A stretch of DNA of 63,780 nucleotides, the filler included, from Ministeria vibrans ATCC 50519 (taxonomy: Eukaryota; Protista; Filasterea): assembly GCA_943704425.1 (NCBI GenBank). It is 7 parts of 7 records of this genome, joined end to end, with 100 filler letters (N's around TTAATTAATTAA, not from the genome) between each part and the next. Parts side by side here need not be neighbours in the genome. Positions count along the whole stretch, not along the records: positions 1 to 28,885 come from CALSCP010001103.1; 6 more parts are not named here. One strand, 5' to 3'. Positions 1 to 63,780 of the stretch are shown here, one piece after another. The notes beneath the pieces were generated by a model. It ran no database searches. It was given only the letters and a program-made list of their open reading frames with translations, and was not told where the DNA came from. How positions within the stretch are numbered: position 1 is the stretch's first letter; every line of letters begins with the position of its first letter. The position numbers and the translations under genes were made by a program.

Positions 1-70
1 TTTTTTTGTTTTTTTTTTTTTTTTTCGTGTGTGTGTCTCACTGTTTCGAATTGCGTTTGGGTCTTTGCAG

Positions 71-195
71 CAAGTTCACGCGGAGCAGGAAGAGGAGTTC
101 ATCAGCAACACCTTACTAAAGAAGATACAGACACTCAAGCAGGAAAAGGAGCAGCTTATGTTGCAAGTTGAGCGGGAGGAGGTGAGTGAGTGAGT

Positions 196-234
<39 letters not shown>

Positions 235-315
235 GACTCCCTGACACAATCCATCACTTTCTTCTGTCTCTTGTTCTTCTGTCTTGTCTCTCTCTCATAT
301 ATCACTTTGTTACTT

Positions 316-377
<62 letters not shown>

Positions 378-1290
378 TTCTCCTCTCTATATTCAATAGG
401 AGTACCTGACCAACACACTTCAGAAGAAACTCAACCTGGTGCTGCGGGAAAAGACCGACTTGGAAACGAGTCTTGTCGAAGAGGAGCAACTCTTGTCGAC
501 GCTGCAGACGGACCTTGACCTTGCAAGAACAGAAACTGACAAGCTCAAGGTACCGTGGGGGAGGGTTGCTTTTGCAGGCGTGTGTGGGTGAGATGGCTCG
601 ACTGTGCCTGACTGTTTCGTAGGGAGTACTCGAAGCGACACTAGAAGACCAAAAGAAGCTCAAGGAGGAAAACTTGCGACTGAGACAGCGCATTCAACGG
701 GAAAAGGAACGAGCGGACGGTCTTGCAACGGAGCGGGCGCAACAAGAATATGCTCACGATATTGAAGAAGAACGGTCTCCAAAAAAAAAAAAAAAAAAAA
801 CGCAATTTGATCATTTTCTTATTGCAGGAAGTATAACCAACTGGCGGACCAACTGGACGCGAGTCACTCGTCACGGTCGTCCATCTCGCTCCACTCATCA
901 TCATCACACACCATCTCAACACCCTTACAGATCACCACACCAACGTTCGCTACGTCGGCAACCTCGCTCGCAACCCCCACAGGCGCTGGAGCGCCCCTTA
1001 GCAACAGCTACACTGCACCCAGTAGCTTTGACTTGTTCATCAGCACAGCTGCACATCCTTCCTCTGCCTGCTCACCAACATCACCCTCCACGCGCACCCA
1101 CCGCCGCACTGCCAGTAGCGGTGGCGGTGGCACCACTCCCCTTACTTCCGCCGCTGCCCTCACTGCTGCCGCTGCCTCATCCTCCGCCACTGAGCCCTGG
1201 TGGGCCAAACGCTCGCCTCAGACTGGCAGTCCCTCTTCCTCTCTCTCTTCCTCTCTCTCCAATTCTTCTCTCTCAACCACCGCACGGTAA
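71..1290 (+). CDS. CCDC6: CCDC6-like coiled-coil protein (5'-partial, 4 visible exons)
   Basis: Exons ~71-181, 400-549, 623-774 and 828-1290 splice to QVHAEQEEEFISNTLLKKIQTLKQEKEQ...EEEYLTNTLQKKL, matching the CCDC6/H4 signature AEQEEEFISNTL.KKIQ.L..EKE. A Ser/Thr-rich tail follows; stop TAA at 1288-1290. Confidence 0.8.
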
Positions 1291-1510
1291 TCACACACAC
1301 ACACACGCTTCTACCCTAACCCCCGTTCAAACAACCCACAGTACAATTGGCGATACAGGGATTCCACCGGGAGTGTTAAAAGACAATCCACGATGAGAGA
1401 AAAAAAATAGAAAAAATAAACAAAAGAAAAAAAATGTTCAATTAGAAGAAAAAATGTGTTGAAGAGAGAAGAGAGATCTTGTGTGTGAGGTTGTTTCTTG
1501 TTTGACCGAA

Positions 1511-2746
<1,236 letters not shown>

Positions 2747-3085
2747 TCAAAAACAGATAAACTAAAATTGAGCTGATTCCAACTAGATTCACAACGGATA
2801 GCACACCCTGCAGGTCGCCCGACAAAATCGTAAAAAATATAATAATAATAACACTAACAATAACACACAATCATACAATGTGACAACACATTCGGTCGAG
2901 TCCCATCCGCTCTCCTCAGCGGCACACGCCCCTCGCCCCACACACACACACACCCGCACCTGCCCTTTTCCATGACCGCCATCACCCCCACCCACACGCA
3001 GACAGCCCCAAACGGTCGCATTGGCCGTCAAATGCGCAAAACATGTTTTTTTTTTTTTTTTTTTTTTTTTTAGACACGAAACACA

Positions 3086-3213
3086 CTGGTTGCGTTTGCT
3101 GTGCCGCTCCCCGGCACCCTAAGCCGCCATCAACCGCGCCATAAGGACGAACCCCCCGCCTTGCGACCCGTATGCCAGCGACACCCGCCAGCTTCACCTG
3201 TACGCTGAGCCAG
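3086..3213 (-). ncRNA. Candidate structured RNA element of unknown family in a putative Rab11 5'-UTR intron
   Basis: Hand-folded nested helices with GCAA and UUCG tetraloops and a perfect GUGCCG/CGGCAC hairpin. Lies between a strong minus-strand donor (CAG|GTAAGG at 3480) and a candidate acceptor at ~2808. Confidence 0.35.
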
Positions 3214-4380
3214 AGAGACAAACACGGAACCAAAGATTTTTTTTTGTCCTGTGTTCATTTTTTTTGCCCTCATCCCGTCCAAATCTCCCCGCAATCCCCA
3301 ATATTACACGCTGATGCACTCAACAAGCGCCCATCATCAGCAAGAGTGACCCTCACAAAGCACAAATCGATCGTTTTTTTTCTCTCTCTCTCTCTCTTTC
3401 TCTCTTTCTCTCTGTTCATTCCCAATCATATCGATCGTCCGCAACAAGAAGAAACAACCCAATGTGGGGGATTTCCTTACCTGTTGACGACGACCCCACA
3501 CTGCTGCTACAAAATACTGATGAATAAATGTTAAACTGAATAAATTTACCTCACTTTAAAGTTAATTGTCAATTGTCAGCTGCCAAGCAAACATCAAAGT
3601 ACAATGAGGTTTTGCTTTTGTCTTATCGTCTTTGATCCGATCCGAGCATGATTAGAGCAGTGAGAAGGAATCATCAAAATCGATTTTAGTCATTGATCCT
3701 ATGGAAACGAAACTGATCGATCATTCGATCTCTTTTTTTGTCTTTTTTTTGGTACACCCCTATAGATTGGTATCTCCCGTCGACTCACCTCTCCTTCTTT
3801 CGCAGACTGCTGTTTGCTTGTATCCTCACTGGTTCCCGTTTGGTTTGAGCCGGTACGTTTCTCGCTCTGCTCTCCTCTCCCTCCAGCGCCCTCGCACCCC
3901 CGCCCCCGCTATGCACCTTGCCCATACTTCCCTTCATCGCTCTCCTCCCTCTTCTCTCTCCCTTCTTCTTCTTCTTTTCTTTTCTTTTTTTTTTTTTTTT
4001 TNNNNNNNNNNCCCTTCTTCTTCTTCTTTTCTTTTCTTTTTTTTTTTTTTTGTGCTCACGTCGTTTGAAAGAATCCTCGTGTCGTCCTTAAACGGCCTTT
4101 ACCGGCACTCCGCCTGCGCCACACCCACTCCCATGCCTCGTCTTAAACGCCCCCTTGTTGCAAGACAAGCTCTTTTATAGCCCATTCAATGAGAGAAGAG
4201 TCAAAAAGCCAAAAAAAAAAAAAACTCATTGTGTGTGTCTCTCTCTGTCTGATCCTCTCCTCTTCACTCAACCCCCCTAACTAACACCCCCGGCGTTCTT
4301 TGTGTGTCGTGCAGAGGTCTTTGTTCACAGAGTTTATCAACTAGCAAACGTTCACTTTCCGTCTCATCAATCTCATTGCA

Positions 4381-5166
4381 ATGGGTGCCTACAAGTACAT
4401 TCAGGAGCTGTGGAAGCACAAGCAGTCCGACGTGATGCGTTTCATCCTCCGTGTCCGCACCTGGCAGTTCCGGTACGCTCCACATTCCTTAGAAACGCCA
4501 CAAACCCAATCTTATTATTTTTCCTTTTTCCTTTTTTTTCCCCCCACAGTCAGCTGAACACTGTCCACCGCTGCCCGCGCCCCACCAACCCGGCCAAGGC
4601 TCGCATGCTCGGCTACAAGGCCAAGCAGGTATACGACAAGCCTCTCTCTCTCTCTCAAACTCAAAGTCAAACTAACTCTCTCACTCTCTCTTATTTGACA
4701 CCAACTGACTTTTCTTCACCCTTAGGGATACGTCATCTACCGCATCCGTGTGCGCCGTGGAGGCCGCAAGCGCCCTGTCGCCAAGGGTATCACCTACGGC
4801 AAGCCCGGCGGTGAGGGTATCAACCAGCTGAAGAACCAGCGTGGCCACCGTGCCATCGCCGAGGCGCGTGCCGAGCGTGCTCTGGGCGGTCTCCGTGTGC
4901 TCAACTCGTACTGGGTTGCACAGGACTCGTCCTTCAAGTTCTTCGAGGTCATCCTCGTCGACCCCATGCACAAGGCTATCCGCCGCGATGCCCGCATCAA
5001 CTGGATCTGCGCCGCTGCCCACAAGAACCGCGCCCAGCGTGGCCTCACCGCCGGCGCCAAGCGCTCGCGTGGCCTCGGTAAGAACCACGGCTCGACCAAG
5101 AACGCCCCGTCCCGCCGTGGCAACTGGAAGCGCCGCAACACCCTCAGCCTCCGCCGCTACCGTTAG
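4381..5166 (+). CDS. RPL15: 60S ribosomal protein L15 (eL15), 3 exons
   Basis: [31 protein letters not shown]|[26 protein letters not shown]|[18 protein letters not shown]...NTLSLRRYR*. Introns 4473-4549 and 4629-4725. Confidence 0.97.
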
Positions 5167-5404
5167 ATGCAATGAAGAGAAAAGGTCTCTGTGCAGTCTT
5201 TTTTTTATCCTTCTCAGACCTAAACTTGTTCAGAATTCGATGATTGTGTATCTTATTCACTATTCAGTGGATCTATGGGCTTCTTTCAAGATATTATCGT
5301 CTAGAAGCGTACGGCGGAAGTATTTACAAAGTTTGTTTTGCCATCGAGAATTCGAGATCAATATTAATTTACATTATTTATTTACTATTAATTTTCATTT
5401 CAAC

Positions 5405-5901
5405 ATGTTTGAGAGCGTGGTGACGGGCCTGCTGAACAAGTACCTGTCCAAATATGTGGCAGACCTCGACGCAAATACCCTCAAGCTGTCCATGTGGGGC
5501 GGCGACGTCGTCCTCAAGCACCTGCGCCTTCGCCCCGGCGCCCTCGACGACCTCGAACTGCCCGTCTCCGTCGTCTCCGGCTACATCGGCTCGCTGAGTC
5601 TCAAGATCCCCTGGAAGGATCTCTTCTCCAAGCAAGTTGTCGTCGAGATCGACGAAATCTTCGCTGTCTGTCGTCCCGACACCACTGTAAGTTCGCGCTC
5701 GCCTCTTGTTGTTTACACACACGCGCGCTCTCCTCTCCTCTCCTGCGCCCTCCCGCTCCGCCTCTGCCACTCCCACCCGACACCCACGCCATCTTTCCCT
5801 TTCCCTCATCCCGTTGCATTCCACCCCAATGTCTCCCTGTGTTGTCCACGCGTGTGGGAATTTTTTTTTGGTTGACGTACTTTTTCCTAACTTCTCTTCT
5901 T

Positions 5902-5973
<72 letters not shown>

Positions 5974-8900
5974 CAGGTACGTCCTTATAACGCGGCGCAG
6001 GAGCAATCCAAGGCGACGGCAGCCAAGAAGAAGCGTGTGGGCGAGTATGAGGCGGCCAAGAGCGTGCGCCAGAAGAAGGCGGACGAGGAACGACGCAGCA
6101 AAGGGAAAGGGGCGGCGGCGGCTGACGCGGCCAGCGCCTCTTTCAAAGAGAAACTCGCCGCCAAAATCGTCAACAACGTTCAGATCCGCATTGGCGCCAT
6201 CCACATACGTTACGAGGACGCTCACACAGACACACGCGGAGCGCGCTACGCCGTGGGCGTCACACTGCGCCGTCTCGCCGTCCAGAGCGTCAACGGCAAG
6301 TGGGAGCCCGCCTTCATCGAGGGAAACCCTCCCATCACACAGAAGCTGTTGCAGCTTGACTCGCTCGCCGTCTACTGGGACGTTTCGCCATCGTTATCGC
6401 TCTTCTCGCCTCTAGCCGACCAGCTTGCCGCAATCTCCGCGTCCTCCTCCAAAACAGCCAAACGCGACGCAGAGGCCATCGTCGATCGCATCAACGACAA
6501 ACTCCGCCCCATGGTGGTCTCGCTCGACGATCTCGAACGCGGCTTTGTCGCTTCCCCACCCACATATATATTGGCTCCCGTCGTTGCCGAGGCTCGCCTC
6601 GTCCTCAATAGCCGTCCTGCCGAGAACCTCACTGTCCCTAAAGCGTCTGCCACTCTCGCCATGCGCGCCGTCAACGTCCAGCTTATGGCACCCCAGTACC
6701 GCGCTCTCACCCTCACCGCCGACACATTTGTCCGTCTCGGCCGTTGCGCTCGAACTCGACGCTGGAACCCACGCGCACAGCCTGCCCTGGGCTCGCGCGT
6801 CTCACCTCGCACTCACCCGCGTCTCTTCTGGCGCTACGCCATCGACGTCACCCTACACACCGTCCGCGAACGCCTTCACCGCGCCCTCTGGAGCACCGTC
6901 CTCGACAAGTGCCGTGCCCGTCGCGACTACACTGCCGTCTACGAACCGTACGCGCGCAGTGTTCTCCTCGCCCAAAAGACCCAAATCGCCGCGCGTCTCA
7001 AGGCTCTGGAGACCCTCGAGACCGCGTACTCCGCAGACGAAATCATCACCTTTCGCGAACTTGTCGACGATCGCCTTGCGCGCGACTCACACCTCATGGC
7101 ACAGCGTGACCAGCAGCACCACAAGGCCAGCAAGGGGTGGTTTTCGGGCATCACTAGCTGGTGGGGTGGAGGGAACTACACTGCAGAGGACGACGAGAGT
7201 AATGAGGAGGAGGGGGGCAGACGAGAAGGAGGGGGCAGCTCGGGGAACGATGACACTCTCATGCTGGGTCTTACTGCTGCGGAAATGGAAGAGCTGAAAC
7301 GGGGTGTAGGGGTCGATGATGATGGTGATGGTAGGGGGGGGAGTAGTGCGGCTGTCGCGGCGGCACGACGTGGACTCCCGATGGACTATGTCGGTATCAA
7401 GGTGCACGCCCACTTTGACGCCTTTCGTCTGTGTTTGCGCTCGGAACCATCAAATGCACGTGACTCGTCTACCGCGCATGATATTGTCGTGAGCACCATG
7501 TCGCATCTTGAGGTTGACGTGCGTCTGTTGCCCACTCCCGACTCGCTCCAGGCAGACGTCTCCTTGCGCGACCTCAGTGTCGTTGGTGCTACCAATGCCG
7601 CTGCCCAACACTCCGTGTCTCTTCTGCGTGCCGTTCAGTCACAAAGTGTTCCCAACCTACCCTCATTTACAGCAGGCTCTTCTCCAACGTCGCTCTCTCC
7701 CCCTCTTTTCTCCCTTGAGTTTGTCTCCAAACCACAGTATGTTGAGGCAGACTCGGCCGTCTCGTTGCGCCTGGAGCCTACCGAGATCACTGTCGACGCG
7801 CCCGTCCTCGCCGGTATTGTTGACTTCTTTCGCGTGCGTGAACGTGTCGCTCTCGACGAGCTTGCCGCGGCCGCTGCGTCTTCCTACGAAGGCCTCAAGG
7901 AGCAAACGTCGGCCGGTCTGGCCTACGCCGTCGAGACCCACAAGACCCTTTCACTGGACATTTGTCTTTCCGCGCCCCGCTTTCTCATTCCCGAACACGG
8001 CCGTCCACTCTCTCTTGACAGCGGTAGTAGTATTAGTAGTAGTAGTAGTGGTGGTGGTGGTGGTGGTGGTGGTGGTGCGCTCCTGGTGGCCGACCTGGGC
8101 TGTCTCACGATCAAGAGTGAGCTTGCGCCAAAGAATGCCGTTGAGCTTGCCGCCCAGGATTCAGCGCGGCTCAAAGAACTCGCCTACGACAAGTTCAACG
8201 TGCGTCTTCAGGACGTCCAGTTACTCCTTGTCCACGGTGAGCTCGCTCAAAACTTTGCATGGCGCTCTCTTCTTCTCAGTGGCGAGGAAGCAGCGGCAGC
8301 AGCAATAGCAACAGCACCAAGAGCAAAGGCAAAGACAGACCCAAATGGCACAGATGAGACCACCGCCGCCGCCACCACCGCTACACACGACACTTCACAT
8401 CATCTCTTGTGTCCATTTGCCATTGACGTGCGGGCCCAGCAGTGCATTCAGGCCGACAATCCCGAACTCGAGCGTCTCATTGTCTCGGGTGCCCTCCCTC
8501 GACTCGCCATTGCCATCTCCGACCGCCAAATTGGTCTTCTCATGACTCTCCTCGCCTCCCTCTCCAAAGCCTCAGCTGCCTTTGAAGACGCCCAAGCAAC
8601 GCCCGGCAATACGAATGATGCGGCGTCGACGCTCACTCAAACAGCAAAGAAGAGAGTTGCAGCCGCTAAGCAGCCCCCCGTCACTATTAGTAGAAGTACC
8701 ACTTCTGCCATGAATGTTCCCATCACAGGCAACGATGACGACAACGACGACGACGACGACGATGTCTTCTACTCGGCCTCGGAGGATCTTGAGGCGTCTG
8801 TTGCATCAGTCAACAAGGTGGCCCAGCAAGACGTGGACGCTGTCGACGAGTACGGTCTCACTGCCGCGCAGCGTCTCCTCTGTCGCAACGTCAAATTTCG

Positions 8901-11304
8901 CGGCACTTTTGTCATTGGCGAGCTCTCCATTGCGGTGAATCGGTCGCAGCTCACCGCAGATGTTCCCATGATGCTTTTGTCTCTGATGCACGTTCATGCG
9001 TCTGTGTGCCAACGCACCTTTGACACGAGCATCACGGCGGCCATTGCAGGCTTTGCCATCTATGACTGTGTCGTCAAGCACGCCATCATGCCCGACGGCT
9101 CGCGTCCCTTTGTGCTACTCGCTGGTAATATGAACCCTGCGGCGGACGACGAACACTTGTTGTCGGCCGAGCTCACGTTGGTCGATGCGGCGTCGCCTGA
9201 GCTGCCCAAGCGCCACAAGGGTGTCTCCACCGCCGTTGAGGTTTCACTGGGCGTGGTGCGTATTCAGGTGCGACAACGCACCATCACTCGGTTGCTTGAC
9301 TGGTCGTCGCATGAGCTGCCCAAGGCTCTGGCCCAAGGCAAGACGGACGACGATAACAACAACAACAACAACAACAACGATGGGGGTGACAGTGAGGCTC
9401 AATCGGTAGATGCTGCTGAGGCGGATGCGCAGGTCAAGAGCAAGGCAAACGGGGGTGAGACGCGCATTCGGGCGTCGTTTTCGCTGCTGCAGATTGTGCT
9501 GACAAATCGTCGACAGGACATTGCGCGCGTGTTGGTGAGCGATGTGAAAGCAACCGTGTCACAGACGCCCGAACGACTGCACGTTGCGACGACCCTAGGC
9601 AAGTTTGCTCTTGATGATGAGACACCACTCGGCAGGAAACACCACGCGCATGTGGTGAGCACCAGTGGCAACGAGGCCCTCAACATTGTGTTCACGCAGT
9701 GGGCGCACGGCGAGGACCATGCGTGTGATCTGGACGTGCGTCTTCACGCGAGTGGTCTCGTCATCACTTTTGTGCGCCGCTTCATTGACGAACTTGCCTT
9801 GTACGCGACGGCGTTCCAGAAGCGTTTAGAGCGCCTCGAGGGAGCCCGTGTGGCGGCTGTCGAGGCGGCGCGCGACGCTGCCAGCGACGCATCCAAAAGC
9901 GCCGCGCGTGTGCATCTTGACGTGCATATTAAGGCGCCGCTCATTGTGGTGCCCCGCAGTGCCAAGAGCCACGACTGTCTGCTCGTCGACTTGGGTATGA
10001 TCCGATTGGAGAATTCCTTCTTCAACGCACGCATGGGTCGCCCCGGTGCGCCTGTGTACACGGACAATCTGGTGGTCACTCTTACCGCTGTGCAACTTCA
10101 CGTCGAGACTCAATCGATCAAGTCATCGTCACTTCTTAACGGTCTTGACGTCACCGTGCGCATCAGCCGCCCGCTCTTTGACCCGCTTGTCGTTGGTATG
10201 CCCACCCACGACGCACTCACGGAAATCTCGGTTGGTCTTGGCAAGGTTGCGCTTGTGCTCACCCGCAATCACTACCACTTTCTCATGGCCATTAATGCCG
10301 AGAACATTGGGGCGCCCAGCGAGGGCGACAAGAAAGACAAGCAAAGCGCCGCTGGTGGAGGGAAAGAGACAGTTGCTCTTGAGGAGACTGTTCACGAGGA
10401 ACGTGACGCAAGTGGTTCTGAACCGGCTGAGAGTGCACCAATCGAAGCGGAAGCGAACGCGGATGAGAGCCAAGTTAAGAAGAAGAAAAAGAAGAAGAAG
10501 GCAACGGCCAAGGGTTCAGTGTCACAGTCGCAGTCATCTGCCATGCAACCGTACGCGACCATGCGCATTCGCGTTCAGCTTGACTCTATTGTCATTGAGC
10601 TGCGCGAGCACCTCTCGTCTCCTTTGACCAGTCTCTCGCTGCGACGACTGCACCTGAAGATGACAGGCATGTCGGACCAGGTCACCACCATGAGCATGAG
10701 TCTGTTTGCCATCGACATTGAGGACACGCGTCTTCAGTGTCAGAGTCGCTTTCGCAAGATCTTTTCCCACGCTTCGGGGGTTGCAGAGGTACCTGATACG
10801 GTCTCTTCTTTGGCCCCCGAGCCCACTGCGACCGCAGCCATGCCTGCTCTTCCGGCACACATGCAGCAACACATGCAACGGCAACCGTCGCTTGTGTCGA
10901 CTGCCAGCTCAGATGTGTTTCAGGATGCACTTGAGGACCTCGAAGAGGTGCCCACCGTCGCCGGCATGGGCTTTGAGGACAGCACTATCCTAGGCCTTCT
11001 GCCTTCGTCGACCGAGCGCTCACTTATTGTGCTGCGACTGGTGCAGTCTGCCGCCGACACCAATGTGTTTGTGTCCGTGTACAAGGTGCGCGCTGCATTT
11101 TATGGCGACTATCTTGGCGGTCTGTTAGCGTACATCACGCCCGATAAGCCTGACGACGACGAAGACGACGAAGAGGAAGAGGACGTGGGGACAGGAGATG
11201 CAGTGGTGCCCAAGGACGAGGAGACGCTGGAGCGGAAGGAGGAACGTGCAAAGCGTAAGAGGGAGAAGCGTGAACGCAAACGCAAAGAGCGCGCGGCACA
11301 AGAA

Positions 11305-11351
<47 letters not shown>

Positions 11352-14300
11352 CGCTGCTGAGCGAGAGTCACGAGCACGTAGCATGAGTCAAACCAGCACT
11401 AAGACAGAGGAGGGAGAGGAGGACGAGGAGGATGAGGATGACAATGGGAGCGCCTTCAAGTTGCAACTACTCGTCGAGGATCCCGAAGTGGTGCTATTGG
11501 CGAATCATCAGGACCGCAACACGCACGCACTGAGTGCCGCGCTAGATTTGAACTTGTCCCTTTCGCAGGCCCACTCGCAGACCAATCTGGACGTACAACT
11601 GTGCAACCTGCGTATGATCTCGTGCAATCTGGCGACGCGAGCCACTAGCGAGTCGCAAGTAATCAAGCCGTGCGACATCCACGCCTGGTTCCAGATGGTC
11701 CCTTCACCCATGTCCGGCGGCGTCGACGTCACCGACGTGATCATTCACATTGCCTACCAGGACATCAAGACAGCCCTGGTGATTCTCAATGCCATGTCCA
11801 AGGCAACAGCGCTGGCCAAAGAAGACGCCGGCAGCGATGGCGACGACAGCGAAGACGAAGATGCACTGGAGGCACGCACAGCTGCTCCATTGCGCCTTGG
11901 CTACTACGACTGTCCACAGCCACTCGACGATGACCATTGGTACTTGCGTGACGAGGACGAGGCGGAGGAGTTGTTGCGCAGGCAACGCGAAGAGATTGCT
12001 GCTGCGGCTGCCGAAGCAGAGGCCAAGGGCAAGGAGTTAGAGGGCACCAACGACTATGACAACAACAACAACGACGACGACGACAGCGACGCAGAGAATA
12101 ATCGCGAGCGACTGAAGAATGTCGGGTCTGCGTACATTACTGATCGACTTCGCGTGCAAATGGACCACGTGAGTGTGACGGTGGTCGACGACTGTGGCAA
12201 CCGAAATGTGCCTTTGTTGGCTCTCAACTGTAGTGTGGCACTCTCTGTGGCAGGGGACTCTGCGGACAAGGAGGGCATGAAGGTGTGTGGAATGTTCTCG
12301 ATGCGGGCGCTCACCTACAACGACATTGCGGGTGAGTGGGAGCCATTGATTGAGCCGGTGACAGGCGCACGCGGTGCCGTGGTGCCGTGGACCATTGGCA
12401 TTGATGCGCTGATGGTGCCCGAAGCAGACGAGTCGACGGCTGGCATGACCGTGAACATTGAGGCGGAGCACTGTCTCGAGGTGACGCTCACCCATCGCTC
12501 TCTGTCTAACATTCTCGAGGCACTGGCGGAGTGGCAGAAGGATCTGGCTGTGACACTGGAGCAGCGTGGCGAGAACAAGGGACGCGAGCGTTACGCGCCG
12601 TACGTGCTGCACAACGAGTGTGGCTGTGACTTGGTGCTACGTCTGCCCACTGCGAGTGTGGTCGAAGCCGAGGAGGACCAAGAGGTGACGCAATCGCGTG
12701 AGCTCGAACGCGACCTCGACGAAGAGGTGACCACTCGATTGCAGCGTGCCCCGTCGCAGCGATTCAACTTGCCCGTGTCGTTACTGCACAAAAAGGGAGG
12801 TGTCGGTGGTGGTGCAGAGACGAGCAAGGCAAAGGGCAAGTCACCGCGTGGTTGGACGAGTCACGCGCAGGCGCAGGCGCAGGCTTCGTCCAGCGAGCAG
12901 CGTTTTGTGAGTGTGCCTCTACCGCCGGGTGGTAGCAAACGATTTGTGATGAGTCTTGGTCAGGAGCGCACAGTTGATTGGCGCACCACCGGGCTTAGCA
13001 TGGGTCCGCGCTCGTCGCAGTCAACGGGTGCAGCGCAGTTTGACGACCAGGCAGCGCGAGCGATTGTGATGATCAATGGTTGGGAGGCGCTTTCGCCGCG
13101 GGTGCCACTGTCGCGCGTGGGTCACTACGTGCGTCATGTGCGACCGGCAGTGCAACCGGCACCGGACGAGCCGCGACGGTCGGACACGGTGCGCGTGTGT
13201 GTTGATGTGGAGCAACAGCACGGCACCAAGACAGTGACGGTGCGCAGCGGACTGCGCGTGTGCAATCGTACGTCTGTCCCCCTTGACGTTGCGTACGAGT
13301 TGTGCAAGGCAATGGGTGCGCGCCCCGAGTACCTCACGACAGTGGAGCCGGGCGAGACGTACGCCGTGCCGCTGCTGGTGGCCTACCACGCACGACTGCG
13401 TTTCCGTCCCGCCGGCTATGCCTACGCGTGGAGCAACGAGCGCATGAGCTGGGTCATGGCGGAAGTAAGTCCCACACGTAGCATCCGGTGTGAGAGTCTC
13501 ATTACCGAGGCGGACTTTGATACCCAGTCGCACGACGGAAGCTGGAACAGCAGCAGTGGTTCGCAAAGTGGCGATGAGGAGGAGGACAACAGCGATAGGG
13601 AAAGCGATGGGAGCGACGATGATTTTGTGCGAGAGGACGGTGTGCGTGTCACCTACCCGTTCATGTTGCGTCTGGCCGTGACTGCGGGTCGAATGGCACG
13701 CGTCACCCCCAATCTGCACCAGCCACATCCCGACCATGTGTACACGCTGTATGCGCCGCTCGTGCTGCACAATTGGCTTGCCGAGCCGATGCGCTTTGCA
13801 CTGGTGGATCCCAAGCGACACTGGCGCAAGGAGAGCCGCACAGCGGTCGAGGCGGGTGCACAGCTGCACGTGTACGAGTGTGCACTTGAGAATGGCATGG
13901 AATTCTCGGTGAAGTTGCAGGGTCACGAGTGGTCGACGGGGGTGCCGCTGGACACGGGCACGCAGCTGACGTGTGCCAAGACGGGCGAGGAGTCGACGCG
14001 TCGGTTGGCACTGAGCCTGCTGATGGACAACACGGCGACGGCCGGCTGTGCCTGGTCGCGCACGGTGCGAGTGTACGTGCCCTTTTGGATTGCCAACCGC
14101 ACGTCGCTGCCTCTGCTCTTCTGTGACCAGGCGCGTCCCGACGAGACACGTCGACAGGTGCTGCCACACACGGTGAGCATGTTTTCGTATCACACTGCTG
14201 GCAACCTTGCCTCGCGTGTATTCAGTGCGGTGACGAAGAATCGTGCGACAGTGCAGGTACGCGACAGTCGTCATTCGGAGCCGTTCCCGCTCGACACGGT

Positions 14301-17300
14301 AGGTCAGAATGGCACCATTTCCGTTGCCAAGGTACCCGTGTCCTTGCTTAATGCCGACGACACCCGTGGTAGCGACCTGAATTTGCTGTCGACACGCAGC
14401 GATCTGAATTTGCTGTCGACACGCAGCGACACGGTGGTGGACATGATGGTGCAGGGCCCGGGTGGGCTGGAGCGCGAGGACAGCAGTGTGACGCAGCGGA
14501 TGCTGCCGAGTGGTGGTCGTCAGCAGGCAGACCATCGTCGTCTGGTGACGCGCGAGCGCACCGACTGCGAATTGACTGTGAGTATTGCACTGTCATCGCA
14601 GGGACTCACCAAAGTGGTGACATTGGCGCCACGCTTCCTCCTGCGCAACCTTACGGGACGCACCATGCATGTGTGTGCAGCCGATGAGAAGTCCGCCAAG
14701 GGCTACAACGGCTGGCGCTTCCCGAGCGGCGCTAGCGAGCCTCTCTACACCAATATGCCGCTGCGTGTGCGCTACTCGGATACCGTGTGGACGCCGCCGA
14801 TTGTGGTCAATGTGCCTGCGAGCTTTTCGGCCAAGATGCGAGTGAAGCGGGAAGCGTTTGAGGTTGAGCAAAACCCCGCTGCTTCTGGTGGCGCGTCCAG
14901 TGCTGCTGGAGGTGGTGGTGCGCCCAAGCTCACGCGTGGCTCGAGCAGTCGCCGTCTCAAGGGCAAGGCCCCGCGCATTGGTAACATTGGCGAGGGTCGT
15001 GTGGTCGCAGTGGTGAGTGTGGAGGTGACCATGGACGGCGCGATGCTCATTGCGACGTTTCGACGCGACACGGGAGTTGAGCCGGTGCTCTTGGAGAACC
15101 GTTGTCGCAAGACGACCGTCTTTGTGACGCAGGCGGATGCGGAAAGACACGCCAATGCGCATGTGCACACCCTGGCGGCGCAACATGCGATGCCGTGGCT
15201 GCTTGACTCGCCGTGTGGCGAGCAGGGCATTTCGTGGTTTGTCGAGGGAACACGCATGCACCCACAGCGCGCGCCCTTGACAAGCTTTTTCATTGGCAAT
15301 TCGCATGGGGACGAGCAGCTGCATGCAGACGACGGCTCGACCATCTACGTGACGGTGTTTCCCGACGGCCCCAAATGCGTGGTGGTGTTCAGTGACGAGC
15401 CGAGTGTGCGCAATCGAATTGCGCGTCTGCTCTGCCAGACGTCGGACCAACAACGCGAACGACGCTCGACTGTTGCCAGTGAGATTGTGGCGACGCGCGC
15501 GTCGCTGCGCCTGGCCGGACTTGGCGTGAGCCTTGTCAGTGGTCTCGAAGAAATCGCCTATCTGCGCGTGAATCAGGTGGCCCTGCTGGCGACGCTCAGT
15601 GACAAGATGCAGCGACTGGCGCTCTCGGTGGACCGCATTCAGTTGGACAATCAACTGCGCAATGCGACATTTCCCGTGGCGTTTGCACCTGCGCCAGTGC
15701 CGTCGACGGCGACCGAGGCGGCGAAGCGTGTCAAATTTATTCAATTGATGGTGGTGAAGAGTGTGAGCGAGGCGAGCGACGCCTTCCCCATCGATGTGTA
15801 CCGGTACTTCTCGCTGATTCTGCAGCGGATGGAGGTCAAGCTGGACGACGTGCTGCTCATGCGACTACTTGGTTTTGTGGCAGTGGCGAGCACAGGTGCC
15901 GAGGAGGTGTCGCTGTCGGATGCGATTGCGACGGAGATGCGTGAGCTTGCGCAGCCCACCGATGTGAGTGCGAGTGTGGACACGACGGGCCGCCGTCTGT
16001 ACTTTGATATGTTCCAGTTGCACCCGATTGCCGTAAACATTAGTTTTACATTGAGTGGTGTGCAAGAGGACGACAGCAAAACAGCCGAAGGAGGCGCAGC
16101 GGGTGAGGGTGATGAGGATGGGGCGATGGCGGGGGTGGGAGGAGGAGGGGGTGTGAGCGGGGGTGGTGGGCAGGAGGAGTCTGCTGCACTGGTGCCGTTG
16201 CGTGTGCTACTGTCGGGAGTGGGTGGCTCGCTGACGAACATCCACGGGGCGCCGGTACACTTGAATGCGCTGTTGCTGGAGCGAGTTCTAGAGACGCAGC
16301 CGTCGTTGGTGTCCAAGGTGGTGGCGCACTACACGGAGCGGGTGCTTAAGGAGGTGTATAAGATTTTGGGGTCGGTGGACCTGCTAGGCAATCCGGTTGG
16401 GATTGCGATGAGTCTAGGCACGGGCGTGTCGGATCTGTTCTACGAGCCGTACAATGCAGTGATGGCGAACCCGCTGGACATTGGGGCGGGTCTGGCGCGA
16501 GGTGGGAAGAGTCTGGTGAGCAACACGGTGGGCGGAGTGACCGAGTCACTGTCGCGTGTAACGGGCAGTTTGAGCAAAGGAGTTGCTGTGCTCACGATGG
16601 ACTCCAAGTTTCAGCAGAAGCGAGGGCGCGAATTGGGGGCGACGACACACACACTGAAAGAGGGGGTGGCGCGAGGAGGCAAGCGGCTGGTGCACGGGTT
16701 TGCCGATGGGCTGACGGGGATCTTTATGAAGCCGCTGGAGGGCGCGCAAGAGAGCGGCGCGACAGGCTTCTTCAGCGGCATTGGCAAAGGGCTTGTGGGC
16801 GTTGTGGCCAAGCCCATTGGCGGCATTCTGGACTTGGCGTCGGGTACTTTTCAAGGGGTGGCGAGTTTGATGCGCGAGACGGGCGAGAACGCGCGGATCC
16901 GACCGCCGCGACACATTGTGAATGCTGGCGGGGCTAGCAACAGTGCCAGTGGCGTTGTGCGGGGGTATTCGCTGCACGAGGCTATTGGGGCGATGTTGCT
17001 GCATCAGATGGATGCGTATGAGCACGATGAGTATGTCGCGCATCTCGAGCTCAGTCCGGACAAGGATCCCAAGGCGAAGACGAAGAAGAAGCGCAGCAAC
17101 AAGTCGGTGACGGCACTGGACTCGGCGATGGCCGCCGCGATGAAGAAGAGGAAGGGAAAGACGCTGTGGGTGTACTTTACAATGCGACGCGTTCTTGTGC
17201 TTGACGCGGAGAAGCGCTCGCACATGGTGGTGGAGACGGACGTGCCGTTGGCGCATGTGCTGGACTCGTCGATTGTTGATGGTGGTGTGGCCATTCAGCT

Positions 17301-17439
17301 CAAACAGCCGGAGGAGATGGTGTCGTCTGGTAGTGGCGCAAGTGGTGTGCGTTCCAAGGGAAGCAAAAAGAGTCAGCTCAAGGAGACAGTCGTGTTGTTG
17401 CCCTGTGAAAGTACGCCCTATCAAGTGTTTTTTTATGTA

Positions 17440-17470
<31 letters not shown>

Positions 17471-17510
17471 TGCGTGTGTGTATGTGTATGTATGGATGTA
17501 TGCATGTGTA

Positions 17511-17553
<43 letters not shown>

Positions 17554-17646
17554 ACTCTTTGTTGGTTCTTTTCTGTAGATGAGATTGTGGGTGCTTGGTT
17601 GCAAGAAAAGTTGGAGGAGGCGAGGATGTATTTAGGGAATGTATAA
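5405..17646 (+). CDS. VPS13: VPS13 (A/C-like) bridge-like lipid transfer protein, 3 exons
   Basis: Chorein N-terminus MFESVVTGLLNKYLSKYVADLD...IPWKDL. Exons 5405-5686, 5977-17410 and 17579-17646. VAB-type repeats (WEPLIEP, YVPFWIANRTSLPL), C-terminal LGSVDLLGNPVG and ATG_C-like GFFSGIGKGLVGVVAKP. Confidence 0.95.
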
Positions 17647-17868
17647 ACACAGCTGTATCGTACTGTAGAAAATCTATAGTAATAATAATAATAATAGGAA
17701 AATAAATAGAGAATCGAGAGCTGTACTCAATGTCAAAACAAGACAATAATTATACAAAACAAAGAGCAGCCCAATACTTCCGCCGTAGACTTCAAGACGA
17801 GAATATCCCGAAAGAACCCCAGAGACCCACTGATACATAATAATAAGAATAATGATAATAATAATAAG

Positions 17869-17899
<31 letters not shown>

Positions 17900-17915
17900 A
17901 TAATAATAATAATAA

Positions 17916-17949
<34 letters not shown>

Positions 17950-17996
17950 TATTATTCAATATTATTACTGTCTCATTCACACACTCAACCACCGAA

Positions 17997-20900
17997 ATGG
18001 ACAGCACTGCGGCGCTGGTGACTGTGGCTGCGGCACTCCCAGTGCTTCTGCTACTCTGGGCTGCTCTTCGACGGCGCCCTCGGCGTGCGCTGTCGTCCCG
18101 AGCAGCGCCTAAGCAGCGCTGGTCGATTTCGCCGCTTGTCATCGAGTCAAAAGAGTCGTCGCATCGCATTTCTCGTGCGCTTCTGCAGCGGGCGCAGACG
18201 TGTGCCTCGCGCGGGCGCTATTGGCAACGAGCAACGGTTGTGTCGCGAGCGGTAGACGCTGAACTTCGCGAGTTGATGCGTCTGATTTTGCGTGACTACT
18301 TTCATCGCGCCTGGCTCGACGATCTTGCCGTGCACACGGACGAGTTTGACGGCCACGTTCAGGTGGCCATGTGGGCACTCGTTGGGTCGCTCGGCGCGCG
18401 CCTGGGCAACGTGGATATCGTGCGCTTCCTGGGACTTGACGTGGTGTCGCACACTGTTGCGCATATGCGTGCCGTCCGCCGGCGCAACGAGGAGGGCACC
18501 CCCTTTCCCTTCCACCACTGTGTCGTGGACCGTCAGCTGGAGCGTCGCCACGTCCGGCTGCTCTCCGAGTCGTTGATTTTCGCTCTTGTGCCTGCGCCGC
18601 TCATCCTCTCAACACCCGTCCGCGCTCTCCTTGTCGATCTGCTCGCCAACAGCGTCATTCTCCCCGTGGTCGACAGCCTCTGCGACCCCCACCGAGTCAA
18701 CCAGATGATCTTACAGCACCTCCAGCCGGCTAAGAACACAGCGGCGGCCGCAGCTGCTGCTGCTGCCGCAGCCGCAAGCAATCCGGCCGACACACCCGAG
18801 ATGAGCAGCTCGACGGCTGGCGCTGAAAACTACGAGCAATTCCTACGACTCATTACGACAACGAGCGACGTTGAAGAACTCAAACAACTGCGCTACCAGA
18901 TCATAGCTGAAATCATGCAAGCGTCGCTCGTCGACAAAATTCAATCGTCGTCTGCGACCGTCGCCAGCCCAACGACAAACGGTAAGCGCAACAGCCAACA
19001 GTGCGGAGTTTTTTGAGTTCAATTGAGCACGTAGAGACCGGTGTGTTTACGTTTCTGAACCTGCGCGGGGCACGACTGAGCCAGCTCAAGGCACGCAACA
19101 TTCCACGGTACATGAACCAACTGCGCTTCACCAAGACACAGTGTGAGAAGCGCATTCGGGTGTTGGGGGGTCCAGACTACACAGTACGAATTTATCATAG
19201 ACTGAGAGATGATGATGAGTGAAGCGATTTGATTGAGTGGGTGTGTGTAGTGTGTGTGTGTGTGTGTGTGTGTGTGATTTTCATACTAAATTCCTTTACG
19301 CTTTTTTTTGTCTTTCCTCAGCCGAGTCGAGGGAATAACAACAGTAGCGACGGGACAGTTGGCACGAGTGTAACGCACCAACATGTGCTACAATTGGCTG
19401 AGATAGTTCACCATCCGCGGGCACTGACGTATTTTGCGGCGTTTGTGGCGCGCGATGGAGCTCAGCCACTGTTGACTCTGTGGCGCGCGTGTGACGCAGT
19501 GCGGAGGGTCTCTGCCGATGCCACTGTGGCGATGATTAGAGCGGTATGTGACTTCGTATTTGTGTTGCGATCTCTTCTCTTTGTGTTGGTCGGTGTGCGT
19601 GTGTGTGTGTGTGTGTTAATTTTTTTTGTGTGTGTAGGACACTAAGACTATTTATGACCGTTTTTTGGCAAATGACACTGAATATTTAACTGTCATTCCT
19701 CAGTCTATTCGGTAAGAAAAAATTGAAGAGACGCAAAAAAAACAGTCAAAAGAGATAATGTGTGCAAGTGAGTGAGAGTGCGAGGCTCACACACACACAT
19801 ACATACATACGTACATACGTACATACACACACACACACCGCTTATATTCAACAAGCTTCTATACTCTCTCTCTCACACACACACACACAATGCAATTAAT
19901 ATTGGGGGCTGTTTCAGGCACGGACTGAGTGAATTTGCCAATGAGGAAGAGTTACGAGCAGGAGAGCGCGAGAGCGACGTGAAGCGGCGGGCCAAGGATT
20001 TGTTTGCACGGGCTCAGGCTTATGTGTTCCGCCATTTGGAGACGGAGTATTACCAGCGGTTTGTGTTGAGCGATGCGTACTTTGCGTTTGTGTGTGAGGA
20101 AGAGAAGCGCAGTGAGATGGAACGGGAGAAGAGTAGTAAGAGTGCAGTCAAAGAGGAGGAAGAAGAAGAAGACGCAGAAGAAGTGAAGACGCAGGAGAGA
20201 GAGCGACAAGTGAGCGCAACGAGTGTTTCAACAGCAGAAGAGGAAGAAGAGGAGGACGAGGACGAAGTGGAAGGAAGAGACGAAAAGGAAGGAGGAGAAG
20301 GGGATAATGTGTCGGTGGTGTCTGTGACGGGTGTGTCGAGCCGGATGCAGGAGATATCAGATATTCTTGAGACCAAACAGACTGAACTGTATCAGGTGAG
20401 ACATTCACATTGACGCATTTTCTCCTCTGTATTTATTCACATTGACGCATTCTCTCCCTCTATTTATTCACATTGATGCATTTTCTCCTCTCTATTTATT
20501 CACATTGATGCATTTTCTCCTCTCTATTTTGGTTCTTTCCTCTCTTTCTATCACCTGTTTCTTCCTTCCTTCTTTCTCTCCCTCACTTTGTTTCGTTTTT
20601 TCTTCCTTCTTTTTTTCGTCTATCACCTTCTTTCATTCGTTTTCTCTCTTTTACCTTGATGCTTGATGTGTGCGCTTTTAGCTGCAAATGGCCATTGCCG
20701 ACTACTTCCATGCACCGCCTGAGCTTACACAGGCGATTCGGGTACTGGAGAGTGGCATTGAGCAACTAAAGCAGGAGAAGCTAGAGTTGGCGCACCACGC
20801 AGAGATTACGGAACAGTGGTGGAGTGGTGTGGACCGTGTGCGGACCTTTGTTCACTCGGTGGATTGGGTGGGTGAGCCCAATACGTCTCAGGTACTAATG

Positions 20901-22169
20901 GCATCTGTCTTCAATCGCCTCTTAACTCTTTTCATTTCCCCTCGCTGTGTGTTGCTAGGTGGCTGTGTTTTCAATTATGGTATCAATGGAGGGCGCATCG
21001 GGTGCGGGTTGGGTTGTGTTGCGTCGCTATGCAGACTTTGTGGCACTACATGCGACACTGCGCGAGTACAGCAGTGAGTTGCGTCGACAGCGCTTGCCTA
21101 ATGCACCGCAGAAATCTAATGCGGAGCGTGTGAGAGTTGCGCTGGAGAAGTACCTGAGCGATAGTGTGTTGGCCGATGAGCAAGTGAGGGTCAGTGAGGA
21201 GGTGTACCTGTTTCTTACACCTCGAGTGGCTGCCGCACCGGGAAAGACCCAACCGCAGCAGCAACAGCAGCACGGAAAGAAGAGGAAAAAGGGTAAAGAA
21301 AGCCTCAAGCACGAGACACAAGAAGCAAGTGACGAGAGCAAAGGGTATGCGCGCTCACCGAGTGTGGTTGTGTCGTCTTTGCGTCGTGCATCGCTTCTTG
21401 ACGGAACGTCAAGCAACAGCGCCAACAATAGCAGTAGTAGTACAATGATGAGTGGTGCAAATGGGGCTGGTGCAACAACACAACAACACCATGAACACAC
21501 TGAGTTTGTCTACGACGATGGCGACGCAGTGGTTTTGACTGCAGATGATGAATTCTCTGGCGGCGATCAGCTCGAGCAGCTTGCGGAACCCCTCTTCAAA
21601 CTGGTTGCTGAGCTATTTGAGTTGCAGGGTGTCTTTCGCTGGCTGCGTCGCCAGCTTATCGTCTTTGTTCAGATTACTTTTGGCGGCACAATCAATCGGA
21701 ACATTATTGATTCCTGTCAGTGGTTTGGTACGATTAAGACTACACAATACTTATAGGTATGGACTCTGAGTAAATGTGTTTTATAGCTGCGACACCACAG
21801 CTGGTGTTCTATTTGCAGTCACTGCGGGGGCTGTTGGATCGAGGGGAGGAGGAGGAGGAGGAGGAGGAGGGAGGAGAAGAAGAGGAGGAGGAAGGGAGAA
21901 GGGATGAGAAACGGGAGAGTGGGGAGGATGAAGAGGGAGAGGAAAGGGAGATTGCTGAGCAGGCGCGAGTGCGGGTGGAGGCGCACAGTCGCCTGGTGGA
22001 AAACATTCCGGTGGTGTTGCAGTCGGTGCTGGGGCGGGAGAACACGCGGAAGGGGGCGGAGAAACTGTTTGATATGCTGCAAGATGAGATGCTTAATCGC
22101 CATCTTGTGTACTCGATGCTTGATTTGGTCTTGCTACATGTGGTGCCCGAGTTGGAGGACCAGCAGTGA
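17997..22169 (+). CDS. SNX25: Sorting nexin of the PXA-RGS-PX-Nexin_C class (SNX25-like), ~8 exons
   Basis: N-terminal TM; PXA (LILRDYFHRAW, LCDPHRVNQ); SNX25-like LKQLRYQIIAEIMQA and RYMNQLRFTKTQCEKRIRVLGGP; RGS (YYQRFVLSDAY); PX (WVVLRRYADFVALH); Nexin_C (LNRHLVYSMLDLVL...PEL). Confidence 0.85.
20402..20530. repeat. Intronic minisatellite, ~30-bp unit x4
   Basis: Tandem ATTCACATTGA(C/T)GCATT(T/C)TCTCCTCT...TATTT copies immediately after the donor at 20396. Confidence 0.85.
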
Positions 22170-22231
22170 GCGAATGTAAAAATAAAGGGGAGGGGGACAC
22201 AATGAGAAAGAAAGTTTTTTTTTTTTTTGTA

Positions 22232-23082
22232 TTACAAGACGTTGAGAGATATGACACCGAGACGACCAAAGTCAGCGGAGAAGAGAGCGGAGGTGGAAAT
22301 AGGATGGACTTGCGTGAGGACACCTGAGAGTATGTAGTCACCGGCCTGGAGGCCACGCGCCGCATTGACCATGCTGAGGTTGTTCGCGAGCCAGGTGAGA
22401 GATGTGAGAGGGTGACCCATTGCGTTGGCACCGTTGCCACTGTCAATCTGAGTGGCGTCGCGCGACAGCGTTACCGTGTCCGACGTGAGCCAGGAGTGTG
22501 CTTCGGAAGGTGTCCACGCATGCGCATCGCCCACCACAAGGCCTCCGTGGACACCATTGTCAGCAATGAAGCATAGCCCGGCAGTGCCGGCAGGCGCCAC
22601 TTGGCGAGCATCGACAAAGGCGGACGCGACTATCTCAAATGCGGCATGCACGGACGCAATGGCGGCCGACACCTCCGCTTCGCTGTAGGGCTCGGTGCGC
22701 GCTGGAAGCGCCGTCTTCATGCAAAACGCGTATTCAGGCTCGATCTTGAGTACGTTGAACTTGCTCAAGGTGACTTCGGCGGGGCTACAAGACGTGAGTG
22801 AGGCGAGTGAGACGGCAACACAACGCGAGACTCAAACCTGGCGTGAACTGCATCCGCCAAAATGTGCCCCGCAATGGGACAGGAGAGGGCAATAGAGTCC
22901 TGCGCCGCTTTGCTGCAAGCACCAATCTTGTAGCCAGCGACAGAAGCGCCGCTGTCGTCCACGAGTGCGCGCTGGGCTTCGTACGCCTGCGCGAGAGTCG
23001 TGACGGGCGAGACGTCGAGTGTCTCAATTGGCGTAAGTGTTCGGCGCGCACGGAGCAGCGCAGAGCCAAAGGAACGAGCCAT
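22232..23082 (-). CDS. 2-keto-4-pentenoate hydratase-like enzyme (FAA-hydrolase superfamily, MhpD/HpaH type), 2 exons
   Basis: Removing the 53-nt GT-AG intron 22785-22837 joins two ORFs in frame: AYEAQ...GYKIGACSKAAQ...KIEPEYAF...AFEIVAS...IADNGVHGGLVVG...GNGANAMGHPLTSLTWLANNL...LQAGDYILSG. Confidence 0.85.
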
Positions 23083-23489
23083 AGCGTGTGTTCGCCTTGG
23101 GGTGGAGTTGCTGCCGAGTGACGGAAGAGGAGAGAAGATTGAATAATGATTGATCATTTGATTCAATGTCAACTCAACATTCTCAACTCTCCCGCGTTAT
23201 AGCTTCGGTAACGGCGCACACCCAAGCTCCAGCGTGCGCACGGCAATACGGTATCGAGTGCTTCCATACTGCTTGACTAACGTGAAGGGCTGTTTGGATT
23301 TTGATTTGTTCTTCGAATGTGTTTACATATCAAATCGCATTTGCGTCTCATCATCGTACGATAAGCATGCGACGCGCGGGATGTCGATTCTTAAATGGGT
23401 GAGCCGCAGTGTGTGTTGGTGTGAAGAGAGGGCGTGAAAGGTGCTGGGAAGTGGGTGATCAGAGTGAGACTCGAGTGAGCCAGTGCGAG

Positions 23490-23855
23490 TCAGTGCTTCT
23501 CTTGCTCCTGCGACACAGGCGGAAGGGCCTTCTCGGTCTCCTTGCGCGCGTCCGGCTTGGGCTTGAACGGATCGCTCCACACGCGAAGCGCATGGGGCTG
23601 TAGTTCGCTTTGATTAAGTCCTTTGCGTCGCTGGAAAAAAAAGGACAAGAAAAAAAGTCACAGTGAGCCAACACACAAAATAACAATGAAACAACGCACG
23701 AAGCAGCATACCTCCTGTTGCAACTTGCGATAGGAGTCGCGGTAGATGTATGGGTAGACGCCGACAGCGAAGACAGCGACGAGAATGCCGCCAAGGAGAA
23801 TGTACACGGGCGTGCGGCTCTTCTGCGAGCGCAGGATGCGTGTCTCTCGGTCCAT
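23490..23855 (-). CDS. SMIM20: SMIM20 (MITRAC7) / phoenixin-precursor homolog, 2 exons
   Basis: Exons 23855-23712 and 23630-23490 give MDRETRILRSQKSRTPVYILLGGILVAVFAVGVYPYIYRDSYRKLQQE|RRKGLNQSELQPHALRVWSDPFKPKPD...EKH*. A single TM ending in YP is followed by the QP.-L-(K/R)VWSDPF hallmark. Confidence 0.85.
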
Positions 23856-24093
23856 CGCAGGGGGGGGGGGNNNNNNNNNNGGGGGGGGGGTAGCAATGGA
23901 AGATAATCAAATAATGATCAAGACTAAAATATTATTATTATAATATTATTCAATTGTCATCAGTTATTTCTCGCTCGCTATGTGAACTCACAATAAAGGA
24001 TAAACATACGCTCACAGTAAACATACAACTACAATGTGGTTTTATTAAGATAGGTGAAAAGACAACAAACAAACAAAAATAACAGTATAATGA

Positions 24094-27000
24094 TCAGTCG
24101 GTGGTTGAGGTGTGCGCAGAGTGGCTGTGCGTGCGCGGCGAACGCACTTTGGAGGGTGTCCCGACGGGCGGAAGCACACTGATGGCAAGCGGATCGTCGG
24201 CGGCGTCGTCGAGCCAGCGGCTTTGAGCGCGGGGCAGAGGGCCCTGGTCCATGTCGAAGGAGTCGAGGTCCAGCGATGAGTCGTGGAGGTGTGACTCGCT
24301 GGACGCGAGACGCCGTAGACGCATGGCTGGAGACTCGCGCGGTGACGCACTCTCAAAGTGCAGCAGCTGCCCGCGCGGGTTGCTGAACAGGGACTCGTAC
24401 GAGACGGTTCCGTCCTGCGCGGACGACACTGCAAATTCCTCGTTGCTCTTCAACAGTCCCTCACTGCTCCCGTCCGGATCATCGCCAAACATCGATTCGC
24501 TGCTCAGGTGCCCTGACGACGCCTGCTCGTGCAGCTCGCGCTCCCGCTTGAACACGGCAACGTCCGCCATCATCATGTGCTCGCTGGGCGTCGCTCCAAT
24601 CTTTCGAGCGCCCCGCACAAGCTTGGGCGAGCTGTAGTCGTCAAAGGGCTGCTCACCCTCGTCAAACGAGTCAACATGAATGTCCAGAAGCTCTTGCAGT
24701 CGCAAAGACATAGACTTGCTCGACCCATGACTGCTATACTGGTTGTGCTGGGTGTGGAACTCGGGCTCGGACGACGACGTGATCGTAGCGTCGTTCAGAA
24801 TGAGGTGCTGCTCCCCACGCAGCGCCAGACTGGTGCTCGCGCGCTGCGACGTCGATTCGGTGGGCTTGCTCGCCAAGTTCTTGCTGTCGCTGCTACCACC
24901 GCTCTTGCGTGGATGCCAGCCGCGCCAAGACGGCCGCTCGCGACGGCGGCGCCGCCGCCAGTAGTCGCGCCAGTGGAGCACAAGTTGCTTGCGGATGCGG
25001 CGGGTGAGGCAGTAGGCGCAGAAGAGCCAGACGCCTTGAAGACCATTGAGAATGGCAAAAAGAAGCCAGAGCACGCGCGTGTCGGACGCAAGCGCAATAT
25101 AGGCAACCACCCAGGTGGCGCCGGTGGTCACGCCAAAGACAATGGTGGCGCGCAGGTGGCGGATGCGGTCGCTCGTGCCCGTCTTGGTCAGCTGCAGCCG
25201 CACAACGCGCGACTGGTGGAACACGCGGATACACATGCCCAGCGCAATAAGGTTGCACGCAAGTAGCAGCGCTACGGGAACCAAGAAGGCGTAGCGCAGT
25301 GCAGGTCCTGGTGCAAACCAACAGACCGTCTCGCTCGTCGTGCTCCCAACCAGCTGGTCCACTGCAATCACAATGCCCATCGGCACCAGCGGCACCAGCC
25401 ACACCGTCACTGACACCGCCAGTGTCCATCGCACCGACTTGGCCAGTCGCCCATGCGCAATTGAACGCCAGAGCAACAGTGCAATGACAAACATCCACAA
25501 AAATAGTGTCATCAGACTGTAGTAGAGTGCGACCTTGACCCCTTCGCACACCGATGGCCGATCCACTGCATCGCTTCCGCCCAGAAACAGCGCATTTACC
25601 AGAATGAGAGCAACGCTCAGCTGCATCACCATAATCATGGGCGTCGTGCGCAGCTTGGGAAGCAACAGGAAGACCACCACAAGCGCAACACACGCAACAA
25701 TCGACAGCGCCCCACACACTTGCGTAGTAATCTCAATCGCGCGTGTCAGCCCGTCGCTTCTCCGCTCGTAGTACACAGCCACATCGCTAAAGTGCCAAAT
25801 GTAGCCGGTGATAATACGTTCCGTCAGCATCGCCTGGTTCTCGGCTCGCTCCCACGCGCGGCCCTGCGCCCGATAATACAGCACAAAGTTGTACCCGTCA
25901 CGCACCGCACTCGCGTCCAGCTGCACCGTCAGCAGCACCGCCTTGAGGAAGGCCGTCGCGGGCCCCAGAACGTACACGGCCGACGCGCGGTACGGCAAAG
26001 GCTCTTCCGTAAGAGGCGGTGCAAGGGATGACGCGCGTCCAATGACCACGTCCAAGGACGCTGAGAGTGCGTCCGACGGAAACTCAAGCGACACATCACC
26101 GCCTTGCAGTGTTCCACCTAGTGTATCCACAGTCTTGGTTCCCAACTCAATAATCATGAGCACCTCGTCGCACAGCTCGCCCGTCCACAGACCCACACAG
26201 GCACACGTGTAACCGTTGACGTCGTCCACGCAGATGCCGTCGTTGACGCACGGCGATGACGCACACTCGTCCACATTCTCGAGGCACGTCGCGCCTACAA
26301 AGCCGGTCGCACACACACAGTCGAAGACCAGGCCATGTCCTTGGCTACACGTGCCGCCATTGGCACACGGCGTTGACGCGCATGCGTCAATGAATTGCTC
26401 GCAAAGGGTGCCGGTCCAGCCCGCGCTACAGCCACAGGTGAATCCATCGAGAGCATCGCGACAGAGACCGCCGTTGCGACAGGGCGACGACACGCACTCG
26501 TTTACGTCCACCTCGCACAGCGAGCCGGTGTGCGACTGAGGACACTCGCAGCGAAACGACGCCACTTCGTCAAGGCAAGTAGCACCGTTGAGACACGGCT
26601 TGGATGCGCATTCGTTGTCGTTCACGTCGCACACATCGCCACTCCAGCCTACACTGCACACGCACGTGTACCCCGCCGCCCCGTCGGTGCAGTGTCCTCC
26701 ATTGGCACACGGCAAAGACGCACACTCGTCGATGATCGCGTTGCAGAGCACGCCAGTGAAGCCATCGTGGCAAGCACAGGTAAACCCATCGGCATGGTCC
26801 GTACACGAGCCACCTTGCTGACACGGCAAACTCGCACACTCGTTCATCATCTCGTCGCATTGCACGCCCGTGAAGCCACTGCGACAGTCGCACTCAAAAC
26901 TATTCACCTTGTCCACGCAGACACCGCCATTGTGGCATGGCACACTCAAGCACTCGTCAATGTCCACCTCACACACCGATCCCGTGTAGCCCGACAAGCA

Positions 27001-28885
27001 CACGCAGTCAAAAGCACCCGCTCTATCCATGCAAGTTGCTCCGTTGCGGCACGGCACAGACGCACACTCATCAATCGCTTGCTCGCACAGCATCCCGGTC
27101 CATCCCGCAACACACGCACAGCGAAAGCCAGTCGGAAGCCCCTCGCACACTCCGCCATTCTGGCACGGCGACGAATGACAGTGCACTAGACTCAGACACG
27201 TCGCGCCAGAGAATCCGGCCGGACACTCGCATGTAAACCCATCCACTGCGTCCGTACAACTGCCGCCATTGGCACACGGTGCTGAAGCGCACTCGTCAAT
27301 GTCCACACTACACAGTGTGCCCGTCCATCCCGCAGAGCAATCGCATCCAAACCCATTGACGGCATCCACGCACACGCCATGAGCCCCACACGGCTGCGAC
27401 GCGCACTCGTTGATGTCAGCGCCGCACAACAACCCCGTGTATCCAGCGGCGCACACGCACGTGTAAGCATCTACATCGTCAACGCACGAGGCGCCATGGC
27501 GACACGGCCCAGACGCACACTCGTCAATAGCCTGTTCACAATGTGTACCCGTCCAGCCGGCGACGCATGAACACTCAAAGCCAGTCGCAAGACTCGTGCA
27601 TCCCGCACCATTCTGGCAGGGCGACGAGTCACACTGTATCAACGTCAAGCAAGTCGCTCCCGAGAACCCCGCGGCGCACACGCACACAAACCCGTCCACA
27701 TCATTGCGACAACTGCCGCCATGCGCACACGGCGTGGAGGCACACTCGTCAATGTCCACACTGCACAATGCGCCAGTCCATCCTGCCGAGCACACACATT
27801 CAAAATGGTTCACAGCGTCCACGCAGGCACCGTGCGTGCCACACGGCTGCGAAGCGCACTCGTTGATATCAACATCGCACATGAGGCCTGTGTAGCCAGC
27901 GGTACAGACACACGAAAATGTATCTACACTATCCATGCAGGTTGCTCCGTTGCGGCAAGGCGCAGACGCACACTCATCAATCGCTTGTTCACACTGCGCA
28001 CCTGTCCAGCCGGCAACACACGAGCATTCAAATCCGCTCAAAAGGCTTGCACATGCACCGCCATTCTGACAGGGAGACGAGTGGCAGTGTACAAATCCAA
28101 GACAGCGAGCACCCGAGAATCCGGCCGGACACTCGCATGTAAACCCATCCACTGCGTCCGTACAACTGCCGCCATTGGCACACGGTGCTGAAGCGCATTC
28201 GTCAATGTCCACACTACACAGTGTGCCCGTCCATCCCGCAGAGCAATCGCATCCAAACCCATTGACGGCATCCACGCACACGCCATGAGCCCCACACGGC
28301 TGCGACGCGCACTCGTTCATATCCACCTCGCACAGCAACCCCGTGTATCCAGCGGCGCACACGCACGTGTAAGCATCTACATCGTCAACGCACGAGGCGC
28401 CATGGCGACACGGCCCAGACGCACACTCGTCAATAGCCTGTTCACAATGTGTACCCGTCCAGCCGGCGACGCATGAACACTCAAAGCCAGTCGCAAGACT
28501 CGTGCATCCCGCACCATTCTGGCAGGGCGACGAGTCACACTGTATCAACGTCAAACAAGTCGCTCCCGAGAACCCCGCGGCGCACACGCACACAAACCCG
28601 TCGACATCATTGCGACAACTGCCGCCATGCGCACACGGCGTGGAGGCACACTCGTCAATGTCCACACTGCACAATGCGCCAGTCCATCCTGCCGAGCACA
28701 CACATTCAAAATGGTTCACAGCGTCCACGCAGACACCGTGCGTGCCACACGGCTGCGAAGCGCACTCGTCAATGTTCACCTCACACACCGATCCCGTGTA
28801 GCCCGACAAGCACACGCAGTCAAAAGCACCCGCTCTATCCATGCAAGTTGCTCCGTTGCGGCACGGCACAGACGCACACTCATCA
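24094..28885 (-). CDS. Adhesion-type 7TM receptor: at least 24 EGF repeats, ZU5-like domain with HFS motif, family-B-like 7TM, Ser-rich tail (5'-truncated at gap)
   Basis: Uninterrupted ORF with 24 countable EGF units, many of calcium-binding type (DIDEC/DVNEC). Then GGTLQGGDVSLEFPSDAL...IWHFSDVAVY, followed by seven hydrophobic helices with adhesion/secretin-class marks (C at the top of TM3, LFLWM, ECL2 CW, AFLVPVALL, FAILNGLQGVWLF). Confidence 0.88.
26960..28885. repeat. Coding tandem array with 453/906/1812-bp periodicity (4-, 8- and 16-EGF blocks)
   Basis: Near-identical sequence at a 906-bp offset (27596 vs 28502) and at an 1812-bp offset (EGF1 vs EGF17). Every fourth EGF is a shorter non-calcium type. 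Confidence 0.9.
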
Positions 28886-28985
28886 NNNNNNNNNNNNNNN
28901 NNNNNNNNNNNNNNNNNNNNNNNNNNNNNTTAATTAATTAANNNNNNNNNNNNNNNNNNNNNNNNNNNNNNNNNNNNNNNNNNNN
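28886..28985. other. Artificial contig spacer N44-TTAATTAATTAA-N44 (also 36522-36621, 50633-50732, 52427-52526, 59524-59623, 62389-62488)
   Basis: An identical 100-bp construct appears six times; the 12-mer gives stops in all six frames. Confidence 0.97.
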
Positions 28986-29325
28986 ATAAAAATAAAAGCC
29001 AATTTATTTTACTCAGTGCCCTTGGGAGGACCAATTTACTCTTTTATTTTTACTACCCTGGTCAAAACACTTTACATAGTAATTTGGAGCCTTAGATCAA
29101 AGATCTGAAATATGAGGAACCTGCAGCGACATCGTGAAAATAATACAATGTTCCTTTGAAGCGTTGAATAAAAAACAAACGACGTTCTTTTCGAAGTCAG
29201 TTATGCGTACAGGGAATCATCGACATTCGACATTTTTATCTTCCGTTTCTTCTTCTGCTTTTCGGGGGTTACTCTGGCACACGTGATTTGTGAATCGTGT
29301 GAATTGTTACATCACTCTATGTAAT

Positions 29326-30187
29326 ATGACGGCTGAGGAATGGATGCAAAAAGATTTCCGCATCGAAGGACGCAACATCATCGTTCGCTCTCCCTGCGAC
29401 ACGGACGACGAGGCTTGGACTGCCTTGTTCAACTCAAAGGAAGCAGTTGCTCACCTGCCACACCTGTGGAAGGTGGAAGGCGGTGGAGGCTGGACAATGT
29501 CAGAACAAAAGAAGCCGATTTTCACTGTGTAAAATCCTTTTCGGTTTTCTTCTTTTTTTCTCCAGTGAAGATAGTCGCGCCAAGCGCTTGGAGCGTGTTC
29601 AGAACCAACGCGAGAGGGGATCCTCATTGCAGTTTATGATTGAGTGGAAGGAGACCGGTGAAATGATTGGTGTGACCGGTTTCACGTTTGTCTCCACAAC
29701 AACAGCAGCCAGTGGCGAGACGGAGCGCGTGGGGTGGCACGGGATCATGATTCTCCCGTCGCATTGGCGAAGAGTATGTACAAATGGACGTACGAGAGAC
29801 GCATTTCGACACATGCCCACAGACTACGCACCCCTACACACACTTCATACACAAGTCGCACACTCTGTATCGCCATAGTGACTCATTTCCTTTTCTTCTT
29901 CGTTTGATTTTGTTATGCAGGGTGTTTGTCTTGAAGCTCACTTGTTGTCGATGGCAGCTGGGTTTGAAGAGGCAAATATGACGTGCATTTGTACACTGAC
30001 AAACTTTGGGAATGCACCCATGAAAGCGTTCTTCGACCGCTTTGCGTTTGGCCCCGCCCTGCAAAGGCCCTTGAGCGAAGCAGAAGGAGCTCACGGCGAT
30101 GCCTTTGAGTATACTGTGTCGCGCGAGAAATGGACATCGCTGGTGCAACCTGCTCTGTTAAATACTTTCAAGGATAATACACAATAA
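29326..30187 (+). CDS. GNAT acetyltransferase, RimJ/RimL-like, 3 exons
   Basis: FRIEGRNIIVRSPCDTDDEAW...FMIEWKETGEMIGVTGF...GWHGIMILPSHWRR|GVCLEA...TNFGNAPMKAFFDRFAF shows GNAT motif A (HWRRG) and motif B (N..M..F). Confidence 0.75.
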
Positions 30188-30248
30188 TTAGTATATGGAT
30201 ATATGTCCCAAATGCTTGGTGCCGCTCACTGATGCGTAGAGGGACCGG

Positions 30249-30717
30249 CTACTGTTCAACGGGTTCGCTGACAGACACGCCATGCGCTGTTGGGGCTTCC
30301 TCGACGACGGGTAGACGGTGATAGCGCCAGGCGAGCATGCCCCACCGCAACTCACTCGCGTCAATGCCTTTACGCTGCAAGAGACGCACAGCCGGAGGCG
30401 AGCGATGGGCACTCAGACACACACATACTACGGGTGCGCCATTCGCAATCTATAATAGAGTTCAACCGAATGAGAAAAACCAAGCAAGGGGACTCCCTCT
30501 CCTCTTTGCCTCGTACCCGAATCACATCACCGATGCGACGGCGAAATTCCGTGATAGGCATGTGAATAGCCCCGTCAATGTGACCTGCCCGATATTCGTC
30601 AGTGCGGCGCACATCGACGACGAGTGGCGGAGGACTGGCAGACTGAAGTTGCTCGTACAGTCTCGAGGCAGGGGTGTTGCGCACACAGCCGCCGGGCCAC
30701 CACCAGCAACACGCCAT
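30249..30717 (-). CDS. Single-domain rhodanese (sulfurtransferase), 2 exons
   Basis: LVVDVRRTDEYRAGHIDGAIHMP followed, after splicing, by IANGAPVVCVCLSAHRSPPAVRLL...LRWGMLAW. Catalytic loop CLSAHR; stop 30249-30251. Confidence 0.85.
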
Positions 30718-31340
30718 TCGGTAGTTGTCAGTTGTCGCTCGACACAGGCGATACGAGTCCTGAGAATTGAGATAGAGAATAGAAAATAATATAATGATAA
30801 TAATAATAACAATTCTAATGTCCTGGGTTCTAGATTTCTAGAGATCAGAGAATCACAGACGAACCCCCAAAAAATAGAGCGCCCATAGACCCATAAATAC
30901 GCTGTCAGCCTGTCACATCAGTGACGTCCCTCGTCAGTGAAAAGGCGTCGCGGTCGGCGTCACAGCGGGCGTGCGAAGGGAATAATACTTTTGCAAAATG
31001 CTGCTGACTGCAAACACCCGACAGCACGCCAGAAGAGAAAGGGATGCCCAATTCGACATTCGTATTATTCTTTCTTGGATTACTGCTTGTAGAGAATATA
31101 GTTATAGAGACCAACCGATTATTACTTATTACCGATAACGAATTTATAATAGAAAAATGTGAATGAGAAAGGGCAACAAGCAATCAGTCTTTGTCAAAGA
31201 AACGTCAAGAAACGACTCAAACTTTCGGCAAACACAAATAGTACAATAATATTATAATAATTATATTTTTAACTATGAATAAACTTAAATAATTTATTAT
31301 TATTATTATTATTATTTTTATGTACAAAAAGTATGAAAGG

Positions 31341-33137
31341 TTAAACGAAAAAGTCGGGTCTCCCAACTTTTTTTGCAATATCACGGGGAGTTTCATGGCT
31401 GGCGTTTGCAAGATGGGTGTTGGCACCACGCTCGACCAGTAACTTGGCAACGTCCCAGTGCTGACTGCGCAGTGCAATGTGCTACAAAGACAAGTTGGTA
31501 AAATACGGTGTCGCTCTGGAGACAGGCCAGTCATTACCAGTGCTGTGTTTCCAATAATGGTCTGCTGGTCCACATCGGCAAGGTGGTTTAACAAGAACTC
31601 GACTATATAGCAAGAGAAGAAAAAAGCGTTAGAAAAGAGAAGAGAAAGATGGGAAACACAATCGAAAAAGAACACAGTGAATGAGGGAGAGAATGGAGAA
31701 AAAGTCAAAGAAACAGGGAGAGGAGGGAGCAAAACGGCTTTAAAAAGAAATAAACCAAGTTAGAGGAAGGGTGAATGAGAGAGAAAAGGAGAAAAAAATG
31801 TAAGAAACAGGGGGAGAAGGGAGCAAAACGGCTTTAAAAAGAAATAGACCAAGTTAGAGGAAGAGTGGATGAGAGAGAAAAAGGAGAAAGAGTGAAAGAA
31901 ACAGAGAGATGGGAGGGAGAAAGAAACAAAACAGATTTGAAAAAGAGAAAGACGAAAGTAAGAGGAAAGAAAGGGAAAGACGAAAAGAAGATTAACGAGA
32001 AAGAAATAGAGAGGGGGAAAGAATAAAGTCATAAAGGGGAAGAAGAAAAATTCACGCACCCATGCTGATGTTGCCGACACTGGCCGCCTGAAAAAACGAG
32101 AAAATCCGAGGGCGAAGAAGTGAGCAAGGAAAAACAACCGACAATGCGAGAGAATACAAGGTTGAACTCAAAAGACATACAATACCTGGATGAGAGTGGA
32201 TGAGCCAAAGGAGTCGGGGAGGAAGTGGATGTTGATGCCCTGGCGCTGCATGCACTGCATCTCCTCGCGCATGCCCGTCTTGCTGACCTTGAGCAGTCGC
32301 TCCAGCTCAGACAGTGTCGTGGGTCCGTACAGTCCCTGGCACACCTTCTCTGCCTCCTCCTCCGTCTTTCCTTGCTTTAGTAGTTTCCGCATGGCTGCGT
32401 CACGAATGATTTTTTGGCCTGTGCACGAAAATTGAAAACGTAACATAGGTCAGCGAGAAGAATAAAAAAGACAATGACGACGAACCTTCGTCGCTTGTGC
32501 GAATGATGGAGAGGTTGTGGTTGCATACAGCCATAAAGGCATCGCGATCCTCGCTGGTGGAAAACGACAGGTAGAAGGTACGCGTGGGCTTCTTGACGTT
32601 GCCGGACCACTCCATGTTCCGCAGCTCCATTAGATTTGGCCGGTCAGGCAACACCTGAGAGAAACAACAAGAAGAGGTACAAAATGAGTCTTCCCGGACT
32701 TTGAAAGTGAACGGCTGATAGTAGAATTGCAAAGGAATCGTGAGAGAGCAAGACAGTGAAGTGGGTGTGTGACGGGAGAGGGTTTCGAATTGGACCTTGA
32801 TGTCTTCTTCACGGCAGTGCTCGGTGGCATTCGCTTGCATGTAGGTGACTTGGGCGAATGCTTCGTGTACGGAGCTCATGACACCCAGCCGCATCTCTCC
32901 CTTGGCGCTTTTCCTTGCACTGAACGCAGACTGGTCCTTGTAGTATCGAACGTATCGCCCGTCGATCGAAAACCTGCAAACCCATAAGTGAAGAATCCGG
33001 TGAGTCGTTGCGCGCGCATCAATCAGCAACTCCCGCTTACCATCTTTGTTTCCACGATTGCGTTCTGTAGCCTGTCAAACCAAGGAAAGTGCGGCGCGTG
33101 AGGGAGAGACAGACAGAGAGATGAGAGTAAGAAAGAG

Positions 33138-33187
<50 letters not shown>

Positions 33188-33479
33188 TACCCATTTTGCC
33201 GGCAGCGCACTCATGTGCCTTGAAATCCAAAGGAATGCAGTCGTAGATGGCAGATTTGTTACCCTCGGAGAAGTGTGAAGTGGGCACAACGTCTCCATCG
33301 GCGTTTTTCTTGGAGGGAACGATGATGGAGTACTCGACGGACTTGACGGACTTTCGAGCGGGCGCCGGAGGGGCCTGCGCGGCTTGTGGCGGCCCAAAGT
33401 TCACAGGGTTCACGGCGGTGTACTGTACACTGGACGTCGCGGTCGACGACGATGTTTTGAAATTCAAGGCGTCAGCCAT
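31341..33479 (-). CDS. PH-like domain plus ankyrin-repeat protein, multi-exon
   Basis: PH-like FSIDGRYVRYYKDQ...KGEMRL and RTFYLSFSTSEDRDAFM. Ankyrin-like AASVGNISM|VEFLLNHLADVDQQTIIGNT and HWDVAKLLVERGANTHLANASHETPRDIAKK. Confidence 0.65.
31700..31870. repeat. Intronic direct duplication, ~95-bp period
   Basis: GAAACAGGG...GGGAGCAAAACGGCTTTAAAAAGAAATA(A/G)ACCAAGTTAGAGGAAG occurs twice (~31710 and ~31804). Confidence 0.85.
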
Positions 33480-33740
33480 GGCCCAATCAGAAAAATATTG
33501 TATATAAGATATTAATTGAGACAATTCATGCTGATCGTTCGCAAAGACCAAAGTTAAAACAATCATTTTCCAATCATTATATCATTTATATGGTTGGGTT
33601 TTGGAATTAGTCAACGTCTCAACTCTCAACGAGACTACGACATTTACAAGAAGTCGAGAACAAACCCATAAGAAGTTATTAAGAACCCAGATATCAGAAT
33701 AGGTTGGTCAATATACTCAGTTTTTATAATTAATACAAGT

Positions 33741-35369
33741 TTACAACACTGGAGGTGCGCTGATCGGGGTGTCGTCATATCGCGAGGGTGCCGAGGTCGT
33801 ATGGATTGGAGGGGGCTTGTTTTCGGCCACTTTCAGTGCAATCCAATACAAGAGAGCATCTGTGAGACAAAAAATAAGAGTAAAAAGCGGAATAGAATGA
33901 GCAAGGAGAGACTGATCACAAAAGACTGGTCAAGGGATTCAAAGTGAAAGAAATCACAAACGTAATTCGTACCAACGACAAACAGAATGGCGGCAGCAAA
34001 ATTAATCTTCTCACACACTAGCAACTCGTCGGGATCGTCAAAGAAGTGACAGACATAGCTATCGACAAAGTAGAGTCCACTACCGACAACGAAGAGCCAA
34101 TCCCCCCAGCCAGAGTAGTCAATGCGCCTGCACAAGAAGACAGAGCAAACCAGCATGAGAGACAGACAATAAACAATTCCACAGAACACACAATTGTACC
34201 TCCAATGCTGCGTGAAGTCGAACATGAAGACTTGATCAGGCCCATTGCCAGCAATGAGTTTGAGGCGCAGCCAGGCCATCACGTACAGGAATGAGTCCAC
34301 CACAAATATACCCGTCGAGACCTTGTCCAGTAGCCAGTATTCGTCCTCCAACTCATATGCCCACCAGCCCATGCACGCCAACGACACGTAACCAATAGAG
34401 CCTAACATGAAAAATATATGTCTACACCCAAAAATAAACAAGCGTTAATTCCGTATACAGGGTTGGGTAACCCCTCCGCGCCCCTTACCCAAGCAGCGAC
34501 CAGTCGACTTTGCCAAGAGCGTGCACCAACTTGGGATGGTTGCAAAACTCCATCTCCGTCGTAGTGGGTGAGAGCGACATGCCGTCGGCCGAGTCGTCGC
34601 GTGACAGTAATCGTTGACGTTCCGTCTCCCGAGCCAACTCTCGATCGGTGTACCAGCCAACCATGTACAGGAGAGGATCCAATAGGAAACAGACAGCAGC
34701 CGAAAATTCAATTACAAAACAATGGAAGGCATAATCGTCGTACGCGACCCAACTAGCAGTGAGAGTGGGATGAGAAGAAGGCGCGACGACGACAATGGCA
34801 ACGTACCACATTACTCCCGTGACAAGGTACAAAATGGATCCGACTAAGAAGAGGGTGTTCGCCCACCAGTCCCAGTACACTCGGCGATAGTCACAGGCAA
34901 ACAGGAACTTAGAATGCGAAGAAGCGGGCACTGCAGCGGACGAAAGTAAGATGAGCGCTGACTCTGCCACATTTGCCAGCCCCAAAAGTAACACTCTTTC
35001 CGCCCCCGACGACGCCGCTCCCATCCCATTCAGCAAACAGCACAAACTGGCAACGGATGGGACAGGGGGGAGCACCAGCTGCCATCCAGACAGGGAAATT
35101 CAAGCAGTTTTCCCACAGAGACGTGTTTTTTTTTTTCCTTCCTCAGGTCACTACGATTCTTACTGGGAAAGTCAAGAGCGCTTCTCGACGAGGTGCTCAG
35201 CGACCGTCGTCGTTTGGGACGGTAGGCCATCTCCGCAGACTCCACATCCAAGTCGTCATAGTGGCTGGAGCCAACAAAGTCACGCGATCTGACCACAAAA
35301 CCAAACAACGTTCAGCAAGACGCACAAGAGAAACCAAACATAGTCTTACACCGTCCCATATGACGCCAT
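33741..35369 (-). CDS. Multi-pass membrane protein with three internal helical-hairpin repeats (YrhK-like)
   Basis: Repeated F-x-x-G-S-x-x-Y ... F-x-x-D-x-x-L-Y motif pairs in three exon groups. Start at 35369 is inferred; stop 33741-33743. Confidence 0.6.
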
Positions 35370-35707
35370 AGGAATGGATACACTGATCCACTGACACACC
35401 AGCCAAGATTAGGTCTCAATGTAAAATGTGTGACTACTTAGTCACTAGCACTACTCGGCACTAGCTAGCGTCTTTAAAAAAAACAGTCGCAGACTGTATG
35501 TAGTCTGTTTCAGTCGTCAGAGAACAGAGAGTGCCCATGCAAGACTTGTGACTTGTGAGTGGTGTGTCTATGTCAGTTGTGAGGTATCACTTGTCACTGA
35601 CACACTGAGACTGACTTGAACTTCACTTTCCTTTGATCTGCGTTATGACTGATGACTTCAATACTCACTTCATTTTTATTGGCTGATTCTGCCTCGCCCG
35701 CTGTGCA

Positions 35708-36355
35708 ATGGAAACCACTTGGGAAGTCGACTATGGCGATTTGAAGCTTGAAAAGGCTATTGGTCGTGGGAACTTTGGGATTGTTTGGAAAGGACTTTTC
35801 GAGGTACACACACACGCTTCTTTGCGCCACTTTGGCTGATGTGTCGTTGGGGGGTCGGCTTGGGTGGCTTGTCTTGGTCTCGTTTAGGGCAAAGTCGTGG
35901 CTGTGAAGGAAATCCTGCCGTCGAGCATTGAGAGTGCTGAGTTCGACATGGACGCCAAGGCGCAGGAGCGCGAGATCGAAATGCTCAGGTGCGAATCCGC
36001 CCCGCGTTGCTCCTCACCTGCTCGTTGCTGTGCCATTCTTTCTGCTCCTTGTGTCTGCCCTGCTCTTTTCATTTGCTCTTTTGTCTTTTTTTTTCTCCTT
36101 TTTTTTGTGTTTGTTTTTTGTCCTACTAATCAGCCGTCTGCTCTTTGCCTGCGCCCCGCGCCCTGCAGTCAAGTTGACCATCCCAACGTAATTGGATTCT
36201 ACGGCGCGGCGACCATCTTCGACAAGCTCTACCTTGTCTTTGAGTACATGAGTGGCGGCGATCTCAGTCTCATCACGCACGACCCCAAACTCCCATGGCC
36301 CTGTCGCTTCAGCATCGCACGCGACGCAGCTGCAGCCCTGGAACACTTGCATCAG
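35708..36355 (+). CDS. Tyrosine-kinase-like (TKL) protein kinase, N-terminal part, truncated at gap
   Basis: METTWEVDYGDLKLEKAIGRGNFGIVWKG|...VAVKEI...EREIEML|...HPNVIGFYG...LVFEYMSGGDL...LPWPCRFSIARDAAAALEHLH (subdomains I-VIa). Confidence 0.88.
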
Positions 36356-36693
36356 GTAGACTCTACTCTCCTTTCATTTCGTTCTCTCTCTTTCACTTTG
36401 TTCTCTTCGTTATTTACCTCTTTGTTACTGTCTTGCCTCTGTTTCACTTTGTTCACGTCATCGTTTACCTCTTTCACTTTGTTCTCTTCGTTATTTACCT
36501 CTTTGTTACTGTCTTGCCTCTNNNNNNNNNNNNNNNNNNNNNNNNNNNNNNNNNNNNNNNNNNNNTTAATTAATTAANNNNNNNNNNNNNNNNNNNNNNN
36601 NNNNNNNNNNNNNNNNNNNNNTTCAAGTAATTTTTGAATCGTTTGATAATGTAATTGAATTCGTCTTTTTGTTTTTGTTTTGTTTTTGTCAAG

Positions 36694-39450
36694 GTACTAC
36701 TTCCGCCCTTCTGTGACACGCGCCGAGGTTCCAGGCCACAACGATGTTGATGTGACTTTTGGCTGCGGGACAACCATTCACGAAGCGACCTGTAAGCGAG
36801 AGAGATGAGGGAGAAAAGGCAAAGTGAGAGGACAAAGAAACAAATTAGTCATAGAGAGGAGAAAGAACAAAGCAATAGAGAGAGAGAGGAGGGAGGGAGA
36901 AAGAAAACCTAGTGATAGAGAGAGACTAGGGAGAGGGGGAGGGAGGGAAAAAGAAACAAAGTGATAGAGAGAGAAACGAAGTGATAGGGAGAGAAACTAA
37001 GTGATAGAGAGTGATGAAGTGATTAGAAAAAACCCAGAGTGATAGAGAGAGTTATACGACTGACAAAAATGATTGATGCGAAACTTCTTGCTAAATTTAT
37101 CTGTATAGCGTTTCTGGAGCGCATTCCGCACACGGGCCCGATCATCATTGAGTCGCAACAACAGGCTCCTGTGCTCAGGCTCAAAGGTGCCATTTTCATG
37201 CGTGAGGCGCGGCGTGCCATCAAAGGTTTCTTCAAGATGATCTACATCACCTTCCTTGCGCCCGAGATTATGCCCGTCGATCCCGAAGACCAAGTTCCCG
37301 GTGCGCACTCATTGTTGAACTCAATCCTCCTTCAAACTTCAATTTTCTTACGTGTGCTTTGTCTGTTTTTTTTAGCAAGTGGCTATGCTTGGCAGTCCAT
37401 CACAGGCGTTGGCGATGTTTCCCTTGGCGGAGTGCTCTCCATTGGCGGTCACGGCACCTTTGTGCCTTACACCAATGCTCCCGACCCTCGTTACGCCGGA
37501 AGGTACATTGCCAACCACAAAGACACGCACACACACAAAAAGACCCTCGCACACCAACACAAAGAACACACCACCACAAGGAGACACACTCACTCACTCA
37601 CTCACTCACACATACACACACCTTATCTTCTGCTATCCATTCTACATTGTAGTCTCTCCAATCAGATTGTGGGCTTTACCGCTGTCGTCACGGATCCCAA
37701 CTCAGCTACACCCGACGACTACATTGTCAAGTACTTTCATCGCTCCGACCCCGACTCGGCCGCCTTCCTCGTTCATCTCGGCCGTGCCTTTATTCTCGAC
37801 GTCACCATGCGTTGCCGTCAGAACTACTACTTGCGCGAAAAGACCCACATTCAGCCCATTGGTTCTCTCATTGGTTCTGAGCGTCTTCGTGACGGCCAAG
37901 TACAATATCCCTTCTCCGTTTCTGACTCATCACACTCACACCCGCTTGCAAACATTTTTGTGCATTTTTACAGTCGTCACTGCAAACACTGGTGGAGAAC
38001 CACGGTCGTTTTGAGTTGCTCTGGTTCCCGTCCGAGGAAGAAGCGTGGATGAAGACGTGGGCTGAGGAGACGACAGTCATGAAGCCGGCTGTTATCGAGC
38101 CGTACACCCATGGTAACTTCTTCTTTTGGCTGCTCAACCGCATGAGCAACGCCCTCAATCGACTTGCTCGCAACTGGTTTGCCGAGCGCCCTTCCATTTC
38201 CTACTCTTTTGCCAGTGTTGCCATGGCTATGGCCCGTGGTATCAAGAACTCTGGCGAGACGTTTGGGTACGCAGAAGAATGATGAAACGACAACTACAAC
38301 CCACTTCCCCATAGTCTCTCACGTGACCAGCTTCTCTACGTGTCCCCTTTTACACTGCGTGTGAGCTGCATTGGCGGCGGTGTTCTTGCGCGTCGCAGTG
38401 AAATCCAGGACATTGTCCGTCGCTTTGTTGACATTGTTGACAAACACCGCAGAAAGGCTGAATTAGTAAGTTTTATATTTTATGTTATTTCTGCGCCAGG
38501 CTTCTTTCTTTTGGTCCTTTTGAGCTCACAATATTCACCGCTCTGGTTTAGGTCAACCGTTACCCTATTTTTGGTCCTGTGGAAGTGCGCGTTGTGGGTG
38601 TTGATGACGTATGAATAAGTCTGTCCATGCGTTGCCCTGTCCCTCCCCTGACTCTGTTTTGTTTCTCTATTCTTTGTTACTTTGTTTCTCTATCACTTTC
38701 TCTTTATTACTTTGTTTCTCTGTTTTTCTCTCTGCCTCTCTCTCTCTCTCTCTCTCTCTTTTACACACACGCACTCTCATATCTGTGTCTTTATTTTACT
38801 TGGTGCAGCCTAATGATCTTGGAATCCGCAATGCCACTCTGCCATACCTGTCTCCATCCGTGCCCATTGAAGGACGCGAAGAGTTTGACGTGATTGTCTA
38901 TGTTGATGCTCTTACCATTCCGTCGTGGACGGATGCCAAGACCGAGTCGCGCACGCCCGAGAGCCACGGGTAAACAACGGTAGGTACGTTCGACTCGACT
39001 AATTTCTTCTTGTAGCGTCTTGGCCGACATTGAACTGGATCTGATGCGCGAGTGGGGCGATCTTGCCGAGCTTCCAGAACACCGCAACCGACTTCGTCCC
39101 GAGTGGAGCAAAGGTACGACAGGCGTCTCGAGAATGCACCAGATTGACTTTTGAGCGCGACTCATTTTGATTCATCTGTCGTTGATTTTCTTTTTTGCTG
39201 CTAAGGTTGGGGTTACTCTAATGTGACTGGTGCGTGGCGTAACCGCCGCTACCTCGAGCGCCTTATCCCCAATGCCTTTCCTCATCTCGACGACGCACGC
39301 AACATCTTCGAGAAGTACGACAAGCATAATCTGTTTCGATCGGCCCTCTCCCACCGCATTTTTGGCCGTGGCAATGGCTATAAGATTGGCGGCAACGACG
39401 GCGTCGACTTTTACGGGCGCGAAGCTATCGACTACTCGGAAATGCGCTGA
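36694..39450 (+). CDS. Class II (VAO-family) cholesterol oxidase-like flavoprotein, multi-exon, 5'-truncated at gap
   Basis: GDVSLGGVLSIGGHGT, LSNQIVGFTAVV, FLVHLGRAFILDVTM, GRFELLWFP, YPIFGPVEVRVVGVDD, YLSPSVP and RPEWSK|GWGY occur in the order recalled for bacterial covalent-FAD cholesterol oxidases. Confidence 0.8.
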
Positions 39451-39557
39451 GGAGAGAGGACGATGGGATGTGCCAATGAATGATCAATCGCCAGATAATA
39501 ATAATAATAATAATAATAAATTTAATAATAATAGATATAGATTGGTATATTGAACAG

Positions 39558-41301
39558 TTAGGCTCGGTAGTTTCTCTCGTAACGCGAAGTGAGATCCCAA
39601 CTCCCTGTGGGAAAGAGCACAGTGCACTTGAGGGCCACGGTTGGAGAGTTCTCGCGAGTGGACGTGAACTAAAAGAGAGAGAGAGAGAGACCAAGAGGAG
39701 GGACAAAGAAACGGAGAACGAGATAAAATCATTGGTCGACATTTCGTTCGTGTGTGTCTCTCTCTCTGTTTACGTGATGGGTATTCCATGAGGGAAACAC
39801 GACAAGTTTGCCAGACTCGGCTGACTCGGACTGGCGGTAGATGAACGGAGGGACCGCTGACGAGACGAGAGAGAAAAACAAGGCAATATTAAAAACAGTA
39901 AGACGTTGTGTTGAGGTGTAACGGACGGGTATCGGAGCGGAAGAGAGAGATGGGAGAGAGACCCCGAGGGTCGCTCAAGAGAAGACTGGCAGCGCCACGC
40001 TCAGGCGCACTTACAAAGTACACAGCAGTGACCTACGCGACGGAATTTGAGACACCATACAACACCGTTTTCCATCACTTTGTTTTCTCTCCGTTTGTAC
40101 AGTGGAAAAGAGGTCGGGAAGTGGTTCCTGGGCAACGGTCCCTTGGCGCAGCACATGGACGTCGCAGGTGGTGCGGGCCCGGCCGAGTGTCTCGGTCGTC
40201 TGGTTGTACGACGCAAGTAGTTCTCTGTGCAAAACAAACATAGCTACAATTGAGTACCTCCACAAATGAATAACTTCGGGTACAGACGTACTGTGCGGCA
40301 AGGTCGGCGTAGTGGCGAACAGCCGTGTAGACAGGGGAGTTGAAAATAGAGGTCCAGGCAGTGCCATGGGCGCGCGACTGCTCGCACGAATCGCCCGCGG
40401 GCACAGCAGTCGACGCACACTGCGACGAGCGCAGTGTCCGCTGCCATTGCACAAAACGCTGGTAGATCTTGGTCGGCTCTTCTGTGTTGTACATCGCGGC
40501 AATTTCGTCGTATTTGGCAATGGCAATGGATGCAAATTCGGCGTGCTGACTGTTGTGGACAATGGAGGAGAGGCTGTTGACTTGGACGAGCGTGGAGTAG
40601 CGCAGGGCAAAGCGGCCTTCAGGAATGGCAGCCACAGGCGCACCCACACTCGCACAGACGCGTTCGCCTGCCTCGTTGACGGTCATGCTACCGCTGTCAC
40701 ACGAGGTTCTCTGCATGATGCCTTGGGGCGTTGAGTAATAGGGTTTGCGATCGCCCGACGGACACAGCGTCATGTGCTGCGCCGGCAGTTGGCTCGGATC
40801 TTTGCACACCTTGGCGGCAAGAAGAGTGCGCTCACGATCCACTCCTTTCCATTCCACCAGGGCCGGGGCCATGAGAAGCTCGAGCCAGTCAAGGTCGTCG
40901 AGTTGAGCCTTCACTTTGAACAGTCGTTTCCAAATTCTGTCAACCAGTTTGGCATCGGAAGCACCCGATGCAGTTGCGAGCTCGAGGGCCCGTCGAAGGT
41001 ACGCCAGTGCAGGACGGTACTGCGTCGATTCGAACTCTCCGGCGCCCGCCAAGTAGTGCAGGGTCGCATTGGTGGGATCAAGCTCGGCGGCCGATTTGAA
41101 GTAGCGCACTGCAAACCACAGGATGGCAATGGCGTCGCCTTCGTACTCGGGATCGACGCGTGAGCGCTTCTCGTCACGATTGCGCACGGTGAAATAGGCG
41201 CGCGTCAAGGCATTCCCCTGAAAGAGGCACCAGAGTTAGGGTTAGGGTTAGGGTTAGGGATCGCTCTCTGACGGCTCATTGCTGACCTTTTCCGTGAGCA
41301 T
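39558..41301 (-). CDS. TPR protein fused to a degenerate 2OG-Fe(II) oxygenase-like domain (TIGR02466-like), ~6 exons
   Basis: TPR-like YFKSAAELDPTNATLHYLAG...ALAYLRRALEL. Spliced C-terminus ...CDVHVLRQGTVAQEPLPDLFST|VTAVYFVSAPERGAASLLLSDPR|AVPPF...GKLVVFPSWNTHH|FTSTRENSPTVALKCTV...RA*. Confidence 0.7.
41236..41259 (+). repeat. Interstitial telomere-like repeat (TTAGGG)4
   Basis: Four perfect TTAGGG units inside the first intron of the TPR-oxygenase gene. Confidence 0.9.
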
Positions 41302-41598
41302 TTCTGCTCTCTCCCTATCCGTGTGTGCTATCTGGGCATGTGGATCCTACTTGCACAGGCCAACAGCCAAAGCGTGAGTGCGATTTTTTTCTTTTTTTTC
41401 TTTTTCTTGTTTGTTGTTTTTAAATTCCGTACTCCTGCTGTAAAATGCACGCTCGCCAACAAGCACGCAGTCACAATCAGAAGCCTAAACACCATGACGG
41501 CGCAGATGACGATACCAGAGTAACGACTAAAAATAAATTAACAAATTAACAAAATAATTAATCAGTTTTAATCAGTTTCTCTCTCCTTTTCCTTCTCA

Positions 41599-43118
41599 AT
41601 GGTTGAACTGACCAAATCGCCCGAGGATCGTCGCGAATACCGCTTCATTGAGCTTGAGAATGGCCTGAAAGCAGTGCTCGTGCACGACGGCGAAGCGGAC
41701 GAGTCAGCGGCGGCCGTTGACGTGGGAGTCGGCTCGATGGCGGTAAACAAACGCGACGGGTTTTGTGCGTCTCTCAACGGTAACACTATTGTGCTGCAAA
41801 ACGCGTAGGATCCAGACGAGTCGCTCGGCCTGGCGCACCTGTGCGAGCATTTGTCGTTTCTGGGCACGCAGAAGTACCCTGACGAGGCCTCCTACTCGCA
41901 GTTTCTCCATGCGCATGGGGGTCGTTCGAATGCTTACACGTCCAAGGTAGACGAGTTCGTCTGAGGGACTTCTGGCCTCGGTTCAACCTTCTAAAACATT
42001 CTCTTTCCTTCTCAATACCGGTAGACAGACACTGTGTACTACTTCACGGTGCGACAGGAGCACCTGGAGAATGCCCTCGACCGGTTTGCGCAGTTCTTTA
42101 TTGCCCCGCTCTTCCTGGAGGACTGTTACGAGCGCGAGCTGAACGCCGTCCATCATGAGCATGAGAAGAATCGCGAGAGCGACGCCTGGCGCGTTCACGA
42201 AGTCTTTCTGCGCATTGCTGAGTCTACACAGCATCCGTTTTGTCGTTTCTCGACGGGCCACAAGGGCACGCTTGGCGGCGACATGGCAACAGTGCGCTCC
42301 AAGCTTCTCGACTGGCACGCGCGGCACTACTCTGCGAATATCATGACGCTGGCGGTGGCAGGACGCGAGTCGCTCGATCAACTCGAGCAAATGGTGCGCG
42401 ACAAGTTCTCGGCAGTACGCAACCACGCCATTAAGCGACCCGTCTTCCCCGGCGCCCCTTACACAACGATTGCACCTCACCTTGTGCGTGTCGTGCCCGT
42501 CAAGGACCTCCGGCAAGTGCATCTCATGTTCCCCACGCCCGATCAGACCACTGAGGCCATGCTTGAGGTGTGTCCCTGGGACTACCTCTCGCATCTCTTT
42601 GGTCACGAGGCCCAAGGAAGTATTCTCAGTGCCCTCAAAGCACACGGTTGGGCCAATGGTATTCCAATTGCAGCCCATTCATCATTTCCTCCCATTCAAT
42701 GGTGTTTTATTTTGTGTCTCTTTCCAGAACTCTCTTCCGGTACGACGATTGAGCTGCCCGACTCCTTTGGCATGTTCAGCATCACCCTGTCGCTTACCGA
42801 AGAGGGCCTGGCGCGTGTCGATGATGTTGTCGCGACCGTCTTTGCCTACGCCCGCCTCATTGAAGTAAACGCCTTACCACACGCACACACCAAGCACTAG
42901 GCACAACAATCACACAAACTATTGACTCTCTTTTCGTTTCTCTTTTATCTTTTTGGTCTTCTCTTTGTGTCTCAGAGCGAAGGCATAGCCGAGTGGATCT
43001 TCAACGAGGCGCGCGACCTTGCCGAGCTTGGGTTTCGCTTTCGTGAGAAGGAGAAGCCCGAGAGTCTTGTTCTTTCTCTTGCTAATCGCGCACAGGACAA
43101 TTACGCTCCCGAAGAGTC
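41599..43118 (+). CDS. IDE: Insulin-degrading enzyme / insulinase (M16A), N-terminal part only
   Basis: [18 protein letters not shown], inverted zinc motif [53 protein letters not shown]. Homology stops at NYAPEE. Confidence 0.85.
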
Positions 43119-43149
43119 AGTCTCTTTTATTATTGTGTCTGATATTTAA

Positions 43150-43463
<314 letters not shown>

Positions 43464-43483
43464 CTGTCTGTCTAACTGTGTAG

Positions 43484-43857
43484 AGCCCATACTACTCGAC
43501 TATTGAGGACATTTCCAATGCCAATCGTGGTGAAATGCGCTTTGCCATTGTGACCGACTCGGCACTCACTCTTTCTCTTAAAATGGCCTCAAACTCAATT
43601 GTTCTCAAGCATCCCGTAAGATCTATATGGAGACCCTTTTGCTGACTCTATTCACCCACAATGCATTGTCTTCTCTCGGGTGTAGAAGCGCTTTCGGTCA
43701 TCTGCTGAACCAGAGCAGTTCCGTCTGGACCTGACAGAAGACACTACCCGCGACGACATCTTCCGCTTCCTCGCTCAGCATAGATTCCCTCTCCTCCCCG
43801 TCTTTACACAGGTCTCTTCCACTTTCTCTCGCTCTGTGTTTTTATTACTATCGCCTT

Positions 43858-43946
<89 letters not shown>

Positions 43947-45187
43947 CTTTACCCTCTCTCTCACTCTCACTCTCTCTTTGTTTCTTTCTTTCTCCCTTTC
44001 TTTTTATTTTCTCTCTTTCTTTCTCTCGTTTGTTCTTTCTCTGTATTCTAATCTTTTTTTTTGTTAGGGTGCAAAGGAGTTCACTAATCGGGTTCCGCTG
44101 CTGGTCATTGTCATTCAGGATCTGGATATGGACTCATCAGGTAAAGCAAGAGACCCAATGCACTCCGCAGACTCTCACGAGTATGTGCATTACTCTCAGA
44201 CACACAGCATTATCTGCACAAGTATGCTCCATTGGCTGCGCAGTTTAGAGACACACTGCCCTTTGCATTGGCTGACGAGCAGACCAATGACAAGCTAGTA
44301 GAGCAGTTTGGGTGGAAGGACGACTCGGAAGACGTACGAGAACACACTCACATCGCCTTTCATTCATTCGCGTGTTGAATAATTATTGTAGGTCCACATT
44401 GGAATTATCACCAAGGACAGCACACGACGGTTCCGGATGACACTGCCGAGTGATGAGCTGTCGGTGGATGCAGTGCGTGCGTTCATTGAGGAGTACCAGA
44501 GCGGAAGCACCGCCGCCCTCTACATGCGCAGTCAAAAGAAGCCCAAGAAGACAAAGGCTCTCGTCAAGGTATCACCCCTGGTTGAACCTTCCTCTCTTTA
44601 TCTCGATCTCTTGATCTGGCTCCTCACTCATTTTACTCTCTATCTCGTATTGCACCTCAAGACTGTGGTTGGGTCGACCTTTGAGGAGATTGTACACGAC
44701 CCCACTGCCGATGTGCTCATTGAGTTCTATGCGCCATGGTGCGGCCACTGCAAGGTACAGACAAGCGACACGCTGACTCTGGCTCACGCACACACACACA
44801 CTGACACTCTCTTTTTCCGCGCTCGTTGTTAGAACATTGAGGGCGACTACAAAAAGCTCGCCAAGAAATACAAAAAGGACCGTGCCATTGTCATTGCCAA
44901 GATCGACGGCACTGCCAACGACTATCCGCCCCAGTACAAGGTCAAGTACGTCACAGTGTGCCCTTATATTGCGCTCCCTTTCCTCCCTCATACTCCTCCC
45001 TCTCATTAGGGGATTCCCGACCATCTACTTTGCGCGCGCCGGTGGAAAGTCAACACCGGTGCTTTATGATGAAGATGACCGCACCGTCGACTACTTTGTC
45101 AAGTTTATCGAGCGCGAGCGCACCAAAGCCGCGACAGAGTCGTCCGACGAGGGTGAGTCTTCTGCGTCTGCGAAGAGCGACCTGTGA
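43484..45187 (+). CDS. Protein disulfide isomerase (PDIA3/PDIA4-like), C-terminal b-b'-a' part only
   Basis: YMRSQKKPK...VK|[11 protein letters not shown]...[15 protein letters not shown]|...[12 protein letters not shown]...GFPTIYF, ending in KDEL-like KSDL*. No signal peptide or first catalytic domain is visible. Confidence 0.85.
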
Positions 45188-46148
45188 GTGTGAATAAAGG
45201 AACGTATTTTTGGTCAAAATGCGCGTGTCTACCATATTACAATCATATGCATAGATAGAGACTGGAGATAGAAGACACAACTGACGAAATAACAAACAAA
45301 ATCTGTGTGAATCTGAATCACAAAATTATGCCTCAAATTTCTCATTCGATTGACAATTTTCAAACTTCAAATAATAGTAAATTCTAAATTCTAATAGCTA
45401 CTATTAGTTTAGTTCACTCCCTGTCTGTCTCGCCCCCTTCGGTGCTCTCCACTTCCCCCCGTGTGCTTGTACTGACTCAGCGAAAGTGAAACTGGTAATT
45501 TCCTTTTATCCCTCAAAATGCGTCTGCTCTCTCCTCACCAGGCCCCTCGGACCACCCATCGTGTGCCGAGCAGCGCCTTCCCGGCCCTGCTCCCCTCCCC
45601 CGTGCTGTCCAGGGGCTCTCCGCGAACTCAATCCTTCCCTCTCCCCATCCGCTGCTCCTGCGCTCTCGTCCGATCCCTACTCCCCTCACACCCCCTTCCT
45701 TGCTCCCTCTCGACCCCCTCCCACCTTCCCTTCCCTTCCTCTTGTCTACACTCGCTCTTTTTTTCGAGAAACTCGAAACTCAAACTTTCAGTTTATAAAA
45801 AAAAATCCACTGCCACCCAATCTTGGTATTGTCCCCTCCAGCCGTTGAACACGACCCCCTCCATGCCGATTGTTGCTCTGCAATAACAAATGTCCCTCTC
45901 TGATGTATTTTCTGCGGTGTGTTACGTTTTTTTTTTTCTCTCTCTCTCTTTTTTTTTCTCGTTTCCATCATCGCGCTCCTACGGGCGCCACTCGCATCGC
46001 ATCGGCCCCGCATCGGCCCCCTGCGCTGCATCAAGTGCAGCTCTTTCACTCTGCGTCTGCCTCCAGCGACACGCATTGCTCCAGCGCCCGTCATTGCCCC
46101 ACTTCTGACACGACTCTTCCCCCTCCGCACTCCTCCGTCGCACAGAAA

Positions 46149-49100
46149 ATGGTCCACGCAACGAAACTGCGCGAACTGATCCGCCAGATTCGCGCGACAA
46201 AGACCGCCTCTGACGAACGTGCTGTGGTGAGCAAGGAGTGCGCTCAGGTGCGTACGTCGATTCGCGACGAGGACACGGACAACCGCTGTCGCAACGTCGC
46301 CAAGCTGCTGTACATTCACATGCTTGGCTACCCCGCTCACTTTGGCCAGCTCGAGTGCCTGAAGCTGTGCTCGTCGAGCCGCTTCATTGACAAGCGCATC
46401 GGCTACCTGGGTGTCTCCGTGCTGCTCGACGAGCGCGCCGAGGTCGCTTTGCTCGTCACCAACTGCCTCAAGAACGACATGGGCAACTCCAACCAGTACG
46501 TCGTGGGCCTGGCTCTGTCGACGCTCGGCGCCATTGCGTCCGCTGAAATGGCCCGTGATCTTTCTGCCGAGGTCGAGCAGCTTCTCAAGAGCTCCAATGC
46601 CTACATTCGCAAGAAGGTACCACGCTTGTGCGAGGGAAACGAGTTGGATTTGTTGGATTTGTTGACACGTCGTTGTGTATTGTGCTTCAGGCTGCGCTGT
46701 GTGCCGTTCGAATCGTACGCAAGGAACCAGAGTTGCTGGAGAACTTTGTGTCGAGCACCAAGTCGCTGCTGTCGGAGCGCAACCACGCAGTGCTGCTCAC
46801 AGGCGTGACACTCATCATTGAGATGTGCGCACACTCGGAAGACACCATATACTACTTCCGACGGTACCGCACACTAACAACCTCCCTAATCTCTCCTTCT
46901 CCCTCTCATCCTTTTTTTTTTTTTTTTCTGCTTTTCTCCGTCTGCAGCATGGTCCCGCAGCTGGTGCGTCTCCTCAAGAACCTCGTCATGAGCGGCTTCT
47001 CGCCCGACCATGATGTTTCGGGCGTCACCGATCCGTTTCTTCAGGTCAAGCTGCTCCGTCTCCTTCGCATTCTCGGCCACCACGATGGCACTGCTAGCGA
47101 TGCCATGAACGACATTCTTGCTCAGGTACACTGACTTTCTCCCACTTCACAGTCATACGTACGTAATTTTCCTGTATCTTTTTGTTTCAGGTTGCGACAA
47201 ACACGGAGACGCAAAAGAACGTTGGCAATGCCATCTTGTACGAGACAGTGATGGCGATCATGGACATTGAAAGCGAGAAGGACCTTCGTGTGCTGGCCAT
47301 CAACATCCTCGGACGCTTCCTTGCCAGCAACGACAAGAACATCCGCTACGTCGCACTCAACACTCTCCTCAAAACGGTACTCGATAGGGCAATGTAGAAA
47401 ACAATTAGTCACTTAACAGGTATGTTTCAGGTGAAATTTGACAACCAGGCAGTGCAGCGCCACCGCAACACAGTCGTTGACTGTCTCTCAGATTCGGACA
47501 TCTCCATCCGCCGTCGCGCCCTTGAGCTCACCTTTGCCCTTGTAAACGAGACAAACGTCCGTGGACTTGTTCGAGAGGTACACGCGCAAACAGCTCGCAC
47601 ACACACAGAATAAACAATGCCCATCGTGACCCGAGTTTCTTCCCGCTGTAGCTTCTGACGTTCCTGCACACGGGCGATCCCGAGTTTAAGCCGTACATGA
47701 CCTCGGAACTGCTCAAGGTCGCACAGAAGTTTGCGCCTAACCGTCGTTGGCACACCGACACGGTGCTCAAGGTGCTGACTGCAGGCGGCAACTACGTCAA
47801 AGAGGACACCATTCCTATGGTCATCCACATCTTTGCTAGCCAGGAACCTCAATTGCAGGCATACGCCACCCAAAAGGTAGACAGACGGACATGAGGAGCG
47901 CATCTCAGTTCACCTCTCAAATCTTCTTCTTCTCGACGATTTCACTCAATAGTTGTTTTTGGCGCTGCAAGAGAACATTTCGCAGCAGGCACTTGTGCAA
48001 GTGGGTGCGTGGTGTGTCGGCGAGTTTGGTGATTTACTCGTGGCCGGTCTCACAGCCGACGACGTTCCCATCGAGGTAACATCGTCCCCATCACCAGAAA
48101 AACAAAAAACAAAAGGGGATTCTCACATTCTTCTCTTTATCACTTTGTTTCTTTCTCTTTTTATTATTCCTCCCTCTCTTTCTTTGTTTCTCCCTCCTCT
48201 CTCTCTCTATCACTTCGTTTCTTTCTCTTTATTACTCCTCTCTCTCTCTTTGTTTCTCCCTTCTCTCTCACTATCACTTTGTTTCTTTCTCACTCCTCTC
48301 TCTCTCGGCTGTGTTTTGTTTAGGTGAACGAGGGGGATGTTGTGGGTGTGCTTCATTCGATCATGCAGAGTCCCCTGACCAATGCCATGTCTCGCGCAAT
48401 TACACTCAATGCCGTCATGAAGCTCAGTACCCGCTTCCAGAACACCCTTAGCGACATCAAAGACATTGGTGAGCCTTTTTCCCTTCACACGTTTTCTCTT
48501 GTGACTCACGCCACGTAATTCTCTCTGTAGTGAATGGTTACACAAAGAGCATTGACAGTGAGCTGCAGCAGCGTAGTGTGGAGTACAGCTCGCTGTTTTC
48601 GATGAGCGCCATCCGCTCGCAGGTACTCGAGCGCATGCCTATTGCTGACAGCAAGGCCCAGAACGTCAATGAGACTTACGAGGCGGCGGACGAGCGCACT
48701 GCCGCTGCTGCCTCAGCGAACGCCCCCGTCGCCGCCGTCTCTGTTGCCCCGGTGGCGACCACTGCCGCCCCGGCTGCTGCCGAGCCTTCACTTCTGGACC
48801 TTATGGACATTGAGCCATCGCCAGTCATGTCTGCTCCAGCCAGCAGTGGTGCCGCTCCAGCTGCTGCCCTCCTCGATATTTTCGGCGAGTCTCTCTCGAG
48901 CGGTGCTCCCGCTCCCGCTGCTGCTCCGGCCGCGTCCAGTGCGCTCCTGGACCTCATGGGCGACCTGCCCACGTCTACAATGGCACCGCCGGCCGCCGTG
49001 GCCGCATCTCCCTCGCTCGTCCCAGCTGCGTCTGCGCCTGCGCCCACGTCCGCCATCCCATCTATTGTTGCCTTCCAGAAGGCGGGCCTTCGCGTCGACT

Positions 49101-49610
49101 TTGACTTTGACCGTCAGGCCACCAACCCGTCGGTTCTCATCATCAACTGCAAGTACTCCAATGCGACCCCGCACTCCATGGAGAACTTCAACTTCCAGGC
49201 GGCCGTCCCCAAGGTCCCATCACACGCACACACAGCTTTGCCATTCTCACACTTCCTGTTATTTGTTCTCTCTTTTGTCTTTCTTTCGTTTTTTTTTTCT
49301 TGTCCTTTCTTTCTTTTTTTTTTTTCTCTTTCTACACAGACTCTCAAGCTGCAAATGCAACCGTCTTCAAGCCCGTCCATCCCCTCCAATGGAGTCGTTA
49401 CCCAAGTCATTAAGATTGCGAATCCTCAACAGGTACAACACGAGTGCACTGTTCGTTACGAATGGCCTCTCAAACCGTTATTTTGCTCTGTCACAGAAAC
49501 AACTTCGCGTGCGCATCCGCATTTCGTACGAGCTTGCGGGAACGGCTATCCTCGAACAGGGCGAAGTGTCCCATTTCCCTCCTGAGAGCATTGCATCGAC
49601 TGATTTCTGA
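46149..49610 (+). CDS. AP1G1: AP-1 complex gamma-adaptin, multi-exon
   Basis: [76 protein letters not shown], hinge clathrin-box-like LLDLM/LLDIF, and ear domain FNFQAAVPK. Confidence 0.96.
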
Positions 49611-49849
49611 TGAGTGAAAATGAGCGAGTTTACAAGTTTTGATTCAGTTTTACTCTATATACCTATTCTGGTTTCGTGTGATGCGGGGTACCATACAAGA
49701 TGAGGTGCTGAAGTCGCAGAGAAAACAAATTATTAACACAATTATTCTGATATTGGACTGGACAACTTAGACGTATCGTTTCAATTGAACTCAATGAACT
49801 GATTGAACTCAAAACTCATTAAAATTATTAAAAATTGATATATTCATTG

Positions 49850-50467
49850 ATGCGGTGGTCAGCCTTAAGCATTGTGGTTGTAGCAGCGTGCCTGGCGTCG
49901 TCGGCGCACGCTCTCTACTTCCACATCAACGAGGGAGAGGTACGCCACTGTCGCTGGACCATCAGCCGCCTCACCGCCTGCCACGTCCGTAGGTCAAGTG
50001 CTTCCTCGAGGAAGTGCCCGAGTCGACAGTCATCTTAAGTAAGCCAGTCGATTGCTGTCGTCTCTTTCTCTGTCGCTCGCAAGATTGAGAAGAGGAAAAA
50101 AAAAATTTTAATCCTGACAACGCATCGCTTTTTGCCCTTTGGCCCGCTTGCTCGCAGCAAAATACCGCACGCAAGTGTATAAAGACGGAAAGTATGGCGA
50201 TCCGCTTGCGGGATCGGGCATTCTGGTCAAGGTTACGGTACGAATGGAGCGCAAAACCTCTCTTGATGCCCATTCTGAGGCGCATTGTGTCCCGCGCAGG
50301 ATCCCGAGGGCGAGCTGATCGTCAACAAGGTGTACAATGCCGAGGGCCGCTTCACGTTCACCTCGCACGAACCCGGCGAGCACAAAATCTGCCTCCAGTC
50401 CAACTCGTCGACGTGGTTTGGCGGCAAGTCCATGCGCGTCCACATCCTCATTGAAATCGGCGAACAC
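49850..50467 (+). CDS. p24/TMED cargo receptor, alpha subfamily (TMED4/9-like), truncated at gap
   Basis: Signal peptide, then ALYFHINEGE|VKCFLEEVP and GOLD-domain EGRFTFTSHEPGEHKICLQSNS. Confidence 0.9.
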
Positions 50468-50565
50468 GTACGAACCGCCTCCGGGTCCTTGATCCACACA
50501 CACACACATACACACACACACAGCACTTGCACACTAATCACACACACACAGCACTTGCACACTAA

Positions 50566-50632
<67 letters not shown>

Positions 50633-50773
50633 NNNNNNNNNNNNNNNNNNNNNNNNNNNNNNNNNNNNNNNNNNNNTTAATTAATTAANNNNNNNNNNNN
50701 NNNNNNNNNNNNNNNNNNNNNNNNNNNNNNNNCACACACAGACACTCCACACACAGACACTCCCACTCCGCTT

Positions 50774-52160
50774 CTATGAGTCGGTCCACATGGAAGGAGC
50801 CTCAAAGGCACTTCCCTTGGTGCGCACCTTGGGCGGCTCGTCGTCGGAGTCAATGTCGTCACCCAGTGCAGGTGGGCGGTAGGCTGTGCCGGCCGAGAGC
50901 AGGTTGGCCTGAGAAATACAAGAAAATAAATAACTAAAATGATAAAAAAAGACCGGCAACGTACCTTTGAGTTTTCCTCGACCAAATTTTCAAGTCCTTC
51001 TGTGGCGTGCAGTCCACCTGTCTTCTTAATGTCCTCTGTGATAAATAAAGGGTAAGGAGGGGGAGGAGGAAGTGTATGAGAAGATGGATATCAGACACAA
51101 AAGTGTGCATTTTATCGTGTGTCTTGTGGTGTGTCTTGTGGTGTGTGTATGTGTGTGTTGAGCAGTATACCGCAGTGACAGTAGAGAGTGGCGTTGAGAG
51201 TTTCGCTAAAGACAGAGAAGAGCATTGAGGCAATGACACTGCTCTGAATGGTGATCATCTACAATAAAGTTGGCCTGGTGGATAAGGGAAAACCAAAAGG
51301 GAGGAGGAGTGCTGTTGTGACATACAATGACGGGAAAGGCGTAGAAGGTGAGGTTCTGCGTCTGAAGAATGACAAAGCCAATCATGGTGCAGAGGAGGGA
51401 GATGGAGACAAGGCCGACGTTGATGGTGACCTTCATGGCCTTGTTGATGGGGTTGACGCGGTTTTCGTACATAGTGAAGTCGCGGTAGGCCTTCTTGGTG
51501 CCTGTGATGAGATTGCAGCCGTCTACGGCGACAGGAAGGTAGCCCTTGGTTGACAGGCCCTTGTTGAGGTAGCCGAACCAATCGGGTTCGCCGAAGATGG
51601 GCTTCCATGCAAACGACGTCATTTTCAGAAAGAATCGCACGGGAAAGGCAAAAAAGAACAGGGGAATGCCAAAGGCAAGCGACCCCAAATGGTATTTGGT
51701 GATGGTGGTGATCGACCGTCTATGAACATAGTGAGTGAATGTGAGTGCGCGTGCGAGTGAATCTGTTGTGCTTGGTGTGCTTCGTGTGTGAGTAAGTGAA
51801 AGGGAAGGGAACCCACACTAAGCATTACCGGACGGGCGAGTCGGGCTTGTCGAGGCCAATGGTGTTGGAATAGTAGATCATAGCGGCCGTGTACGTCATA
51901 CAGCAGCGCAGAAACCCTCTCAGCGACTGCACAAACCACAGGAACCCAACAACTACAAAATTAATAGGAGATTATTACAATGATTGTCAGTTTTTTTTGT
52001 AGCTATTTGTCGTACATTGGAAAAGATGGATTTCAATCAGAGGGCTAAACCAAAACAAAAAATTAGAACACACAGAGAGAAAATGATGCAATACTTTTAC
52101 ATGTTTGGGTGAAATTTGACGTGACTCTGGCCAGTGCTGTCATACGAGACAGAAAATGAT
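50774..52160 (-). CDS. Choline transporter-like (CTL/SLC44/Pns1) protein, C-terminal part
   Basis: Signature KYHLGSLAFG, then GYLPVAVDGCNLITGTKKAY, NLTFYAFPVI, VIASMLFSVFSETLNATLYC and EDIKKTGG in the CTL order. Confidence 0.75.
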
Positions 52161-52379
52161 CCTAACGAATAGAAAAAGTAAGAGAGAGGAAGGAGGGAGA
52201 GAAACCCCAAAGTGATGGTGTGTGTGTATGTTAGTGTGATTATGTGTGTGTGTTAGTGTGAGTGTTAGTGTTAGTGTTAGTGAGTGAGTGTTAGTGTTAG
52301 TGAGTGAGTGAGTGTGTGTGTGTGTGTGTGTGAGTGTTAGTGTTAGTGTTAGTGAGTGAGTGTTAGTGTTAGTGAGTGA

Positions 52380-52426
<47 letters not shown>

Positions 52427-52644
52427 NNNNNNNNNNNNNNNNNNNNNNNNNNNNNNNNNNNNNNNNNNNNTTAATTAATTAANNNNNNNNNNNNNNNNNN
52501 NNNNNNNNNNNNNNNNNNNNNNNNNNAAAAAAAAAAAAAAAAAAAAAAAACGGGAAAATACAGTCGGATGAAGACATATCGGAGAGGGAGTAAGGAGAGG
52601 GGTGGGAGAGGGGCAGAAACAGGGCTGGTGTGCTGCTGTGTGGT

Positions 52645-53277
52645 GATACTTTGGGATCAATGGCCAAACCGGACAGATCGACCTTCTCGTCCTCCAGGTG
52701 GCAGTGGAAGTCGGTGATGTGCGCATCGAAGTTGGTGCCCGTGCCAAAGTACGCCCAGAGCTGCTCATAAATGGGTCTGTGGTGAAAACAGTGAGTCAAA
52801 CAGTTCTGTCTCTCTCTCTCTCTGTCTGTGTCTCTCTCGTGCTGCACGCCACAGGCGTCTATCGTCCCGCTGTCCTACCTCACTTTGGTGATCATGCTTG
52901 AGAGCGTGTACGTCGGCATAAACTGGTCCAGATTCGGTCCGTTTCGGACTCTTTCGCTCAGATTTGTGATCGCGTCCTATCGAAAAGGACAAAAAAAAAC
53001 CAAAGAAATTGTGAGCTCAGACGACACTGGGCGCTCGATAGAGGCATCTGCGACCGCCCACAACTGCCCATGGGGCCATGGATGCGTCTCGATGCGCGCG
53101 AGGGGGCATCGCACAACACAAAATCCGCTCAGAATCCAAATCAGTTGTCAAAAGTTCACTCACTCTTTTGCTTTTCTCGTTTGTTTTTGGTTTTTGTGTT
53201 TTTTTGTTGTTTTTCTTTTTTCGTACCATTTTGTCGCTGACATTTTGCCAATACTCAATAAATTCTTCGTTTGACAT
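52645..53277 (-). CDS. N-terminal exons of an unidentified gene (possibly the 5' end of the CTL gene across the gap)
   Basis: ATG after an AT-rich spacer (MSNEEFIEYWQNVSDKM|) and GT-AG bounded exons such as PIYEQLWAYFGTGTNFDAHITDFHCHLEDEKVDLSGLAIDPK. No family recognised. Confidence 0.45.
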
Positions 53278-53367
53278 GCCTCGCTGACTGCTCTTGTTGC
53301 TTTTTCGACTTGCCGTTTACAAAAAAAGATTGAATAATTCGCGATCAAACTTATTCATACAAATTAT

Positions 53368-55286
53368 ATGCCCGCCAGCGCCGCTGCTCGTCGATACAAA
53401 CGATCGGTGGCAGCTGCGGCGGCAGCCGCGGCGGCTGCGGCGGCAGTAGCATCGCCGGCGCCGGTCGTAGCGCCTCCAACGCGCATTTTGACAGGTCGCG
53501 CGCGTGTTGTAGACGATGCCGTAGAGCTGCCGTTGCCCAGCAGTGGCAAGGGCAGTGGGTCGGCGGGAGGCCGTGGGAACAGCGCAGCAGCAACAGCAGC
53601 AGCAGCAGCAGCAGCAGCTTTAGAACTTGATCGCCCCACTGCCACTCCACTCACACACTTCAAACCAGTCTACTCGACAAGCGCCGTTGTCAACCGCTTC
53701 GACGTGGAGCCCCGCGGCCGTTCCAGCCCGCCTGCGCGCCCCCCGCACCCCGCATCGCCCGCAATCACTGCTCGTTTCGGCGGTCCTGATCGCAGCTGTG
53801 GTCTTCCCGACGTCGACGACACGTCCCACGCGCCCGACGCGCCCCCCGCGATCCACCCTCAGGCGCTGCTGGCCCATGTCGACCTGGCTCGCGCCGCAGC
53901 GTTGCAACAAACGCCCTCTGACTTGGCAACCAGTGCTGTGCGCTGCAACGACCCTCTCGACGAACACTATGCGCTCCTGCGTCTCCTCCACGCATCGCTC
54001 ACCTTCCCCTTCCACGCCGTCCTCTCCGTCACCGGCGACCGTTGCGTTCCCGTCATGGTCACCTCCATCTACTGCCCCTTTGGCTCCCTCCAAGTGCTCT
54101 TCAACGTCCGCTGGGACCCCTCTCCCCTCCTCCCACCCCTCCTGCCCTCTCTCGAGCCCCTCCCTCCCCCGCTCGCCTCGCCTACCCCCGTTCCTCCGTC
54201 AATGCTCACTGTACTCCACTCACAACACCCTACCGAGAGCGTGCCCCCGGCCGAGCTCGTCCTGCGCACCATTCAAACGTGTCTCACCGACAACTCTCAA
54301 GTTCTCATCTGCCACCTACGAAAAGTACCCGCTTCTCCTCACACTAAGCACACTAAGCACTGATCCAACCTCCCACAGGCCCGTCGGATGTTCCTCGCGG
54401 CTATTTCCGGCCATAAGGACCAAGATGTCACGCGCGAACGGCTCATGGCCTCAAAATGGACTCCAGACTCTCTCCTCAAGAGATCCCGAAAGTTTTATCG
54501 TGAAGGTACGTACAGACAGCCAAGGACAACAGCAAAGAAAATAATAATAATAATAATTATTATTATTATTATTACTGTTATCATTATGACAGTGTATGAG
54601 ATGATTCATTGTTTTCTCACTCACATTTGCTTTTGTTCTTTTCTCTCTTTCTTTCTATCCATCGCTATCTCTCTGTGTGTTCACGTTTAGCTCTCAAAGC
54701 ACACACAACAGAACGAGCGTTAGAAGTGGTTTTTGCAGACACTCCGCTGCATGGTGAACTGGACGCACTGTACTGCTATGCTCTGGCGTGTCTTGACTTT
54801 CCCTTTCGTGCGCGAGTTGATGCTCTCACAGTCTCTGTGACCGGCATGCCCCCACTCGATCGCACAAAAGGACTCGCGTTTTGCTGTGATTGGTCTTCCT
54901 GCAATGGTATTATTCTTTTACGCACACACACACAAGGACGGACAACTCGTTGGTTGGGAATGATAGTCTACTCATTGAGTGTTTCTTTGAGTGACTTGAC
55001 TTCAGATTGAGTGTCTTTAACATTTTTTCTCCATCAATTCAACGTCACTCGACCTCACACGCACACACACACACACACACACACTAACCTCTCACTCTCT
55101 TTTCTTTTTTCAGCACACTCGAATGAAGTAGTGTGTTTGCCAGTCAATGAAGTGCATCCTCTGCTGAGTGTGCCTTCCCTCACTCGTCGCATTGTCGCAG
55201 ACTGCCACTGGTGGGCCGGTCAGAGTGGTCCTATTCGCATCACTTGGCTCCAGAGACTACAGTCTGGAAAACTCCACATGCATTAA
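53368..55286 (+). CDS. Uncharacterised protein with two CcbP-like (LxFPFxA) modules, 4 exons
   Basis: Exons ~53368-54324, 54379-54505, 54691-54907 and 55113-55286. Repeats LLHASLTFPFHAVL...VMVTSI and YALACLDFPFRARVDALTVSVTGM...CLPVNEVHP...TRRIVADCHWW. Confidence 0.55.
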
Positions 55287-55348
55287 ACTATACTGTACAC
55301 TTTTACACGAATCATCGTCGCTCTTTCTCTCTCCTCTCTCTGTACATG

Positions 55349-58300
55349 CTAGTACTCGCACGCATGAAGACACCCAGCGGGGCACAATTTGTGCCCGCGG
55401 AACCACTCCTGCATGTGGTGCAGACAACCGCCATGCGAGCACCCCTGGCAGGTCACGTACAGCCCCTTGACCACCTGATGGCACACACTACACGTGTTGG
55501 TGAGCCGCGTACACGCCTTGCACGTCCATCCTGACTCCACCAGCGGCTTGCGACAGTACCCACAACACGTATAGATGGTCGTCGAGTCCTCACTCCACGC
55601 ACTCACTTCGCTCAGTCCACATCGCTTGATAATCTCCGCACTGATCGTCCACCGCTGGAACCGTCCCAGTAGCTCAAGATAGGCCGTAATCCAGCGTTGC
55701 AACTGCACCTCCGACAGTGCATCGCCCAGTCGGTCGCGCAGCACCAGTCCCGCCGAAGCACTCATCTGCACATTGCCTCGACGTGCATACATCTCCAGCA
55801 TCTCCATCACCAACTGACGTGGATCCCACACGCGCTTCTCGCGACCCAGCGAGCGCGTTGCCAGTGCCGCATGCACCGCCATCTGCCCGCCCGTACCCTC
55901 CATCTCCATTAGCTGCCGCATCATCGCATCGTTCCCATCCATTGCATCACTCCCTCCCCCTCCTTCCTCTTCTCCCACATTCCACACACCGCTTCCACCA
56001 TTCGCCACGCCGCCACCACTCCCACCACCACTACCACCACTACCACCACCACCACTACCACCACCACCACTACCACCGCTACCGTTCGCCCCCACTGCCA
56101 TAGCACCACCCACACCTCCGCCTCCACCACCAGCAGTCGCACGTCCCCGTTTGCCAAACGACGCTGCCAGCGGCGTCGTCCACGAATCCAACACAACCGA
56201 ACCTCCTGTGGGCGAGCTGGGGCGCGATGTCACTGGCGACAGAGGCGCCACAATGTCATCATGCGCACGATACACACTCATATCCACTGCGGCAGTAGCC
56301 ACTGGACCAGCACTGGGGTTGGTCGTCGTCGATGAGGGTGGCGGTGGTGGCGGCGGTGCAGCTGTGACCAACGCCATGTCAGGCATCGCCAGTGTACCTG
56401 CCGCTCCTTTGGTGGGCGACGACGGCTCAAGCGTCACATTGTCTCCGTCCCCCTCCATAGCAGTCGCGTCAGTAGTAGTAGTAGTAGAAATAGTTGTAGT
56501 AGTCGTAGTAGTAGTAGTAGAAGTAGAAGTAGGAGTAGTAGTAGTNNNNNNNNNNNNNNNNNNNNNNNNNNNNNNNNNNNNNNNNNNNNNNNNNNNNNNN
56601 NNNNNNNNNNNNNNNNNNNNNNNNNNNNNNNNNNNNNNNNNNNNNNNNNNNNNNNNNNNNNNNNNNNNNNNNNNNNNNNNNNNNNNNNNNNNNNNNNNNN
56701 NNNNNNNNNNNNNNNNNNNNNNNNNNNNNNNNNNNNNNNNNNNNNNNNNNNNNNNNNNNNNNNNNNNNNNNNNNNNNNNNNNNNNNNTCTCGCCCGTCCT
56801 TTCTTCATCCTCATCCTCTTCATCCTCATCCTCATCCTCATCCTCATCCTCATCATCCTCCTCAGCCCCCCGCTCCTCCTCCTCCTCTTCTTCTTCCTCG
56901 TCCCTCTCCATTTCCCCCTCCACACTCCCCACTTCATCCTCCTCTTCCTGCTCCTCCTCATCATCATCATCCTCGTTATACCGACACACCCGAACCCCAC
57001 TTCCACTGTGCGTCTCCTTGGGCCTCAGCCGCACCATTGTATCTTTGGCCGTTGTGCGTGCCGCTGTCCTTCCCGTTCCCTCGCGCCGTTTTTTCTTCAT
57101 CTTCCCTCCTGTCGTCAGCCATTCCTTCTCAAGTCGTCCCAACGAGAAACACAGCAAGTCGCGCGCAATCAGCCACGACTGTGCCAGCTCATTCTCGTGC
57201 AACCGCGCACACACTCGCGCATTCTCCGTACACAACACGTGCATCTCATCGTCACTCGTCCTTGCGCGTCGCCCTTCCTCCCCAGGACCACCACTTCCCA
57301 TTGCATCTCCATTGCTCCCCTGAGATGGTACCTGTTGATGACGTGTCTGGTGTTGCTGCTGCTGTTGCTGGTGATGGTGGTGGTGTTGTTGTTGTTGATC
57401 CGGTGCCTGTGATTGGTGCGGTGGCTGCTGCTGAGTCGTCTCAACGTCTCCCCCATCCGTCGTTGTTGCTGCTGATGTTGCTGTTGTTGTTGTTGTTGTT
57501 GTCGTCGTCGTCGTGTCGGTACTATCCACAAACAACTTGAGTCCTTCAGCAAGCTGCAAAAAGGTCCGTGCCCATCGCGAATGAGACATAGACGCGTCAG
57601 GAGGTCCGTCAAGACTGTGTCCCAACGACGACGATGACACCGTGTAGGGCACACCCATGTCGGAACTGTTCGTCGAAAACTCATGACTCATCTGTGCGTG
57701 TGTCTTGGGCGTGGATGTGGGCGGCCCGCGTCTCCCTTGTTGTTGTTGCTGCTGCTGTTGATGTTGTTCTTGTTGGTGTTGTTGTTGTTGTTGTTTGTCG
57801 CTTGTGAGAGAGGGTGTGACTGGAGTCGCTAAAGAAGTGGAATTTGATGCGGCATAGTCGACAGTTTCGTATGGGGCGGACGGAGAGAAGATGCGGAGCA
57901 TCTCGGGGGTCTGCTGGTAGGCATTCTCACGGGTGCCCATGACACAGGCAAGATCGCCGAGGGCATTCCAGGAAACAGCGCTGGTCGGTATGCTGTTAGC
58001 CGGGTGGGGGATGGACGAGAGGGCATGCAGGATGAGACGGGAGTCCTTGCCAGTGCTCACGAGTACGGGAGGGATTCCACCGGCAATGGCTGCTGGGTCA
58101 AAGCGACTGGGCCCACTAGAAGGGGCTGGGATGCCACTCGCAAAGGGTCCGCCATTCATGCTGGTGGTGGGTGTGGTGCTGCGCGAGGTGTCGTCGTACG
58201 CGTCGAGGTTGAGTTCGGCAAAGGGCTGGAGGTCGCGTGAGGCGACTGGAAGCCAACTGAGGTCAGTGACGACGTTGCGATGGCGACGGATCGACAGGAG

Positions 58301-59227
58301 CGGGATGTAAGGACGTTGCAGGTTCCACAGGTGCATGGATGTGTCGGTGGTGGTCGAGCATGACATAAGTTGGTTGCGGAAACCCTTGCGCCAGCGCACA
58401 CGCGCCACTGACGAGATGGTCTGAATGACGTTGCGCGGAGCGTTGGGTCGACCCGCGTTTAGAGACCACACCTTGATCATCTTGTCGCGCCCGCCCGTCG
58501 CCAGGATGTTTCGTTCGGACGGATGCCACTCGACGGTGAAGGCGGGCCCTTGGTGTGCCGTGATGCTGTGCACGGGGTTCTCGGTGTGGCGCAAGTCCCA
58601 GATCTGCACAGGTCCATTCTCAGTGGCGGCCGCAAGCAAGTGGCCCTCGAATGGCGACCAGGCGACGTCGCGTACGGGTCCACAGCGAGTGTGGACCGTC
58701 TGGACCGACTTGGTCTCGTTCAAGCTCCACAGTTTGAGCGTACTGTCCTGTGAGCCGCTGATCAGCTGGTTCCGTTCGTTGGGATTGAACGAGACGCGAT
58801 TGGACGTTCGCACATGCTCTGTGAGCACCTGGCTCTGTTTGTTGGCGCTCGACAGGCTCAAGTCCCACAGTACGACCGCGCCATTGGTGGACGCGGTCGC
58901 CATAAGGTGCGGGGAGAACTGGTGTGGCATCCAATCGACATCCGTCGACGAAAAGGTCAAATTCGATTTGCTCACACGCAAATTTGTGCACTCCTCCAGA
59001 CGCCCCTCGCTGATCGTGACAATCTTAAGAACTGCAGAAAGGGTTGTGCGAGTGTGAGCGTGCGTCTAGGGCCGCTGGCGAGCGAGGAGAGGCGCCAAAA
59101 GCATTCTTCGTCCTTTTTTTTTTTTCCTATTCTCACCTTCACGACCAGCGACAACCACTTGCGATCCATCGTGGCTGTGACTCAGTGCATTGATTGGGCC
59201 GGCGCACTCGAGTTCGAGGGAGTCCAT
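55349..59227 (-). CDS. WDR24: GATOR2 subunit WDR24 (Sea2), 2 visible exons, internal N gap
   Basis: INALSHSHDGSQVVVAGRE|VLKIV, WD40 repeats (LMATASTNGAVVLWDL, ATGGRDKMIKVW, WNLQRPYIP), a low-complexity middle, and C-terminal CSVCHQVVKGLYVTCQGCSHGGCLHHMQEWF...CPAGCLHACEY*. Confidence 0.93.
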
Positions 59228-59350
59228 TGAACGAAGTTGTCGAAATGAATAATGATAATAATTATTATTGATAAATAAATGAATGATTAAAATCTCGTCT
59301 CAGTCGTTTCTGAATAATTATTATCAATTATTTCAAAACATTCTCTCAAA

Positions 59351-59523
59351 ATGACGCAAATCTCAGGCTTTGCGGAGTTGGCGGCACTCCCTCGTGTCAT
59401 GCCAGACTTGACAGCTTCCGTATGCGAGACAGCACTGGAAATCACAGACAGAGTACACTAATACTCTCTTGTACTTGTAGGGTGCTATGAGTGAGGAGGA
59501 TATGGGACACATCTTTACACAGC
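59351..59523 (+). CDS. First two exons of an unidentified gene divergent from WDR24, truncated at gap
   Basis: ATG at 59351 after an AT-rich spacer; MTQISGFAELAALPRVMPDLTAS|GAMSEEDMGHIFTQ across a clean GTATGC...TTGTAG intron. Confidence 0.4.
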
Positions 59524-59623
59524 NNNNNNNNNNNNNNNNNNNNNNNNNNNNNNNNNNNNNNNNNNNNTTAATTAATTAANNNNNNNNNNNNNNNNNNNNN
59601 NNNNNNNNNNNNNNNNNNNNNNN

Positions 59624-59712
<89 letters not shown>

Positions 59713-59747
59713 TTCCTTTCTGACTTGATTGTTCTCGTCTTGTACAG

Positions 59748-62330
<2,583 letters not shown>

Positions 62331-62338
62331 CCAATACA

Positions 62339-62388
<50 letters not shown>

Positions 62389-62491
62389 NNNNNNNNNNNN
62401 NNNNNNNNNNNNNNNNNNNNNNNNNNNNNNNNTTAATTAATTAANNNNNNNNNNNNNNNNNNNNNNNNNNNNNNNNNNNNNNNNNNNNTGT

Positions 62492-63686
62492 CTATCCGTG
62501 TATGTGTGTGCGTACCGTTTTTTCGTTCGCGCATTGGTGCAGCGACACAATCAGCTGTGGCGGAGAACCAAGTTGCTGTTCAACTCGACGCACGTCTTCG
62601 TCGATTTTCTTTGAGTAGGCGAGTGCAGGCCTCAAAGACGGGCTATATCCAAACATCCTCCCGGTCCCCTTCAACGTCCAACCGTGTGCTTTCGTGATCG
62701 TATTGACTGCCTTTCGCAGCTCGGCCGCCACTCCAATCAGGATCGATAAATGATAATGCTCTTCAGTGGCAGTGGTCCTCACACTAGCCACCCTCAAAAC
62801 ATTGAGAAGGTTCTTCCACCCCACCTCAAGAAGCTTCATCGCACTCATCATCGTAGCCATACCGTGCTCGTAGTAGCGCGCCCATGTTGCTGCATGGCAC
62901 ATCTTGTCCTCGTAAAACTGGCACTGGACAACTCCCACTCTCTACAAAATTGTGTTTGTTTGTTTTTTGTTTTCGCTTTTTCGGCGCTTCTCTTACAATC
63001 CGCCACTCTGGAAAGAGCGCAACAAACGTAGCCTCTGGCGTGTCGTTTAGCGCTAGACGCAGTTCATACGCTTCATCAAGCACGTCTGCTACCACACTCC
63101 AATGCATTTCATCGAATGTCATGTCTTCTAGCATCCTCTTCGTGTCCGCATCTACCATGGCCGCATCTACCATGGCCGGCACAGCCGTCTGATGGCCGTA
63201 TTGTCCGTCGACAAAAGGAAACGGGATGTGGTTGTCTTCGGCATTGTCATCGCCATTCTCTCCGATGTGTTGGTCGTCCACAATCGGGGCCACTTCATAT
63301 GGCGCAGGCAAACGGCGTGCGCGACGGGCATGTCGACGAGGAGGCCTAACAGGTTGGCCTGGCGGCTGTGCCTCGGTGGGCTGTGCCTCGGTGGGCTGTG
63401 CAAGGAGGGCTGCTGCGCGCCTGGCTTTGGCGTCGGAGCTGTCAGTGATGCGGTGTAGCAAATTGATCTCTCTGTCAATAAGACTAGTCCCGTTCGATAA
63501 CGCGCAGTCTTGACCTCCTTGACTCTCTACTGTGATAAACCGCTCCGTTTTCTGGAGATGATGATTTAGCGCCCTGTGTTGGAATATACGCAAGAAGGAA
63601 GAATGAGACGAAATGACTAAGTTGATCAACCCATCGACATCCGTCTCCCAAAACCGTCCCAAAGCACACCAACAAGTATACAACAC
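62492..63686 (-). CDS. Uncharacterised spliced gene fragment
   Basis: Two long ORFs joined by a GTAAG...TTTGTAG intron near 62942-62996 (...ALFPEWRI|RVGVVQCQFYEDK...). No family recognised; both ends uncertain. Confidence 0.45.
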
Positions 63687-63780
63687 ACCAAATGCAGGCC
63701 AACCGCGGTGAAATCAGTCGCGGAATGCGCACGCGGTGCTCTAACCTCAGAACAAGGAAAAAAAAAAAAAAAAAAAACGA

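Follow-up and report, generated by a model that had tools for sequence, protein, structure and literature searches.

Introduction

Which domain adjoins the membrane in an adhesion-class receptor encoded by the filasterean Ministeria vibrans ATCC 50519, and what has become of the GAIN domain that occupies this place in other receptors of the class? The question arises from a gene in a stretch of 63,780 nucleotides (hereafter the window), which consists of seven parts of the assembly GCA_943704425.1 joined end to end. A preliminary description, made from the sequence alone, had proposed that an adhesion-like GPCR is encoded here in which a ZU5-like module with an HF|S autoproteolysis motif replaces the GAIN/GPS domain. 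In general, descriptions of adhesion GPCRs place GAIN immediately before the 7TM region (PMC9539791), and a recent survey of GPCRs in close animal relatives describes the adhesion GPCRs of holozoans as built around a GAIN-7TM core module, with an origin in stem holozoans (PMC12716839); ZU5 is unmentioned there. The autoproteolytic domains ZU5, GPS and Nup98 have been united in one superfamily, of which ZU5 also occurs in bacterial surface proteins (Zhang et al. 2012, PMC3482391), and a single superfamily was likewise argued for by Liao et al. 2014, as cited in PMC10084454 and PMC11697300.

In addition to the receptor gene, the window carries a VPS13 and an SNX13-like gene; VPS13 matched proteins of oyster, fungus and fish at 21-24% identity. 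The genome has few introns and contains T-box and integrin-beta genes, which point to a unicellular holozoan, and sequences of the organism were found in seawater and algae-associated samples.

The receptor gene and its composition

ORF analysis of the window places the receptor gene on the minus strand, which the preliminary description had left unspecified; read on the plus strand, the range first described contains only stops. The open reading frame, 24094..28869(-), comprises 1591 codons plus a stop at 24094-24096, is free of introns along the stretch and is truncated at its 5' end by the contig edge at 28885; protein residues are numbered from 28869(-). Residues 1-904 (26158..28869(-)) form 23 EGF-like or calcium-binding EGF repeats (Pfam EGF E 1e-150, 23 stretches). 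The underlying DNA has a period of 453 nt, with 906-nt units that are 93% identical, and this repeat structure accounts for the break of the assembly at the 5' end of the gene.

Between the EGF stalk and TM1, which it abuts, an extracellular, cysteine-free domain at residues ~908-1035 (25765..26148(-)) was assigned to ZU5 by Pfam, profile search, AlphaFold2, Foldseek and VIA-align. The folded domain takes up ~130 of the ~145 cysteine-free residues that extend from the last EGF cysteine (~residue 900) to the first cysteine of TM1. Here His1026-Phe1027-Ser1028 (25786..25794(-)) constitutes the predicted autoproteolytic site, at which the scissile bond would be Phe|Ser; the triplet was recovered on the minus strand at the very coordinates first reported for HFS ahead of TM1, and the Pfam 7tm_2 match begins 17 residues past the +1 Ser. 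The predicted post-cleavage N-terminus, at 25738..25788(-), comprises the last ZU5 strand, SDVAVYYE, and a short linker to TM1, and represents a candidate tethered-agonist position. It is followed by a 7tm_2 core of the secretin/adhesion class at residues ~1045-1280 (25030..25737(-)), whose match to Pfam PF00002 (E 3.4e-24) spans profile positions 4-248 of 250 and whose nearest Atlas clusters are all adhesion GPCRs with 7tm_2 and GPS. The Ser-rich cytoplasmic tail of ~310 residues (24097..25029(-)) yielded no recognised domain in a Pfam scan at E values up to 10.

Contigs from two other runs cover 24063-26994 (a contig of 2956 nt) and 24651-26994 with zero differences. Since these independent assemblies are colinear across 24063-26994, the EGF, ZU5 and 7TM parts are contiguous. 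Moreover, a polyA RNA-Seq library of marine origin contains exact pieces at 25484-25712 and 25978-26220, a support that consists of assembled contigs and hence speaks for presence and colinearity, not for expression level. Taken together, the succession EGF-ZU5(HFS)-7TM in the window gene is nearly certain. What the window holds of this adhesion-class GPCR is a C-terminal part of 1591 residues, with an EGF stalk and a juxtamembrane ZU5 domain.

Identity of the juxtamembrane domain

On its own, the window domain matches Pfam ZU5 (PF00791) at 16.7 bits (E 0.009; cut-off 21 bits), over profile positions 3-95 of 97, and a search of the PDB with this single sequence returned only a chance match to neogenin (E 0.86). 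When 1.84 billion representative proteins were searched exhaustively with HMMER, 14 matches reached E <1e-3 (best E 3e-9); these are mostly bacterial and secreted or lipoprotein-like and include one eukaryote-like ZU5-TM-kinase protein; none of the 14 combines the domain with a 7TM region. Pfam ZU5 was matched by all ten homologs that were scanned, in six of them above the cut-off, and most of these mainly bacterial homologs end in HFS or a close variant. Far clearer values emerged from an alignment of the window domain, ten paralogous domains and four bacterial matches (A1): run against all PDB sequences, its profile ranked the ZU5 domains of ankyrin first, with E values from 2.7e-12 to 1e-8, ahead of those of ZO-1 and UNC5B, and found no GAIN domain.

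An AlphaFold2 model built on A1 (pLDDT 87.6, pTM 0.81) is a helix-free, all-beta sandwich in which HFS, at model residues 130-132, lies in the turn that connects the two final strands, 123-130 and 133-140. Compared with known structures, this model is closest to ankyrin ZU5 domains, with Foldseek E values of 2e-6 and weaker at TM scores of 0.5-0.7, and with VIA-align Z scores of 11.7-13.3 at an rmsd of 2.4-3.0 Å over 121-139 residues, the best match being one of Z 13.3 and rmsd 3.0 over 139 residues. The ZU5 domain of ZO-1 (Foldseek E 3.6e-3, Z 9.1), UNC5B (E 1.6e-4, Z 7.7) and the FIIND of NLRP1 (E 4.4e-2, Z 7.7) were also matched, as were GAIN domains, at E 8e-3 to 0.3 and Z 5.9-9.7. No GAIN domain or GPS was recognised before TM1 of the window protein, which lacks a Pfam GPS match; the juxtamembrane segment is free of cysteines, its model is devoid of helices, and its GAIN matches are weaker than those to ZU5. 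When the ZU5 family was aligned by hhalign with the GAIN domain of the same receptor family, the result was not significant (probability 1.2%, E 0.045), with HFS set against HLT in the best alignment, and for this reason no homology of ZU5 and GAIN is claimed at the sequence level.

Since the A1 profile finds ankyrin ZU5 and the model matches ZU5 above GAIN, the juxtamembrane domain is, as judged by profile and predicted fold, a ZU5 domain, to which GAIN is a more distant structural relative. The ZU5-like reading of the preliminary description, and the comparison by AlphaFold and Foldseek with ZU5 and GAIN structures that it had suggested, are borne out accordingly by the profile match to ankyrin (E 2.7e-12), the Z scores of 12-13 and the Foldseek values for ankyrin ZU5 as against GAIN. 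It is highly improbable that the segment is instead a reduced GAIN subdomain B stripped of its cysteines: GAIN structures do occur among the fold matches and the best hhalign alignment does register HFS with HLT, but ZU5 structures score clearly better, the profile finds ZU5 at E 1e-12 and no GAIN, Pfam GPS is unmatched, the hhalign result is not significant, and the closest sequence relatives carry Pfam ZU5 above the cut-off. On the other hand, the former wording of an unrelated fold, arrived at by convergence, has to be given up, as the published superfamily unites ZU5 with GPS/GAIN, and GAIN is the next-best structural match of the model (Z 6-10).

A family of five ZU5-7TM genes

The genome (29.7 Mb in 2860 contigs) contains 25 matches to the ZU5 domain. 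The window gene has four paralogs (L012, L013, L014 and L015), in which EGF repeats are likewise followed by ZU5(HFS) and 7tm_2, with identities to the window protein of 36-47% over ZU5 and 7TM together and of 27-46% over the ZU5 domain. His, Phe and Ser are invariant in all five ZU5-7TM genes. Among the 23 readable ZU5-like copies of the genome, the domain ends in HFS in 18, in SFS in three and in HLT in two. Judged from these alignments, the conservation of the HFS motif is far beyond chance; the triplet is kept in the five paralogs, in most genome copies and in most bacterial homologs alike.

The spacing to the membrane is equally constant, as exactly 25 residues separate the +1 Ser of HF|S from the TM1 landmark in each of the five members. 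In a maximum-likelihood tree of the 7TM core, the five ZU5 genes group with one canonical receptor gene (L043) in a clade that has a long stem and 100/100 support, and the ZU5 arrangement may, according to this tree, have a single origin.

Canonical adhesion GPCRs and single-pass ZU5 receptors of the genome

At least 58 GPS motifs and ~48 7tm_2 genes are present in the genome, and in ~40 of the latter 31-133 nt separate the end of a GPS from the 7tm_2 match that follows. For a comparison of the spacing to TM1, the five ZU5 receptors were aligned with 35 canonical ones. In ~28 of these canonical genes, which have HL|T, HM|T or HF|T, the TM1 landmark is 25-32 residues away from the +1 Thr; the other seven are devoid of a His-x-Thr triplet.

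Behind most of the other ZU5-like domains come a Gly/Ser linker, one TM helix and then a stretch of Arg, and their proteins are therefore regarded as type-I receptors. In at least 13 such receptors ZU5(HFS) precedes the single TM helix, and at least one of them has a kinase. Their Gly/Ser linkers are long, unlike the spacing in ZU5-7TM proteins, and the strands that follow HFS are alike in the two classes. In four of the five ZU5-7TM members, which are not independent of each other, the residue at +2 is acidic and that at +7 is Tyr; both features are rare in the single-pass proteins. The simplest and most likely history of the family is that an EGF-ZU5 cassette, which is common in the single-pass receptors of this genome, was inserted from such receptors into a canonical one, between its GAIN and TM1.

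Retention of a distal GAIN domain

Each of the four complete paralogs retains a full GAIN domain, 230-540 residues upstream and beyond the EGF repeats and ZU5, with a Pfam GPS that features C-x-C-N-H-L-T (E ~1e-13) and lies 727-1663 nt upstream of the 7tm_2 match. A profile of this paralog GAIN region (A2) matched the GAIN domain of ADGRL3 at E 7e-16. The corresponding model (pLDDT 76.5) shows six helices followed by a beta sandwich, for which Foldseek returned the GAIN domains of BAI3, BAI2, latrophilin (CL1) and CELSR1, with E values between 1e-12 and 5e-10 and aligned lengths of 315-335 columns.

The missing half of the window gene may be traced as well. A frame on another contig (C883) encodes Receptor-L-like repeats, GAIN/GPS and seven EGF repeats, is interrupted by a scaffold gap of 7 N, and ends in 143 nt that match window positions 28286-28428 in the same sense at 89% identity. 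This contig is probably the N-terminal half of the window gene, including its GAIN/GPS; the link consists of 143 nt at 89% identity inside a repeat family.

As the complete paralogs keep a full GAIN domain farther out, ZU5 is, by the domain assignments and models, a substitute for GAIN only in the membrane-proximal place, with GAIN itself retained and displaced. Of the replacement first proposed, the part that concerns the juxtamembrane position holds, whereas the loss of GAIN that it implied does not, given the four complete paralogs and, probably, C883.

Comparison with known systems

Canonical adhesion GPCRs such as ADGRL3, ADGRE5/CD97 and ADGRB3 share with the window receptor the 7tm_2 core and a long adhesive ectodomain, an autoproteolysis-type beta sandwich adjoining TM1 with a His-hydrophobic-Ser/Thr triplet in its last turn, and the same distance of this triplet from TM1. 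They differ in the nature of the sandwich, which in the window receptor is a ZU5 domain of ~130 residues without the helical subdomain A and without the cysteines or tryptophans of the GPS, and in the position of GAIN, which in the ZU5-7TM family has moved 230-540 residues outwards behind EGF repeats. Two autoproteolytic modules in one ectodomain are known from ADGRF1 and ADGRF5, which combine a distal SEA with a proximal GAIN domain. The ZU5-7TM family resembles them in having two domains of self-cleaving type, here as a prediction, yet in this family GAIN is the distal module and ZU5 the proximal one.

With regard to the domain itself, the ZU5 domains of PIDD1 and UNC5CL (HF|S) share with that of the window the ZU5 fold and the position of HFS before the last strand, and the SFS variant found in some ZU5 paralogs of the genome corresponds to the SF|S of the NLRP1/CARD8 FIIND. 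In contrast to these cytoplasmic domains, which stand ahead of UPA and death-fold domains and have their role in assembling signalling complexes, the window ZU5 is extracellular and precedes a 7TM region, or a single TM helix in its relatives within the genome. Autoproteolysis has been documented for PIDD1, UNC5CL and NLRP1 (PMC3482391; PMC10084454). The closest sequence relatives (E down to 3e-9) are bacterial, namely the ZU5 domains of polymorphic toxins and surface proteins (PMC3482391), which are likewise extracellular and end in HFS; they are situated close to the N-terminus of proteins that are secreted or lipoprotein-like and contain Big_2, RHS, FN3 and similar modules, and not next to the membrane in a eukaryotic receptor.

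Predicted cleavage and its possible consequences

Following the precedent of PIDD1, UNC5CL and the FIIND of NLRP1/CARD8, the ZU5 domain would cleave itself at Phe|Ser by an N-to-O acyl shift, after which the last strand, still embedded, would hold the two fragments together non-covalently. A pull on the EGF stalk could then extract this strand, which would act as a tethered agonist on the 7TM region or would at least allow the ectodomain to be released. As a whole, this account of a juxtamembrane ZU5 domain that cleaves itself and gives up its last strand is on balance probable. Autoproteolytic cleavage at Phe|Ser, predicted by analogy with these domains, is fairly likely: HFS lies in the turn before the last strand of the model and is invariant throughout the family. 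Tethered agonism by the strand thus exposed is a more tentative proposal, and we hold it to be somewhat doubtful, even though position and spacing agree with those of canonical receptors and in this respect suggest such a role, to which the acidic +2 and the Tyr at +7 in four of the five members are further hints. The resemblance of SDVAVY to the pattern T-x-F-A-V-L, to which the preliminary description had drawn attention, carries little weight here, as it largely reflects the generic last strand of a ZU5/GAIN sandwich and recurs in similar form in the single-pass ZU5 proteins.

Cleavage of ZU5 might also serve solely to render the ectodomain sheddable or sensitive to force, a task that SEA domains perform in mucins and in certain receptors. 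The strand, once exposed, would then play no agonist part, and signalling, if any, would proceed via a ligand or the loss of the ectodomain. This reading accommodates the single-pass receptors, at least 13 of which carry ZU5(HFS) in the absence of a 7TM pocket, so that agonism is not the general role of ZU5(HFS) in this genome, as well as the similarity of the post-cleavage strands in single-pass and 7TM classes. However, the 25-residue spacing in all five members falls inside the range of canonical tethered agonists, in place of which the single-pass proteins have their long Gly/Ser linkers, and as a complete account of the family shedding alone appears rather improbable.

Less probable still is an uncleaved ZU5 domain that functions as a rigid spacer or as a module for binding a ligand or partner, with the distal GAIN as the sole autoproteolytic module. 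Such a role would be in keeping with the best structural matches of the model, given that the ZU5 domains of animal ankyrin, UNC5 and ZO-1 are non-catalytic binding modules, and with the full C-x-C-N-H-L-T motif kept in the distal GAIN, which could be the functional cleavage module. It is opposed by the strict retention of HFS in the paralogs, in distant single-pass relatives and in bacterial homologs, a conservation that is hard to explain without catalysis. The triplet is absent from ZU5 domains of the non-catalytic ankyrin type, and of the variants seen, HLT is known as a cleavage motif from GAIN and SFS from NLRP1.

If ZU5 is indeed cleaved at HF|S, a farther-reaching possibility may be considered, namely that the released strand genuinely serves a class-B 7TM region as its tethered agonist. 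Activation of adhesion GPCRs would then not depend on GAIN in particular; at a distance of 25 residues before TM1, any member of the ZU5/GAIN/Nup98 superfamily would suffice, and the receptor would possess two serial cleavage sites, the distal GAIN and the proximal ZU5, at either of which it could break under force. This extended proposal is speculative, and we regard it as unlikely to hold in full.

Novelty and significance

The supposition that this architecture had gone undescribed agrees with the searches made. No description of a ZU5-7TM receptor was found in the full-text literature on ZU5 together with adhesion GPCRs, tethered agonists or filastereans, and no further protein with ZU5 and 7tm_2 was found in the Atlas, in metagenome contigs searched with profile A3 or by hmmsearch with A3 for proteins of 222-705 residues. 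The collections concerned have blind spots and do not hold the proteins of this genome, and since relatives of the organism are poorly sampled, absence of the arrangement elsewhere is weak evidence. A word-indexed search with residues 900-1300 returned only seven distant animal adhesion GPCRs. Matches in Hydra were considered as receptors without a GPS and dismissed: Pfam finds no GPS in them, but C-x-C-N-H-L-T adjoins TM1.

In summary, the ZU5-7TM receptors, as read from their sequences, leave the logic of adhesion GPCRs unchanged and have a different member of the same domain superfamily in the role of GAIN, with cleavage as a prediction and a GAIN domain far from the membrane as a by-product. 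To our knowledge, eukaryotic ZU5 domains have so far been described only inside the cell, and ZU5 domains at the cell surface are known from bacteria (PMC3482391). In M. vibrans, an extracellular juxtamembrane ZU5 domain is a common receptor module of a eukaryote, and in the ZU5-7TM family it constitutes a natural swap, in which another member of the autoproteolytic superfamily stands in the place of GAIN with the spacing kept. Current models of adhesion-GPCR activation rest on the pairing of GAIN with 7TM. The family raises the question of whether tethered agonism depends on GAIN or just on a cleavable strand at the right distance, and of what GAIN does away from the membrane, as well as the question of how, in close relatives of animals, the insertion of cassettes reshaped receptor ectodomains.

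Displaced GAIN domains and the EGF array

In the four complete ZU5-7TM paralogs of the window receptor (L012-L015) and in L024, a contig C883 frame that is probably the N-terminal half of the window gene, the GAIN domain is complete, keeps its HL|T motif intact and stands 230-540 residues away from TM1, with EGF repeats after it (L012:2355-3389, L013:3302-4336, L014:2290-3324, L015:2015-3049 and L024:4228-5262). This distal placement constitutes an exception to the usual rule that GAIN lies directly before the first TM helix.

The EGF-coding DNA of the window receptor (window 26950-28885) is a tandem array with a period of 453 nt, which, together with the 93% identity between the 906-nt units at window 27380-27979 and 28286-28885, points to recent internal duplication. 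The array probably also explains why the contig breaks off at the 5' end of the receptor gene. The EGF-coding frame of L024 is broken by a 7-N scaffold gap (L024:6114-6120; G000:C883:35613-35619), after which AT-rich sequence follows; the join at this gap may be wrong, and the receptor's contig C1103 may belong at this position. Contig C1103 itself contains two 10-N runs, at 4002-4011 and at 23871-23880, the latter about 215 nt downstream of the receptor stop codon.

Elsewhere in the window, PXA, RGS and PX domain pieces are spread over three frames (17997-21756, +) and look like a single SNX13-like sorting nexin gene with introns, adjoined by a VPS13 frame of 4050 codons (5494-17646, +).

Canonical and mixed GPS-7TM genes

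At 29.7 Mb, the organism's own genome (G000) holds no fewer than 58 GPS motifs along with some 48 7tm_2 genes. Seven canonical-type genes (e.g. L027, L034, L035 and L049) lack the His-x-Thr triplet and may, judging by this sequence feature, be non-cleaving. Two genes carry a ZU5-like domain further out in the ectodomain, followed by a canonical GPS-7TM pair (G000:C894:3722-4282, GPS at 1340-1459; G000:C2362:40396-40860, GPS at 38857-38964). In the 7TM tree, the canonical GPS-7TM gene L043 (G000:C2221:4645-5718) is placed inside the ZU5-7TM clade with support of 93/83; either the gene has secondarily lost the EGF-ZU5 cassette, or it is of ancestral type and the tree misplaces it.

Single-pass receptors with juxtamembrane ZU5

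At least 13 type-I receptors of this genome possess an extracellular ZU5 domain with the C-terminal triplet HFS, or SFS or HLT, and, after it, a Gly/Ser linker, a single TM helix and a run of Arg (loci L016, L009, L010, L011, L008 and L060-L072; examples at G000:C2066:16652-17110, C879:9741-10265 and C1664:69277-69798). Several share the cytoplasmic motif MINTAEIEPRQLEFL, and at least one features a Tyr-kinase-like domain. Ministeria vibrans seems to use the juxtamembrane, predicted self-cleaving ZU5 domain as a general building block of its receptors.
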